In this document: positions 1 to 41,337 of the stretch, one piece after another | Layout of the letters: the number at the start of each line of letters is the position of its first letter | Numbering within the stretch: the first letter of the stretch is position 1 | Source: Candidatus Woesearchaeota archaeon | GTDB taxonomy: Archaea > Nanobdellota > Nanobdellia > Woesearchaeales > CG1-02-33-12 | Direction: 5' to 3' | Assembly: GCA_017610275.1 (NCBI GenBank) | Contig: JAFCCI010000002.1 | Span: 1 to 41,337 of the forward strand | DNA: 41,337 bases | Made by a program: the position numbers and the translations under genes | Notes under the pieces: generated by a model | Database searches by the model: none | What the model saw: the letters and a program-made list of their open reading frames with translations, nothing else | Told to the model about the DNA's origin: nothing

Positions 1-364
1 AGACACAATAAGAGTATCACTTACGACTAATCCTGTTGATGAAGTCAGAGCTGGAATTGAGATTTTGAATTCCCTTAACATAAGAAAAGGCAGAACAATA
101 ATTTCATGCCCTGGTTGCGGCAGAACAGAAATAGATTTAATTGGATTAACAAAGAACATTGAACAGGCAACAGCACACATAAAAAAACCAATTAAGATAG
201 CTGTTATGGGTTGTGCTGTCAATGGGCCAGGAGAGGCAAAAGAGGCTGATGTTGGTGTTGCTGGTGCAAAAGACTTTGGAATAATCTTCAGAAAGGGAAG
301 GGTTGTTAAGAAGGTAAAGAAAGATAAGATTCTTGAAGCGTTATTAGATGAAATAAGCAAATAG
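1..364 (+). CDS. ispG: HMBPP synthase IspG, 5'-truncated by the window edge
   Basis: The frame is open from position 2 (DTIRVSLT...). It contains ISCPGCGR and VMGCAVNGPGEA, the IspG [4Fe-4S] ligand motifs. Confidence 0.96.
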   Translation, partial: DTIRVSLTTNPVDEVRAGIEILNSLNIRKGRTIISCPGCGRTEIDLIGLTKNIEQATAHIKKPIKIAVMGCAVNGPGEAKEADVGVAGAKDFGIIFRKGRVVKKVKKDKILEALLDEISK

Positions 365-373
365 GTAGATTAT

Positions 374-1063
374 ATGAAAACAACAGCAATAATACTAGCA
401 GCAGGAAAGGCAAAAAGAATGATGACCCATAAAAATAAACTCTTCTTAGAGCTGCGAAAACCAATCTTAATACATTCAATAGAGGCATTTGAAAACCACA
501 AATTAATCAATGAGATAATAATTGTTGTAAACAAAAAGGATTTAGAAGCTTGCAGCAAGATTGTTGAAAAAAATATATTTAAAAAAATAAAAAAAATAAT
601 GGTTGGGGGTGAAACAAGGCAGCAGTCATCATACAATGGTGTTATGGAAGCAGATTCTGATATTATCCTTATTCATGATGGGGCAAGACCGCTTGTAACA
701 GAGGATTCCATAACAAACTCAATCAGGGACTCCTTAAATTATGGAGCTTCTGTTGTTGCAGTACCTCTAAAGGAAACTGTAAAAAAGATTGATAACTGTT
801 TTGTTCAAAACACCCTTGACAGAGATGCATTATGGGTTGCCCAAACCCCACAAACATTCAGGGCAGATATTATTAAAGAGGCGCATGAAACAGCAAAAAG
901 GGATGGTTTTTTTGGAAAAGATGATTCTTCATTAGTTGAAAGAATAGGTTATAAGGTTAGGATATGCAGGGGGCATTATGAAAATTTAAAGATAACAACA
1001 CCAGATGATTTGGTAATAGCAAAGCATATATTTAAGAAAAATAATGGTGATTATTATGATTAG
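374..1063 (+). CDS. ispD: 2-C-methyl-D-erythritol 4-phosphate cytidylyltransferase
   Basis: Motifs ILAAG..KRM, GGETRQQS, IHDGARP, QTPQ and KITTPDDL; MEP operon context. Confidence 0.96.
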   Translation: MKTTAIILAAGKAKRMMTHKNKLFLELRKPILIHSIEAFENHKLINEIIIVVNKKDLEACSKIVEKNIFKKIKKIMVGGETRQQSSYNGVMEADSDIILIHDGARPLVTEDSITNSIRDSLNYGASVVAVPLKETVKKIDNCFVQNTLDRDALWVAQTPQTFRADIIKEAHETAKRDGFFGKDDSSLVERIGYKVRICRGHYENLKITTPDDLVIAKHIFKKNNGDYYD

Positions 1064-1535
1064 GGTTGGTATTGGCCAGGATTCTCATAGATTTATAATA
1101 AAAGACCAAAAAAGCCTTGTTCTTGGTGGTGTAATAATCCCTGATGAAAAGGGCTTAGAAGGAAATTCTGATGGTGATGTTGTGCTGCATGCTATTTTCA
1201 ATGCCCTTAGCCAGGCTGTTGGCAAAAGATCAATAGGTGTCTATTCTGATAAGATGTGCAGAGAAGGAATTAAAGACAGCAGAAAATACCTAAAAGTGGC
1301 ATTGAAGATGGTCAAAGACACTGGTTACAGGGTAAATAATATTGGTGTGATGATTGAGGCAAAAAAACCAAGAATTGAGCCATATGCTGATGATATGAAA
1401 AAGAGCATAGCAGGTATATTAATGATAACACAGGACATGATTGGCATAACAGCCACTTCTGGCGAGGGTCTTACTGCCTTTGGCAGAGGCATGGGAATAC
1501 AGGTATTTGCAATAGCAACTGTTATTAGGTGTTAA
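1056..1535 (+). CDS. ispF: 2-C-methyl-D-erythritol 2,4-cyclodiphosphate synthase
   Basis: MIRVGIGQDSHR (DxH metal motif), SDGDVVLHA, ATSGEGL. Start moved to ATG 1056, 5 nt after a GGTGA RBS. Confidence 0.95.
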   Translation: MIRVGIGQDSHRFIIKDQKSLVLGGVIIPDEKGLEGNSDGDVVLHAIFNALSQAVGKRSIGVYSDKMCREGIKDSRKYLKVALKMVKDTGYRVNNIGVMIEAKKPRIEPYADDMKKSIAGILMITQDMIGITATSGEGLTAFGRGMGIQVFAIATVIRC

Positions 1536-1539
1536 TATA

Positions 1540-2406
1540 ATGGAAATAATCCAAAAGGCATATGCCAAAATCAACCTTTCCTTGGATATCATTAAGAGGA
1601 TTTCTTCTGGATATCATAAAATAGAATTTGTTATACAGGAACTTGAGCTGCATGATATAATTAAAATAAAGAAAATAGAGAAAGGAATCAAACTTAATTG
1701 CAATACTAATATTTGTCCAGCTAATGAAAACCTTGCTTACAAAGCAGCAGAGCTTCTTATTAAAAAATTTAAAATAAACAATGGTGTTGAAATAACTATT
1801 GAGAAGAATATCCCTATTGCATCTGGTCTTGGCGGAGGAAGTTCAGATGCTGCTGCAACATTAAAAGGCATGAATAAGCTCTTTAACCTAAATTTATCAG
1901 AGGAGGAATTAATTGAAATATCTGGCGATATTGGCATGGATGTTCCATTCTTTATTCTTGGCAGCACGGTTCACGTAACTGGCCGGGGGGAAAATGTCAA
2001 AAGAATAGAAACCATGCCCAATAACATTTACTTTGTTCTGGCAAAACCAAAGTTTAGTATTTCAACAGAATATGCTTATAATAATATTGATTATGAAAAA
2101 ACAGGCAAGCAGCTAAAAACAGCTGAGATGATTAATACAATCATGGAAAAAGATATTAAAAAAATTGCAGAGAATATGCATAATGATTTTGAATATTCTA
2201 CCTTTAGGGAATATCCAATTATTAATGAAATTAAGCAAAAAATGATAGAAAATAAAGCATTAAATGCACTGATGTCTGGCTCTGGCCCAACTGTTTTTGG
2301 GATAACCAAAGAGAAAGCTGTTGCAGAAAACATATGTAACAGTTTAAAAGAAGACCCTTATTTTAAGAAAAATATTGAGTTTGTTTGTGTAACACAAACA
2401 AGGTGA
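1540..2406 (+). CDS. ispE: 4-diphosphocytidyl-2-C-methyl-D-erythritol kinase (GHMP family)
   Basis: AKINLSL, IPIASGLGGGSSDAA (GHMP motif), MSGSGPTVF. Confidence 0.96.
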   Translation: MEIIQKAYAKINLSLDIIKRISSGYHKIEFVIQELELHDIIKIKKIEKGIKLNCNTNICPANENLAYKAAELLIKKFKINNGVEITIEKNIPIASGLGGGSSDAAATLKGMNKLFNLNLSEEELIEISGDIGMDVPFFILGSTVHVTGRGENVKRIETMPNNIYFVLAKPKFSISTEYAYNNIDYEKTGKQLKTAEMINTIMEKDIKKIAENMHNDFEYSTFREYPIINEIKQKMIENKALNALMSGSGPTVFGITKEKAVAENICNSLKEDPYFKKNIEFVCVTQTR

Positions 2407-2410
2407 AATT

Positions 2411-3217
2411 ATGAAAGTTATTTGTGCAGAAAACATGGGATTTTGTTCTGGAGTCAAGAGGGCATTGGATATGGTTTTAAATGAAAGAAATGCTTATACA
2501 TTAGGGCAATTAATACATAATCCACAGGTTGTTGAACTTCTTGAGAAAAAAGGAATTAAAGTTGTTAATTCAGTTGATGAAGCTGATAGAACCTTGATTA
2601 TAACTGCTCATGGGACACCAAAATCAAATATTGAAAAAGCAAAGAAGAAGGAATTAAGAATAATTGATACAACTTGCCCCCTTGTAAAAAGGGTTCATGA
2701 GCTTGCTGTGGAGTTTGACAAAAAAGAATACAAAATAATTTTATTGGGTGATAAGGAACACCAGGAAGTTAAGGGGACTGCAAGTAATGCAAAAGATGTT
2801 ACAATTATAAGTTCTGATGAAGAAGCAAGCAAAATGAAGTTGGATAAGGCTTGTTTCCTGTCCCAAACAACGCAGTCATTAGAAAAATTTAAAGAAATTG
2901 CTGATATATTAAAGAAAAATATTCCTGAACTGAAAATTTTTAATACAATATGTGATGCTACAAAGAAAAGGCAGGATTCAGCTATGAATCTTGCTAAAAA
3001 GGTTGATTTAATGATTATTATTGGCGGTTATAACAGTGCTAATACAAAAAGATTAAAGGAAATATGCAACAAGATAGTTGAGACAAAACACATCGAAAAA
3101 GCTGATGAAATTGATTTTGAATGGTTTAAAGATAAAAAAATAGTTGGATTGACAGCCGGAGCATCAACACCTGATCAGGTAATTAAGAGAGTTAAAGATA
3201 GAATAGAAAAGTATTAA
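2411..3217 (+). CDS. ispH: HMBPP reductase IspH/LytB
   Basis: Three cluster cysteines (GFCSGV, TTCPLV, TICDAT), plus HNP, SQTT, SANT and TAGASTP. Confidence 0.97.
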   Translation: MKVICAENMGFCSGVKRALDMVLNERNAYTLGQLIHNPQVVELLEKKGIKVVNSVDEADRTLIITAHGTPKSNIEKAKKKELRIIDTTCPLVKRVHELAVEFDKKEYKIILLGDKEHQEVKGTASNAKDVTIISSDEEASKMKLDKACFLSQTTQSLEKFKEIADILKKNIPELKIFNTICDATKKRQDSAMNLAKKVDLMIIIGGYNSANTKRLKEICNKIVETKHIEKADEIDFEWFKDKKIVGLTAGASTPDQVIKRVKDRIEKY

Positions 3218-3218
3218 T

Positions 3219-3917
3219 TTATTTCCCGAAGCGCCTGTCCCTGTTTTTGTATTCTTCAATTACTTTTATTAGGTCTTCTTTTTCAAACTCAGGCCAAGCC
3301 TTTTCAAGAAAAAACCATTCTGAATATATTGACTGCCATGGCAGAAAGTTGCTTGTTCTTCTATCGCCGCCAGTCCTTATTATGAGATCTGGCTCTGTAT
3401 TCAAGTAAAGGTTTTCTGAGAATGTTTCTTCATTAATATTCTTTATCTCCAACTCTTTGTTCTCAACTTTTTCAGCAACCTTTTTCACAGCATCAATAAT
3501 TTCTTCCCTTCCGCCATATGCAAGGGCAATGTTAATTTTGTAATCATTATAATCCTTAGTTAAGTCAATAACTTTTTTTATTTTTTCCTGCACCTTTTCT
3601 GGGAACAAGTAATACCTGCCAATTATATTTATTCTTATCTTATCTTTATGAATATCTTCGTTTGTTGATACTTCATTAAATCCTTTTTCAAAGAGATTCA
3701 TAAGATAGTCAAATTCTTTTTTGGGTCTGTTGAAGTTCTGCATAGAGAAACAGTAAAGTGTTATCTCCTTAATTTCTAGTTCCTTGCACCATTTAAACAG
3801 TTTTTTAATCTTTTTAAAGCCTAATTCATGGCCTTTCCATGGCTCTAGCATAAGCCTTTTTGCAAAGCGCCTGTTCCCATCTAAAACAATGCCTATATGC
3901 TCTGGATTCTTGTTCAT
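3219..3917 (-). CDS. uppS: cis-prenyltransferase (polyprenyl diphosphate synthase)
   Basis: PEHIGIVLDGNRRFA, FSMQNFNRP, YGGREEI, PDLIIRTGG..RTSNFL and C-terminal RRFGK. Confidence 0.96.
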   Translation of the reverse strand: MNKNPEHIGIVLDGNRRFAKRLMLEPWKGHELGFKKIKKLFKWCKELEIKEITLYCFSMQNFNRPKKEFDYLMNLFEKGFNEVSTNEDIHKDKIRINIIGRYYLFPEKVQEKIKKVIDLTKDYNDYKINIALAYGGREEIIDAVKKVAEKVENKELEIKNINEETFSENLYLNTEPDLIIRTGGDRRTSNFLPWQSIYSEWFFLEKAWPEFEKEDLIKVIEEYKNRDRRFGK

Positions 3918-3939
3918 AGAATAAGGTGAAAATAGGTTA

Positions 3940-3947
3940 TTTATAAA
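3940..3947 (-). promoter_or_regulatory. TATA box of a probable leaderless uppS transcript
   Basis: TTTATAAA about 23 nt upstream of the uppS ATG, preceded by an A-rich BRE-like stretch; no RBS. Confidence 0.55.
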
Positions 3948-3970
3948 GGTTTTTGTATATTTGATAATTT

Positions 3971-5323
3971 TTAGTTTTTAATAAAAAAATTTATTTTATT
4001 TATGAGATTATTTGTTCTTTCTAGACCTTTCTGATAACCTAAGAGTTCATACCTATTTTTTATCATTGCCAATGGATTTTTTATAAGATAGTTGAGTCTT
4101 ATATCAGCACCTTTAATTCTTCCTGTTTTTTCTCCATATGCAATTTCTTCTTCATATTGACTGAGTTCTTGGTTAATCATTCCAACAGCATAGTTGAACT
4201 TATTATTTATCTCAAAATTAAGTTTATTTATTTTGGCAGTGTATTCATTAATTTGTTCTTCAAGCCTTTTTTCACTTTTCCAGTTGTTATAATTTTTTAT
4301 TTGCATTGTTTTTGCTTTAATTTCCTTGATTAATGATAATTCCTTATTTTGAAGTCCAAGATTAAGCAATGGATCAAGCTGCCTTTGTAAACTCTTAACC
4401 TTATATTTATCCTTGTTGATATTACCCTTTACATTTTCCAGGAGTATAAAGTAATCCTGTTTTTTCTTGTTTATTTGCTCTTCAATCTTATTCAGTTCTG
4501 AAAGCATCTTTGTGTTTCTAAAGCAGCTATACAAATACCTTAGGCTATTGTTCTTTGATATTAAATCTTCAAGCTTTTCCATGGTTCCGGGCTTTTCCCA
4601 GTTGTTAGCACGAAAAATGTTATTTACTAGTTTAAATTTAGTGTCTATTTTTTTTATTTCAGAATTTATTTTCTTTTTTGTATTTTCTTTAAGATTAACT
4701 ACCTGATTAAGAAGCAGCGTAATATCCTCCTTAAAGTAATTGTCATTTTGAAGTATCTGCATCTTTTCTGTTTCGGAATCAAGTTTCTCAATCATATCAT
4801 AAATCCTGTCTATTTTCTGTTTTGTGATATTTCCATTGAAGGTTATTTCAACAAGATTTTTGTTTTTTTGAATTTTTTCATTTAATTGGGTTTTTTCATG
4901 AATAAAATTAATTAATTGTTCACTGTTTTTAATATATTTTTTTTGAAAGTGTATTATTTCTCCTTTTTCAGCTATAGAATCAAAATTTTCATCAAACTTT
5001 TTGTTGAATTCAATTATTTTATTTAAGTTGTAAGAGTCATTGCATATCTTTTCTGCTATTGTTTCAAATGTCTCACCTTCCATTACCTGGTAATATCTTG
5101 AACTTTCAAATAAGATGTCCTGTTTCCTCTTAACTTTATAAGCTTCAACAGAACCATAACCAATAGATGTAATTATTAATAAACCAATAATTGCTTGTTT
5201 AATTTTTTTCTTAATAGAATTTATTTTTGACCCTTCATCATTTATCTTATTGCTTATTTTTCTGTCTAAATCATTAAATTTTGATTCAGTGTCCATTATG
5301 AGGCTTTCAAGTTTTGATTCCAT
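3971..5323 (-). CDS. Single-pass membrane protein with LysM domain and long coiled coil
   Basis: TM helix AIIGLLIITSIGYG; LysM-like YYQVMEGETFETIAEK...IIEFN; heptad-rich remainder. Confidence 0.7.
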   Translation of the reverse strand: MESKLESLIMDTESKFNDLDRKISNKINDEGSKINSIKKKIKQAIIGLLIITSIGYGSVEAYKVKRKQDILFESSRYYQVMEGETFETIAEKICNDSYNLNKIIEFNKKFDENFDSIAEKGEIIHFQKKYIKNSEQLINFIHEKTQLNEKIQKNKNLVEITFNGNITKQKIDRIYDMIEKLDSETEKMQILQNDNYFKEDITLLLNQVVNLKENTKKKINSEIKKIDTKFKLVNNIFRANNWEKPGTMEKLEDLISKNNSLRYLYSCFRNTKMLSELNKIEEQINKKKQDYFILLENVKGNINKDKYKVKSLQRQLDPLLNLGLQNKELSLIKEIKAKTMQIKNYNNWKSEKRLEEQINEYTAKINKLNFEINNKFNYAVGMINQELSQYEEEIAYGEKTGRIKGADIRLNYLIKNPLAMIKNRYELLGYQKGLERTNNLINKINFFIKN

Positions 5324-5324
5324 T

Positions 5325-6311
5325 TTATGTTTGGATTAATTCTTTAATTTTATTAAACTGATTACGATATTCTGATAACTCTTTTTTAGCAAATTCAAAT
5401 TTTCTCTCTCTTATGAATGGAGCAAAATAACTTTTCTTATTATTATCATTTAGATTGTATTTTTTCTCCAAATTAAACATATTTTTTCTTATTATTTCCA
5501 TACCTTCCACTGCTTTTTCGTTAAACAAATTCCTTAAATTCTGTATATGTGATTTATATTCCTCAAGAATAACTTTGTTTACAGCATAAATGGGTGATTG
5601 TAAATTAGTTGAAATATTCTTTTTTATATCATATAAAAGATAGATATCTTCTTCTGAGATTTTATATTGGTTAAGAAATATTCCTTTGATTTTTTTTATG
5701 TCCTTGCAAACATTATACAAATTTGCAAATTCAAGTGCTTTTTGTTCAGGATTTAATTCAGAATTAATTATCTTCTCTAAATGAGCTTTGTCAAGCATCG
5801 GCATCAGAACATCCATAAAAATTATTGCCTTTAAATCTTTTATATCATTGGATTGTTTTATTAAGCCCTTTATTTCATTATGATTTAATAATCCCATATA
5901 AGATGTAGAAAGAATTTCAAAATTCATGTCATTACAATACTTTAAAAGTGAATCAAATACTTTTGGTCTTTTATTGTATCTATGTTTTTCTTTTTCAACT
6001 AAGCCTATTGCACAATAATCAATTAAGGAATTTGAATCCTGTTTATTTAACAATTGGATAATTTCTTTTTTGTCTTTTTTGTCAAACCCAAGATAATAAT
6101 CAGATAAAATAGTATTCCTTAAGTCTGTAAAATCAACTTTTTCTTTAATTACCTCCTTTTTTAGATTGTCAATAAAATAATTTAATATTATATTGTCTTC
6201 AATTACATCAGAAATTCTTGTAAAATCAGGTTTTATAGTGCTTGCTATAGATTTAACTCTTTCTTCCAAACTTTTCTCTGAATTAAATTGATTTTCATCT
6301 TCTTTTTTGAT
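5325..6311 (-). CDS. Hypothetical helical protein (probable ATC start; ORF track uses TTG 6269)
   Basis: Operonic, 1 nt from the next gene. AGGTGA lies 6 nt before an in-frame ATC at 6311. Confidence 0.6.
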   Translation of the reverse strand: MKKEDENQFNSEKSLEERVKSIASTIKPDFTRISDVIEDNIILNYFIDNLKKEVIKEKVDFTDLRNTILSDYYLGFDKKDKKEIIQLLNKQDSNSLIDYCAIGLVEKEKHRYNKRPKVFDSLLKYCNDMNFEILSTSYMGLLNHNEIKGLIKQSNDIKDLKAIIFMDVLMPMLDKAHLEKIINSELNPEQKALEFANLYNVCKDIKKIKGIFLNQYKISEEDIYLLYDIKKNISTNLQSPIYAVNKVILEEYKSHIQNLRNLFNEKAVEGMEIIRKNMFNLEKKYNLNDNNKKSYFAPFIRERKFEFAKKELSEYRNQFNKIKELIQT

Positions 6312-6323
6312 CTTAACTCACCT

Positions 6324-7010
6324 TTACGATTTTCCATTTCTCCAGTAAATAAAATTTTCAGTGATTTCATTATCATCTAAAACCTTATATTTTCTATGAT
6401 GAATATTAAACTTGTTATAAGCAGGATCAACAAGAATAGGATTATTTTGGACATAAACAACAGCACATCCATGATTAACTTTTTTGTTATCACAATCAAC
6501 CTTAACACTTGCATACTTTGACTTTAGCCCTGCTGCCCGCGCCATTGTTATATAGAGAAAAGCCATCTCTCCGCAAATCCCTAATTTATTTTCTAAAGTT
6601 TCCTTTGAGTTTTGATATCTATTGTTATTCCTTAAATTATCATACTCTATATTTTGGTGTATCCAATTAAATATTCTTTTGGCTTTTTCCTCATCATCCT
6701 TTATATTAGTAGTATAATTCTTAATTATTTTTACAAGTTCAGAGTTTATTATAAAAGGGTTTTCAATGCTTTTATCAGCTAATAAAACATTATATCCCTT
6801 GGTAATATTATTAAGATTAAAATATGGAACAGATGGAACTTTATACTCTTTTTTGATTTTTTCAATGAGATATGTATTTTGATTATTCTTCCTAATATTT
6901 TTCAACTTATCTTCTGAATTCTTTCTTTTAATTTTGTTTAGAAGGTCATCACTATTTTTTCTCTGTGTTTTTCTTATGACTTTCCCATTTATTATTTCCC
7001 ACAAATTCAT
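6324..7010 (-). CDS. Transglutaminase-like (Cys-His-Asp) domain protein
   Basis: IFNWIHQNIEYD, GICGEMA, HGCAVV and VDPA give the transglutaminase-core triad. ATG 7010 lies just after the upstream gene's stop. Confidence 0.85.
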   Translation of the reverse strand: MNLWEIINGKVIRKTQRKNSDDLLNKIKRKNSEDKLKNIRKNNQNTYLIEKIKKEYKVPSVPYFNLNNITKGYNVLLADKSIENPFIINSELVKIIKNYTTNIKDDEEKAKRIFNWIHQNIEYDNLRNNNRYQNSKETLENKLGICGEMAFLYITMARAAGLKSKYASVKVDCDNKKVNHGCAVVYVQNNPILVDPAYNKFNIHHRKYKVLDDNEITENFIYWRNGKS

Positions 7011-7011
7011 T

Positions 7012-9276
7012 TTAACCTGAAGCATCGTAGAAAATTTTGTTGAATTCTTTTTGGAGTTGAGGGCTTAATTTGGATATATCATCAGAAAGAGTCTTACTCA
7101 ATTCAATTTTGGTATTGTCTTTAATTTTGTATTGGTCTTTTAGTTCATATGGTTTAAGAGAGCCCTTAGTTCCAGCATTTTTCAATGATCCTATATTGTA
7201 TTTTGTTCCAAACTCCCTAATCTTTTGCTGCCTGTTTTTTTGATTTTGATTACTTGCTGAGCTTTCATTAGCTGCATAAACTAATTCCCATAACCCTGGA
7301 TTTCCAGTTTCCTCATCCATAACCCCCCAAAGGGTATCTCCTTTTTGAATTACATACTCCCTTTTGTTATCTTGATTATTTATAGCTGTTTTGCCAATAT
7401 GCTGAGTGATATCCTCCCTAGTATAATTTACTTTGTTACCAGGATTGTAAACAACTAAAGGAATATTTTCTCTTTCTATAATCTGCTCTGCTTTTTTAGT
7501 TGACTGGATATCTTTAATTGAATTAATTCGCTTATGATTAGCATACATAAGTGATCCTGCCCCAATTGCAAGGGATAATACTCCTATAAGACCAATTTTC
7601 CAGTATTTTTTCACAGTCCTTTTTATGAAACTTTTTGTTTTTACAGAATAATCTCTCAAGGTGTTACTTATATAATTGAGTGGATTATATTTGATTATAT
7701 TTGGCGGCTCTTTTTTATTATTTTTTCTTCTCCAGTTCACATTATTTCCATTATTTTCATATTTATGAAGGATCCTGTAAAGTGTAGATGTGCTGAATTT
7801 TTTCTCTGGCTCATTTTCCCGCCTGTTTTTATTTAACTCACTGCGTAAATTCTTAACCTTAACATTTGTGTTATTATACAAATTAATAATATCTGCTTTA
7901 TACTCATCAGGAATCTTATTTGCTCTTTTTTCTATATTATAACCATTATTTTCTGCTTCCCTTAGAATTTTGTCAAGAGTATAATTATTGATATTATATT
8001 TGCTGCATATCTGTTTTCTGGTTAATTCTTTATAATTGTTATACTTATCTATAATCCCCTCTAGGTTATTATGCGGAGTTCTATGTACAACTTCATTTAT
8101 TTGAGGCTCAATAGTCTTTTTCTCTTCAGCTGAATTGTTTAATTTATTATCATATATTATTGCTGGCAATTGTTTTATATGTTCAGTTGGAGTCTCTTTT
8201 TTATATATATTCTTTTGTTCTTCACCTTTGTCTTTTAGCTTTTCTTCAGGAGTTTTTGTTATTATTTCTTCTAAGTTTTTATTCACTTCCTCATTTTTTT
8301 CAGAAGGCTTAACCACAATCATATTAAAATTATTAACCCTTGTTTCTACTCCACTTATGATTTTTCTTAATTCATAGTCTAATACTTTTCTAGTTGGAAG
8401 CTTTCCGTTATGGTGAACCCTTTTTGATACATGATCAACTAATTTTTTATAGTCTTCAAATTGAACGTTTCCATCATCTATAACCTCTAGAGCAACATCT
8501 TTTCCTTTTACATAATTTATTTTTTCATCTCCCTTCCCTTTATAAGAAACTTCTAAGTAAGGTTGTATATTTTTGCTGTTGGTTACCATGCTATAAGCAT
8601 ATGAAATTTTTATTGGGTCAGCTTTTTCAACTTTGGCTATTTTAACATCCTTAAGAAGAGGTATAATCTCTGAATTAATCTTATCTATTGACAACCTGAA
8701 AGAAGGACTATTGTTATTATTTTGATTTATTAATAAATAATTTTTACCATCTTTATTAGAATAATTTAAGTTATAACCTCCTTCCAAATTGTCTATATCA
8801 ACGAAATTGTCTATAGTAATTTTATTATTAGGGAACACACTATAAGAAACTCCTTTAAAATTTTCTCTGTCATCTGGAGAATGAAAAGGTCTATGATCCA
8901 GTCCATGGCTATGCCACCAGCCTATTATTTTAGACCCTCTTCTCTGAATTTTTTTGAATTCATTCATCTCAGAAGATGGATCACCAATACATTTTGAAGA
9001 TGTAACAGATTGGTTATGAGCTAAATATATATCATTAACAACATCTTTATTGGTTCCTTCTGGCGCAATTAAATAACCCATGGCTTCTACTGATTCATTA
9101 AATAATATTGGTGCTATCGTAGAATAAAAGTTTGCCTTTAATAAAGCACTTTTTTTTATTTTTAATTTTTTAATTAAATTATTATTATTATTATTATTTG
9201 AGTTTAGAGTACTATTTAAGTTGAAATGCTCTTCTTTTTTTAAAAGTAATTTCCTTATTTTATTTTTTATTGGCAT
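7012..9276 (-). CDS. JAB/MPN+ metalloisopeptidase - HTH-like repeats - TM helix - LysM fusion
   Basis: EAMGYL...GWWHSHGLDHRPFHSPDD (JAMM motif); LTRKQICSKYNINNYTLDKIL and FSTSTLYRILHKY (HTH-like); TM WKIGLIGVLSLAIGAGSLMYA; YVIQKGDTLW (LysM). Confidence 0.8.
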   Translation of the reverse strand: MPIKNKIRKLLLKKEEHFNLNSTLNSNNNNNNNLIKKLKIKKSALLKANFYSTIAPILFNESVEAMGYLIAPEGTNKDVVNDIYLAHNQSVTSSKCIGDPSSEMNEFKKIQRRGSKIIGWWHSHGLDHRPFHSPDDRENFKGVSYSVFPNNKITIDNFVDIDNLEGGYNLNYSNKDGKNYLLINQNNNNSPSFRLSIDKINSEIIPLLKDVKIAKVEKADPIKISYAYSMVTNSKNIQPYLEVSYKGKGDEKINYVKGKDVALEVIDDGNVQFEDYKKLVDHVSKRVHHNGKLPTRKVLDYELRKIISGVETRVNNFNMIVVKPSEKNEEVNKNLEEIITKTPEEKLKDKGEEQKNIYKKETPTEHIKQLPAIIYDNKLNNSAEEKKTIEPQINEVVHRTPHNNLEGIIDKYNNYKELTRKQICSKYNINNYTLDKILREAENNGYNIEKRANKIPDEYKADIINLYNNTNVKVKNLRSELNKNRRENEPEKKFSTSTLYRILHKYENNGNNVNWRRKNNKKEPPNIIKYNPLNYISNTLRDYSVKTKSFIKRTVKKYWKIGLIGVLSLAIGAGSLMYANHKRINSIKDIQSTKKAEQIIERENIPLVVYNPGNKVNYTREDITQHIGKTAINNQDNKREYVIQKGDTLWGVMDEETGNPGLWELVYAANESSASNQNQKNRQQKIREFGTKYNIGSLKNAGTKGSLKPYELKDQYKIKDNTKIELSKTLSDDISKLSPQLQKEFNKIFYDASG

Positions 9277-9277
9277 T

Positions 9278-10789
9278 TTATTTCTTATAAAAATCTTGGC
9301 TGCAAGGACAACCCTTTCTTGGATTTCTTATATGATTTCCTAAGATAATTCGATTAGCTGAAAGAGAATTATAGTATATACTATCCCTTATTGTAAAACC
9401 ATAAACTTCTGGGTAAAATATTTTCTTGACTTCTCCAACAATCATTGCACTAATTATCTGGTTTGACATAACAACACTTGGATCATGGTTATCTGCAATA
9501 CAACTAGTCGGGGTAATATCATTTTCTTTAGCCTCCTTTTGTGCCAGTAAATACACATTCTTATGGCAATCTATACAAGCAGTTTTTCCAGGATTATATA
9601 CACTAACCTGTCCTGAAAAAGGTTCTGTTCCTGCATCTATATATGGAATCTTATTTTTTACAGCTATTTTATTAATAAAAGCCCTAGTGGTAAAAGTATC
9701 GACTCCCCCTATAATTAAATCACAATTAAGTTTTAGAAGTTCTGACTCACCGATAAGTTTTACCCCTTGGCTTCTTTCATTTTCATTAAGATATTCACCT
9801 ACCTTTCCATATAATCCTTTAATATTAATATTAGGGTTTATGTTCTTCAAAGCTTTAGAAAGCACGTCTACTTTTCTTTTGCCTATATTATTTTCAAAAT
9901 TATAAAGAATTTGTCGATTTGGATTAGTAGCATCTACTTCATCCATATCAATCATATATATTTGATTTATTCCTAAAAGGGATAATCCTAAACCAACAAA
10001 ATTTCCTACTGCTCCTGCACCTATCATTACAATTTTTTTATCCTTAAATAAATCTTTTTCATTAAGATAACAGTCAAAATTAAGAGTTATGTCTGATTTG
10101 TCCTCAAATCTTTTATTTGATAATAAATTATAAGTTACTGCTTTTTTTAGTAATTTATCATTTGGTTTTAATTTAAGAATAGATTTTCTAATCTCTTCTG
10201 TAGCCAATCCACCAATGAGCCCATTAGGTATGTTTCCCTGTTTGGAGTTTTCAAAATCTAAAAATAAATAATCTTCTATAGTTTTTGAATTATTGTTTTT
10301 TGATAAAAGGATTTTTTCTACTTGATTCATTGGTTCATAAACCATTATCTTTCCTTTGTTTTCGCTTGTAGAAGCAGTAATTAAAGGTATTCTTAACCTA
10401 TCTGAAAGTTTTAGACTATTCAATTTTGAGCTCGGTTTGTTTGTAAGATCAACTAAAACATTTGGTTTTCCTATTAAATCATAAAAAGGCTCAGAATGTA
10501 TGCCCAACACATTAATATTTTCATTCATCTGAGAGATTATTTTTTCAAGGTGCTTAACCTTACTTATTTTTTCCTTTTTTTTATAGTAGTTAAAAAAAAG
10601 AAATTCATTAATGTCATTGTGATAATAGTTATTATCAATAATTCTTATATTTCCAACTTGCAATCCTGTAAGATTAGCTAAAACAAAATTACATAAAGAA
10701 CCAGCCCCTATTATTGTTACAAGAGAACCATCTAACTTTTTTTGGTCCCAATTTGTTATTCTTTCTTGTCTATCGGTCCTTTCTGAAAT
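9278..10789 (-). CDS. E1-like activating enzyme with tandem ThiF domains (degenerate N-terminal, active C-terminal); probable ATT start
   Basis: The frame extends 42 codons upstream of TTG 10663 as ISERTDRQERITNWDQKKL..VTIIGAGSLC. The C-terminal domain has IGAGAVG, DMDEVDATNPNRQ, GVDTF, CIDC, TSC and CPC. Confidence 0.88.
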   Translation of the reverse strand: MSERTDRQERITNWDQKKLDGSLVTIIGAGSLCNFVLANLTGLQVGNIRIIDNNYYHNDINEFLFFNYYKKKEKISKVKHLEKIISQMNENINVLGIHSEPFYDLIGKPNVLVDLTNKPSSKLNSLKLSDRLRIPLITASTSENKGKIMVYEPMNQVEKILLSKNNNSKTIEDYLFLDFENSKQGNIPNGLIGGLATEEIRKSILKLKPNDKLLKKAVTYNLLSNKRFEDKSDITLNFDCYLNEKDLFKDKKIVMIGAGAVGNFVGLGLSLLGINQIYMIDMDEVDATNPNRQILYNFENNIGKRKVDVLSKALKNINPNINIKGLYGKVGEYLNENERSQGVKLIGESELLKLNCDLIIGGVDTFTTRAFINKIAVKNKIPYIDAGTEPFSGQVSVYNPGKTACIDCHKNVYLLAQKEAKENDITPTSCIADNHDPSVVMSNQIISAMIVGEVKKIFYPEVYGFTIRDSIYYNSLSANRIILGNHIRNPRKGCPCSQDFYKK

Positions 10790-11636
10790 TTATACCACCA
10801 AACAGTTTTTTCTTTCTTTTATGCATTATAAGTTTGTCATCGCTGATTAATTTTGTTTTTAGCTCTTCTAATATTCCATGGTAATCTAAAATCTCCTTAT
10901 CGGATATTATTTCTTTAAGTTTAACATCTTTTTTTATGATTACCTCCTTTTCAGGATATTTAATAGCTATCTCAGCGTAAGGAAGCATAGAATAAAAGCG
11001 ATTAAAAACAAGACTATAAGCAAAAGACACACCCCTATATTTTTTTCTTCTAATACTCTTTACCCCAAGGGTTACTAGCTTTGAAAGATTATTTACCTCT
11101 ATTTCAACATAATCTTCAAAAGGATTTGATCCCTTTACAATAAGGTATTTTTTACCATCATCTTCTTTATTATAGTTTACTTTTAGTGGACCATCCAATA
11201 ACTGAATTATTTCTCTTTTTAACGCTTTTTTATTATGTGGAAAAACTGCTAGATAAAGATTTTTGAAATTATCATCATCATCTGGTGAATGAAAAGGATG
11301 AGATTGGGCATGACTATGCCACCACCCCATTATCTTATAACCTTTATTTTCAATTTCCTTTATTGCATCCATATCAGTTCCCACCTCAGCACTATAATGT
11401 GTACTTTCTACATTCTGTTTATTTGACAAAAAAATATCTTTTACAATACAATCATCATCATTCTTTGGTGTTATAAGATAACCGCCGCACTCAAGCGGTT
11501 TCCTGAAAATCTTGCAAGCTAATGAAGAATATGCTTTTGCTTTTTTGTAAGCATAGTCAGTTATAGGTACCTCATTCAGAAAATCTTTTGTCTTATTTTT
11601 TAATTTGTTTTCTAAAATATATTTTATTTTATCCAT
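10770..11636 (-). CDS. Stand-alone JAB/MPN+ metalloisopeptidase
   Basis: ECGGYL (catalytic Glu) and GWWHSHAQSHPFHSPDD (HxH-x7-S-xx-D); GGAGGT RBS. Confidence 0.88.
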   Translation of the reverse strand: MDKIKYILENKLKNKTKDFLNEVPITDYAYKKAKAYSSLACKIFRKPLECGGYLITPKNDDDCIVKDIFLSNKQNVESTHYSAEVGTDMDAIKEIENKGYKIMGWWHSHAQSHPFHSPDDDDNFKNLYLAVFPHNKKALKREIIQLLDGPLKVNYNKEDDGKKYLIVKGSNPFEDYVEIEVNNLSKLVTLGVKSIRRKKYRGVSFAYSLVFNRFYSMLPYAEIAIKYPEKEVIIKKDVKLKEIISDKEILDYHGILEELKTKLISDDKLIMHKRKKKLFGGINFRKDR

Positions 11637-11644
11637 CTTACCTC

Positions 11645-12913
11645 CTATTTGAATTTATTTGTAACCGGAATATGTTCCCTATTCAGTTCTTCTAAACTAA
11701 TTAGATTATCCCCAAAGTTTTCTTTATTTAACACTAAATGGGGCATCAAATCACCAAAATAACCTGATCTTAAGGCTGGTTCACCAATCTCCTTTAGAAG
11801 GTAGCATACTTTTTCAGCAATCTTGCCTTTTTTATCAAATTCATTTAGTTTTTTACTTACCTCTTCTTTTCTATACTTATCACCATAACAAATTCTTTGT
11901 TCACTTACATTTTTAGTGGGAATTAAAGGATGAGAATATATATCAATTATAACTGGATAACCAACTTCAATCTTATTTTTTTTTGGTGTTAGTTCAACTC
12001 CTAACTTACATTTTTCAAATTTATAATATTCATCAGTCTTAAGCGATTTAAGGGCAAATGGTTTTTCCTTAATAAAAACATAAAAATGGTTATAACTATT
12101 TTTATTTGTTTTTAAGAAACCTATATTTCCTTCTTCATAACATCTTTTATTTACTATACTCAGAAAATTGTCTCTTTGTTTAAGCAGTTGGATTCTTTCG
12201 GTTAATTTCTGTGAGCCATAATCCGCAGCTTTAGTTATCTCAGTAAATAATAATTTTGAGTATTCATTTTCTAAATTCTTTAAGTTCTTTATGAAACTAT
12301 ATGAATAACATGAATTATTTATTTTAAATTTGTTTCTTATTTTTTGATAAAATGTTTTAGGTATTTTTTTGATTTCATATACATTACCATTAGAGATAAG
12401 TATGTTGTTTTTTATTATACCCCTTTCTAGCATGGAGTATTCCCTATTTAAAATATATTCAAAACCATCTTTAGTATTTTTATAGTTATAACTATTTTCT
12501 TTTAATTCTAAAATCTTAAGGATTTTTTTATTTAATTTTTTTTTATGATTCACTTTTTTTTTCTTTTTCTTATGGTTAACTAAAGGAAAAATTTCCCCAA
12601 CAGCAAAATTAATAAGTTCATATTCATTCTTCAATTTATTTATATCTTTTTTTATTAATTGACTTTCTTCTGATTTTGTTTTGGTTAGATTATTAAAAAT
12701 ATCTTTAAATTCATTTTCATTGTTTTTAAAATAAATCATTTCAAGAGATTTTAGAGTTTCCGATTCCTTTAGATTATATTTATTATTAAGCATATAAAAA
12801 AAGCTATTGCCCTCTTCAACCTTAGGCTCAACTGTATAAAGCCTATTGTTCACGATAAGGCAAAGCTTAGATTCTTCTGCAATACTAATAAATAAGGGTT
12901 TTGGGAGATTCAT
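11645..12913 (-). CDS. Putative E2/UBC-like conjugating protein with a duplicated N-terminal module
   Basis: C-terminal PVIIDIYSHPLIP-x8-ICYG resembles the UBC P....YHPN....IC signature. Lies between the candidate Ubl and the JAB/E1 genes. Confidence 0.5.
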   Translation of the reverse strand: MNLPKPLFISIAEESKLCLIVNNRLYTVEPKVEEGNSFFYMLNNKYNLKESETLKSLEMIYFKNNENEFKDIFNNLTKTKSEESQLIKKDINKLKNEYELINFAVGEIFPLVNHKKKKKKVNHKKKLNKKILKILELKENSYNYKNTKDGFEYILNREYSMLERGIIKNNILISNGNVYEIKKIPKTFYQKIRNKFKINNSCYSYSFIKNLKNLENEYSKLLFTEITKAADYGSQKLTERIQLLKQRDNFLSIVNKRCYEEGNIGFLKTNKNSYNHFYVFIKEKPFALKSLKTDEYYKFEKCKLGVELTPKKNKIEVGYPVIIDIYSHPLIPTKNVSEQRICYGDKYRKEEVSKKLNEFDKKGKIAEKVCYLLKEIGEPALRSGYFGDLMPHLVLNKENFGDNLISLEELNREHIPVTNKFK

Positions 12914-12914
12914 A

Positions 12915-13349
12915 TTACTTCAATAGAATATAATCCAGCCCAGAAGAACCCTCTGGTGTTACATGAACTTCCAGATCAAGTCCTTTATACACTTTTTCAT
13001 CAATAGATTTTGGTTCAAAATAATCTTTTGCTATTTCTGTTGGACTTATTAATTCTTGAGTTTCACCATTTCTATTTTGAAAATATTTGTACTCTCCATC
13101 ACTATCTAACGCTTTTATTCCTAACATTTTTTTAGGTCTTTTTGATTCTTCTAAAACGTTTTCTACACTACCCATTACTTCTTTTTCTGTTTCATTAAAA
13201 CCATTATCTTTTATTAGGTATTTTATTAAATCATTCATTGTCAAATTTGGTTCACCATACAACTTCTCACTTACATCTTTAACTATTGCATCTGTTTGTG
13301 TTATTGGACACTTTATACTTGCAATATATGTTTCTTTTTCATCTGCCAT
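12915..13349 (-). CDS. Small protein, candidate ubiquitin-like modifier (precursor with tail after PEG/SG)
   Basis: First gene of the E2-JAB-E1 operon; ends LDLEVHVTPEGSSG-LDYILLK; paralog at 16188-16607. Confidence 0.45.
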   Translation of the reverse strand: MADEKETYIASIKCPITQTDAIVKDVSEKLYGEPNLTMNDLIKYLIKDNGFNETEKEVMGSVENVLEESKRPKKMLGIKALDSDGEYKYFQNRNGETQELISPTEIAKDYFEPKSIDEKVYKGLDLEVHVTPEGSSGLDYILLK

Positions 13350-13395
13350 TTTTTACCTCCAAAAATGTTTAATTTTAATTAATAAGAAGAATTTC

Positions 13396-13436
13396 TTTTT
13401 TATATGCATTTCCGATAAAAAAGAGGTATTTTTCCG
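13396..13436 (-). promoter_or_regulatory. 41-bp island promoter element, copy 1 (32/41 identical to copy 2)
   Basis: Minus strand CGGAAAAATACCTCTTTTTTATCGGAAATGCATATAAAAAA, upstream of the Ubl-E2-JAB-E1 operon. Confidence 0.6.
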
Positions 13437-13524
13437 GACATAACGTGAATCTTTAGAAATAAACCGGAAAATATTCAACTTTAAATAAATAATTAAAAAG
13501 CAAATAAAAGAGTTAGTATCTATA

Positions 13525-14592
13525 TCACGAAAGATAATCATCCATTCTATTACCTGAATTTTCAACCCTGTTAAGTTGGGTTGTTATGATATTATCTGCT
13601 AGTTTTCTAATTCCAGGATGTGTTCCTAAATAATAGCTGTTAAGTATATTTGGATTGTTTGCAATGGATCCCATATTTTTTAGACCGTCATTTAATTTTT
13701 CATGCAAATCATTTGAATAATTACCTAACATAGCAACAGATTCATATAATACGTTGATAATCCTGCCTTCTGATATAAGAGTACCCCATTGTTTTTTTGT
13801 ATTTCTAACATAACGTAAGATCCCACTTGTTTTATCACCAATTATTTCACAAACTTCTATTCCTGTAGTAAGCATATCTTCAAGATCATTAAGAATTTCA
13901 TCTTCTTTAGACCTATCACCTATCTTATTAGCTGCACGATTTTTTTGGTGTATAACTGTTCTTGATTTTCTTTCCGCATTCTTATATCCCTTTTTAAAAA
14001 TAAAAAATTTATTATCACCTTTTTTTGTTGATTTAATTCTCTCTCCTGATTCTAAGTAAACTTCATTCAACTCTGGTTCCATTTTTTTTAATTTATTATA
14101 AGTTTTTGTGCTATCAGCCCATTCTTCAAGTATACTATCCCTATAAATTATTAATTCTTTTAATTGTTTTTTTGAATCAAAAATAATGCTTTTTAGCCCT
14201 GAATTCATATTTGATATATTGTTTAGTTGTTTATCAAATATATCTTCTATTGAGTATAGCTCCTTACCAAATATTTTTGATTTGATAAAGTCCACTGAAC
14301 TTACATAAATTTTGTAAGGAATTGGTTTACCAGCAAGGAGTTTTCTATTCATCTCTAAGTTTAATTTAGCTATATCTTTTATATTTTCTTCTAATCCAAC
14401 AAAATCAGATCCATTTGAAGATATTCTTGAATTTTTTAGATTATATACAATTGAATTTTCTTCTGGAAAATAATCATTTTTATGCTCATTTTTTAAAAAC
14501 CCATACTTTTCAAGTTTTTGAATTAATAAATCTTGATTGCCCATTTGCTTTTGACTATTTGCTTTAATTTTTTTTATTAAATTTTCATCCAT
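13525..14592 (-). CDS. Hypothetical coiled-coil/helical protein
   Basis: Long amphipathic helices; ATG 14592 follows an AGGTGA RBS; third gene of a three-gene unit. Confidence 0.65.
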   Translation of the reverse strand: MDENLIKKIKANSQKQMGNQDLLIQKLEKYGFLKNEHKNDYFPEENSIVYNLKNSRISSNGSDFVGLEENIKDIAKLNLEMNRKLLAGKPIPYKIYVSSVDFIKSKIFGKELYSIEDIFDKQLNNISNMNSGLKSIIFDSKKQLKELIIYRDSILEEWADSTKTYNKLKKMEPELNEVYLESGERIKSTKKGDNKFFIFKKGYKNAERKSRTVIHQKNRAANKIGDRSKEDEILNDLEDMLTTGIEVCEIIGDKTSGILRYVRNTKKQWGTLISEGRIINVLYESVAMLGNYSNDLHEKLNDGLKNMGSIANNPNILNSYYLGTHPGIRKLADNIITTQLNRVENSGNRMDDYLS

Positions 14593-14614
14593 TTTTTTCA
14601 CCTTTATAGTTTTA

Positions 14615-14851
14615 TTATTTCTTGTCTTTTGGATAATATAATGTCAGGCTTTTTTCAAGCCCATCAAGTTGAATTGTATCTTCCATGACTTTTTTATCGA
14701 CAGTTTGGTAATAAGCAGGTTTTGTATAACTAATGTCTTTTTTTATTTCATTATTTATGTCTATTTTTTCACATCCTCCACCCATATAATATCCAATTGA
14801 GAATATCGCAAAATACTTCAATAATTTAAAGCCGAATCTGATAAGCCCCAT
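14615..14851 (-). CDS. Small putative lipoprotein / exported protein
   Basis: Basic N-terminus, hydrophobic stretch, then MGGG-C (lipobox-like); GGGGTGA RBS. Confidence 0.55.
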   Translation of the reverse strand: MGLIRFGFKLLKYFAIFSIGYYMGGGCEKIDINNEIKKDISYTKPAYYQTVDKKVMEDTIQLDGLEKSLTLYYPKDKK

Positions 14852-15358
14852 TCACTGCTCACCCCTTTCAAAATAATCATTGACTTTCTTTTCAAGGTTT
14901 TTGTAAAACTCCTTGACTTTTGGTTTTTGTTCTTCAGCAAAATCTACAATTTTATTGTATGTACTATCAATTTTTTCACTGATTAATGGCTTTATTATCC
15001 TGAGCTTTCTCTCATTAGACATCTCGCTTATTCTTTTCTCAAGAAGATCATCGCTGAACATGTCTGCTATTTCTTTGTCATAGTTGTTTTCAATACCAAT
15101 TTTGCTTATATCTAGAATATAATTCTTGAATTCTTCAGGATTTTTGCTGATAATCCCTTTTGTATACCCAAAAAGCTCATCCATATTTTTCCCGGCAATG
15201 CCATACCTTGGCTGCTCTTGTTTTTCAGTCACCACAATCACCTTCTCCTGCACAACAGGTTTTGTTTTCTCTGTTTTTCCACATCCAGCACCAAGGTAGC
15301 TTGTTGCTGCAATCGCTCCTGTCAAAAACAAAATTCCAATTGTTCTTTTTAATCCCAT
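14852..15358 (-). CDS. Putative lipoprotein
   Basis: MGLKR, hydrophobic core, LGAG-C lipobox-like motif. Confidence 0.65.
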   Translation of the reverse strand: MGLKRTIGILFLTGAIAATSYLGAGCGKTEKTKPVVQEKVIVVTEKQEQPRYGIAGKNMDELFGYTKGIISKNPEEFKNYILDISKIGIENNYDKEIADMFSDDLLEKRISEMSNERKLRIIKPLISEKIDSTYNKIVDFAEEQKPKVKEFYKNLEKKVNDYFERGEQ

Positions 15359-15380
15359 CTTGAGATAACATTAACATTTG

Positions 15381-15421
15381 TTTTTAATAAGCATTTCCAA
15401 GAAAAAAGATGAGAATTTCCG
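15381..15421 (-). repeat. 41-bp island promoter element, copy 2
   Basis: Plus strand tttttaataagcatttccaagaaaaaagatgagaatttccg. The minus strand ends in BRE/TATA-like GAAATGCTTATTAAAAA, 23 nt before ATG 15358. Confidence 0.8.
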
Positions 15422-15483
15422 TTATTTTTGTAAATATTTTAAGATAAGTGTAAATTTTTTGGAGAATTACAGTTTAGAAATTC

Positions 15484-16137
15484 CTAAGCATTGTTTTTAT
15501 TTTGAGCTATAAAACAATAATAATCCCTGCTGTCTTTCCAGATTTTGAGAATTTTGAAATTATGGTAATGTTTTTTTATAACTTTTTTATTATAGATAAA
15601 GTGAGTTAATCCCTTCTCATTGCCCATTGTTGGAACATATGTTCTTGGAGCTATTTTTTTAGCTGTCTTAATAAGATAATCCCTAACCTTGCCATTGGAA
15701 ATCCTTCCGCTAAGTGTTATAAAAATAAGCCCTCCTGGCTTCAGCACCCTTTCAATCTCTTTTATTGCACCTTTTATTTCATTGACTTTGCCATGCTGTA
15801 AGACCTGGACACTAATCACTGCATCAAAAAAATTATCTTCATAAGGAAGCTTATTTAATACATTGCCTAATTTAAGGCTGCATTTTCTTTCCTTTTTTAA
15901 CCTCTTTTTGATGATTTCCAGCCCTTCAGGCGCACAATCGATGCCATATACATCAAAGCCTTTTTCCAATAAATAAACAAGATTCCTGCCAGCACCACAA
16001 CCCAAGTCGAGAACTCTTTTAATCTTTTGTTTTTTAAAGATAGTTAATATATTGGACATATCTTCATGCGGTTTGAATATATTATAATACCCATACTTTT
16101 TACCTTCTTTTTTGTATATTTCATCCCATTGAAGCAT
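15484..16137 (-). CDS. Class I SAM-dependent methyltransferase
   Basis: VLDLGCGAGRN, LPYEDNFFDAV, RVLKPGGLI. Confidence 0.93.
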   Translation of the reverse strand: MLQWDEIYKKEGKKYGYYNIFKPHEDMSNILTIFKKQKIKRVLDLGCGAGRNLVYLLEKGFDVYGIDCAPEGLEIIKKRLKKERKCSLKLGNVLNKLPYEDNFFDAVISVQVLQHGKVNEIKGAIKEIERVLKPGGLIFITLSGRISNGKVRDYLIKTAKKIAPRTYVPTMGNEKGLTHFIYNKKVIKKHYHNFKILKIWKDSRDYYCFIAQNKNNA

Positions 16138-16187
16138 TTAATTTATTATATTTTAATTCTATATAATCTTTTCTAAATCCAAAATTT

Positions 16188-16607
16188 CTATTTTGTTCTT
16201 TCTCCATCAGGAGCAGGACAACACATAAGTTCTAAATTCAATGCCTTATACTTTATTTCGTCAAGAGTGTTATTTTTAAAATAATCTTTTGATATTTCAA
16301 GCCCAATTTTTTCTATAATTTGCCCATTCTCGTTTTTATCTAACATCTCATAATTATCCTGTCCATTAATCTTTATCAGTAACATATTATAACTCTTTCT
16401 TCCTCCTTTTATTTCATATTTTAAGGCTTTTTTTAGTTCTTTTTCCTCTTCATCAAATCCATCATCCTTTAATAAATAACCTATTAATTCGTTAATATTT
16501 AAGCTTGGGTTATCTTTTAGTTTTTTAGTTATATCTTTCATAATTGGCATATAATAATCATTATACTTTTTTACACTTGCAATATATGGTTCATCTTTCT
16601 GTTCCAT
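16188..16607 (-). CDS. Paralog of the candidate Ubl (12915-13349)
   Basis: Shares YIAS.K, KD...KL...P.L..N.LI.YL.KD.GF.E.EKE, EI.KDYF.....DE..YK.L.LE and a terminal P[DE]G plus short tail. ATG 16607 aligns with the paralog's start. Confidence 0.7.
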   Translation of the reverse strand: MEQKDEPYIASVKKYNDYYMPIMKDITKKLKDNPSLNINELIGYLLKDDGFDEEEKELKKALKYEIKGGRKSYNMLLIKINGQDNYEMLDKNENGQIIEKIGLEISKDYFKNNTLDEIKYKALNLELMCCPAPDGERTK

Positions 16608-16631
16608 TTTCACTCAAAATATAATGGGCTC

Positions 16632-16672
16632 TTTTTAATAAGCATTTCTAAGAAAAAAGATGAGAATTTCCG
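16632..16672 (-). repeat. 41-bp island promoter element, copy 3 (40/41 identical to copy 2)
   Basis: Plus strand tttttaataagcatttctaagaaaaaagatgagaatttccg, 25 nt upstream of ATG 16607. Confidence 0.8.
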
Positions 16673-16739
16673 CTATATATGCAATATTTCCGAAATAAGG
16701 TAATTTAGAGTTAAATAAAAAGAAGTGATATAATTATAT

Positions 16740-17708
16740 TTAGTCTAATATAATTTTTGTTTCCAGCAAAGTTAATTTTCCAGAATCTAAAACTTTTAGT
16801 AATCTTGGATTCAATGAGTATATTTTATTTTTGATTTCTTTAACTTCAGGAAAATGAATTGAATGCTTTCTATTAAATTGTTTATTTAATCCATAACTTT
16901 TTAATTCATGTTTATTACAGAAAAGGATTCCTTCCCTAGTTCTATATTTAGCTTGGATTTCTAAATCTGTTGGTATTTTATTAGGGAATTTCATTGTACA
17001 TTCTCCTTCTTTTCCATCTCTAACATCTCCACAATGGTTCAGGCTTGCAAATGCGTGGCCAAATTCATGTAAAGCAGCCTGTTTTATTATTTCTCTTCCG
17101 CTATTTTTGTATCTCTTTATACTTATTATTGCCCCCTGATCGCCACCCTCTCCAATCATAAACCTATAGCCATATAATCTATCATATAAATCAAAATCAG
17201 ATAATAATATTACCTCATAGTGCGGTCTTTCATTTTGAATAGGATCTTCCTTTAAATCTTTCCAAAATACATATAAATCACATTGGCCATTATTAGATAT
17301 ATCATAATTTTTTCTTTCTGGATTAAATGATCTTTTAATATACCAGTCTATGCTTTGGTGAGGTTCATTTCCTTCATTCCAATAACCAAAACTGTGTATT
17401 GGCAAAATTTCTTTCATATTTATAGAATTTAACACTTCTTCTAATGCCTCAACAACAATTCCAAGATTTCTATCAGAAGTTCCTTTATCACATGTTACAA
17501 AAATAGGTTTAAATCTATAAAAAGGATTTATGGGTGTTTGTAATGAGAGAATTTTATTATCATATTTCACTCTTTCAATCAAGCTTTTTCCTCTCTTTCC
17601 TGCTTTTTCTATCGATTGTTTTATTGTTAGTGTTATCTTATTCCCATCATATTTAAAATTTTTTTTAGAATTTAATAATTTAATTAGTTCTGAATTATTT
17701 TCATCCAT
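16740..17708 (-). CDS. Zincin metallopeptidase, archaemetzincin-like
   Basis: HEFGHAFASLNHC followed by ECTM (Met-turn-like) and LFCNKH. Confidence 0.7.
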   Translation of the reverse strand: MDENNSELIKLLNSKKNFKYDGNKITLTIKQSIEKAGKRGKSLIERVKYDNKILSLQTPINPFYRFKPIFVTCDKGTSDRNLGIVVEALEEVLNSINMKEILPIHSFGYWNEGNEPHQSIDWYIKRSFNPERKNYDISNNGQCDLYVFWKDLKEDPIQNERPHYEVILLSDFDLYDRLYGYRFMIGEGGDQGAIISIKRYKNSGREIIKQAALHEFGHAFASLNHCGDVRDGKEGECTMKFPNKIPTDLEIQAKYRTREGILFCNKHELKSYGLNKQFNRKHSIHFPEVKEIKNKIYSLNPRLLKVLDSGKLTLLETKIILD

Positions 17709-17840
17709 GATATTAAATAGTTTAAAAATTTTATAAACTTTTTCTTTTTGGTGCTTTTTTATAATATTTACAAATTAGATGTTGGTTGACAGCACAAACC
17801 AGGCAAAAGCTTTAAATAATCTAACTAAAGAACAAAAACA

Positions 17841-18371
17841 ATGATAGAACTGGAAAGAACATACTTGGCAAAATATCTTCCTCAAGGTCTAAGTAACTGC
17901 AAATCAAAGGAAATCATTGATATTTATATTCCAAAATCAAGCATTCACCCAACACTAAGAATCAGAAAAAATGGCAGTGAATATGAAATAACCAAAAAAG
18001 AGCCTGTTAAGGGAAATGATTCCTCTCATCAAAGAGAGCAAACAATTATTCTTAGAGAATCTGAATTCAGGGAACTTGAGCAGCTAGACGGAAAACAAGT
18101 TAGTAAAATAAGATATTGTTATAATTATAATGGCAGAACCGCTGAAATAGATGTATTTCAGGGTAAATTAAAAGGACTGATTCTTGTAGATTTTGAATTC
18201 AAAGAAATAGGGGAAAAAGATTCTTTTGAAATGCCTGATTTTTGTTTAGCAGATGTAACGCAGGAGAAATTTATTGCCGGAGGTATGATTTGCGGGAAAT
18301 CTTATGAAGATATTAAGGATGATTTAAAGAGGTTTAATTATTCTAAACTATTTTTAAATCCAAAACTATAA
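17841..18371 (+). CDS. CYTH-domain (triphosphate tunnel) protein
   Basis: N-terminal IELERTY (ExExK-like), LRIRK, KIRY, EIDVF, DFEF. Confidence 0.85.
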   Translation: MIELERTYLAKYLPQGLSNCKSKEIIDIYIPKSSIHPTLRIRKNGSEYEITKKEPVKGNDSSHQREQTIILRESEFRELEQLDGKQVSKIRYCYNYNGRTAEIDVFQGKLKGLILVDFEFKEIGEKDSFEMPDFCLADVTQEKFIAGGMICGKSYEDIKDDLKRFNYSKLFLNPKL

Positions 18372-18396
18372 AAACAAAAAGGATTTTTTAGATAGA

Positions 18397-18684
18397 ATGA
18401 AAGAAATTACTGATGAAAAGCTGGAGAAATACTTTGATATTACAGGTCAAGCACTGAAAAAAGCCAAAGACAATATCTCAAAAGATAACTCAAAGAAAGA
18501 GTTTGCAGCTGATTTTCTTGACATGACCCAGCGTTACTACAAAGATGCCAAATATTTCAGGGAAAAAGATGACTATGTTAATGCATTCGCGGCCCTAAGC
18601 TATGCACATGGCTGGCTTGACGCAGGCGCAAGAATAAAGCTGTTTGATGTTCATGACTCTAAGTTATTCACTGTTGATGATTAA
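18397..18684 (+). CDS. DUF357-family archaeal protein
   Basis: YYKDAKYF...DYVNAFAALSYAHGWLDAG. Confidence 0.88.
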   Translation: MKEITDEKLEKYFDITGQALKKAKDNISKDNSKKEFAADFLDMTQRYYKDAKYFREKDDYVNAFAALSYAHGWLDAGARIKLFDVHDSKLFTVDD

Positions 18685-18689
18685 TTTTA

Positions 18690-19289
18690 TTAAATTTTAG
18701 AATTTTTAATTAATTTCCTAATATCTTTCCAATTCTTACCAAACCACCTCATATCATTTGTTACAAAACATTTCTCTGGGTTTTTTGCTATATAGTCTGC
18801 GAGAGATTTTCCTCCACCCATATTGCAATGGAATTGTCCAACAAATTCTTTATTTTTAGGATAACCCTCAAACTCACAATAAAATAAATAGTCTTTCTTT
18901 TTAATTGCGATTTTATGTTTCGAACCATGCCCAAATATATAAACATGTTCTATATTATCATTTAAAATGATTTCTTTAAACTTTTGTTTGTTAACCTTAT
19001 CATAAACCTTATAGGGAATTTTATTTTTCAGAAAATGCTTTATCAAAATCTCGGCACCATCAACATAAAAACTTTCTTTATCTAATTTATAATCATTGGC
19101 TATTATTATTGCCCTATGATTTCCTTCTGGTTTATACTCTTTGTTTCTTTTAACAAATCTTATAACTCTAGGGAAAAGTCTAATTGATAAAATTCTCAAT
19201 ATAAAATCCCCAATTTCGCAGGAAAATTTTCCCATTAGGATTCCTAAGAAAAATATTATTATAATATAATGAATACAACCTAGTCCCAT
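18690..19289 (-). CDS. Membrane-anchored protein, possible caspase-hemoglobinase-fold Cys peptidase
   Basis: N-terminal TM helix; RAIIIA strand, VYIFGHG and VGQFHC (His-Gly/Cys dyad pattern). Confidence 0.45.
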   Translation of the reverse strand: MGLGCIHYIIIIFFLGILMGKFSCEIGDFILRILSIRLFPRVIRFVKRNKEYKPEGNHRAIIIANDYKLDKESFYVDGAEILIKHFLKNKIPYKVYDKVNKQKFKEIILNDNIEHVYIFGHGSKHKIAIKKKDYLFYCEFEGYPKNKEFVGQFHCNMGGGKSLADYIAKNPEKCFVTNDMRWFGKNWKDIRKLIKNSKI

Positions 19290-19312
19290 ATAATTAAATA
19301 AAGTACTTTATT

Positions 19313-19933
19313 TTAAATATTTATTCTTTTGTTTTTATTTAAACTCAGATTTAATACAAAATAAATTAATAATGAAATAATAACTGCAACAATAATTGTC
19401 CTTACAAAGAATCCCTGGAAGAAAGACTGCTGGTAAGCCTGAATCATCAATGAGCCTGCATTAAACTTCCAGTTGCCCATTGGAAAAAAGATTATGTGGA
19501 ATAATTTAAAAAAACTGTTAAAAAATAGTGAAGCAATTAAAGAAAACAAGGTAATTAAAAACATTATTAATGAGGCTTTTTTAAAGTGATTAATGTGTAT
19601 TTTCCTTTTGTAAATCAATACAAAAAATCCAATTAATAAAGCAATAAAAAGAAACTCTTCAAATATAATCAGTCTTTTAACATCTGCCATGTGTGATTTT
19701 TCATTCTCATCAAAATCAACGTTTAACTCTGAACTAAAGCCGGTTATGTATTTTGTTACATTTTTGTCAATCTCTAAATGAATTGGATTCTCTGAATATT
19801 TTTTTATAAGCAAGCCATGAAAAGAAGTTGAATAAAGAAGAAAGTTAAAAGAACCAAAGATAACTATAAAAGCTACTAATAATGCAATGATAATTTCCTT
19901 TGAATTGTATTTAATCATGTTAAGCTTTCTCAA
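19313..19933 (-). CDS. Integral membrane protein, DUF1461 type
   Basis: E..HMADVKRL and FH.IFF..GNW.F motifs; four hydrophobic segments. Confidence 0.8.
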   Translation of the reverse strand: MRKLNMIKYNSKEIIIALLVAFIVIFGSFNFLLYSTSFHGLLIKKYSENPIHLEIDKNVTKYITGFSSELNVDFDENEKSHMADVKRLIIFEEFLFIALLIGFFVLIYKRKIHINHFKKASLIMFLITLFSLIASLFFNSFFKLFHIIFFPMGNWKFNAGSLMIQAYQQSFFQGFFVRTIIVAVIISLLIYFVLNLSLNKNKRINI

Positions 19934-20915
19934 TCATTGGATATGTTCCAGGAATCATGAAAACCTTTTCTGTTTTTACTGCAAGGCCTTTTTCACCAAG
20001 CATTTCCTCAGAATCCAGCTTTGCAGTTCCATAGCAGATAAACTCTCCTTTTAATGTCATTACAGCAACAATATCCTGCACAGTTATGCCTGACTCAAGC
20101 TTTGAGATTCCAGGCACATTAAGATTTGCGCCATGGCATAAGCTGTCAACTGCGCTGTCAAGAACATATATTTTTTGCAGATGTTTTACAGCATTTTCTA
20201 TTGGTTGTATACAATATCTTAGATATTTTTCATTTCCTTCTTCTTTATAATAATAAAAAGCATCTGTTAAATCCTGCAATGTAACAAGATTTGTGCTTTC
20301 GTTAAAAGGCCCTGCTTTTGTTCTTCTTAACTCAGCCATATGGGCTCCACAGCCAAGCTTTTGGCCAATGTCATGTATAAGCTTTCTTATGTATGTTCCT
20401 GCCTGGCAGCCAACCTTAAACAAGACATCCTGGCCATCAATTTCAATTATATCAAAATAATAAATTTGCCTTTCCCTTAATCTCCTTTTAACAGAGCTTT
20501 TTATAGGCGGCATCTGCATTATCTTACCAACAAAATCATTACATGTTGTATAAATCTCATGCTCTGGAATCTCTTTGTGAATATGCATTAGTCCAACATA
20601 TTCTTTACCTGCCTTAAGCAATGTCTGCACTACTCTTGTTGCCCTGCTAGTTGCTATTGGTAAAACACCTGTAACACCTGGATCTAATGTCCCTGAGTGG
20701 CCAGCCTTGCTTATATTAAGAATTTTCTGCAAATAAGCACTTACCTGATGTGATGTAGGCCCAGGAGGCTTGTCTATGTTTACAATGCCATAATTTATGA
20801 GTTCTTTTACAGGCCTTTTATCTGGCTCGCATCCAAATTTTGATGAAGTTACAGATTTCTTTCTAACCAGAATCTTTCTTTTAGTCTTTTCAAAAGGCAG
20901 TAAATCTTTTTCCAT
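19920..20915 (-). CDS. cbf5: H/ACA pseudouridine synthase Cbf5 (TruB family, PUA domain)
   Basis: IDKPPGPTSHQV, GHSGTLDPGVTGVL, QMPPIKSSVKR, GTYIRKL and a C-terminal PUA domain. Confidence 0.96.
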   Translation of the reverse strand: MEKDLLPFEKTKRKILVRKKSVTSSKFGCEPDKRPVKELINYGIVNIDKPPGPTSHQVSAYLQKILNISKAGHSGTLDPGVTGVLPIATSRATRVVQTLLKAGKEYVGLMHIHKEIPEHEIYTTCNDFVGKIMQMPPIKSSVKRRLRERQIYYFDIIEIDGQDVLFKVGCQAGTYIRKLIHDIGQKLGCGAHMAELRRTKAGPFNESTNLVTLQDLTDAFYYYKEEGNEKYLRYCIQPIENAVKHLQKIYVLDSAVDSLCHGANLNVPGISKLESGITVQDIVAVMTLKGEFICYGTAKLDSEEMLGEKGLAVKTEKVFMIPGTYPMIEKA

Positions 20916-20971
20916 GCCTAGAAAGAGTTTTTTGTTATTTAATAAGCTTTTGCTTTAATAAAATTTATCTA

Positions 20972-21190
20972 TTAAATACTCTTGGTTTGTATGTAATAAC
21001 CAGCACTCAAATCAAAATATTCAATTACCCCGCACATTATTTCATATGCTTTTTTTTTGTAATAAACAATCTGCCCTTTATTATACTTTTTGTTTTTATC
21101 CTTGGGAAAAAACATAGCTTCTTCTTCTCCTTCTCCAATAAACGTTATTCTTCCTTCTAGGTTCTCTTTTTTAAGAATATCCTTTTTCAT
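20972..21190 (-). CDS. Small hypothetical protein
   Basis: ATG immediately follows the rpl31e stop; fills the gap before the cbf5 promoter. Confidence 0.55.
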   Translation of the reverse strand: MKKDILKKENLEGRITFIGEGEEEAMFFPKDKNKKYNKGQIVYYKKKAYEIMCGVIEYFDLSAGYYIQTKSI

Positions 21191-21682
21191 TTAGGTTTTA
21201 GTTAGAACTCTTTTTTCTTCTTTAACTTCTTTTTTATCTTCTGATGGTTTCTTTTCTTCAGTCTTTGTTTCCTTGGATTCTTCTTTCTTTTCTTCTATTT
21301 TCTTCTCAGGCTGCTTTTTCTCTTCTTCCTTAGGTAATACTTCCTTTTTTTCTTCTTTCTTTACTGGCTTTTTCTTTTCTTCTTTTGGCTTTTCAACAGG
21401 TGCTCCTACAAGCTCTGCTTTTACAAGGCCGTCATCAAACTTCTCAACCTTAACTTTGACTTTGTGTGGTGGATTTTTAATGCCGTGCTCCCATACTTTA
21501 AGATTTAAATACTTCCCAATCTTGATATTATCTGATTTCATATGCTTTGCTAAGAATTCTTTTAAGGCCTTGATTGTCTTCTTTGCCCTTTTGTATTTTG
21601 GAGCTTTCTGAAACTCTTTTCTTAGGGGGATTATATACTCTCTTTCTAATACAACTTTTGATTTTTCCTCTTTCTTTGCCAT
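21191..21682 (-). CDS. rpl31e: 50S ribosomal protein L31e with K/E-rich C-terminal tail
   Basis: EREYIIPLRK...KRAKK..K.LKEFLAKHMK...LN..VWEHGIKNPP. Confidence 0.95.
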   Translation of the reverse strand: MAKKEEKSKVVLEREYIIPLRKEFQKAPKYKRAKKTIKALKEFLAKHMKSDNIKIGKYLNLKVWEHGIKNPPHKVKVKVEKFDDGLVKAELVGAPVEKPKEEKKKPVKKEEKKEVLPKEEEKKQPEKKIEEKKEESKETKTEEKKPSEDKKEVKEEKRVLTKT

Positions 21683-21683
21683 T

Positions 21684-21857
21684 TTATGCCTTTGTCTTTG
21701 TTCTTCTCCATGATCTCTTTATTTCAGTATGCCTGCCAGGATGGACTCTTCTTCCTTTTCCATAGATTTTCATGACTGTCCAGAAAGGGGCCCATCTGGT
21801 CTGCTTGTGCAATTTTGCAAGCCTTAGTTTCCTGCTTAAATGTTTGTATGTTGCCAT
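21684..21857 (-). CDS. rpl39e: 50S ribosomal protein L39e (57 aa, absent from the ORF track)
   Basis: Hand translation MATYKHLSRKLRLAKLHKQTRWAPFWTVMKIYGKGRRVHPGRHTEIKRSWRRTKTKA; canonical position before rpl31e. Confidence 0.92.
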   Translation of the reverse strand: MATYKHLSRKLRLAKLHKQTRWAPFWTVMKIYGKGRRVHPGRHTEIKRSWRRTKTKA

Positions 21858-21858
21858 T

Positions 21859-22176
21859 TTATTTCCTTATCATCTTGAATTTATGTTTTTTTGGCTGTAA
21901 CCTCATTAAAAGATTTTTCAATGCATCATCATCAACTGTTTTTATCTGGCCTGATTGAATTGCCTGACCCAATAAAGCAAGCAACTGAACTGCCAGTTCA
22001 GGATGTGCTGTTTTTAGGTTGCCGTATCTTTCCAATGCTTTTTTTGTTAATACTCCTTTAACCAAAAGCTCAAGTTGAGCTATCTGTTGCTGCATCTGAG
22101 CTTCTTCTGAATCTGGTTGTTGTTTTGTTTGAAGTTCTTCAAGTCTTTTCCTTTTAAGTTCCTCAAGATCAGTCAT
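21859..22176 (-). CDS. PDCD5-like DNA-binding protein
   Basis: DLEELKRKRLEELQ, LTKKALERYGNLK.AHPELA; conserved rps19e-linked position. Confidence 0.92.
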   Translation of the reverse strand: MTDLEELKRKRLEELQTKQQPDSEEAQMQQQIAQLELLVKGVLTKKALERYGNLKTAHPELAVQLLALLGQAIQSGQIKTVDDDALKNLLMRLQPKKHKFKMIRK

Positions 22177-22976
22177 TTTTTTGCTTTTTCTGCAAGCTCA
22201 GCAGCAGTTGGTACTTTGTCTTCTGGTTTACCAGCCTCTGGTTTGTCTTTTTTCTCAGGCTCTTCTTTTTTCTCTTCAACCTTGTTCTCTGCTTTAGCTT
22301 CAGCAGGTTTTTCTTCTGCTGGTTTTTTGATTTCTTGTGATTGTTCAGTTTTGATATCCTGTTTTTTTACTTCTGGTTTTTTCTCAGCTTTTTCTGTTTT
22401 TTGAGCAGTAGGTTTTTCTTCTTTTGGCTTCTCCTTAACATCCTCGGGTTTTTTCTCAATTACTTCTGGTTTTTTGATTTCTTTTGGTTGTTCTTTCTTA
22501 ACAGGCTCTTTTTTTATTTCAACTGGTTTCTCTGCTTTTACTTGTGGTTTTTTGCCGGAAAGCTGGGCAGCAACCTTATCAAGAAGAGATGCCCCTTTTG
22601 GAGCAATTATCCTTCCTTTGTGAATTCCTTTTTCTGCTTTTTTAACAAGTTCTGCCTCTTCAAGCTGCTGTAATATTAATCTTATTATTTTTCCAGATCC
22701 TTTATAAAATTTCTCTGGTTTAACACCCCTGTTTTTTTTGCCGCCATATTTTGTTCTTAGCTTTGAGACACCAACTGGTCCAATTTTAGCTATTGTCCTT
22801 AGAATAGCTGCTGCTCTTACATTCCACCAGTCATCTCTTGCAGGTGCTCTTTCCTTATGAGTGCCTGTTTTAACAAACTCTGACCATGCAGGCGCCTTGA
22901 TAGAAGCTATTTTTTTCAGTTCTAAGGCTATTTTTTCTATTAATTTGTTCTGAGGAACATTATAAATACTTTTCAT
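22173..22976 (-). CDS. rps19e: 30S ribosomal protein S19e with long E/K/P-rich tail
   Basis: PAWSEFVKTGTHKERAP..DWW.VRAAAILR, GVSKLRTKYGG, GSGKIIR.ILQQLE. Confidence 0.97.
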   Translation of the reverse strand: MKSIYNVPQNKLIEKIALELKKIASIKAPAWSEFVKTGTHKERAPARDDWWNVRAAAILRTIAKIGPVGVSKLRTKYGGKKNRGVKPEKFYKGSGKIIRLILQQLEEAELVKKAEKGIHKGRIIAPKGASLLDKVAAQLSGKKPQVKAEKPVEIKKEPVKKEQPKEIKKPEVIEKKPEDVKEKPKEEKPTAQKTEKAEKKPEVKKQDIKTEQSQEIKKPAEEKPAEAKAENKVEEKKEEPEKKDKPEAGKPEDKVPTAAELAEKAKK

Positions 22977-23448
22977 CAAAATCACTCCATTATTTAACCT
23001 GTATATTTAAAGATAATGGCTTAAAAGTTCTTAATTAGCTTTTTAAACAAATTAGTTTAAAATAGAACCCTTAATCCCATTAAATAAACCCTATTCAATA
23101 CTATACTCTAGCAAACCAGAAAACGAGGATTATTTAAAAAGCTTGTGTTTGTTAATTATTAACATAATTTGCTGCCAAATAGAAAGATTTAAAAAGGAAC
23201 CCCCATCCCCCAAAGATATATCGGGACTTTTTGACTATTTGTCGGTAAAGTTTATTTAGGCAATTGTTTTTTTGTTTCTGAGAAAAAATTAATTCAGATT
23301 ATACAAATGGTAGATTATAAAATAATTAAGCATTGCAGATTATGCAGGAAAAGGTTTGTTGTGAAAAAAGGAGAATCAAAAAGGATTTACTGCGATGAAT
23401 GCAAATTAAAAATTGAAAATCAAGATAACAATATGGAGGAAATATAAA

Positions 23449-23640
23449 ATGAAAGGAACAGTAAAATTCTTCAACGACATGAAAGGATTTGGATTTATTG
23501 CAGCTGAAGATGGCAAGGAGTATTTTGTCCACCAGTCAGGAATTCAGGAAGGAGTGACACTGCAGGAAAATGATGCAGTAACCTTTGATGTTGAAGAAGG
23601 AGACAGAGGACCAAAAGCGGTCAACGTTAATAAAGAATAA
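23449..23640 (+). CDS. cspA: Cold-shock domain protein
   Basis: [17 protein letters not shown] (RNP1), YFVHQS (RNP2), GPKAVNV; GGAGG RBS before ATG 23449. Confidence 0.95.
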
Positions 23641-23767
23641 ATAAAATAAATAGATTTTGACTTTTTTTGTTTTTTATAAAGCAAAATAGTTTTGTGAAAG
23701 ATAGAAAAGGCATTTGCTCAATTTGAACACTTCGCTTTTTCTGAATAATCTATTATTGAGGTAGAAA

Positions 23768-24961
23768 ATGAATGCGTTTAATAGTTTTAAATTCAGCGAT
23801 GAATTAATGGAATCAATTGAAAAACTTGGGTTTGATAGCCCTACTCAGATACAGAGCAGTTCAATACCCTATATACTTCAGGGTAAGGATGTAATAGGAG
23901 AATCTGAAACAGGTTCAGGCAAGACACTTGCTTTTGGCTCAGGAATAGTTGAAAAAACAATTCCTGGAAAAGGGCTTCAGGCACTGGTAATAACGCCGAC
24001 AAGAGAGCTTGCAGAGCAAGTCAGGAAAGAATTAAAGAAGATTGCAGTAAACAAGAAACTAAACATAATTTCTGTTTATGGAGGGGTTGCAATAAACCCC
24101 CAGATTTACGGGTTAAGAACAGCAGAGGTTGTCATTGCAACGCCAGGAAGGTTCAAGGACCATCTTCAGAGATGCACAGTAAACACATCAGGAATAAAGA
24201 TTCTTGTGCTCGATGAGGCAGACAAGATGCTTGATATGGGATTTATTGATGACATAGAGGATATAATAAAAACATGCCCAAAAGACAGGCAGACATTGTT
24301 TTTTTCTGCTACAATTCCTCCAAGAATAGAGGAATTATCAAACAGGTACATGAGGAATCCGGTAAATATTTCTACGAGAAAGCAGGTTGATCCAAGCAAG
24401 CTCAAGCAGTTTTACTATAGTATACCAAAAAACTTCAAGCTTTCGTTGCTTTTGCATTTAGTTAAAAAGGAAGACTCAAAACTTATCATGGTTTTCTGCA
24501 ATACAAGAAGCACCACTGATTTTGTTGCTAAAAATCTCAAGATTAATGGGGTAAATGCAATAGCAATACACGGCGGATTAACGCAGAACAAAAGAGAAAA
24601 CTCAATGGAAGATTTCAAGAAGGGAAATTCATTTGTTCTTGTTTGCACAGATGTTGCTGCCCGTGGAATACATGTTGATAATGTTTCCCACATAGTTAAT
24701 TATGAAATTCCAAAAAACCCTATAGATTATGTCCACAGGATAGGCAGGACAGCAAGGGCAGGAGAAGAGGGAAAGGTAATTAATTTGCTTTGTGATGATG
24801 ATTATGGGAATTTTTCAAGAATCCTGGATGAATACCGTACTTTTGATGTTAAACAGATGGAAAAGCCATATGTTGAGAAGATAAAGATTGTAAGTAACAG
24901 TAATCCAAGAAGGAATAACCCAAGAAGAAACACCTATAACAGAAGAAGAAGGTTTCACTAA
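23768..24961 (+). CDS. DEAD-box RNA helicase
   Basis: Q motif, ETGSGKT, PTRELA, TPGR, DEAD, SAT, HRIGRTAR and an Arg-rich tail. Confidence 0.97.
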   Translation: MNAFNSFKFSDELMESIEKLGFDSPTQIQSSSIPYILQGKDVIGESETGSGKTLAFGSGIVEKTIPGKGLQALVITPTRELAEQVRKELKKIAVNKKLNIISVYGGVAINPQIYGLRTAEVVIATPGRFKDHLQRCTVNTSGIKILVLDEADKMLDMGFIDDIEDIIKTCPKDRQTLFFSATIPPRIEELSNRYMRNPVNISTRKQVDPSKLKQFYYSIPKNFKLSLLLHLVKKEDSKLIMVFCNTRSTTDFVAKNLKINGVNAIAIHGGLTQNKRENSMEDFKKGNSFVLVCTDVAARGIHVDNVSHIVNYEIPKNPIDYVHRIGRTARAGEEGKVINLLCDDDYGNFSRILDEYRTFDVKQMEKPYVEKIKIVSNSNPRRNNPRRNTYNRRRRFH

Positions 24962-25089
24962 ATTTTTATTTCTTATTTTAAGTATCTACAAAGACTGTGT
25001 TATTCTTTTTACTAAAAAGAGAAAATAAAGGGATGAAAAACAAAAAGTTTATAAGAAAAGAGTTTATAAAAGAATGAAAAGGGGTTATT

Positions 25090-25362
25090 ATGTTAAAAAA
25101 AAGAGCGGAGATAAGCACTTTTGAGTTGATGGTGCTAATAGTTGGATGTGCAGCAGTTATTCTTGGATTTAATCTTATCAACAGGGTTTACATGGTAGAT
25201 AAAAATATGGGCTGGCCAATGGTTATCTCAATATTCACGTGGCTTATACTTCTTGTTTTGTTTATTCTTCTAAGTATAAATGTTGATTCTAGTAAGCAGA
25301 CCCTTAAAGAGATAACTGAAATCAAGAATATTATTAAGAAACTGACCAAAAAGAGAAAATAA
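25090..25362 (+). CDS. Small two-TM membrane protein
   Basis: Two hydrophobic helices and a basic coiled tail; TTTATAAA upstream. Confidence 0.7.
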   Translation: MLKKRAEISTFELMVLIVGCAAVILGFNLINRVYMVDKNMGWPMVISIFTWLILLVLFILLSINVDSSKQTLKEITEIKNIIKKLTKKRK

Positions 25363-25388
25363 GTTTTGTAGGTCAAGCAGATTTAATT

Positions 25389-26051
25389 CTAAATATCCCC
25401 TAAGTTGATTATGGCCTTGCTAATCTTTACAGAATCATCCAAAGCTATTCTTGGACAGGCCGTATTTACAAAGCATTCTATGAATGGAAAGTTTTCCAGC
25501 TGGTTAAAGTCAATTGTGTCAAATATTAAGAAATAAAAGTTCTTATCCTTGAATCTTTTTTTAAGTTCAAGGGCTTTTCTTAGCTGCTCCTGACCGGGCT
25601 TTGTTGTTACAATAACTCCTATTTCTGTTGATGAGAGAAATTTAATCAAAGCACCTTTTTTTCTTTTGTTTATTTTTGCTGCCTCTTTTTTATCAACTTT
25701 ATTAAGTTTATTAGTCAATGGATTAAATGTGAAAACATCTTTTTTTGTTTTTAATGAAATTGCTATTGGATGAAACAAACCAGAGCCAATGTAAAGAAAT
25801 GCATCAACTTTTTTTTCAACATAAACAGCAGCATCAACATCACAGCCAAGAACCTGACCATTATATTTTGTGTGCTTTCCTTTGCCTAAAAATACTTTTT
25901 TGCCCCCTTTTTCTAATTGCGACTTAACTTCCTTAACCTGCCCTATAAACTGAACTGTTGTAACTAAGCCAACTCTTGAAGGTAATTTTAAAACATGCTT
26001 TTCAATTGATATTGGCTTCTTGTATCTTGCTTCTATAAACATTAGTTTCAT
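25389..26051 (-). CDS. dph2: Diphthamide biosynthesis Dph2-like protein, N-terminally shortened
   Basis: GQVLGCD, G.GLFHP, KPGQ and TACPRI motifs; only 220 aa. Confidence 0.85.
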   Translation of the reverse strand: MKLMFIEARYKKPISIEKHVLKLPSRVGLVTTVQFIGQVKEVKSQLEKGGKKVFLGKGKHTKYNGQVLGCDVDAAVYVEKKVDAFLYIGSGLFHPIAISLKTKKDVFTFNPLTNKLNKVDKKEAAKINKRKKGALIKFLSSTEIGVIVTTKPGQEQLRKALELKKRFKDKNFYFLIFDTIDFNQLENFPFIECFVNTACPRIALDDSVKISKAIINLGDI

Positions 26052-26087
26052 ATTTTCAAGAAAAAAGTTATTTATTTTTAAATTGTT

Positions 26088-26936
26088 CTATTTTAATATA
26101 TCATAGAAAGCATCAAATATTGGCTTGTCTGTTGTTACAATGTTAAAATCAAGTCCAAGCTCATCACATATCTTTGCTATCCTTGATATATGGTCTTCAA
26201 GCTTTTTTTTATAACCAACCCTAAGCCTTGGATTTATATATGTCCTTAGCATATTCTTTGTTTCAGAGTCCTTAAGCCTGAAATCTCCCTGAAATGCAAG
26301 CTCCCTTTCCACAGGATCCAAGATTTGTATTATTTTCATATCCTGATCTCCAAGCATAATAAGTCCTTGTTCTATCTCTTCAATATCAAACAGGAAATCA
26401 GATATAATAACCACAAGGGCTCTTGAGCCTATCATTTTTTTGTACCTGCTCATTGCATCCTTGAATCTTGAAACACCAGTCAGCTTTATGCTATTCAGGT
26501 GGTCAACCATGCTTGCAAGGTGACCCATGCCTCTCTTTGGCTTAAAGGTTTCAAGGCCTTCTGAAAAAGTTGAGAACTGGAATTTTTCATTCTCTTTCAT
26601 CGCTAAATATGCTGTTCCAACTCCAAGCATAGAGGCATAGTCAAACTTTGTAACTCCCTTTCCAAAATTCATGCTTCCGCTGTGGTCAACTATTATATGT
26701 GTTGTAAGGCTTTTATCCTCTTCATATCTCTTGATGTAAAGGTCATCTGTCCTTGCAAATATTCTCCAGTCTATTGCCCTGAAATCATCTCCGGGAGCAT
26801 AAATCCTATGGTCTTTTATTGTTATGCCCCTGCCATGCATTACAGAGCGCCTTTCTCCTGTATAACTTGATGTAACTCTTTTCCTTACAATAAGATTAAA
26901 CTTGCCAAGCTGGGACAGAAATTCAGTTGTTATCAT
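26088..26936 (-). CDS. DUF58 (vWA-like) MoxR partner
   Basis: R.YAPGDDFRAIDW, DHSGSM, IISDF. Confidence 0.92.
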   Translation of the reverse strand: MITTEFLSQLGKFNLIVRKRVTSSYTGERRSVMHGRGITIKDHRIYAPGDDFRAIDWRIFARTDDLYIKRYEEDKSLTTHIIVDHSGSMNFGKGVTKFDYASMLGVGTAYLAMKENEKFQFSTFSEGLETFKPKRGMGHLASMVDHLNSIKLTGVSRFKDAMSRYKKMIGSRALVVIISDFLFDIEEIEQGLIMLGDQDMKIIQILDPVERELAFQGDFRLKDSETKNMLRTYINPRLRVGYKKKLEDHISRIAKICDELGLDFNIVTTDKPIFDAFYDILK

Positions 26937-27868
26937 TTTGCCTTGCTTATTATTTCTTTGATGGCATCATCTGTTGACATTCCCTTTCTTTCAGCCTCAA
27001 AATTTAATATAATCCTGTGTCTTAATATTGGGTAAGCCATTGCATCAATATCCTCCTTGCTAACATAGTTTCTTCCCTTTAGAAGTGCTCTTGCCTTTGA
27101 TGCAAGAACTAAGCCAATAGATGCCCTTGGTGATGCCCCATATTCTATTAAATTGGGGTGTTTTCTTGTCTCAGTAACTATACTGACTATCCTATGCTTA
27201 AGGTCATTTGCTATTGGGATTTGTCTTACTAAATCCTGCATATGCATAAGATGCGCCTTATCAAGCAATATACTTAACTTATGATTTTTGACTTCAAATG
27301 CATATTTATCTACTATTTCAACTTCTTCATCATATGTTGGGTATCCTATCTTAATCTTTAGCAAAAACCTGTCTGCCTGGGCTTCTGGCAGAGGGTATGT
27401 TCCTTCCTGTTCAATAGGATTCTGTGTTGCAAGAACAAAAAACGGCTTGTCAAGCTTGAATGTTGTATTTCCTACAGTAACCTGCTTTTCCTGCATTGCC
27501 TCAAGCATGGCAGACTGCGTTTTTGGTGTTGCCCTGTTAATTTCATCTGCAAGCACAATATTTGCAAATATTGGCCCTGGCTGAAACTTAAAGTTTCTCT
27601 TGCCAGAGGTCTCTTCAATAATATATGTTCCTGTTATATCAGATGGCATTAAATCAGGGGTATTTTGTATCCTGCTGAATTTAAGGTCCATCATTTGGGC
27701 CATTGTTTTTATAGCAAGGGTTTTTGCCAGGCCAGGGTATCCCTCAAGCAGGGCATTTGCATCACATAATATTGTGATCATAATCTGCTCAACAACCTCT
27801 TTTTGCCCAACAACTATTTTTCCTATCTCTTTGTATAAACTATCAAAAGTTTCCTTATACATTTTCAT
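26933..27868 (-). CDS. moxR: MoxR-family AAA+ ATPase
   Basis: GYPGLAKT, RIQ.TPDLMPSDITG, LADEINRATPKTQSA, TQNPIEQEGTYPLPEAQ.DRF, ASPRA. Confidence 0.96.
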   Translation of the reverse strand: MKMYKETFDSLYKEIGKIVVGQKEVVEQIMITILCDANALLEGYPGLAKTLAIKTMAQMMDLKFSRIQNTPDLMPSDITGTYIIEETSGKRNFKFQPGPIFANIVLADEINRATPKTQSAMLEAMQEKQVTVGNTTFKLDKPFFVLATQNPIEQEGTYPLPEAQADRFLLKIKIGYPTYDEEVEIVDKYAFEVKNHKLSILLDKAHLMHMQDLVRQIPIANDLKHRIVSIVTETRKHPNLIEYGASPRASIGLVLASKARALLKGRNYVSKEDIDAMAYPILRHRIILNFEAERKGMSTDDAIKEIISKAK

Positions 27869-27880
27869 TTTAACACCTCT

Positions 27881-28669
27881 TTAATCTTTTGCAATTTTTA
27901 AAAAATATGCTTTTACAAGCTCCTGCTGGTCTTCCTGAATTTTTTCTTCATAAACATCAGCTGTTTCTACAAATACATCATCTGGAAAAAGCTCTTCAAA
28001 ATCTCTTTTTTCAGGCTCTTTTACCTCATCAAGATTTATCTCATACCCTGCTGGCTTAATTACCATATCAAGCATTTCGCCGCCCATTTGGGCAATTTGT
28101 GCATCACCAAATACGCTCTCGCTTATTCCAGAGCTGGCTATTCTCTCAAGACCCTGCTTTCCATCTCCTGTATTATTTCCGCCAATGCTATATACAAAAT
28201 CAACAGCAGTATTTGCTGCATCTTTGAGATTAAATGATAAGTCAAACCGTGCTGAAAATACCACTAAAAAGCATAATATTATGCTTAATAATATTTTGTA
28301 AGAAACATTCTTTTGGTTAAAAAAAGATGTTACTTCAACCTTTTTCATATCCCTCATAATATTGGATTTCAGCTCATCAACAACTGGATTTTCCATTTTT
28401 ATGTTATCTCTCGCTGTTCTAAGCCTTTCATTAAGAAGGGGATATTTTTTTTCAACATTTATCAAATGTTTTTCCCTAATGCCTTTATATGTTTTAATTA
28501 TAAAATATAATGCTGCAGGAACTAATGCATATATCTGATAAAAATTAAATAAAGACAAAATAATGTAAATAATTAAAAATATCAGAAATGCATTTAGAAA
28601 ACTATTAAACAATACAATATTGTTGAATGTAAAATTTATTTCCCTTAAAACCTTATTAAATTTCTTCAT
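27881..28669 (-). CDS. Membrane protein of the MoxR operon
   Basis: Three TM segments, VEKKYP.L.ERL.TA.D motif, acidic tail ending LVKAYF. Confidence 0.75.
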   Translation of the reverse strand: MKKFNKVLREINFTFNNIVLFNSFLNAFLIFLIIYIILSLFNFYQIYALVPAALYFIIKTYKGIREKHLINVEKKYPLLNERLRTARDNIKMENPVVDELKSNIMRDMKKVEVTSFFNQKNVSYKILLSIILCFLVVFSARFDLSFNLKDAANTAVDFVYSIGGNNTGDGKQGLERIASSGISESVFGDAQIAQMGGEMLDMVIKPAGYEINLDEVKEPEKRDFEELFPDDVFVETADVYEEKIQEDQQELVKAYFLKIAKD

Positions 28670-28672
28670 TTT

Positions 28673-29173
28673 TTATGGGCATGTGCATGTAGCCAGCTGA
28701 GCATTCAGGTCAACTATATCTTCGTTTAAACCAGCTATATCCACTCTGAGTCCTGATATTGTTGTCTGAGCAGCAGTAAGGCTTGTCTTTGTTGTGCCAA
28801 GTTCTGCCTGTACTGTGAATAATTCTGCTTTTTTCAGCTTTAACTCATTTGTTTTTGCTGTTAACTGTGTTTGTAATTTTGCTTTGTCATCCTCTAATTT
28901 TTCCTTTTCAGTTCTTAGTTCTGTGTACTGCGTGCTTAGCTCTTTTTCTCTTTCTTCCTTGATAGTAAGTTGCTGGCTTGTCTGCTCAAGCTTTGCTTTT
29001 TCAGTGCCCAGGGTTGATGAAACATTTTTTAAATCCTCTATCCTCATTTGGTAATCCATGTACAAATCCTTAAACGTTGCCTGATAATAAAGGCTTAATC
29101 CAGCAAGAGATATAAGGACTGCAACTAATAAAAGAAAAAAACCAAAGTTAACATTTCTTTTCATATATGCCAT
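28673..29173 (-). CDS. Single-TM coiled-coil protein
   Basis: N-terminal TM followed by heptads; ends CTCP; GGTGA RBS. Confidence 0.75.
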   Translation of the reverse strand: MAYMKRNVNFGFFLLLVAVLISLAGLSLYYQATFKDLYMDYQMRIEDLKNVSSTLGTEKAKLEQTSQQLTIKEEREKELSTQYTELRTEKEKLEDDKAKLQTQLTAKTNELKLKKAELFTVQAELGTTKTSLTAAQTTISGLRVDIAGLNEDIVDLNAQLATCTCP

Positions 29174-29199
29174 GCTATCACCTTATTATTAATTATTAT

Positions 29200-31596
29200 T
29201 TATATAGATTTCCTATTTTCCATAATTCTTCTGATACAAACCTCTATTAAAAATATAGATAATGCTGATAAAATAAAAATCCAGCTATAGCTTTTTTCAT
29301 CTATTTTTTTTCTTCTTGAATTTTCTTTAATGAATTCTACTATTGCAGTTGTATTATCTTTATTAAATATCCTTCCGTTGGTTATGCTCACAATGTCTAC
29401 AAGCTCAGGATTTATTCCTAAGTCTTCGTATTCCCTCTTGTAATTAACAGCCATAACTGCATCAAAAAAATCATGAAACCCTGTTGTCTTCGGAACAAAT
29501 TCTGCCTTATAAATATTTTTGTCTAGCTTTGAAAATGATAATCCTTCAAGCACAGGATTTGTTTCTGAAATAACAATTATCTCTGCAACATCCCCCACTC
29601 TTGAATCCTTAAGTTTTACATCAAATTCCTTGTTCCTGCTGGGGTTACCAATAGCCCAGTTGACTGTTCTTGTAATAATTTTTGAATTTTCCTTGTTTAA
29701 GAGCTGACCAGCCCATATTTCCGGATCTGTTGTTAATGCAGCAACTCTTCCAAGCCCAAACCTCCATATTGTAACTATGGGATTTGTGTTATGGGTTGCT
29801 ATAAGCATCCTTGCAGAACTTTTTGGAACAACCTGGTTAAAGCCAGTCACTTTTGCATTCAGGTTAAGATTTTGGGTTATAAAATGATTTGAGTCAATGA
29901 TTAAAAGTCCCATCACATCAGTCTCCTCTTCCTCAGGCTCCCTGCTGAAAATAATATTTAATCTTTGCGCTTCAGTAGGCTCAAAATAAACACCCTGGCC
30001 AGCTAATGCCAAATCCTGCATAAATTGCCTGTTGGTATCAAATCCAACTCCCACAGTATAGGTCTTTATTCCCTTTGAAGCCATTGATTTTGCTCTTTTA
30101 ATTGCACCATCAGGGTATTGTGTTATTCCGTCAGATATAAGAACAATATTTTTGCTTCCTTTTTCAGATCTTAGCATCTGCTCTGCCCTTATCAAGCCAA
30201 CAGAAACAAGTGTCCCTGCATTAAAACCACCGCAGTGAATAGTGGATATTGTATAATTTAAGTCAGGTTTTTCATCTATTATTGAAAGGGGGGATATTGA
30301 ATGATAATTAAAATCAAAGCTGATAACACCTATCTTATCTCCTGGTCTTAAGCCTCCAACAATCTGTGTTGCAACCGCTTTCTCAACATCTATTTTTGTA
30401 TTTGTGCTTCCACTGCCAAAAGCAGAGCATGTTGTTCCTGAAACATCTATTATAACTATGATATTCATTCCGCTTTCCTCTTCCCTGCCGGCAAGCCCCA
30501 CTTTAACAGGAAGAATAGTTTCAAACACTGAATTTTCATAGTTGCCGTAATCAAATGAATCCTGCCCACCAATGACTACAAGACCATTGCCATCTGCTGC
30601 ATAATTGGTTAAGATATCTGTATTTGTTTTAAGCCAGTCTTGATTTATGTTATACAAAACAACAGCAGAATATGATTTAAGGTCTTCCGGCATATAACTC
30701 TTTTTGGAAACATCATAGACAGCATCCATTATCTGTGTTATTTTTGCATCCTTTTGTGAAATAAAGAGTATATTTGGCTTTGGCAGAACATGGAGTGTTT
30801 TGTAATAAACATTGTTTTGCTGGAAATAATCACTTGCTATTATTGATGCTTTTATTTTATGATATCCTGTCTGCAGCATCTGCTTAATCTCAAATGTTTT
30901 TGTACCAGTGGCTTTTTCATTTATTATAATATTATCATCAATCATTACCTGAATGTTATAATCTAATGACAAAGGGCCAACTTGTTTTACATCAATATAA
31001 AATAAAGCTTCTGTTCCAAATATTAGTTCAGAAGGGGAATCAATTGTTACAACAAGGTCTGTTTTTATTGGATTAATATCTAATGAGCTGATGGTTGTGT
31101 TTAATGAAGATGCAAGCATCATCACATCACCTAAATCAGTTCCTTTGTTATTGTTTCCATCACTGATTAATAATAAGTTGTCATTTCCCTTCATATTATT
31201 AAGCAGGCTGTCTCCTATTGGTGATTCTTCTCCACGTGCAATATACCTTATTGTTGTTGGAATCTCTTTTTCAAGGCTAATTTTTAAGTTAGAGCCAATA
31301 TCCTGCTCAAAAAGCTCAAATGATGTTGAGTTATCTGCAAGTATTGTTAATGAGGGATTTCCCTGAACAGTTTTTTCCTCTAATGTGAATGGTGATGCTA
31401 TTGCTATTATCAAAAGCGAGAAAACAAAAAACCTTGATATGGCTATTAATATCCTTGAAAGTTTCTTGCTTTTTACATGCTCTTCTTTTTCCTTCTCTGT
31501 TGTAAATTTAACAAAAGTTTTTCTAATAATAACAATAAGTGTAATAATCACAGGAATAAAGAGTAATAATGCTTGCGGATTCTTGAGGTAAATGAT
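29200..31596 (-). CDS. Membrane-anchored vWA-domain protein (probable ATC start; ORF track uses GTG 31551)
   Basis: DNSTS and DVSGT MIDAS-like motifs, LISDG twice, GLGRV, C-terminal TM. The upstream extension IIYLKNPQALLLFIP matches a BatA-type N-terminus. Confidence 0.85.
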   Translation of the reverse strand: MIYLKNPQALLLFIPVIITLIVIIRKTFVKFTTEKEKEEHVKSKKLSRILIAISRFFVFSLLIIAIASPFTLEEKTVQGNPSLTILADNSTSFELFEQDIGSNLKISLEKEIPTTIRYIARGEESPIGDSLLNNMKGNDNLLLISDGNNNKGTDLGDVMMLASSLNTTISSLDINPIKTDLVVTIDSPSELIFGTEALFYIDVKQVGPLSLDYNIQVMIDDNIIINEKATGTKTFEIKQMLQTGYHKIKASIIASDYFQQNNVYYKTLHVLPKPNILFISQKDAKITQIMDAVYDVSKKSYMPEDLKSYSAVVLYNINQDWLKTNTDILTNYAADGNGLVVIGGQDSFDYGNYENSVFETILPVKVGLAGREEESGMNIIVIIDVSGTTCSAFGSGSTNTKIDVEKAVATQIVGGLRPGDKIGVISFDFNYHSISPLSIIDEKPDLNYTISTIHCGGFNAGTLVSVGLIRAEQMLRSEKGSKNIVLISDGITQYPDGAIKRAKSMASKGIKTYTVGVGFDTNRQFMQDLALAGQGVYFEPTEAQRLNIIFSREPEEEETDVMGLLIIDSNHFITQNLNLNAKVTGFNQVVPKSSARMLIATHNTNPIVTIWRFGLGRVAALTTDPEIWAGQLLNKENSKIITRTVNWAIGNPSRNKEFDVKLKDSRVGDVAEIIVISETNPVLEGLSFSKLDKNIYKAEFVPKTTGFHDFFDAVMAVNYKREYEDLGINPELVDIVSITNGRIFNKDNTTAIVEFIKENSRRKKIDEKSYSWIFILSALSIFLIEVCIRRIMENRKSI

Positions 31597-33353
31597 TATA
31601 AATCACCCCTTATCTTTAAAATATATATCTCCAAAAGCATAATAACAATTGCAAAAATAATTAAATAAATATTAAGGTTTAAAACAACTTTCTCTTGGGA
31701 AATACCTGAAACAAACTCCTCGTTATCAAAAGATACTGTTTCCCTGGCTATGTCTGATTCATATTCATTAAGAAGGTTCACTGCAATCTTATTGCCATTA
31801 TCATATATTCCGGCTTTGCCTATTGACGGTTTTTCATCTATCCTGAAGTTATAGTCATTTATATCACCTGCTTCAGCAAGAAAGTTTAATAGTTCATTCC
31901 AGAATATTGGATAAGATGTTTGTGTTTTAAAATCAGTCTGCTCGTCAATAATTCCATAATAAACCGAATTTCCTTTTCCCCTTTTACCTAAAGCAACAAG
32001 CGGGCTAAAATCATCAGCTTCTATAATTGGTATTGTATTCTCTTTTGGAATTGCCTTGAAATATTTTTTAACTATTGTAAAGCATTTATTGCTCTCAAAC
32101 TGCTTTGTAAATTCATTTATCACTTTGACGCATGCTTTTGTATTATTGGCTTTTTCATTTAATTCAACAGGAAGGAGCCATGACATTCCTACCTGGTTTA
32201 GGTCATCCTGTGCTGTCATAATGAGGCTTTTTCCATTTTCCACCTCTCTTGATATCTCTTCAAGTGTTCCAGGAAGAATAAGGTTCCCTTCTATACTATT
32301 TATTATTATAATTTCACTGGACTCAATACCATGTATTATTGGGGGTTCTGTAATCTGAAGATTAATATCCTTTGATGACTGCAATGCCTTCATAAGATAG
32401 CTTTTTTTTGCATTTGTTATCAGCAGAACATCTATCTGTTTTTTTAATGGCGCGCTTATATAAGCAATGTTATCAAATTTAAGGTCATCATCTGAATTTA
32501 TTACAATTTTGCTGATTCCTGTTGGTGTTTCAAAATTAAATATTTCTGTTGAATGGGCAGTTATTGTTTTTGATTTGGTTTCTAAGGTATTTTCTTCTTT
32601 GATTATTGCTGCTGTTATTTCTGCATCATCATCAAAATTCTTTACATATGCCATTATATTGTATTTATCAATATCAAGTTCTATGATCCCTATGTTTTTT
32701 GCCTTGTTCCAGATGCTTATAAACTCAACATTAATGCCTTTTGAAGATAATATTCTCTTTGCCTTTAATAATTCATTTATATCATCTATTATAAAATCAC
32801 TTATAACAATAATTCTTCCCTTCCTGTCTGCAAGTATTGATTCTGCCTCATACAATGCACTTTCAAGATTTGTTTTGGTATCCCTTGGTTCTAAGGTTTG
32901 AAGCAATGACAATGCCCGGTTTTTTGTTCCATCTTCTAAAATTGTTTCAGGGCTGCCTGAAGCAACTATTATGCTTACTTTGCCCTGCAAATAGTCTTTT
33001 GCTATGTCTATTGAGTTTTCAAATCTTGTTTTGCCATTATTGATTGCCTGTGAACTTGCACTTGCATCAATTATAATAACAGTATTTTGAGATACAACAG
33101 CCTCAGAAGTTATTATGTAAGGTGAGGCAATTGAAAAAGCCAGTATAGATAATACCAATAACTGCAATAGAAATACAAGATTTCTCAGCAATTTCTGAAA
33201 AAAGGAATTCTTTATTGCCCTTTTTTGGTTTTTTATTAAGAACATAAGAGAAGGAACAACCTTTTCAACTGGTTTTGGTTTTATCAGATAAAGTATAACA
33301 AGGGGTATTAAGCTTAGAAAAGCATAAAGTCCCAGAGTATTAGCTAGCTGCAT
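31596..33353 (-). CDS. BatA-domain/vWA membrane protein
   Basis: N-terminal IPLVILYLIKPKP...VPSLMF (BatA), DASAS, ISDF and a C-terminal TM. Confidence 0.88.
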   Translation of the reverse strand: MQLANTLGLYAFLSLIPLVILYLIKPKPVEKVVPSLMFLIKNQKRAIKNSFFQKLLRNLVFLLQLLVLSILAFSIASPYIITSEAVVSQNTVIIIDASASSQAINNGKTRFENSIDIAKDYLQGKVSIIVASGSPETILEDGTKNRALSLLQTLEPRDTKTNLESALYEAESILADRKGRIIVISDFIIDDINELLKAKRILSSKGINVEFISIWNKAKNIGIIELDIDKYNIMAYVKNFDDDAEITAAIIKEENTLETKSKTITAHSTEIFNFETPTGISKIVINSDDDLKFDNIAYISAPLKKQIDVLLITNAKKSYLMKALQSSKDINLQITEPPIIHGIESSEIIIINSIEGNLILPGTLEEISREVENGKSLIMTAQDDLNQVGMSWLLPVELNEKANNTKACVKVINEFTKQFESNKCFTIVKKYFKAIPKENTIPIIEADDFSPLVALGKRGKGNSVYYGIIDEQTDFKTQTSYPIFWNELLNFLAEAGDINDYNFRIDEKPSIGKAGIYDNGNKIAVNLLNEYESDIARETVSFDNEEFVSGISQEKVVLNLNIYLIIFAIVIMLLEIYILKIRGDL

Positions 33354-33426
33354 TATACACCTCTTTTGTGTTAAGATTTTTAAAACATAATCTATATTTA
33401 AATCTTCACTTTTTTAGAACAAAGTT

Positions 33427-34035
33427 TTACAGTGGATTTAAGGCATATTTTAGAACTATTAATGAAGGATTTAATTTTTTAAAATAACAGAATCTTTCAA
33501 AATCATCTGGATTAACATTTTCAGGGATAAAATTGTCTCCCAAAGCCTGCCCTTTCATCTGAGCAAACTTGAATTTGTCCATAATGTTATCGACTTTATG
33601 GTTGTCTATTATTGGTGAATCATAATATTTGGCTTCTTTTGATGGAGTATTAAACCCTACAAGAGTTTGTGAGAATATCTTATTTTCATTATTAATCATA
33701 TAATCATTGTAGTCAAACTTAAAGCCTGAATTTAACTGCGGGTATATTACGTTTTGAATCAATGAGATATAATCTTTTTCCCACCTTCTGAAAGTCTTTT
33801 TATTATTAACTTCGGCTACTTCTCCTAAATCTTTTTTTTCTTTTATTGATTCTTTTTTATTGATTATTTTATTTTTGTTCTGCTGCTTTTTTATCTGTTC
33901 AATTAATTCAATAAGGTTTTTAGTCTTTTTTATGCTTGTTGATTTGCAATTGTCCTTAATTTTGTTAATTTTTTTATCTTCTTTTACGCCGATTGTTTTG
34001 TTTTTTTCTTTAATGTTGTTGGATATCATATCCAA
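33427..34035 (-). CDS. Hypothetical protein
   Basis: 202-aa ORF divergent from the HTH gene; no recognisable motif. Confidence 0.55.
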   Translation of the reverse strand: MDMISNNIKEKNKTIGVKEDKKINKIKDNCKSTSIKKTKNLIELIEQIKKQQNKNKIINKKESIKEKKDLGEVAEVNNKKTFRRWEKDYISLIQNVIYPQLNSGFKFDYNDYMINNENKIFSQTLVGFNTPSKEAKYYDSPIIDNHKVDNIMDKFKFAQMKGQALGDNFIPENVNPDDFERFCYFKKLNPSLIVLKYALNPL

Positions 34036-34073
34036 CAGAAAACTATAAATAGTATATAAGGCTTTTGTTTCTT

Positions 34074-34664
34074 ATGGTAGGCAACATACCAGGCTATGTA
34101 AAAACAGATGTTATAAGGGCATTTTTGCTGATAAAAGAAAATATTAGCAGGAATGAGCTGGTTAAGAAACTTGAATTAGGAGAGGGAACTTTAAGGACAA
34201 TCTTGGATATTTTGAAGGATAAAAATTTAATTTGCTCTACAAAGCAGGGGCATTCATTGACTGAAAAAGGCAGTTTGTTTCTTAAAAAAACAGAAGAAAT
34301 TATATTAATTAAAAGTGTGAACATTGGAGACGTTTATCCTGAGCTTGAAAAAGCAGTTGTTTTGCTAAAGAAACCAGATGAGAACATAAAAATAAGTTTT
34401 GAGCAAAGGGATATTGCTGTTAAGCAGGGAGCAAATGGAGCAGTTATTCTAAAGTTTGATAATAAGCTTTACATTCCGGATGCAGATGTTAATTTTAAGG
34501 AGAATTACAAAAAAGCACATGATGAAATCCTAAAATGTTTTGATTTCAAAAAAGGGGATATATTAATTATATGCTTTGCAGAATCATCAAGAAATGCAGA
34601 GAATGGTGCCCTGGCAATTGCTTTAAGCATGAGCAAAGAATTAAGTGAGTTAATATTAATATGA
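34074..34664 (+). CDS. Winged-HTH archaeal protein (DUF4443-like)
   Basis: ISRNELVKKLELGEGTLRTIL...GHSLTEKG; C-terminal EQRDIAVKQGANGA. Confidence 0.8.
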   Translation: MVGNIPGYVKTDVIRAFLLIKENISRNELVKKLELGEGTLRTILDILKDKNLICSTKQGHSLTEKGSLFLKKTEEIILIKSVNIGDVYPELEKAVVLLKKPDENIKISFEQRDIAVKQGANGAVILKFDNKLYIPDADVNFKENYKKAHDEILKCFDFKKGDILIICFAESSRNAENGALAIALSMSKELSELILI

Positions 34665-36092
34665 CTTGCTGAAATAAACTTTATATTGTGCCTTTTTACC
34701 ACATTTAATGCATTTTCCAGCTTTTGCATTAGATTCTATGCATCTTGAGGTTGCACCATCTGATTCAGATTTTATTAATTCTTCGCATTCTTTTTCCCCG
34801 CAGAAAAATGCCTTTGGTATTTTTTTTGCTTTTACTGCCTTTAGAAAATCATTCCAGTTATCAACCTCAATAATGTTTGTGTCCATAAATTTCTTTGCTT
34901 TTGTGAAAAGGTTTTTCTGGATTTTATCAAGGGTTTCCTTAACTTTTTTATTTAATTCTGTTATTTTAACAAATTCTTTTTCTCCTGTGTCTCTTCTTAC
35001 CAAAACAGCTTGGCTTTTCTCTAAATCTTTTGGACCAATTTCTATTCTTAAAGGAACTCCTTTTAATTCCCATTCATGAAATTTCCATCCAGGGGAATAT
35101 TCCTCCCTCTTGTCTATTTCAATATTATAATTTTTTAATTTATTTTTTATTTCTTCTGCTTTTTTCAATATCTTTTCTTTGGATTTGTCAAAAATAATTG
35201 GAACTATAACTGCATGAATTGGGGCTATTTTTGGTGGTATCACCAAGCCATTATCATCTCCATGAACCATTATTATTGCTCCTATCATCCTTGTGCTTAT
35301 TCCCCATGATGTCTGCCATGGTATATGGTATTTTTCATCCTTGCCTAAAAATTTTATTTTAAATGCCTTTGCAAAATTCTGCCCAAGCATATGGGATGTT
35401 CCCATCTGCAATGCCTTACCATCCGGCATAAATGCCTCAAGAGTTGTTGTATAAACAGCCCCTGCAAATTTTTCCTTGTCTGTTTTTTTGCCAGTTAAAA
35501 CCGGGATTGCAAGATAGTTTTCCATTAAATCCTTGTACATATTAAGAATATCTATAACCTCTTTATCTGCTCCTTCTTTTGTTGCATGAACAGTGTGTCC
35601 TTCCTGCCATAAAAATTCCCTTGTCCTAAGAAATGGCTTAGGATACTTGAATTCCCACCTTACAACATTGCACCACTGGTTTATTAATAAAGGCAGGTCT
35701 CTCCAGGATCTTACCCAGTTTGCATATGACTCATACATTATTGTTTCAGATGTAGGCCTTACAGCAAGCCTTTCTTTCATCTTTGTATTGCCAGCATGTG
35801 TTACCCAGGCTACCTCTGGTGCAAAGCCTTCAACATGCTCTTTTTCTTTCATTAAAAGATGTTCAGGAATAAACAGGGGAAAGTAGGCGTTCTTGTGACC
35901 TGTGTTTTTTATCATGCTGTCAAATATTTTCTGTATGTTTTCCCATATTGCGTAAGAATTAGGCCTTAAAACCATGCAGCCAGATACAGAACTATAATCA
36001 GCTAATTCTGCTTTTTGAACAACCTGTGTATACCATTCGCTTAGATTATCGCTTTTCTTTACATTCAGTCCGAGTGTTTCCTTTTTGGCCAT
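34656..36092 (-). CDS. proS: Proline-tRNA ligase, archaeal/eukaryotic type
   Basis: HVEGFAPEV, RPTSET, PFLRTREFLWQEGHT, QTSWGISTR, anticodon-binding and Zn domains, terminal Tyr. Confidence 0.98.
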   Translation of the reverse strand: MAKKETLGLNVKKSDNLSEWYTQVVQKAELADYSSVSGCMVLRPNSYAIWENIQKIFDSMIKNTGHKNAYFPLFIPEHLLMKEKEHVEGFAPEVAWVTHAGNTKMKERLAVRPTSETIMYESYANWVRSWRDLPLLINQWCNVVRWEFKYPKPFLRTREFLWQEGHTVHATKEGADKEVIDILNMYKDLMENYLAIPVLTGKKTDKEKFAGAVYTTTLEAFMPDGKALQMGTSHMLGQNFAKAFKIKFLGKDEKYHIPWQTSWGISTRMIGAIIMVHGDDNGLVIPPKIAPIHAVIVPIIFDKSKEKILKKAEEIKNKLKNYNIEIDKREEYSPGWKFHEWELKGVPLRIEIGPKDLEKSQAVLVRRDTGEKEFVKITELNKKVKETLDKIQKNLFTKAKKFMDTNIIEVDNWNDFLKAVKAKKIPKAFFCGEKECEELIKSESDGATSRCIESNAKAGKCIKCGKKAQYKVYFSKSY

Positions 36093-36175
36093 ATTAACTC
36101 TGTTTTTTGTTTTTATTTAAATATTTTGTTTATTTGATACCTTATTTGTAAGTGTAGCTTGGCAAGAAGCTGTAG

Positions 36176-36325
36176 TGGGGCTGCTGAGACTTCCGAACTG
36201 TTTGCGAGCGTTAGCGAGCGTGTCCGGCTTTATGCCGGACTTTGCGTATCAAATGCGCGTAACCATTTGTCGGACTCAGATCGCCGCGTCCCGAACGCGA
36301 AATACTGCCATTATACTACAGCCCC
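36176..36325 (-). tRNA. tRNA-Pro(CGG) with a 79-nt intron at position 59/60 (intron 36190-36268)
   Basis: Acceptor GGGGCTG/CAGCCCC-A; anticodon arm TCGCG-TTCGGGA-CGCGG; T stem CTGAG/CTCAG; BHB with TCCG/CGGA helix and ACA/AGT bulges. Confidence 0.88.
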
Positions 36326-36344
36326 ATGTTAACAAAATAAGTTA

Positions 36345-36362
36345 TTTTAATAAATTTTAAAT
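36345..36362. promoter_or_regulatory. Bidirectional TATA region for the divergent tRNA pair
   Basis: TTTTAAATA lies about 26 nt before tRNA-Leu on the + strand; TTTATTAAAA lies about 20-28 nt before tRNA-Pro on the - strand. Confidence 0.55.
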
Positions 36363-36387
36363 ATCTTGCTAATTTCTCAAACAATGC

Positions 36388-36471
36388 GCGGGAGTGGCAG
36401 AGTGGCCAAATGCGCAAGGTTCAGAGCCTTGTCTCTTAGTGAGTACGCGTGTTCGAATCACGTCTCCCGCA
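36388..36471 (+). tRNA. tRNA-Leu(CAG), CCA not encoded
   Basis: GCGGGAG/CTCCCGC-A acceptor, CAAGG-TTCAGAG-CCTTG anticodon arm, long variable arm, GTTCGAATC T loop. Confidence 0.95.
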
Positions 36472-36485
36472 TAAAAACTAAAGAA

Positions 36486-37913
36486 CTATGTGATAATCTC
36501 TGATTCTGCTTCAGATTCCAATGTTATGCCCTCAACATCCACTTTCTTTTTTATAATATGCTTCTTAATCTTCAAATAGATAATGTATGTGATAATAAGA
36601 CTTAAAAACATTGTTAATGGATAAGACCACCAGATTCCTATTGTCTTTAAATTAAAAACAAAAGCAAGCACATAAGCTCCACCCATCCTTAATATAAAAT
36701 TGTGGATAATGCTTACAACCATTGAGATATCTGTACGCTTTATTCCCCTGAAGAACCCTATGAGGATATGCCTTCCAAGTCCAAGAATTATAAACGGGGA
36801 AATAATCCTTAAAAACATGGTTCCAAGATAAATAACCCCTTCATCAACTGTAAAAGCACTTACTATTTGTCTTGCAAAAATAAAGGTAAAAACACTAATA
36901 ATAATTGTTATCTTAAATCCCAGTTTTGCAGATTCTTTCAATGAAGCAAATGCCCGCCTGAAATTTCCAGCACCAAAATTCTGGGCAACTATTGTTGATA
37001 TTGCAACAGATATTGCTAATGAGGGAATCATGAAAAAACTAAATAATCTTGTGACTATCCCAAAAGCAGCCAATGTTGCAGTCCCAAAGGCGCTAACCAA
37101 ATAAGTTATCATAAAAAATCCAAAAGACATTGACCCCATTTCAAAAGTGGTTGGGATTCCAAGTTTAAGAATATCTTTTATTATCTTTATTTTTGGCTTT
37201 AGGAAATTAAGTTCAAATCTTATTCCATAGGTTCCTTTAATTAAATGATAAAGCGCAATTAAGCTTATAATTGCTCTTGAGATTACAGTGGCTAAAGCTG
37301 CTCCAAAAACACCCATTTTTGGGAAAGGTCCCAGCCCAAAAATAAGTATTGGGTCAAGAATCACATTAATAAGCACTGAGACCAAAACAAATTTCATTGG
37401 GGTTTTTGTGTTTCCCAGTGCTCTTAATGCTGCCTCAAAAACATAATAAAGAATCATAAATGAAAACCCTATAAATATCGTTCTCATGTAAATAACTGCA
37501 CTTTTAAAAACAGCCTGTTCGGAAGTTAACAATGAAACAATTTTTGGGGCAAATAAAAAGCCAATGACAGACACTACAATTGCAGCTAAAAAAAGCAGAA
37601 CAAAAGTCTGTGAGATTATAAGATTAATCTGTTTTTTGTCTTTTTCCTTTTTTGTCTTAAATGCCTTTCCTGCAGCATGTGCTATGAGTATAGAGCCGCC
37701 AACTCCAATTCCCATTGCAATAGCTATCATAACAAAAACAATTGGAAAACTGACTGTCACTGCTGCAATTGCATAGCTTCCAAGCCTGCCAACCCAGAAT
37801 GTGTCTGTTATGTTGTATGTTGACTGGAGAAAGTTTGAGATCATCATTGGCCAGGAAAGCCTTAGAATTACTTTCTTTAAGTCTCCATTCAGAATCTTTT
37901 CTGTCTCATGCAT
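36486..37913 (-). CDS. MATE-family efflux transporter
   Basis: About 12 TM segments; LSWPMM..N.LQ..YN.TDT.WVG.LG, RALGNTKTP, NVILDPILIFG, GVFGAALAT, QNFGAG. Confidence 0.95.
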   Translation of the reverse strand: MHETEKILNGDLKKVILRLSWPMMISNFLQSTYNITDTFWVGRLGSYAIAAVTVSFPIVFVMIAIAMGIGVGGSILIAHAAGKAFKTKKEKDKKQINLIISQTFVLLFLAAIVVSVIGFLFAPKIVSLLTSEQAVFKSAVIYMRTIFIGFSFMILYYVFEAALRALGNTKTPMKFVLVSVLINVILDPILIFGLGPFPKMGVFGAALATVISRAIISLIALYHLIKGTYGIRFELNFLKPKIKIIKDILKLGIPTTFEMGSMSFGFFMITYLVSAFGTATLAAFGIVTRLFSFFMIPSLAISVAISTIVAQNFGAGNFRRAFASLKESAKLGFKITIIISVFTFIFARQIVSAFTVDEGVIYLGTMFLRIISPFIILGLGRHILIGFFRGIKRTDISMVVSIIHNFILRMGGAYVLAFVFNLKTIGIWWSYPLTMFLSLIITYIIYLKIKKHIIKKKVDVEGITLESEAESEIIT

Positions 37914-37966
37914 CAAAAAAAGGGAAATGGGCTAACTTAAATAACTTTTGAGAAATTATTTCTTCA

Positions 37967-38572
37967 TTACTTCAAATGCTTATCACAATTGAATTCCTCA
38001 ACAAAAACATCATTGCCTTTAATATTAAATATTGAAACAGATGTATTGTTAAAGAAATTTTTGCTAATTTCTTTTAATGATTTTTTCAAGAGTTTTTTGA
38101 AGAACAACTTATTTATTGTGGCATGAGCAACAATTACTGAGTCTCTTTTTGTTTTAATTATTTTATCTAGAACCCTTAAAGCTCTTACATCTGTTTCTGC
38201 ATAGCTTTCTCCTTTGGGAATCTTATAGTTAAATTTGTCTTTTTCCCTTGCTTCCCATATTTCCTTGTATTTTTCCTGGATTTCCTTGTCTGTTAATCCT
38301 TCTAATATGCCAAAATCAAGTTCCTTAAGGTCTTTATCAACAATAAGCTCTGCTTTTGGATGAAATTTCTTAATCTCTTGAGCAGTTTCCAATGCTCTTT
38401 TTAACGGGCTTGTAAATATTAATTCAATATTATGGCTTTTTAGTCTTAGGGCTAATTTTCCTGCCTGCTCTTTTCCTTGTTTAGATAAATCAGTATCTTT
38501 AATGCCCTGAAGCCTAGCTGGATCTTCTTTATTCCAGCCTGTTTGTGCATGCCTTGTTATTATTAGTTTCAT
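37967..38572 (-). CDS. Histidine phosphatase (phosphoglycerate mutase family)
   Basis: LIITRHAQT.WN, SPLKRALETA, ELDFG..EG, GES, VAHA. Confidence 0.92.
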   Translation of the reverse strand: MKLIITRHAQTGWNKEDPARLQGIKDTDLSKQGKEQAGKLALRLKSHNIELIFTSPLKRALETAQEIKKFHPKAELIVDKDLKELDFGILEGLTDKEIQEKYKEIWEAREKDKFNYKIPKGESYAETDVRALRVLDKIIKTKRDSVIVAHATINKLFFKKLLKKSLKEISKNFFNNTSVSIFNIKGNDVFVEEFNCDKHLK

Positions 38573-38593
38573 AGAATGAAAAAATAAAGAATA

Positions 38594-39187
38594 TTATTTA
38601 AATTTTGCTACTGAAAAAAATTTCCATCTTTGTTGGTCAAAATAACCATTTTCCTTTAGATAATTTGTTATTTTTTCAAATGCTTGTTTAATTTTTGGAA
38701 ACTCTTTGAAGTATTTTTCTTTTTCCTCTCTTAAAAATTCTTCTGTCCAGCCTTTCCAGTCTTCTTTATAGTCTAATTCATGGATCTCTGCATCAAGCTT
38801 GTCAATTGCCTGGGCAAATTTTGCCTCTTTTGTCTTCTTTTCCTCAAACTCATTAACTAAATTCACAAATTTTGTTTTTAATTGCTTTGGAATTTCATGT
38901 TTCAGCTTATTTAATGCCTTTAATTCTCTTTCCCTTTGGTTTTTTCTTTCTTCTTTTTTATGCAGTGGTGTGTCTCCTGCCTCAATCTCTACAATATCAT
39001 GATACATCAATAATTCATATATTTTTAGCCTGTCAAGCTTAATGTCTGTAATATTTAAGAAATAATCAGCCAAGATCAAACAGCTCCAGCTATGCTCTGC
39101 AGAGCTTTCTTTCCTGTTCTCAACAGAGTTGGCCCTGTAAACCTTTTTGAGGCCATATAGTTTCCTTAATTTTATTATTTCTTCCAT
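38594..39187 (-). CDS. HD-domain hydrolase (YfbR/HDDC2-like)
   Basis: RKESSAEHSW, YHDIVEIEAGD, IDKLD. Confidence 0.92.
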   Translation of the reverse strand: MEEIIKLRKLYGLKKVYRANSVENRKESSAEHSWSCLILADYFLNITDIKLDRLKIYELLMYHDIVEIEAGDTPLHKKEERKNQRERELKALNKLKHEIPKQLKTKFVNLVNEFEEKKTKEAKFAQAIDKLDAEIHELDYKEDWKGWTEEFLREEKEKYFKEFPKIKQAFEKITNYLKENGYFDQQRWKFFSVAKFK

Positions 39188-39300
39188 TTTAATGCCAACA
39201 TTATTTAACATATAAAAATTTTGCTATATGTATTAAAACCTTTTAGAAATGCTGAAAGAATTCCTGGAATTCTTTGCTATAGTTTATTACTGGTAACACT

Positions 39301-39335
39301 TAGTGACTACTTTTTCTTGTTTTTGTAGTCACCTA
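39301..39335. repeat. Inverted-repeat site GTGACTAC-N14-GTAGTCAC at the 3' end of the fic gene
   Basis: gtgactac 39303-39310 and gtagtcac(cta) 39325-39335. Confidence 0.8.
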
Positions 39336-40263
39336 ACTTCTTCTTTAGATTCTTGTATTCTTTCATGTATAAACTTATTGTAGGTTTTAAGTTTTTGTTT
39401 AGTTCATATGCTTTTAGTGTGCTATAATATTCTACCCTGTTCTTGAAATCTATATTAATTGGTGGCAGGCCATGCTTGATCAATATATTATTTAGGAGAA
39501 TTCTTCCAACTCTTCCATTTCCATCTTTGAAAGGATGAATATTCTCAAATTGGTTATGAACTACTGCACCAAGAACCAAAGCTGGGTATTTTGTCTTATT
39601 TTTATCATACCAATTAATAAGCTCTTTTAATAAGTGGTTTATTCTTGATTGAGATGCTCCTTCATGCACAACATTTCCTTTGCTGTTCATCACAACTACT
39701 TCTTCACCTCTCTTTCTTAGCTTTCCTGCAAAAGGCTTTGCGTTTTTGAAAACTATCTTATGTATTTGTTTAATTAGAGATATTGATACATGCTCTTTTG
39801 TTCCTCTTATAAACCGTATTGCCTCATCAACGCCATATGCTTCTGCAATATCCTCTTTTGACTTTTTTGGCCATTTATCTTTTTCCAAGAGGTCATTTAC
39901 TTCTTTTTGGTTTAATCTGCTTCCTTCTATTGCGTTTGTATTATATGTAAATATTTCTGAGAAAGCCTGCCAGTCTTTTTTTGAGAGATGGGATATTTTG
40001 AGAGGAATTTTTGACTCTAATGCTTTAATTTCTTCTATCTCTTCCTTAGAGAGCTCAAAATGCAAAGGGTCTTTTATAATATTGTACTTGTGTATTTCTT
40101 CTAAAATAAGCTTTTCTGCAATTTGTTTTCTTTCGTTCAGTTTTTCTTTTGTCAAATCCTGCCCTAAGTATTTCCTAAATTTATGGACTTTTTGGCCCTC
40201 TCTGTATGAATGAGCAAGATAATACTTTATTCTCTTCCCAGATTCCCTTTTTTCTATGTGCAT
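39307..40263 (-). CDS. Fic-domain protein with an N-terminal putative DNA-binding beta domain
   Basis: TNAIEG and canonical HPFKDGNGRVGR; N-terminal YYL.HSYR.G.KV.K..KYLG. Confidence 0.93.
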   Translation of the reverse strand: MHIEKRESGKRIKYYLAHSYREGQKVHKFRKYLGQDLTKEKLNERKQIAEKLILEEIHKYNIIKDPLHFELSKEEIEEIKALESKIPLKISHLSKKDWQAFSEIFTYNTNAIEGSRLNQKEVNDLLEKDKWPKKSKEDIAEAYGVDEAIRFIRGTKEHVSISLIKQIHKIVFKNAKPFAGKLRKRGEEVVVMNSKGNVVHEGASQSRINHLLKELINWYDKNKTKYPALVLGAVVHNQFENIHPFKDGNGRVGRILLNNILIKHGLPPINIDFKNRVEYYSTLKAYELNKNLKPTISLYMKEYKNLKKKLGDYKNKKK

Positions 40264-40270
40264 GATAGTA

Positions 40271-40340
40271 TAATAGGTGACTACATATTTAAATGTTTTG
40301 GTAATAGGTGACTACATTTTGCTTATTTTGTAGTCACCTA
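40271..40340. repeat. Three TAGGTGACTACA boxes upstream of fic (two direct, one inverted)
   Basis: taataggtgactacat at 40271-40286 and 40302-40317 flank the TATA-like tatttaaat; tgtagtcaccta at 40329-40340. Confidence 0.85.
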
Positions 40341-40403
40341 AAAATTTGGTAATAAATAGGATTTGGCTACTCATTTTCCAGACAGTGTCTGGAATTTTGG
40401 AAA

Positions 40404-40766
40404 TTAGCATTTTAGCTTGCTTGTTTTTCTTTTATCTTCAATTTTATTTACATAAATCTCATTCTCACTAAAATCCTCTATTGAGTAGCATATATCTTCA
40501 TCAAAATAACATAAGATGTATCCTAGTTTTTCTGTAAGAAACCATATAATCTGGTTGTAATACTGGGGCAGACATTGAACTGTGTATCCCTTGCCAAGAT
40601 ATTCTCCTAATTTTATTTCTTTTCCCATTAAACTTTCAGCGAACTTTTTTGCTTTGATTATATCTTTTTCAAATTCTTCTCTTTTTACAGATTTGCCTAA
40701 CAATGTTTCTTCATGTTCTCCTTCATACCAATCATACTCTACCTTGAAAATGTTTAATTCTACCAT
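40404..40766 (-). CDS. Hypothetical acidic protein
   Basis: ATG 40766 follows a GGGGTGA RBS; 120 aa, no recognised motif. Confidence 0.65.
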   Translation of the reverse strand: MVELNIFKVEYDWYEGEHEETLLGKSVKREEFEKDIIKAKKFAESLMGKEIKLGEYLGKGYTVQCLPQYYNQIIWFLTEKLGYILCYFDEDICYSIEDFSENEIYVNKIEDKRKTSKLKC

Positions 40767-40972
40767 TATATTCACCCCTTAATATTTCTTTAATCTTATT
40801 TTTTTGCATATTTCAAACCTAATATGCTCTCTAGGCAAGCTTACTTATAAGCCTTATGTGGACATTTGTCCAGTGTCCAATGAAATTTTTGTTTAATTTT
40901 TAATTAATACGAAATAATTCCGGTAATTCTTTGTTAATCTTTATTAATCAGTTAATTGAAAATATTTTTACA

Positions 40973-41337
40973 GTGGAATTAAAGGAATCCCAAACAGTTG
41001 AGTTAAAGAAATCATTGTCTCAGTTAGACGATGCTTTAAAGACTGTATGCGCTTTCCTTAATCATAAAGGCGGAACTGTTTATTTTGGTGTGAATGATAA
41101 AGGAAAAGTTATTGGTTTGGAAGTTTCTGACAAAACCTTAAGGAAAATATCTCAGCAAATTATTTCAAGAATAAAGCCAGAGATTGCTCCGGAAATAAAA
41201 GAAGTAAAAGAGATACGTAAATCAATAATAAAAGTGAAAATTCCTGAAGGGAGCAATAAGCCTTATTTTCTAAATGGAATAGCTTATAAAAAGGTTGGAA
41301 CTGAAAAAAGAGTTATCCCGCCAGATGAGCTAAAGAG
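40973..41337 (+). CDS. Schlafen/AlbA_2-domain protein, 3'-truncated by the window edge (absent from the ORF track)
   Basis: Hand translation MELKESQTVELKKS...KTVCAFLNHKGGTVYFGVNDKG...KPY..NG.AYKKVG matches the AlbA_2 pattern. Confidence 0.88.
   Translation, partial: MELKESQTVELKKSLSQLDDALKTVCAFLNHKGGTVYFGVNDKGKVIGLEVSDKTLRKISQQIISRIKPEIAPEIKEVKEIRKSIIKVKIPEGSNKPYFLNGIAYKKVGTEKRVIPPDELK

Follow-up and report, generated by a model that had tools for sequence, protein, structure and literature searches.

In classical E2 enzymes of the UBC fold, an HPN motif is positioned a few residues ahead of the catalytic Cys. Caldiarchaeum and Asgard archaea possess eukaryote-like operons for ubiquitin, E1, E2, RING and Rpn11 proteins; SAMPylation is not known to involve an E2. 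Bacterial Bil systems protect their host against viruses by tagging a virion protein. They are described as consisting of a ubiquitin-like protein (Ubl), an E2, a JAB-type DUB and an E1 with an IAD and an AAD; up to nine residues follow a conserved Gly of the Ubl, which is laid bare by the DUB, and the E1 carries a helical CYS domain of ~80 aa in its crossover loop (10.1101/2023.09.26.559546). Bil types I and II correspond to operon types 6c and 6d of Iyer et al. (2006), who describe the E2-like proteins of type 6d as being without the classical His (PMC1779556). Bub systems are described as working through oxyester intermediates; their E1 is joined to a peptidase and has no catalytic Cys, and a serine protease, BubE, belongs to the pathway.

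We compared these systems with a gene row in a window (i.e., the whole stretch of DNA that was analyzed) of 41,337 nucleotides. The source organism is uncultured, and no RNA run was found to contain this stretch. Its assignment to the DPANN archaea is supported by relatives labelled Nanoarchaeota and by the archaeal Cbf5 and L31e proteins encoded in the window. ORF calling recovered all eight co-oriented genes reported in an earlier note on this DNA, each in its place on the minus strand from 13349 to 3971 (Table 1). The order is 144-aa protein, 422-aa protein, JAB, E1, 754-aa protein, transglutaminase (TGase)-fold protein, 314-aa protein and 450-aa protein, with successive spacings of 1, 8, -20, 1, -14, 54 and 1 nt if E1 begins at ATT 10789; given this start, the JAB and E1 genes overlap by 20 nt, and those for the 754-aa and TGase-fold proteins by 14 nt. 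Six of the junctions agree with the maximal gap of 12 nt that had been claimed, whereas the one between the TGase-fold gene and the 314-aa gene is wider, with TTG 6269 taken as the first canonical start of the latter. If canonical starts only are admitted, E1 begins at TTG 10663 and is preceded by a 106-nt gap. The row continues past the segment originally delimited, up to 16613. It is bordered by housekeeping genes, with IspD/IspF/IspE/IspH/UppS on the left and a Lit-like protein, Cbf5 and L31e on the right; no defence island is recognizable there, and, in agreement with the earlier note, no ThiS/MoaD-type biosynthesis genes were seen in these flanks. A PADLOC scan of the cluster proteins returned matches only to CBASS-type JAB and E1-E2 models. 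We favor, with fair though not high confidence, the reading that the genes for the 144-aa protein, the 422-aa protein, JAB and E1 form a four-part Ubl conjugation cassette in BilABCD gene order.

Table 1. Features of the gene row, listed in the direction of the minus strand; coordinates are those of the window.
Feature	Coordinates	Strand	Basis
Second Ubl paralogue, 141 aa	16188..16613	-	Ubl-family HMM, E 3.2e-33; outside the segment originally delimited
SAM-dependent methyltransferase	15484..16137	-	Methyltransf_11, E 1.5e-23
168-aa backbone protein	14852..15358	-	N-terminal hydrophobic segment followed by ...GAGC
78-aa backbone protein	14615..14851	-	Hydrophobic N-terminus followed by ...GGGC; conserved in same-genus loci
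358-aa protein, family unrecognized	13525..14601	-	ORF; homologues in genus
Putative Ubl precursor, 144 aa	12915..13349	-	Predicted beta-grasp with helical insert (model and fold matches)
E2-like protein, 422 aa	11645..12913	-	Motif conservation, weak fold matches
JAB/JAMM metallopeptidase, 288 aa	10770..11636	-	Prok-JAB, E 1.3e-9
E1, 503 aa if ATT start	9278..10789	-	Two ThiF matches
JAB-HTH-TM fusion, 754 aa	7012..9276	-	Pfam, hydropathy, alignment to JAB-less homologues
Transglutaminase-fold Cys-His-Asp protein, 233 aa	6324..7025	-	Transglut_core, E 3.2e-17
314-aa protein, family unrecognized	5325..6269	-	ORF; relatives beside the cassette
450-aa backbone protein	3971..5323	-	Weakly hydrophobic 45-61, LysM-like ~72-115

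A single-protein search detected the E2-like family in 16 of 61 relatives; a profile search of 401 genomes from 280 genera detected it in 50 genomes and 45 genera, with up to five matches in one genome. For 30 of 37 E2-like ORFs, an E1 gene lies on the same strand at a distance of no more than 6 kb, and this applies to a JAB gene for 27 of the 37; the synteny check advised in the earlier note revealed co-location of the E2-like, JAB and E1 genes across many genera of Nanoarchaeota-labelled relatives. Six genomes of the source genus have both the E2-like gene and a ThiF gene, the only one of its kind in them; four others, which are 87-93% complete, yielded neither. Among Nanoarchaeota-labelled DPANN genomes, the cassette is an accessory module that is patchily distributed and in some cases present in several copies. 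It is unlikely that the machinery, built as we propose, serves a housekeeping function in which tagged proteins are handed to the proteasome or to a Cdc48 or Clp-type unfoldase in the manner of SAMPylation or Urm1. Such a function would suit the position of the locus between housekeeping genes, the ClpX-like AAA+ gene (AAA_2 plus ClpB_D2-small) that adjoins the cassette in two loci (L022, L045), and a stand-alone E2-core paralogue with a Cys-to-Asp exchange that is encoded two genes away from a Cdc48 gene in the source genome. However, AAA+ neighbors are confined to few loci, four of ten genus genomes appear to be devoid of the cassette at the completeness given above, and a family present in 50 of the 401 genomes of the phylum sample does not follow the pattern of core proteostasis. 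By analogy, the patchy accessory distribution fits a Bil-like role of the conjugation cassette in conflict or defence, and its role would be in either defence or envelope signaling.

The 144-aa protein terminates in ...LDLEVHVTPEG-SSGLDYILLK and hence possesses the P-E-G end plus tail that had been read from the sequence. An AF2 model predicts, with good confidence (pLDDT 86.1, pTM 0.82), the beta-grasp fold on which the earlier proposal depended. The matches listed by VIA for this model are mostly ubiquitin-like folds (best Z 6.3), among them SAMP1 (Z 5.1) and chain 8tyz_B of a Bil E1-E2-Ubl complex (Z 4.9); the best Foldseek match is the Ubl domain of TBCB (E 0.023). Seventeen relatives were found among 1.84 billion representatives, and most of them end in GG followed by a short tail. 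Adjoining upstream ORFs of 100-260 aa accompany 27 of the 37 E2-like ORFs; 17 of these 27 contain GG within the last 25 residues, followed by a tail of 0-17 residues, compared to 12 of 197 ORFs of the same size from the same loci. G-S occupies the position of G-G in the Ubl of the window, as does A-G in one genus-mate. The C-terminus of the second Ubl paralogue (...LNLELMCCPAPDGERTK) is without GG. Paralogues at the equivalent place in four same-genus loci end in ...MRHMD/MRHID (three, with no terminal Gly at all) or ...YARG (one).

The assignment of the 288-aa protein as a JAB stands (Pfam Prok-JAB 38.3 bits; cut-off 25), and it also matches the PADLOC 'JAB' models and, below its cut-off, the NCBIfam desampylase model (E 1.4e-6). 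The JAMM motif E...HxH...S..D is conserved throughout the family, with E49 present in 35/35 members and H107, H109, S117 and D120 each in 34/35, and this JAB is a candidate enzyme for both Ubl processing and deconjugation. The E1 was correctly recognized as a double-ThiF protein (Pfam ThiF twice, E 1.4e-49). Residues G257, G259, G262, D281, R292, Q293, K306 and D364 are invariant in 30/30 E1s; the invariant catalytic set is confined to the C-terminal domain, and G28 is the sole invariant residue of the N-terminal domain. The E1 is therefore predicted from these sequences to combine an inactive N-terminal with an active C-terminal adenylation domain. Its candidate thioester residue, Cys430, is found in 29/30 relatives and is located in a short crossover loop, 22 residues separating it from Cys408 of a Zn site (C405/C408/C494/C496) whose motif is intact in the relatives. 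PADLOC 'E1-E2' models recognize the protein (best E 8.4e-15), and it gives a weak sequence match to Citrobacter BubCD (E 1.9e-4). Classification of this E1 as UbaA was rejected (SAMPActivE1UbaA 64.1 bits; cut-off 450), as was classification as a MoeB or ThiF equivalog, since the scores fall far under the NCBIfam cut-offs.

The 422-aa protein consists of a conserved N-terminal domain of ~250 aa whose fold was not recognized and a C-terminal part of ~170 aa that is modelled as a UBC/RWD-like core with His328-Pro329 and the candidate catalytic residue Cys342. Its family spans 340-600 aa, and a large conserved N-terminal domain is part of it. The HP...IC motif pointed out in the earlier note is present and reads HP-x(7-14)-[IV]C across the family (H328 35/37, P329 36/37, C342 36/37), with the Asn of HPN replaced by Phe or Leu. 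Neither Pfam, PADLOC, NCBIfam and PHROGs nor PDB sequences yielded a match to this protein, and searches with its profile found no library family either; in the Pfam scan no family reached E <= 1, and hence there was no UQ_con match. The structural check for a UBC fold had a mixed outcome. The model is weak (pLDDT 45 overall, 53-84 over residues 255-420), and Foldseek with the whole model returned nothing at E <= 0.001 and noise only; UBC/UEV/RWD folds nevertheless dominate the matches listed by VIA, with a best Z of 4.5, a range (Z <=4.5) that VIA itself calls unreliable. Among the 50 VIA matches listed, 28 are titled E2/UBC, UEV, UFC1 or RWD, including BubB (9eav_D, Z 4.2), Cap2 (7to3, Z 4.0) and CdnG-E2. 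Kinetochore, FANCL, FTS and BRISC entries, which are of the RWD/UEV type, account for another 11 of the 50.

In view of this faint fold signal, the lack of E2 families among the sequence matches, the RWD and UEV entries that score level with true E2s in VIA, and the existence of the Cys-less E2-core paralogue, one might regard the 422-aa protein as an adaptor or scaffold without catalytic function, with an RWD/UEV or other fold, in a system that is E1-only like SAMP/UbaA or that transfers sulfur. We judge this to be improbable. Cys342 is retained in 36 of 37 members at a fixed place after His-Pro, and the E2-like gene is found near E1 (30/37) and JAB (27/37). Sulfur transfer or an E1-only system is further disfavored by the large distance of the E1 from the UbaA (64 vs 450 bits), MoeB and ThiF equivalog cut-offs and by the lack of the two-domain E1 in genus-mates without the cassette. 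A third reading is highly improbable, in which the E1 adenylates and modifies peptides as MccB and PaaA do, JAB and the TGase-like protein are maturation proteases, the surface proteins are export or immunity parts, and the cluster produces a modified secreted peptide or protein. The best PDB sequence matches of the E1 do include MccB (E about 9e-18) and PaaA (1.1e-12), and membrane or lipoprotein-like genes are part of the cluster, but the NEDD8 E1 UBA3 scores equally (4e-18), the candidate substrate is not a short peptide but a 144-aa protein with a beta-grasp model, whose relatives show GG plus tail, Pfam and NCBIfam scans revealed no transporter gene in the row, and outside the source genus the cassette occurs without membrane partners.

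For the conjugation cassette, we deduce the following cascade from sequences and models. The 144-aa beta-grasp protein would be synthesized as a tailed precursor, and the JAB metallopeptidase would trim this C-terminal tail and expose a terminal Gly around Gly134 (GG in most relatives). The pseudo-dimeric E1 would use its active, C-terminal ThiF domain to adenylate the Ubl carboxylate, and the Ubl would then be held as a thioester on Cys430, move to Cys342 in the UBC-like core of the 422-aa protein, and end up on target lysines. The N-terminal half of the latter protein, conserved but fast-diverging, probably picks the targets and would therefore make it an E2 with a built-in E3-like part. JAB, perhaps together with the transglutaminase-fold Cys protease, could reverse the mark.

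In the source genus, conserved surface-protein genes form a backbone with the cassette at its center, and genus genomes without the cassette retain this backbone. The 754-aa protein consists of a JAB module (~1-304) that is a paralogue of the 288-aa JAB, a linker, a probable HTH (~410-530), a TM segment (561-579) and a LysM-like region (~633-672). Of the JAB-HTH-TM-LysM architecture originally proposed, JAB (Prok-JAB 27.2 bits; cut-off 25) and TM (hydropathy 2.07 at residue 561) hold, whereas HTH (HTH_54 19.3 bits; cut-off 32.3) and LysM stay below threshold; the HTH region also matches the NCBIfam IS481 N-terminal region (E 1.3e-4). Its homologues in the four E2-less genus genomes measure 321-367 aa and align to residues 430-753 only; the HTH-TM backbone protein is thus devoid of a JAB domain where the cassette is missing, and JAB is fused to it only where the cassette is present. 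The 450-aa protein is present in all same-genus loci inspected. Its predicted TM segment is marginal (hydropathy 1.64), and the LysM domain claimed for it falls below the cut-off, although NCBIfam PRK11198 (LysM) gives E 0.0077. An assignment to Pfam LysM (PF01476; cut-off 20.9 bits) was rejected, since the window proteins score 12.2 and 12.7 bits and their orthologues 13.4-17.6 bits. These sub-threshold matches are partial (model positions 1-12 or 1-28 of 43), reach E 0.0038-0.21 in the 450-aa protein and its orthologues, and lie at the same place in window proteins and orthologues.

The TGase-fold protein was rightly described as transglutaminase-like (PF01841 63.2 bits; cut-off 23), and its triad (C151, H185, D200) is kept in 8/8. 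The gene adjoins the cassette in six loci and has no match in the backbone locus of the four E2-less genus genomes; its product is a candidate second (cysteine) deconjugase or transamidase. No family match was obtained for the 314-aa protein in Pfam, PADLOC, NCBIfam or PHROG, and the Atlas gave nothing useful. Relatives adjoin the cassette in loci L051 and L061, weak ones in L020 and L047, and the C-terminal ~110 aa are kept in the E2-less backbone. The 358-aa protein has no Pfam, NCBIfam, PADLOC or PHROG match either; homologues with 24-42% identity are encoded in E2-less genus genomes, and weaker relatives adjoin TGase/E2 genes in loci L021, L049 and L050. The 168-aa protein (hydropathy 1.67 at residue 7), conserved across the genus irrespective of the cassette, may be lipoprotein-like if its N-terminus is read as a lipobox. 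The methyltransferase gene, also present in the four same-genus genomes without the cassette, belongs to the backbone and is probably not a component of the conjugation system.

Predicted TM segments were found in 0 of 23 JAB proteins of other fetched loci outside the genus, and the surface link is therefore a local elaboration and not a family property. In the source genus, the cassette would have entered a set of membrane and surface genes and become fused to part of it; a second copy of the JAB module forms one protein with the HTH-TM-(LysM-like) component there, and conjugation or deconjugation is therefore probably coupled to envelope events in this genus. Of the four conditions that would have refuted the earlier proposal, three were checked, and none spoke against it. 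This proposal of a Ubl conjugation system linked to an extracellular glycan signal survives in part: candidates for the parts of the cascade are in place and JAB is fused to HTH-TM, within the genus and only together with the cassette, whereas the glycan component depends on LysM matches below threshold.

No published description of a system of this composition was found in the literature searched, as the earlier note had surmised. With CBASS Cap2/Cap3, the cluster shares the PADLOC E1-E2 and JAB matches and the structural match to Cap2 (Z 4.0, within the range given above); unlike CBASS, it has no E1-E2 fusion but a separate Ubl, and the scanned cluster proteins included no nucleotidyltransferase. 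Like the Caldiarchaeum and Asgard systems, it is an archaeal operon of modifier, E1, E2-like protein and JAB, with a His-Pro...Cys arrangement as in classical E2s, but its scanned proteins have no Pfam ubiquitin, UQ_con or RING match, and its E1 is a short MoeB-like pseudo-dimer rather than UBA1-like. With SAMP/UbaA and Urm1-type systems, the cassette has in common a ThiF-type E1, a JAB peptidase resembling desampylase, and an archaeal beta-grasp modifier with C-terminal Gly; compared to SAMP/UbaA, it differs by its two-domain E1, its E2-like gene, and its accessory status within the source genus. With Bub, it shares an operon of Ubl, E2(-like protein) and E1, and BubB among the top structural matches of the E2-like protein (Z 4.2, again in the unreliable range); the Cys is conserved here in both E1 (29/30) and E2-like protein (36/37). 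A Bub-type peptidase-E1 fusion was rejected, since JAB and E1 matches never coincide in one fetched ORF and the JAB is separate.

The order Ubl, E2(-like protein), JAB DUB, E1, the tail after the Ubl Gly, the sporadic distribution, and an E1 with inactive N-terminal and active C-terminal adenylation domain are common to Bil and the cassette; an adjoining JAB/JAMM with a Prok-JAB score above cut-off occurs here in 27/37 loci. The cassette differs in being archaeal (DPANN), in a Ubl and an E2-like protein without sequence relation to any library family (they are set apart from BilB/BilD by description and library profiles only), and in E2-like proteins of 340-600 aa with their large conserved N-terminal domain. 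It also keeps the His-Pro before the Cys, unlike type 6d, and its E1 crossover loop is short where that of Bil carries the ~80-aa CYS domain. The parts of a tagging machine appear to be complete here, with two protein families that no database recognizes, and the cascade would represent a new sequence family in the already known Bil-like Ubl-E2-JAB-E1 layout.

The minus-strand gene row in the window is unbroken. For two JAB proteins, a double-ThiF protein and a transglutaminase-like protein (TGase-like), the calls made in the earlier note were backed by Pfam, which returned JAB twice, ThiF twice and Transglut_core. PADLOC matched the row only with its CBASS-type 'JAB' and 'E1-E2' models, and the NCBIfam scores for the E1 fell far under all equivalog cut-offs. 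The 144-, 422-, 314- and 358-aa proteins had no match in Pfam, PADLOC, NCBIfam or PHROGs; likewise, PHROGs gave no match for the TGase-like protein and the ESM Atlas no useful match for the 314-aa protein. The two LysM domains proposed in the same note held up only in part: both are partial matches below threshold (12-17.6 bits against a cut-off of 20.9), yet orthologues show them at the same positions, and no other LysM candidate was reported from the genome as a whole. The row runs on upstream past the end set in the earlier note, with a 358-aa protein of no recognised family, two small proteins whose hydrophobic N-termini are followed by G-x-G-C, a methyltransferase and a second Ubl paralogue. 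Among the listed sequencing runs, no RNA run carried the stretch, and the DNA runs did so with a small share only.

Genes of the minus-strand row with their positions and family matches
Feature	Coordinates	Strand	Match or remark
Ubl (predicted), 144 aa	12915-13349	(-)	no family match
E2-like, 422 aa	11645-12913	(-)	no family match
JAB, 288 aa	10770-11636	(-)	Pfam Prok-JAB
E1, two-domain ThiF, 503 aa from the ATT taken as start	start 10789	(-)	Pfam ThiF x2
754-aa protein, N-terminal JAB domain	7012-9276	(-)	Pfam JAB
TGase-like, 233 aa	6324-7025	(-)	Pfam Transglut_core
314-aa protein, family not recognised	5325-6269	(-)	no match
450-aa protein, family not recognised	3971-5323	(-)	LysM-like stretch below threshold only
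Second Ubl paralogue	16188-16613	(-)	upstream of backbone genes

Two neighbouring features of the window deserve mention. At 374-3217 (+), IspD, IspF (YgbB), a GHMP kinase (IspE-like) and IspH/LytB follow in succession, genes of the bacterial-type MEP isoprenoid pathway that are also kept in genus-mates; the genome is otherwise archaeal-looking, and archaeal Cbf5 (with DKCLD/PUA) and L31e are encoded in the window. At 19313-19933 (-), we found a Pfam match to Lit, the lipoprotein intramolecular transacylase (E 1.2e-15), which is unexpected for an archaeon and possibly relevant to the lipoprotein-like proteins of the cluster.

The 144-aa protein has 17 relatives among 1.84 billion representatives, and their alignment gave a confident AF2 model (pLDDT 86.1, pTM 0.82). 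The top rows of a Foldseek search with this model were Ubl domains (best E 0.023). VIA structure comparison returned mostly ubiquitin-like folds at modest values (best Z 6.3, where a Z below 8 can reflect a common arrangement), among them ubiquitin, FAT10, Haloferax volcanii SAMP1 (Z 5.1), Bacillus subtilis YukD and chain B of a bacterial E1-E2-Ubl complex (Z 4.9). Since this list is uniform, we read the protein as a Ubl fold despite the modest Z values, and the beta-grasp fold that the earlier note required of it is thereby supported; searches of PDB by sequence and profile gave no relevant match. Judged by its model, the 144-aa protein is a predicted ubiquitin-like precursor.

An ORF of 100-260 aa lies directly upstream of the E2-like gene in 27 of 37 cases in the fetched loci, and 17 of these 27 carry GG within their last 25 residues, compared to 12 of 197 background ORFs of the same size. 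The GG typically stands 5-6 residues past a hydrophobic strand and is followed by a tail of 0-17 residues, resembling the end of ubiquitin. The C-terminus of the window Ubl reads ...LDLEVHVTPEG-SSGLDYILLK; in genus-mates, four copies read ...RKGG[SF]GL[DE]YIL[SL]K and one ...RKAGSRLDYILSK. Because the window copy has G-S at the GG site of most genus-mates, its mature end is uncertain and could be either Gly134 or Gly137. The second Ubl paralogue ends in ...PAPDGERTK without GG; of its equivalents in genus-mates, three end in ...MRHMD/MRHID without Gly and one ends exactly in ...YARG. Going by these termini, it may not be conjugatable, or may be handled differently. In some loci (L023 10419-11366, L062, L050, L018), the small upstream ORF or the E2-like gene is duplicated in tandem; the small ORFs of L023 have no Gly near their ends.

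A protein search found only 6 relatives of the 422-aa E2-like protein, as did a word-based search with its profile (A3), while whole-genome searches found many, at 15-27% identity within one order. Their common core, aligned for 37 members, consists of Tyr-x-His-Pro, 7-14 residues, [Ile/Val]-Cys-x-Gly and a Gly-Tyr about 40 residues on; His328 is kept in 35, Pro329 in 36 and Cys342 in 36 of the 37. The classical E2 signature is HPN-x-x-x-x-G-x-IC. Several members of the family read HPFVHSNGSIC or HPFVYSDNIIC, a motif that appears close to it. Conservation in the family extends to the N-terminal ~250 residues (e.g., Pro110), for which no fold is predicted.

The structural data on this protein are mixed. 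Taken as a whole, its AF2 model is poor (pLDDT 45; block means for residues 255-420 are 53-84); it runs from helices through a beta-meander, the His-Pro loop and the Cys to further helices. VIA comparison reached a best Z of only 4.5; 28 of its 50 rows are E2/UBC, UEV, UFC1 or RWD by title, including Citrobacter BubB, Cap2 and CdnG-E2, and 11 further rows (kinetochore, FANCL, FTS and BRISC entries) are presumably of RWD/UEV type. Foldseek with the whole model against PDB gave a heterogeneous list with no row at E <= 0.001, PDB searches with the 422-aa sequence and with profile A3 gave none at E <= 10, and no homologue of the C-terminal region was found among shorter proteins. In the ESM Atlas, the C-terminal part led to viral 'hypothetical' clusters at 0.92 and to one cluster at 0.90 with Prok-E2_D on 11% of its members, to be taken as a lead only. 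The predicted complex of E1, Ubl(1-134) and E2-like(205-422) scored 0.03 against a mark of 0.32, which speaks neither for nor against binding. The UBC-like call of the earlier note is thus favoured by the conserved HP...IC motif and the UBC/RWD-rich VIA list, and weakened by the poor model, Z values of at most 4.5 and Foldseek noise; residues ~255-420 likely form a UBC-superfamily core with a candidate catalytic Cys. The same genome encodes a stand-alone 152-aa paralogue of this core (G000:C53:25477-25938 (-), corresponding to L044 8478-8936), in which the Cys is replaced by Asp (YSHPLL...QPIDLG), so that it would be inactive and UEV-like; a Cdc48-type double-AAA ATPase (L044 5410-7674) is encoded two genes away.

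The residues expected of working enzymes are well kept elsewhere in the row. The JAB motif comprises E49 (35/35) together with H107, H109, S117 and D120 (34/35), and the triad C151, H185 and D200 of the TGase-like protein is present in 8/8. In the E1, the C-terminal domain retains G257-x-G259-x-x-G262, D281, R292-Q293, K306 and D364 in 30/30; Cys430 (29/30) stands 22 residues past a CxxC that pairs with a C-terminal CxC (kept in 21-25 of 30). Its N-terminal domain, with G28 as sole invariant residue, resembles an inactive adenylation domain. Among PDB sequences, the E1 was closest to the NEDD8 E1 UBA3 (4e-18) and MccB (about 9e-18), and it matched BubCD at 1.9e-4. From these residue patterns, the JAB, E1 and TGase-like enzymes look active.

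The conserved N-terminus of the E1 has no ATG, GTG or TTG. In five genus-mates (L013-L017), the JAB ends ...GVI-TAA and the E1 frame follows directly, in the same frame, as ATT CCA GAG; the window junction (10757-10800) has the same TAA-ATT, with the JAB in another frame and a 20-nt overlap with the E1. As TAA-ATT with GGTG 6 nt upstream of the ATT is common to all six genomes, and as this ATT agrees with the Met position in distant E1 homologues, we place the start at ATT 10789, for a product of 503 aa; the junction looks like a non-canonical start or a termination-reinitiation site. Read-through of the stop codon into a JAB-E1 fusion is less likely, because the two frames differ in the window and no fused ORF was seen in the fetched loci. 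A start at the first canonical codon, TTG 10663, is rejected: the frame is open up to 10789, and the 42 additional residues are conserved, hold a Rossmann-type G-x-G that does not vary among relatives, and include the invariant G28.

The earlier note had looked to conserved synteny in relatives, and this was found: in 34 fetched loci with 37 E2-like ORFs, an E1 gene lies beside 30 and a JAB gene beside 27 of them (<=6 kb, same strand), several of the exceptions being at contig ends. The genes are arranged as Ubl-E2-JAB-E1 or Ubl-E2-E1-JAB, and in many cases the stop of one overlaps the start of the next. A single-protein query detected the E2-like family in 16 of 61 relatives, and a 13-sequence profile in 50 of the 401 genomes sampled from the phylum (45 of 280 genera); as many as five matches occur in a single genome (G016). 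The relatives are labelled 'Nanoarchaeota archaeon', some otherwise, by their submitters. A search for related loci yielded only 5, all from the same genus. Further genes recurring with the cassette encode the TGase-like protein (6 loci) and proteins related to those of 358 and 314 aa. In other families of the order, ClpX-like AAA+ proteins (AAA_2 plus ClpB_D2-small; L022 2473-3627, L045 13921-15384) and Ser/Thr protein kinases (L020 14073-15458, L047 14769-16424) flank the cassette and might act in tagging as effectors or regulators.

Six genomes of the genus (own, G004, G005, G006, G008 and G009) carry both the E2-like gene and a ThiF gene, which is their only one; neither was detected in G001, G002, G003 and G007 (87-93% complete). 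These four genomes keep the locus between UppS and the methyltransferase, with the 168-aa and 450-aa proteins, a frame of 321-367 aa and relatives of two further proteins, the 358-aa protein and the 314-aa protein (the latter relative being shorter, and without a match in the G003 locus). Missing from this locus are both Ubls as well as the E2-like, 288-aa JAB, E1 and TGase-like proteins. The 321-367-aa frame aligns to residues 430-753 of the 754-aa protein only, i.e., its HTH-TM-LysM-like part (37-43% identity), and residues ~47-304 of the latter are a paralogue of the 288-aa JAB. Together, these two findings indicate that a duplicated JAB module was fused to a membrane protein of the backbone, the surface and membrane gene set kept with or without the cassette, where the cassette is present. 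This is the strongest support for the coupling to surface proteins proposed earlier, and it is confined to this genus: no transmembrane segment was predicted in any of the 23 JAB proteins of the other fetched loci.

A role as a conflict system fits the patchy, accessory and sometimes multi-copy distribution of the cassette and its fast divergence; the window locus lies outside any recognisable defence island. For this genus, one might picture the cassette as the cytoplasmic arm of trans-envelope signalling, in which a membrane-tethered HTH protein with an outside glycan-binding (LysM-like) domain and its own captured JAB deconjugase would place the attachment or removal of the Ubl and, via the HTH, gene expression under the control of contact with the cell wall of a host or prey, an episymbiotic archaeon thereby sensing its partner; more broadly, the DPANN E2-like family with its classical His-Pro...Cys would be an independent archaeal E2 lineage. 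We give this joint reading a slim chance of being right throughout. If true, such a lineage would be relevant to the origin of eukaryotic ubiquitination. A distinct cassette carried by roughly one in eight of the sampled genomes with a Nanoarchaeota label would constitute a third type in archaea. In host genomes of ~1 Mb, an investment of 4 to 13 genes must pay its way, and none of Pfam, NCBIfam, PADLOC and PHROGs recognises the Ubl and E2-like families. These small, simple proteins could serve to probe E2 catalysis in which both the classical Asn and a separate E3 are lacking, and the presence/absence polymorphism in one genus, along with the fusion of JAB to a membrane HTH protein, offers a handle on the use of tagging. 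Researchers on ubiquitin evolution, archaeal defence or DPANN biology should find the cassette of interest; its E2 assignment and function remain putative.

Complete Ubl-E1-E2-DUB cascades occur in eukaryotes, in a few eukaryote-like archaeal operons and, as recently recognised, in bacterial defence systems (Bil, Bub, CBASS). The literature searched describes no Ubl-E1-E2-JAB system for DPANN, Nanoarchaeota or Woesearchaeota; the supplementary operon tables on Bil and Bub might list archaeal members. As far as the consulted portions of the sources describe these systems, the anatomy of the cassette parallels that of BilABCD (10.1101/2023.09.26.559546) and also that of the 6d operons of Iyer et al. 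(PMC1779556). It differs from them, on the same partial basis, in domain of life and sequence families, in an E2-like protein with its own size, its own N-terminal domain and a retained His-Pro before the Cys, and in an E1 without the CYS insertion. Compared with what the sources consulted in part report for Bub, its chemistry would not be Bub-like, because the Cys is kept.

Follow-up and report, generated by a model that had tools for sequence, protein, structure and literature searches.

The window, by which we mean the whole stretch of 41,337 nt analysed, covers positions 1-41,337 of the forward strand of contig JAFCCI010000002.1 (GCA_017610275.1), from a Candidatus Woesearchaeota archaeon. 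The host is a small Nanoarchaeota (DPANN) archaeon with a genome of 0.96 Mb, and its lineage is of the host-dependent, symbiotic type. The minus strand of the window contains a gene cassette in the order small protein, 422-aa possible E2, tandem-ThiF E1 and JAB, the last being the N-terminal part of a 754-aa protein. The cassette and its neighbours are as follows.

6324..7025, minus strand: transglutaminase-fold protein (PF01841, 63.2 bits), directly downstream of the 754-aa ORF
7012..9276, minus strand: whole ORF, 754 aa (JAB, family-specific extension, linker, two HTH modules, TM helix, LysM-like domain)
9278..10759, minus strand: E1-like enzyme (ThiF, 168.8 bits)
10770..11636, minus strand: second, soluble JAB (288 aa), paralogous to the JAB of the 754-aa ORF
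11645..12913, minus strand: 422-aa cassette protein, possible E2 (invariant H328-P329 ... C342)
12915..13349, minus strand: 144-aa first cassette gene, candidate modifier or partner, with a conserved tail
13402..13424, minus strand: 23-nt promoter element upstream of the cassette operon; also at 15387-15409 and 16638-16660

The ATG of the 754-aa ORF lies 1 nt past the E1 stop codon and, because residues 321-576 contain no Met, this stretch of the ORF offers no ATG for an internal start. The E1 is encoded in a 503-aa open frame that reaches a TAA at ~10760 and lacks a canonical start codon; it includes two ThiF matches, the N-terminal one weaker (E 8e-15) and the C-terminal one stronger (E 7e-42). 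The 288-aa JAB is limited to window-type genomes, and the transglutaminase-fold gene, whose probable true start is the ATG at 7010, occurs only in window-type loci.

The 422-aa protein is a possible E2. AlphaFold2 models only its residues 250-385 at pLDDT 63-85, as a beta-meander, a loop and two helices, and we take the HP...C motif in this protein as a sign of an E2. Its nearest named Atlas families are Prok-E2_D, with scores of 0.79 and 0.77 that fall below 0.9 and serve as a lead only, while its top Atlas look-alikes are viral clusters (0.90); Pfam and PDB profile searches with it returned nothing. The 144-aa protein is a candidate ubiquitin-like modifier or partner. Its conserved tail, G-x-G-L-D/E-Y-I/L-L/I-x-K (G-x-G plus 7 residues), is found in the cassette-adjacent group and absent in the paralogue group, there is no invariant C-terminal Gly-Gly, and PDB and Atlas searches with it were empty. 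One member of this family, in a genome of another family (92% complete) where no JAB was found, adjoins a TM-LysM-like gene whose product has a helical, not HTH-like, cytoplasmic part.

Domains of the 754-aa protein

A sequence-only reading of this DNA had described the ORF as an intact JAMM domain paralogous to the 10770-11636 protein, followed by a charged linker, two HTH-like segments, one TM helix and a C-terminal LysM. The ORF and its domain order are borne out, with the last element best described as a LysM-derived outside domain. A JAB peptidase joined to an HTH-TM-LysM-like membrane protein is an architecture not described before. Its parts, all on the minus strand, are listed here from the N terminus.

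8827..9135, minus strand: JAB/JAMM metallopeptidase core (residues 48-150; PF14464 match)
9085-9087, minus strand: codon of catalytic E64 (alignment)
8869-8913, minus strand: H122-x-H124...S133-x-x-D136 loop (alignment)
8377..8826, minus strand: family-specific JAB-associated C-terminal extension of ~150 residues (151-300)
8065..8376, minus strand: charged linker, poorly conserved (residues 301-404; composition)
7933..8064, minus strand: HTH1, three-helix bundle (residues 405-448; AlphaFold2 and alignment)
7717..7932, minus strand: HTH2, three-helix bundle (residues 449-520; AlphaFold2 and IS481 N-terminus match)
7540..7716, minus strand: basic juxtamembrane helix (residues 521-557) and single TM helix (558-579), from hydropathy and charge
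7369..7539, minus strand: predicted outside linker, ~57 residues, variable (580-636)
7015..7368, minus strand: predicted outside LysM-derived domain (residues 637-754; profile, hhalign, AlphaFold2)

Residues 63-145 match Prok-JAB (Pfam PF14464) with 27.2 bits against a cut-off of 25, which places the protein in this family, and in a genome-wide search the fused JAB again scored above the cut-off (30.9 bits). The JAMM motif consists of a catalytic Glu plus the metal-binding residues H-x-H-x(7)-S-x-x-D. All of these (E64, H122, H124, S133 and D136) are invariant in 13/13 aligned homologues, and a JAMM-type regular expression matches 15/15 fused homologues; H-x-H and S-x-x-D are separated by 8 residues in the window protein, against 7 in P0009 and the 288-aa paralogue. 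The fused JAB aligns to the 10770-11636 protein over residues 26-297 (E 2.7e-36, 33% identity), and the motifs quoted in the earlier description (GWWHSH..HxPFHSPDDxxNFK...VFPxNK and SxAYSxV) are present in both. The JAB of the 754-aa protein is thus predicted to be a catalytically intact zinc peptidase, in line with the intact JAMM domain of that description. Similarity to the NCBIfam desampylase model is weak (E 0.0025, 17.7 bits against an equivalog cut-off of 130).

The extension at residues 151-300 also occurs in the 288-aa paralogue and in numerous JAB proteins 280-400 aa long; among the 175 hits with E<=1e-10, many match profile positions ~36-290, and Pfam names no domain for the extension in these JAB relatives. 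The linker that follows is indeed charged (K+R 17%, D+E 19%), and its mean identity is 69%, versus 84% for the HTH modules.

AlphaFold2 models the region around residues 400-520 as two three-helix bundles, in agreement with the two HTH segments originally proposed. The helices of HTH1 span residues 405-414, 420-426 and 431-443 (pLDDT 64-74), and those of HTH2 residues 457-469, 474-482 and 496-508 (pLDDT 84-87). HTH1, with a mean identity of 84%, is confined to the window-type group and vestigial in stand-alone forms and P0014. HTH2 is the best conserved cytoplasmic part, with a recognition-type helix of the form 'FSTSTLYRIL..Y..G..V.WR' and the invariant residues F494, S495, S497, Y500, L503, Y506, G510, W515 and R516; relatives also encode soluble paralogues of it. 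Pfam HTH models remained below threshold (HTH_54, 19.3 bits versus 32.3; HTH_23, 15.4 versus 24.6; HTH_28, 15.2 versus 25). Residues 417-530 match the N terminus of IS481 transposases (E 1.3e-4; 21.6 bits versus the cut-off of 224 of a whole-transposase model). The top row of the VIA structural comparison is the bipartite DNA-binding domain of Tc3 transposase, with a middling Z of 6.4 and an rmsd of 13.7 for the HTH pair, and single-domain rows for the HTH units have Z 5-6.3 and rmsd 2-3, Z-scores of 5-6.4 being a range that the tool itself calls common. A Foldseek search with the model gave no match at E<=1e-3. Judging from sequence and model together, the bipartite HTH module appears to be of the transposase/paired type.

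A single segment qualifies as membrane-spanning, with a Kyte-Doolittle 19-mer of 1.88 at residues 561-579, and AlphaFold2 models one long helix from 532 to 578. In 24/24 homologues the most hydrophobic 19-mer occupies the equivalent place, and in all 24 its N-side flank carries more positive charge than its C-side flank; in the window protein the raw K/R count is +7 for the N-side flank versus +4 for the other, and the net charge +7 versus +3. The single TM helix of the sequence-only reading thus stands, and the predicted topology is N-in/C-out, which makes the protein, as proposed, a membrane-tethered JAB peptidase with a LysM-like domain outside. The outside linker is modelled as disordered (pLDDT 31-45) and has a mean identity of 58%.

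The C-terminal domain has only part of the character of a LysM. At E<=0.1, the Pfam LysM model (PF01476, cut-off 20.9 bits) returned no row for the window protein or its homologues. However, the family profile, searched against a library of 1.84 billion proteins, recovered the bona fide 3xLysM protein P0161 (Pfam LysM E 1.6e-27) at E 4.5e-12, and hhalign assigns LysM with 91.7% probability (E 7.7e-7) over 38 columns, residues 638-675, which cover only beta1-alpha1-alpha2. The model (pLDDT 73-92) has a beta-alpha-alpha unit, an inserted helix (~16 residues with its loops), a beta strand and two C-terminal helices. In VIA the domain matches a contractile-injection-system baseplate chain (9gtp_P, Z 5.6, rmsd 1.8, 23% identity over 56 residues), the aligned part of which may, but need not, be a LysM. 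Because the Pfam search was negative, the profile and hhalign comparisons indicate homology and the model has extra helices, we regard the domain as LysM-derived but atypical; the LysM assignment holds for the first ~38 residues, while the fold as a whole may depart from it.

Every module shows constraint, mean identity being 84-86% for the HTH modules and TM helix and 75-79% for the JAB, extension and LysM-like domain, compared with 58-69% for the linkers.

Distribution and origin of the fusion

The word index gave 14 matches to the 754-aa protein, 12 of them full-length (744-762 aa). The fusion is found in 12 protein clusters and on many independent contigs, in 7/13 genomes of one Nanoarchaeota family, and in 5/5 loci from genome contigs and 10/16 metagenome loci; it is therefore not peculiar to this assembly. 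The profile search of 1.84 billion proteins added the full-length representatives P0011, P0014 and P0019, down to 25-39% identity. The more distant Nanoarchaeota protein P0078 again combines a JAB, one TM helix and a LysM-like segment.

The HTH-TM-LysM-like part is present in all 13 genomes of the family, fused in 7 and stand-alone (309-370 aa) in 6; across the order it occurs in 3/201 sampled genomes, all belonging to this family. It is a core gene of the family and sits in a fast-evolving cluster of lipoprotein and membrane-protein genes. The stand-alone form is found at the same place in the chromosome: unk358 lies on one side of it and unk314/TM-LysM450 on the other, and UppS/IspH and MT217/Cbf5 form the flanks. 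Stand-alone loci lack genes for the small protein, the 422-aa protein, the E1, the JAB and the transglutaminase, and two stand-alone genomes (93% and 97% complete) have no Prok-JAB or ThiF anywhere. In the other 7 genomes the cassette lies directly upstream of the core gene and ends in the JAB, which is fused in frame with that core gene. These comparisons indicate that the 754-aa gene arose as an in-frame fusion, at an operon junction, of a cassette-terminal JAB and a core HTH-TM-LysM-like gene. On a tree of the C-terminal module the fused state requires at least 2 changes and fits more than one order of fusion and loss.

In three diverged lineages (the window type, L026/P0014 and G210/P0019), the gene that directly precedes the fused JAB encodes the E1. 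This adjacency agrees with the published rule, given in the portion of the source drawn on here, that in operons of this sort an E1-like gene either directly adjoins a JAB or is fused to one (PMC1779556).

The 23-nt promoter element occurs in 3 copies in the 0.96-Mb genome, all in the island, and its reversed control in 0. It corresponds to repeat family D1, in which (C/T)GGAAAT repeats 22 nt apart adjoin a TTATTAAAAA box, and it is also found upstream of lipo168 in relatives with a stand-alone HTH-TM-LysM gene. The proximal GGAAAT abuts a TATA-like box and could be merely a BRE. The co-occurrence of element and protein is consistent with putative binding of the CGGAAA elements by the HTH module, as had been suggested.

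Possible roles of the anchored JAB

Our tentative proposal, which we regard as a serious possibility just short of probable, is that the 754-aa protein serves a ubiquitin-like cassette as its membrane-anchored peptidase, for processing or deconjugation. The JAB, anchored on the inside of the membrane, would mature or remove the cassette's modifier at the inner face, beside the surface-protein cluster. The HTH-TM-LysM-like part would retain an older job, probably binding the three CGGAAAT island promoters or a protein partner, and would be held at the envelope through an outside glycan or protein ligand. The domain order, its conservation, the history of the fusion and the adjacency to the E1 follow from the comparisons above, whereas substrate, direction of catalysis, DNA binding and ligand binding are what we infer here. 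Of the earlier label "deubiquitinase", the JAB peptidase with intact residues stands, but the term is too specific because the 144-aa candidate lacks an invariant C-terminal Gly-Gly and has a relative in a genome in which no JAB was found.

Alternatively, the protein could be a one-component receptor in which an outside glycan, for example of the host cell wall, alters JAB activity or DNA binding by the HTH modules, thereby coupling contact to a ubiquitin-like switch and to island transcription. The predicted topology does place the LysM-derived domain outside and the enzyme and HTH modules inside, the island-specific promoter element co-occurs with the HTH module, and JAB, TM and LysM-like parts are found together in separate lineages (P0019 and P0078). 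Single-pass receptors can, moreover, signal by ligand-driven clustering, as in ToxR/CadC and LysM receptor kinases. We nevertheless consider this reading unlikely. Long stretches on both sides of the membrane are modelled as disordered (pLDDT 31-50), among them the ~57 residues between TM helix and outside domain, and a linker of ~100 residues with low conservation separates JAB and HTH. Gene fusion brought the JAB to a protein also found without it, P0019 keeps JAB, TM and LysM-like parts without an HTH evident in its sequence, and LysM-fold domains can also be purely structural in phage and injection-system baseplates, which gave the best structural matches. As a gene fusion at an operon junction, the arrangement fits tethering as well as signalling. 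Allosteric control of the JAB by outside glycan binding is somewhat disfavoured. The more elaborate form, a contact-sensing one-component switch whose outside domain reports host or own glycan to the JAB and to a tethered HTH driving the three CGGAAAT promoters, strikes us as decidedly unlikely; if true, a prokaryote would have ubiquitin-like signalling connected straight to its cell surface.

The Bil and CBASS Cap2-Cap3 systems are members of the E1/E2/JAB/Ubl operon group, and the cassette could be an accessory antiviral or anti-competitor conjugation cassette of this kind in a surface-protein hot spot, with anchoring putting the JAB where virus or host structures are met. Its presence varies within genus g1 (6/10 genomes), the E1 matches 32 PADLOC 'E1-E2' (Cap2-type) models (best E 8.4e-15), the 288-aa JAB matches 11 PADLOC JAB models, and there are the viral look-alikes of the 422-aa protein. 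Published operon classes are also sporadic in distribution, according to the portion of PMC1779556 used here. However, no PADLOC model matches the 754-aa protein itself, the locus has no cyclase, effector or other defence gene, and the C-terminal profile found no relative on viral contigs. The resident lipoprotein operon, moreover, has the same promoter element as the cassette, which suggests that the cassette is integrated into the local regulon, and we rate a defence role as improbable.

A third possibility is that the HTH pair is a protein-binding scaffold that docks cassette components (E1, possible E2 or small protein) at the membrane, like RodZ or UFL1-DDRGK1. In VIA and Foldseek comparisons the winged-helix repeats of UFL1/DDRGK1 score near the DNA binders (8ohd_C, Z 6.2; 8b9x_B, Z 5.2), the TM-LysM-like partner of the 144-aa protein's relative is helical but not HTH-like in its cytoplasmic part, and P0019 lacks an HTH evident in its sequence. 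The best sequence and fold similarities are nonetheless to transposase-type bipartite DNA-binding domains, the HTH region is net basic (K+R 21%, D+E 13%) with its recognition-type helix as the most conserved cytoplasmic stretch, and the island promoters contain a unique direct-repeat element with 22-nt spacing, so we hold docking to have little likelihood. Least probable by far is that the fusion is a neutral by-product of operon packing, with a JAB part that is either inactive or made redundant by the 288-aa JAB, and with the protein acting as the ancestral membrane protein alone. The second, soluble JAB of window-type genomes and the one extra residue in the catalytic loop speak for this. 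Against it, the catalytic residues do not vary among the 13 aligned sequences, conservation of the JAB core is 75% inside the group and 42% with respect to P0014, no JAB other than the fused one was found in the L026 locus, and lineages only 25-44% identical keep the fusion.

Prokaryotic E1/E2/JAB cassettes are regarded as precursors of ubiquitin signalling; several are antiviral, and their targets and location are mostly unknown. Because the JAB is physically tied to a core membrane protein, the membrane-anchored peptidase proposed here provides a testable pointer to where the cassette acts, the inner membrane face, and to what it acts with. Fused and unfused variants within one genus are a ready natural comparison. 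If the HTH module binds the island element, the stand-alone form would be a candidate membrane-bound archaeal transcription regulator.

Comparison with known systems

ToxR, CadC and TcpP are membrane-bound transcription regulators and, like the 754-aa protein and above all its stand-alone 309-370-aa form, they combine in one chain a DNA-binding-type domain in the cytoplasm, a single TM helix and a sensor or anchor domain outside. They differ in that our HTH is of the transposase/paired type rather than an OmpR winged helix, the outside domain is LysM-like, a JAB has been added and DNA binding is putative. Two consecutive three-helix HTH units with a short linker are shared with the bipartite domains of Tc3, paired and CENP-B (1u78_A, 6pax_A and 1hlv_A) and with the IS481 N terminus; unlike these, the 754-aa protein has no transposase catalytic domain and carries its HTH module as a conserved piece of a core membrane protein.

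The HTH of RodZ binds MreB, and UFL1-DDRGK1 is a membrane-anchored UFM1 ligase with winged-helix repeats. Both RodZ and DDRGK1-UFL1 (PDB 8ohd, 8b9x) are likewise single-pass, with cytoplasmic HTH or winged-helix modules that bind proteins; structural scores are only middling, and these proteins lack a peptidase or LysM. BlaR1 has a zinc protease inside and CERK1/NFR1 have LysM outside, and BlaR1/MecR1 and the plant LysM receptor kinases likewise link an outside ligand-binding domain across the membrane to an enzyme inside. There, however, the enzyme class differs or the membrane domain is multi-pass, and any such coupling in the 754-aa protein is hypothetical.

HvJAMM1 is soluble, whereas the 754-aa peptidase is multi-domain and predicted to be membrane-tethered, and no beta-grasp protein resembling SAMP was found. 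The SAMP/UbaA/HvJAMM1 system otherwise offers the same pairing of an archaeal JAMM/MPN+ metalloprotease with an E1-type enzyme, in the portion of its description drawn on here (PMC4443979). The closest resemblance in gene content is to the E1/E2-like/JAB/Ubl operons of Iyer, Burroughs & Aravind (2006; classes 6a-6e), in which, in the part of that account used here, a ThiF-type E1 likewise adjoins a Prok-JAB, small and Cys-bearing proteins are present and distribution is sporadic (PMC1779556). That same part describes no membrane-anchored JAB. In contrast to those operons, the cassette in the window has a JAB that forms one chain with HTH, TM and LysM-like modules and is predicted to be membrane-anchored, its E2 and Ubl are candidates only, its E1 has two ThiF matches in one frame, and its host is a DPANN archaeon.

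Domain anatomy of the fused protein

The 754-aa protein contains a JAB domain, a charged linker, two HTH-like segments, one TM helix, and a C-terminal LysM, all as described in a sequence-only reading of the window, although its LysM is divergent. The fused gene lies among the following genes of the window:

3971-5323, reverse: TM-LysM450, a 450-aa TM protein
7012..9276, reverse: fused gene, 754 aa
9278..10759, reverse: E1
10770..11636, reverse: second, soluble JAB, 288 aa
11645..12913, reverse: possible E2, 422 aa
12915..13349, reverse: small protein, 144 aa
16188-16613, reverse: paralogue of the 144-aa protein
16740-17708, reverse: 322-aa protein

Pfam Prok-JAB matches residues 63-145 (27.2 bits; cut-off 25), and E64, H122, H124, S133, and D136 do not vary across 13 aligned homologues, 39-87% identical. 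The loop from H-x-H to S-x-x-D is one residue longer than in the JAMM consensus. The 288-aa JAB aligns with residues 26-297 as a clear paralogue (E 2.7e-36, 33% identity), a relationship that the earlier reading had also recognized. Well past the Pfam core, the two also share an extension of ~150 residues, in which no Pfam domain is named and which, in a profile search, is common to many JAB proteins of 280-400 aa. The 762-aa homologue P0009 shares just 52% identity with the window's fused protein in the JAB core, against 75-95% in its remaining domains, and its H-x-H loop agrees with that of the 288-aa paralogue in having 7-residue spacing and a DDDD motif. A mosaic, or gene conversion between the two JAB genes, is suggested.

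The linker (residues 301-404) is charged and less conserved. Residues 405-520 give only sub-threshold HTH matches in Pfam, and the N-terminus of the IS481 transposase matches this region at E 1.3e-4. AlphaFold2, with an 18-sequence alignment, models two three-helix bundles here (second bundle pLDDT 84-87), in agreement with the two HTH-like segments first proposed. The top VIA-align match is the bipartite DNA-binding domain of Tc3 transposase (Z 6.4), and numerous single domains, HTH or winged-helix, rank below it (Z 5-6.3), a range of scores that, according to the tool, may mirror a common arrangement. Foldseek with a model of the C-terminal half returned nothing at E<=1e-3, the weak rows being phage baseplate proteins, Pax6, TnsB, and DeoR. 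The HTH assignment is thus a predicted one, based mainly on fold, and the pair could also serve as a protein scaffold. Soluble proteins of 227-229 aa in three related loci (L018:6614-7297, L019:16780-17469, and L020:4639-5322) have an N-terminus paralogous to the second HTH (31-42% identity, FSVSTLYRIL helix included) and no TM; none was found in the 75.7%-complete genome of the window.

The sole strongly hydrophobic segment is residues 561-579 (KD 1.88). The most hydrophobic 19-mer is at the equivalent place in 24/24 homologues, and because its N-side flank is the more positive in all of them, an N-in/C-out topology is predicted. Pfam LysM does not match residues 637-754. However, in a library of 1.84 billion sequences the family profile picks up a true triple-LysM protein (E 4.5e-12), and hhalign aligns LysM over residues 638-675 with a probability of 91.7%. 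The AlphaFold2 model of residues 637-754 (pLDDT 73-92) is beta-alpha-alpha, an inserted helix, a beta strand, and two extra helices. A PDB sequence search with the protein alone returned nothing at E<=1, searches with profiles of the 754-aa, 144-aa, and 422-aa families gave chance-level rows only, and no PADLOC model matches the 754-aa protein.

Distribution and origin of the fusion

The window is an entire 41.3-kb contig (GC ~25-36%) from a 0.96-Mb genome and has archaeal gene content, including ribosomal proteins L31e and S19e, Cbf5, Dph2, and an archaeal-type ProRS. Close homologues of the fused protein carry the source name 'Nanoarchaeota archaeon'. The metagenome-assembled genome records of three loci (L003, L004, and L007) are instead titled 'uncultured Methanosarcinales archaeon'; contig content, with the same small-genome synteny, suggests that it is the labels that conflict and not the organisms.

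The fusion is not confined to a single assembly: 12 of the 14 word-index matches are full-length (744-762 aa), and it occurs on many independent contigs, which also excludes an assembly chimera. Translation of a separate HTH-TM-LysM protein from an internal start is rejected as well, as the stretch between residues 321 and 576 lacks a Met. A profile search gave 427 matches, with P0011, P0014, and P0019 as full-length representatives; most of the others are JAB proteins without the C-terminal half. Loci were recovered from genome contigs (5) and metagenomes (16), and show three configurations at one chromosomal site, with UppS/IspH on one flank and MT217/Lit/Cbf5 on the other.

Configurations of the locus (G, genomes; L, loci; P, homologous proteins; unk, unnamed proteins by length)
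Configuration A: lipoprotein168, small78, unk358, HTH-TM-LysM-like (309-370 aa), unk314, TM-LysM450. Found in G142, G010, G201, L022-25, L027, and L029.
Configuration B: as A, with small144, unk422, and E1 (501 aa) after unk358; the next gene is JAB-HTH-TM-LysM-like (760 aa). Found in L026 (P0014).
Configuration B-like: E1 directly upstream of the fused gene. Found in G210 (P0019).
Configuration C: as B, with unk422 and E1 separated by the 288-aa JAB, and with the fused gene followed by a transglutaminase-fold gene. Found in the window, L003-7, L014-21, and L028.

The C-terminal module is present in all 13 genomes of one Nanoarchaeota (DPANN) family, fused in 7 and stand-alone in 6, and in 3 of the 201 genomes sampled from the order, all in this family. 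No relative was detected on viral contigs with the C-terminal profile. Among sequencing runs, no RNA run was listed, and the DNA runs listed matched only 6-8% of the words. Two configuration-A genomes (93% and 97% complete) contain no Prok-JAB and no ThiF genome-wide; the cassette is therefore the only E1/JAB system open to these organisms. The fused P0014, in a tree built from the 300 C-terminal residues, sits on a long branch inside the stand-alone clade (99/97), and the fused state requires at least two changes, gains or losses. The JAB of P0014 is 44% identical to the fused JAB of the window vs 32% to the 288-aa JAB. The protein originated by fusion, joining the HTH-TM-LysM-like module to a cassette JAB.

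A TM-like segment is found in 4 of 144 other JAB relatives. One of these 4, P0078 from another Nanoarchaeota genome, has a LysM-like segment after its TM; the combination of JAB, TM, and LysM-like parts is thus recurrent. As a query phylum-wide, P0078 matched 1 of 401 genomes, on the TM-LysM-like part only.

The cassette and neighboring genes

The E1 contains ThiF (168.8 bits) and its best PADLOC matches are Cap2-type E1-E2 models; judged by sequence, the assignment is solid. Its frame runs on, open and conserved, as far as a TAA that lies just within the end of the 288-aa JAB gene. A second ThiF match (E 8e-15), which has a GxGxxG motif of its own, falls in it as well, so that one frame holds two ThiF matches. 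No ATG, GTG, or TTG precedes the second ThiF part, and an ATT directly follows the TAA in the window and in 5/5 close relatives, at the position of an ATG in the L026 homologue. A non-canonical start would be required for translation, unless the JAB gene supplies coupling or a frameshift.

The 422-aa protein is a lead for the E2. H328-P329 and C342 are invariant, and this HP...C resembles the E2 signature HPN...C. Its model, partly confident, is a beta-meander, a loop, and two helices. With the homologue P0168 as query, the nearest named Atlas families are Prok-E2_D (scores <0.9); Pfam and PDB profile searches with the 422-aa protein were negative.

The 144-aa protein gave no usable match in the Atlas and is 39% identical to its paralogue in the window. 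The G-x-G-LDYIL-x-K tail is kept in the cassette-adjacent group, not in the paralogue group. The paralogue carries its own copy of the promoter element described below and adjoins the 322-aa protein, which has an HEFGH (HExxH-type) motif; both are seen only in cassette-bearing loci. In a genome from another family of the same class (G374, locus L035:699-1881), a 265-aa stand-alone TM-LysM-like gene, related to the C-terminal half of P0078, is immediately preceded by a gene of the 144-aa family (hhalign 98.9%), which overlaps its start. No JAB was found in G374; the genome has a single ordinary ThiF, carried on a different contig. The 144-aa protein may therefore act with the membrane protein, as its partner or its substrate, and not be a Ubl of the classical kind.

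TM-LysM450, the last gene of the operon, has a long coiled-coil-like part. Its own LysM similarity is a weak NCBIfam match (E 0.0077), and hhalign with the C-terminal profile shows no relation (probability 1.5%). Among several relatives (L005, L019, L021, L026, and L013), homologues of 685-689 aa contain residues ~153-448 twice. The length of unk314 ranges from 149 to 517 aa. The listed ATG of the transglutaminase-fold gene (7025; window 7008-7025) overlaps the end of the fused gene; alignment with relatives begins only at residue 6-8, and the likelier start is a further ATG, at 7010, 1 nt past the stop of the fused gene.

IspG (partial, running on into contig C4), IspD, IspF, IspE, and IspH adjoin UppS (2-3217, forward; 3219-3917, reverse). 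These genes beside UppS belong to the bacterial-type MEP isoprenoid pathway, yet the genome is archaeal. Relatives show synteny for IspH and UppS; no Dxr was detected in the 75.7%-complete genome of the window.

Proposed role and comparison with known systems

A 23-nt element ending GGAAATGC(A/T)TAT has 3 copies in the genome (upstream of the cassette operon, the lipoprotein operon, and the 141-aa paralogue) and 0 in a reversed control. It comprises two (C/T)GGAAAT repeats, 22 nt apart, beside a TTATTAAAAA box. CGGAAA occurs 14 times in the window vs 6.2 expected, a count reached by 0/100 shuffles. Configurations A and B also have the element in front of the lipoprotein gene, so its occurrence follows that of the HTH-TM-LysM-like module and not that of the cassette. 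A role of the module as the regulator would fit this, in a comparison of genomes that are related and not independent.

The anatomy of the fused protein, its fusion history, and its adjacency to E1 are the observed parts of the mechanism that we propose. The fused protein would be the peptidase of the cassette, held at the inner membrane face by a resident envelope protein, where it would mature or remove the cassette's modifier. A role of the cassette in defence fits its patchy distribution and Cap2-like E1, but an effector is absent. It is also possible that the fused protein is a receptor in which glycan binding outside controls isopeptidase activity or DNA binding inside, but the coupling must then pass through long stretches modelled as disordered. 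A sulfur-carrier role of the CysO/Mec+ type is rejected, as the operon lacks metabolic partner genes.

Full-text literature searches, at the level of abstracts and of excerpts of PMC1779556 and PMC12352652, found no JAB-TM-LysM or JAB-HTH membrane protein described in DPANN. In bacterial E1/E2/JAB/Ubl operons, E1 and JAB are either fused or next to each other, and the excerpts show no fusion of JAB to HTH, TM, and LysM-like modules (PMC1779556). So far, the JAB-HTH-TM-LysM-like fusion is limited to one DPANN family and one more distant protein, and the nearest known kind is the bacterial E1/E2/JAB/Ubl operon family (PMC1779556).

Follow-up and report, generated by a model that had tools for sequence, protein, structure and literature searches.

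A gene on the minus strand of the window (the whole stretch of archaeal DNA analysed, 41,337 nucleotides) encodes what we read, with a probability of about 70%, as a compact single-chain asymmetric E1, formed by one degenerate and one active ThiF domain and belonging to a predicted Ubl-conjugation cascade. The two ThiF domains, their asymmetric conservation and their mutual arrangement, like that of Uba1 or BilD, emerge from sequence or model. The tagging reading, as opposed to sulfur transfer, comes from the operon, which holds two JAB peptidases, an E2-like protein and a Ubl-like precursor (Table 1).

A sequence-only reading of this DNA had proposed an inactive adenylation domain (IAD) followed by an active one (AAD), and had placed the gene exactly on the stop-to-stop frame (10789..9281, with the stop codon at 9278-9280); every motif it named is found in the protein. 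Searched alone, both halves score above the Pfam PF00899 cut-off of 28.1 bits, bearing out the N-terminal one as a ThiF copy, and an alignment of the two gives 27% identity across 149 aa (E 1e-7). Together they fill the whole 503 residues. Residue statistics were obtained on an alignment of 37 homologues, and agree with the claim that the nucleotide motif is absent from the N-terminal copy and present in the C-terminal one. In the AAD, G257, G259, G262, D281, R292, Q293, K306, D364 and R369 are each kept in 37/37. In the IAD, Gly2 of the P-loop is kept in 14 and Gly3 in 3 of the 37, the R292-equivalent is an arginine in a single sequence, and the D364-equivalent is Asn in 28 and Asp in none. 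The start of the IAD is well conserved: W14 and Q16 are invariant, and the RTDRQ motif keeps R7 in 36/37, Q8 in 34/37 and R4 in 32/37. R7 is kept in the IAD only, the AAD having no RxxRQ; because of the analogy with Arg9 of BilD, we propose that R7 may be lent by the IAD as an arginine finger to the nucleotide site of the AAD. All four zinc cysteines occur together in 20/37 homologues and three of them in two further rows, and they are jointly absent from 15/37, namely from four rows of Woesearchaeota type and from those of Asgard, bacteria and Methanosarcinales. C408 and C430 are separated by 21 residues, among them a single helix of 14 residues (412-425). When the last 108 residues served as query, in order to align the putative catalytic Cys to solved E1s, the matches returned were all due to chance.

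Table 1. Features of the E1 gene and its neighbours (window positions; E1 residue numbers where given).
Feature	Position	Strand	Remarks
E1 gene	9278..10789	minus	Open frame, 503 aa + stop, two ThiF domains (P0001)
Probable E1 start	10787..10799	minus	SD-like GGTGGT 10799-10794, TAA 10792-10790, ATT 10789-10787
IAD, residues 1-235	10085..10789	minus	ThiF 54.1 bits
AAD, residues 236-503	9281..10084	minus	ThiF 142 bits
RTDRQ (R4-Q8)	10766..10780	minus	Proposed arginine finger lent to AAD site
GAGSLC	residues 28-33	minus	
GLIGGLATEEIRK	residues 190-202	minus	
AAD P-loop GAGAVG (257-262)	10004..10021	minus	
D..VD..N.NRQ	residues 283-293	minus	NRQ (291-293) = 9911..9919
D364	9698..9700	minus	Mg-binding Asp equivalent, 37/37 homologues
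CIDC (C405, C408)	9566..9577	minus	First predicted zinc pair
C430 of TSC	9500..9502	minus	Proposed catalytic cysteine, crossover loop, 37/37 homologues
CPC (C494, C496)	9302..9310	minus	Second predicted zinc pair
JAB/JAMM peptidase, 288 aa	10770..11636	minus	Prok-JAB 1.3e-9; shares 20 nt with the start of E1
Second JAB protein, 754 aa	7012..9276	minus	Prok-JAB 3.9e-6
Transglutaminase-like protein, 233 aa	6324..7025	minus	Transglut_core 3.2e-17
422-aa protein, p422	11645..12913	minus	C-terminal E2-like domain about 11648-12211
p422 H328-P329	11927-11932	minus	HP...C motif
p422 C342	11888-11890	minus	HP...C motif
Ubl-like precursor candidate, 144 aa	12915..13349	minus	Ends ...LEVHVTPEG followed by SSGLDYILLK
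Paralogue of 144-aa protein, 141 aa	16188..16613	minus	39% identity, E 9e-25; ends ...PAPDG followed by ERTK

The layout had been suggested for checking by structure prediction, superposition on Uba1/BilD and a phylogeny of each half, and all three are in line with it. The predicted model, for which 37 sequences and a network trained on known E1s were used, reaches a pLDDT of 90.1 and a pTM of 0.92; residues 428-431, which include C430, are the sole segment of at least three residues with pLDDT below 50. Foldseek placed full-length UBA7, UBA1 and UBA6 in the top rows (E 5e-24 to 1e-19), these targets of about 1000 aa aligning with the model over 424-454 residues only. Uba1/UBA6/UBA7 and BilD superpose over the full length of the E1 model, as opposed to homodimeric MoeB and ThiF, which do so on one half only; together with the residue statistics, this supports a predicted single-chain IAD+AAD pseudo-dimer. 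In a quick tree of the halves, with SH-aLRT as its support measure and without BilD sequences, all 37 IADs fall on one side of a branch (support 100), and the AADs form a clade (support 98) apart from 12 single-domain ThiFs, one of which (L028) is a fragment of a two-domain protein. The subclades of IADs and AADs match each other, a pattern that fits one old duplication.

The ORF list gives the gene as 9278..10663 only (461 aa, TTG start). There is no ATG, GTG or TTG in frame between the upstream TAA and 10663, so the 503-aa reading needs ATT 10789-10787 as its start. AUU is unusual as an initiation codon in archaea. From the sequence, translation most likely starts at this conserved AUU, in a coupling with the place where the JAB gene ends: GGTGATC followed by TAA-ATT is found in 7/7 relatives about 60% identical, and distant homologues have an ATG 0-9 codons ahead of RYxRQ in 19 of the 21 loci with the motif located. 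SD-like 4-mers with the spacing seen at the ATT occur in 12 of the 42 ORFs of the window. Since the start is probably AUU, the public gene calls would be truncated, losing the first 42 to about 86 residues. We regard it as highly unlikely that these calls are correct, i.e.: that the protein starts at TTG 10663, has 461 aa and its first 42 residues are never made. No canonical start precedes TTG 10663 in the frame, and it is from there that P0002, P0003 and P0006 begin in the database (P0008 and P0009 are shorter still, 417 aa), yet the protein would then lack RxxRQ, its first strand and the P-loop region, including the conserved R7, W14 and Q16; besides, these parts are modelled at pLDDT 82-98 and the 42 codons are kept as protein in the relatives about 60% identical.

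Recoding is another way of dispensing with AUU initiation: a JAB-E1 fusion similar to BubCD would be made by readthrough of the TAA in relatives and by a +1 shift in the window. In all seven of those relatives the JAB frame does continue into E1 across a single TAA, and JAB-E1 fusions exist, BubCD being reported as one. In the window, however, the JAB frame lies one base off and ends 20 nt inside E1, and the E1 frame ahead of the TAA is full of stops. A contig from another study's run, about 95% alike, bridges the JAB/E1 junction without any frame-changing indel, the SD-like motif lies at normal spacing ahead of the ATT, and in the distant loci with an ATG a separate JAB ORF mostly ends just upstream. 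We consider recoding quite improbable. In a sequencing-run search no RNA run was listed for the locus, DNA shares were small (<=0.13), and the contigs obtained belong to relatives.

Reading towards the E1, the genes are ordered Ubl-like (144 aa), E2-like (422 aa), JAB and E1, with putative Ubl and E2 identities, and the same order is found in distant loci. The HSHAQSHPFHSPDD motif of the 288-aa JAB protein is intact, and so is the JAMM motif of the 754-aa one, with one extra residue. This second protein consists of the JAB domain, an HTH-like region, a TM helix and a LysM-like C-terminus, the last two read from sequence only. A transglutaminase-like gene is found again near E1 in loci L005 and L013, and L056 has a BTLCP match below cut-off. 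The window holds no CD-NTase gene or other CBASS part, and in the 75.7%-complete genome there was no match to the ThiS/MoaD family and no second ThiF gene was found besides E1.

To count how often these partners recur, we considered 23 two-domain E1 loci, independent of one another and of archaeal or bacterial origin, leaving out loci with less than 3.5 kb upstream, ORFs of about 250 aa, and L057, L064, L115 and L116, which on inspection are single-ThiF E1s. A JAB gene lies upstream of E1 in 20 of the 23, an HP...C E2-like domain likewise in 20/23, and the Ubl-like family in 12/23. Sampling of 150 other genomes from the same order gave 26 with matches over both halves of E1, and Asgard archaea, Methanosarcinales and several bacterial phyla have relatives too. 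A metagenome scan found relatives with an alignment as query and none with a single protein. We found no description of an archaeal IAD+AAD E1 in the literature searches and paper passages covered.

The candidate E2, p422, belongs to a family in which P329 and C342 are invariant (149 sequences), and its E2-like domain family comprises at least 671 clusters at 50% identity. The C-terminal domain has a predicted topology of helix, beta-sheet, HP...C loop and helices, and UBC/UEV folds make up 9 of the 50 weak VIA structural matches listed for it. At E <= 0.001 Foldseek found nothing in PDB for the p422 model, its profile gave a single match by chance against PDB sequences, and there was no match in Pfam or PADLOC. 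ESM Atlas offered weak leads: the best row (0.90) has no family, and Prok-E2_D appears in 14% of one cluster, at rank 13. With hhalign, the C-terminal profile reached a probability of 1.6% over 19 columns against 21 Asgard UQ_con proteins, and UQ_con was not found in 4 genomes bearing the E1 family. As for the 144-aa protein, a Gly-rich tail plus extension is present in 15 of the 18 rows of its family alignment; 4-10 residues follow the Gly, or 9-10 in the clade to which the window belongs, a tail like the one described for type II BilA. The presumed terminal position varies among close relatives, being G, S or A, and Pfam, PADLOC and ESM Atlas searches gave no match. We treat p422 as a putative E2 and the 144-aa protein as a putative Ubl.

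By analogy, the operon can be read as a conjugation cascade whose adenylation, thioesters, Ubl and E2 identities and targets are all putative. A JAB peptidase would first cut off the short extension of the 144-aa Ubl-like protein, probably to ...PEG. The IAD, having lost nucleotide binding, would act as an obligate dimer partner and give its N-terminal RxxRQ arginine to the single active site, where the AAD would bind Mg-ATP and adenylate the C-terminal glycine of the neighbouring Ubl-like protein. Cys430, in a short flexible crossover loop between the zinc pairs, would then accept the Ubl as a thioester, and the Ubl would move from E1 to Cys342 in the E2-like C-terminal domain of p422 and from there to target amines. 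The two JAB proteins may serve both maturation of the Ubl and removal of tags.

Ubl conjugation does not stand out from the sequence by itself, since against the AAD the scores of MccB and ThiF are about those of eukaryotic E1s. An E2-independent activator of the SAMP/UbaA or Urm1/Uba4 type is an alternative, in which E1 would adenylate the small protein for sulfur-carrier thiocarboxylation or for direct conjugation, with p422 not an E2. The IAD profile is closest to MoeB (7e-22), Uba4 and ThiF (best 60 of 95 matches), the AAD profile scores ThiF (2e-30) near Uba1 (7e-32; best 60 of 76 matches), and p422 is an E2 candidate only. Against this, the sulfur-type E1s known so far form homodimers that have two active sites and here one site is dead, E1 carries no rhodanese domain, the 75.7%-complete genome gave no ThiS/MoaD match, JAB peptidases flank E1 on both sides and the HP...C protein with its invariant Cys accompanies it in most loci, making this alternative unlikely. 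The sequence-only reading had preferred protein conjugation over sulfur transfer: the context agrees with it (invariant Cys430, two intact JAMM peptidases, BilABCD order, no ThiS/MoaD match in the 75.7%-complete genome), while the biochemical part we still infer. Very improbable, too, is an adenylase like MccB or PaaA, in which a peptide or small protein would have its C-terminus activated by the AAD so as to be cyclised or to receive a nucleotide, rather than to be conjugated. A sequence search of PDB with the whole protein puts MccB (9e-18) and PaaA (1.3e-12) near the top of its matches (best 60 of 68), and MccB scores 2.4e-28 against the AAD profile (best 60 of 76), but the N-terminal 235 aa are a ThiF copy and not a peptide-clamp domain, the whole chain superposes on Uba1/BilD in the model, Cys430 is invariant, and the JAB, HP...C and Gly-tailed 144-aa proteins form a ubiquitin-type neighbourhood.

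Before BilD, a dead and a live adenylation domain paired in one E1 counted as a eukaryotic hallmark. We find the same IAD+AAD layout in a minimal 503-aa form, in archaea with genomes of roughly 1 Mb, accompanied by a large partner family with an invariant Cys that is unnamed in the libraries searched. It is a tentative thought that this E1 represents a third lineage of asymmetric single-chain E1s beside BilD and eukaryotic E1s, caught early in the decay of the IAD (MoeB-like, without CYS domain) and with members in Asgard. Tandem duplication of a MoeB-like gene might then have produced the layout more than once, or the lineage might lie near the archaeal stock of the eukaryotic asymmetric E1; with the HP...C family it would make a new Ubl conjugation system of archaea and bacteria. 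Should the proposed cascade operate, it would provide the smallest asymmetric E1 for studies of mechanism and structure, a test of IAD evolution, and a way into the protein tagging of DPANN archaea, a group with a very poorly known biology.

Among known systems, the homodimers MoeB, ThiF and UbaA share the fold and the AAD catalytic residues with this E1 and, among the matches listed, are closest to its IAD by sequence: against the IAD profile, MoeB, Uba4 and ThiF (7e-22 to 6e-19, best 60 of 95) outscore eukaryotic IADs such as UBA7 (1e-14), NAE1 (6e-11) and SAE1 (2e-6), the latter two from NAE1-UBA3 and SAE1-SAE2. Compared to Uba1, UBA6 and UBA7, the protein has half their size and no FCCH, SCCH/CYS or UFD; with FCCH, SCCH and also the ubiquitin-fold domains at the C-terminus missing, we do not place it in the Uba1 type, nor in MccB/PaaA, given a ThiF domain where the peptide clamp should be. 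BubCD of Citrobacter (PDB 9EAV and others) is also a prokaryotic E1 linked to a JAB peptidase and an E2, and matches the AAD weakly by sequence (2.7e-4; 8.6e-17 with a profile). It is reported to be a homodimeric peptidase-E1 fusion without catalytic cysteine that works via oxyesters, whereas in the window JAB has its own ORF in a different frame, E1 is a predicted pseudo-dimer and Cys430 is invariant, so membership was rejected. Cap2 of CBASS, a homodimeric E2-E1 fusion, differs as well.

Type II BilD of Ensifer aridi (PDB 8TYZ/8TZ0) is probably not the family of this E1 either, whose host is an archaeon. The roughly 80-aa helical CYS domain of BilD is absent, C430 lying 22 residues past the zinc pair in a loop with one short helix; a discrete catalytic-Cys domain is defining for both BilD and Uba1. 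The IAD still scores as ThiF and MoeB, with no match to Prok-E2_C (the annotation of the BilD IAD) at E <= 0.1 or <= 1, and BilD does not appear in the best 60 of 68 (whole E1), 95 (IAD profile) or 76 (AAD profile) matches. Compared to the type II Bil E2, p422 has HP...C, with a His before the Cys, and an N-terminal extension of roughly 235 aa. The likeness to BilD lies elsewhere: in a single chain of about 500 aa forming an N-terminal IAD plus C-terminal AAD pseudo-dimer, in a four-cysteine zinc site, with two Cys lying in the crossover loop and another pair close to the C-terminus (by sequence, probably C405, C408, C494 and C496 here), in the operon order Ubl-E2-JAB-E1, where the Ubl and E2 of this archaeon are putative, and in a Ubl with a short extension after the Gly.

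Pfam ThiF matched the single-chain E1 twice, and a scan of the whole assembly returned these two matches only, at 141.7 and 53.4 bits. Taken alone, both halves exceed the cut-off of 28.1 bits: the N-half (residues 1-235, the IAD) covers positions 10-224 of the 238-position profile with 54.1 bits, and the C-half (residues 236-503, the AAD) reaches 142 bits. The two halves align to each other with 27% identity (149 aa, E 1e-7). We then counted active-site residues in an alignment of 37 full-length homologues: those of the AAD are essentially invariant, while the IAD is degenerate (see table of residues). The IAD keeps an N-terminal RxxRQ motif (R7 in 36/37, Q8 in 34/37, R4 in 32/37) that is absent from the AAD in the same alignment. 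By analogy, such conservation would be expected of a dead IAD that only lends a trans arginine to the live AAD site, the role assigned to Arg9 of BilD, the type II Bil E1. The sequence-only reading had noted an N-terminal ThiF copy that lacks the D..V...N..RQ nucleotide motif but bears RxDRQ, which is confirmed; its proposal of a single chain made of an inactive and an active adenylation domain is supported. The predicted zinc cysteines (C405, C408, C494, and C496) vary together: 20/37 rows have the complete set, two more keep three, and 15/37 lack all four, namely the rows from Asgard archaea, bacteria and Methanosarcinales and another four of Woesearchaeota type (loci listed with this loss are L017, L018, L020, L021, L024-L027, and L032). 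Cys430 is retained throughout.

Conservation of active-site residues in the two halves of E1 (37 full-length homologues)
Residue	AAD	IAD
P-loop glycines	G257, G259, G262 37/37	second Gly 14/37 (Asp 16), third Gly 3/37
Ribose Asp	D281 37/37	Asp 16/37
NRQ arginine	R292, Q293 37/37; N291 36/37	Arg 1/37
Lysine	K306 37/37	Lys 17/37
Mg-binding Asp	D364 37/37	Asn 28/37, Asp 0/37
Other AAD residues	R369 and C430 both 37/37	

Structure prediction and the phylogeny of each half, two of the checks proposed with that reading, agree with it. The AlphaFold2 model built on this alignment had a mean pLDDT of 90.1 and a pTM of 0.92, and its sole segment of at least three residues with pLDDT below 50 is 428-431, containing C430. 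The best Foldseek matches in the PDB were all full-length single-chain eukaryotic E1s (UBA7, UBA1, and UBA6; E 5e-24 to 1e-19; alignments of 556-765 columns), and the predicted packing of the halves is that of Uba1 and BilD. C408 and C430 are separated by 21 residues, of which 14 form a single helix (412-425); neither sequence nor model contains a discrete CYS/SCCH domain, an FCCH or a UFD. A quick ML tree (SH-aLRT support) combined the IADs and AADs of all 37 homologues with 13 single-domain ThiFs. All IADs fell on one side of a branch with support 100, and the AADs formed a 98-supported clade excluding the 12 true single-domain proteins (the other, L028, is a fragment of a two-domain protein). 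IAD and AAD subclades match, a topology consistent with a single old duplication after which the halves co-evolved.

The ORF listing gives a shorter E1 gene because there is no ATG, GTG or TTG in its frame between the TAA at 10792-10790 and 10663, and public gene calls in the clade are shortened too (461, 467, 466, and 417 aa). Homologues begin with M-x(2-8)-RYxRQ, and therefore ISERTDRQ is probably the true N-terminus. An ATT as first codon directly 3' of a TAA is found in the window and in 7/7 metagenome relatives of ~60% identity (L037-L043), preceded by GGTGGT in the former and GGTGATC in the latter; SD-like 4-mers lie at -16..-6 of 12/42 window ORFs, E1 among them, at -10. From this sequence pattern, translation probably starts at the conserved AUU, coupled to termination of the upstream JAB gene. 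A minor alternative is that E1 is made as a recoded JAB-E1 fusion. In L037-L043 the JAB gene is in the E1 frame and ends at the TAA before the ATT; in the window its frame is shifted one base relative to E1 and stops 20 nt within it, and the E1 frame upstream of the start is full of stops. In another study's sequencing run, a 409-nt contig (~95% alike) spans 10673-11084, with indels totalling 3 nt, at 10830-10836 only.

Coordinates of E1, its neighbours and other gene groups
Feature	Position	Strand	Description
E1 gene	9278..10789	-	open frame from 10789 to TAA 9280-9278, 503 aa (P0001)
E1 in ORF listing	9278..10663	-	461 aa, TTG start
Probable E1 start	10787-10799; L037-L043 at 5990-6003	- in window	ATT right after TAA, SD-like motif upstream
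Transglutaminase-like gene	6324-7025	-	adjoins the E1 system
Second JAB protein	7012-9276	-	N-terminal JAMM domain, HTH-like matches
C-terminal domain of 422-aa protein	11648-12211	-	HP...C domain
Two small proteins	14615-15358	-	upstream of operon
Second 144-aa-family copy	16188-16613	-	141 aa; 39% identity, E 9e-25; tail ...PAPDG/ERTK
MEP genes	374-3917		bacterial-type
Bat-type cluster	26088-33353	-	MoxR AAA_3 ATPase, DUF58, VWA and BatA-like genes

On the E1 strand the gene order is a 358-aa coiled-coil-like protein, the 144-aa protein, the 422-aa protein, a 288-aa JAB protein and E1, followed by a JAB-containing 754-aa protein, a transglutaminase-like protein and two proteins without assigned function. 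Both JAB proteins have an intact JAMM motif; Prok-JAB matches nothing else in the genome, which also encodes a proteasome subunit. The 754-aa protein looks membrane-anchored, with a hydrophobic helix IGLIGVLSLAIGAGSLMY and a LysM-like C-terminal stretch, both read by eye. The two small proteins upstream of the operon have lipoprotein-like N-termini (...GAGCGK, ...GGGCEK) and are syntenic in L037-L043. The assembly is 961 kb long, 75.7% complete and in 83 contigs, of which the window is C83; the housekeeping genes flanking the E1 region are archaeal (L31e, S19e, Cbf5-type pseudouridine synthase, diphthamide synthase, and ProRS), and the nearest named E1 relatives belong to records labelled Woesearchaeota, Nanoarchaeota or Nanoarchaeia. 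The host is therefore an archaeon of DPANN type with a small genome. Elsewhere in this archaeal window lie the Bat-type cluster and bacterial-type IspD, IspF, GHMP kinase and IspH/LytB genes with an undecaprenyl-diphosphate synthase.

Conservation of the neighbourhood was scored with HMMs from our own alignments in 23 independent two-domain loci with at least 3.5 kb upstream, after collapsing E1s at ≥80% identity. The set includes Asgard (L017, L018), Methanosarcinales (L021) and bacterial (L023-L027, L030) loci. A JAB gene and an HP...C domain each lie upstream of E1 in 20/23, and the 144-aa family in 12/23. AAA/AAA_2 ATPases recur nearby in six loci (L004, L005, L014, L024, L025, and L027), Ser/Thr kinases in three (L007, L008, and L011), and transglutaminase-like proteins in L005 and L013 (L056 has only a sub-cut-off BTLCP match). 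Four candidates, L057, L064, L115 and L116, were rejected as two-domain E1s: these metagenome proteins of ~400-414 aa have a single active ThiF, CxxC and a long insertion, are encoded near neither JAB nor HP...C genes, and make up another E1 family of archaeal type. Among 151 sampled genomes of the order, 54 had some E1 match at E ≤ 1e-10. Judged from the listed places, matches spanning both halves occur in 26 genomes besides the source genome, not counting three that were partial or at a contig edge (one in an unpublished genome); in the remaining matching genomes the match covers the C-half only. No match was found in a same-genus (93% complete) or a same-family genome (97% complete), and several genomes (e.g. 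G207, G215, G224, and G259) carry more than one two-domain copy. This patchy, multi-copy distribution fits an accessory system, which may serve in defence, symbiosis or the control of proteolysis.

The 144-aa protein, a Ubl-like candidate, had no match in Pfam or PADLOC. Its family shows a final strand and a Gly-rich tail, followed in 15/18 aligned rows by 4-10 further residues: PEG/SSGLDYILLK in the window, KGG/SGLDYILSK in relatives, and HDEGG/KGLEEKL and IEMGGG/AVENFFMKI in distant and Asgard loci. Paralogues are also present in L037-L042, and one of them stops right after ...YARG. Type II BilA has up to nine residues beyond the conserved Gly, trimmed by the JAB protein BilC; the tail pattern here resembles it.

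The 422-aa protein had no Pfam or PADLOC match either. Its C-terminal 190 residues define a large family that has no entry in Pfam: a profile search of 1.84 billion representatives found at least 671 clusters (E ≤ 1e-3). P329 and C342 are the only invariant residues in 149 aligned members, and H328 is nearly invariant in the closer set. The motif reads H-P-[FL]-x(about 12)-[IL]-C-x-G, reminiscent of HPN...C of E2s. The model of this domain (pLDDT 78) has a helix, an antiparallel sheet, the HP...C loop and further helices, and UBC/UEV folds make up 9/50 of the weak structural matches listed: Cap2 N-terminal region (5.2), a chain of the BubCD-BubB-BubA entry (5.1), UbcH7 and 1yrv (4.8 each), FTS (4.7), UbcH5b (4.5), UFC1 and E2S (4.4 each), and Tsg101 (4.2). 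Compared profile to profile, this domain and 21 Asgard UQ_con proteins aligned at just the two catalytic motifs (probability 1.6%). We thus reason that the protein is E2-like, as distinct from a demonstrated homologue.

A Ubl conjugation cascade is the best explanation for these genes, with a probability of about 0.7. Sulfur transfer by E1 is disfavoured: the second adenylation site is dead, Cys430 is invariant, the conserved partners are JAB and HP...C proteins, and no ThiS/MoaD match was found in the 75.7%-complete genome. The preference for protein conjugation voiced in the sequence-only reading is therefore supported by the genomic context.

How this E1 relates to known enzymes can be gauged from profiles. 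Against PDB sequences, the IAD profile scored best with MoeB (7e-22), Uba4 (1.5e-19) and ThiF (6e-19), and lower with the eukaryotic IADs of UBA7 (1e-14), NAE1 (6e-11) and SAE1 (2e-6). The AAD profile placed Uba1 (7e-32), ThiF (2e-30), SAE2 (7e-30), UBA3 (8e-30) and MccB (2.4e-28) close together. BilD was not among the matches listed (best 60 of 95 for the IAD, best 60 of 76 for the AAD); hence these scores give no sequence sign of belonging with BilD or eukaryotic E1s. In the literature searched, we found no description of an archaeal IAD+AAD E1; supplements of the Bil and Bub preprints may list related bacterial operons. As it has no CYS domain, we place this E1 outside the BilD and Uba1 families, and the layout common to the three may be convergent. 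It is nevertheless predicted to work like an asymmetric canonical E1.
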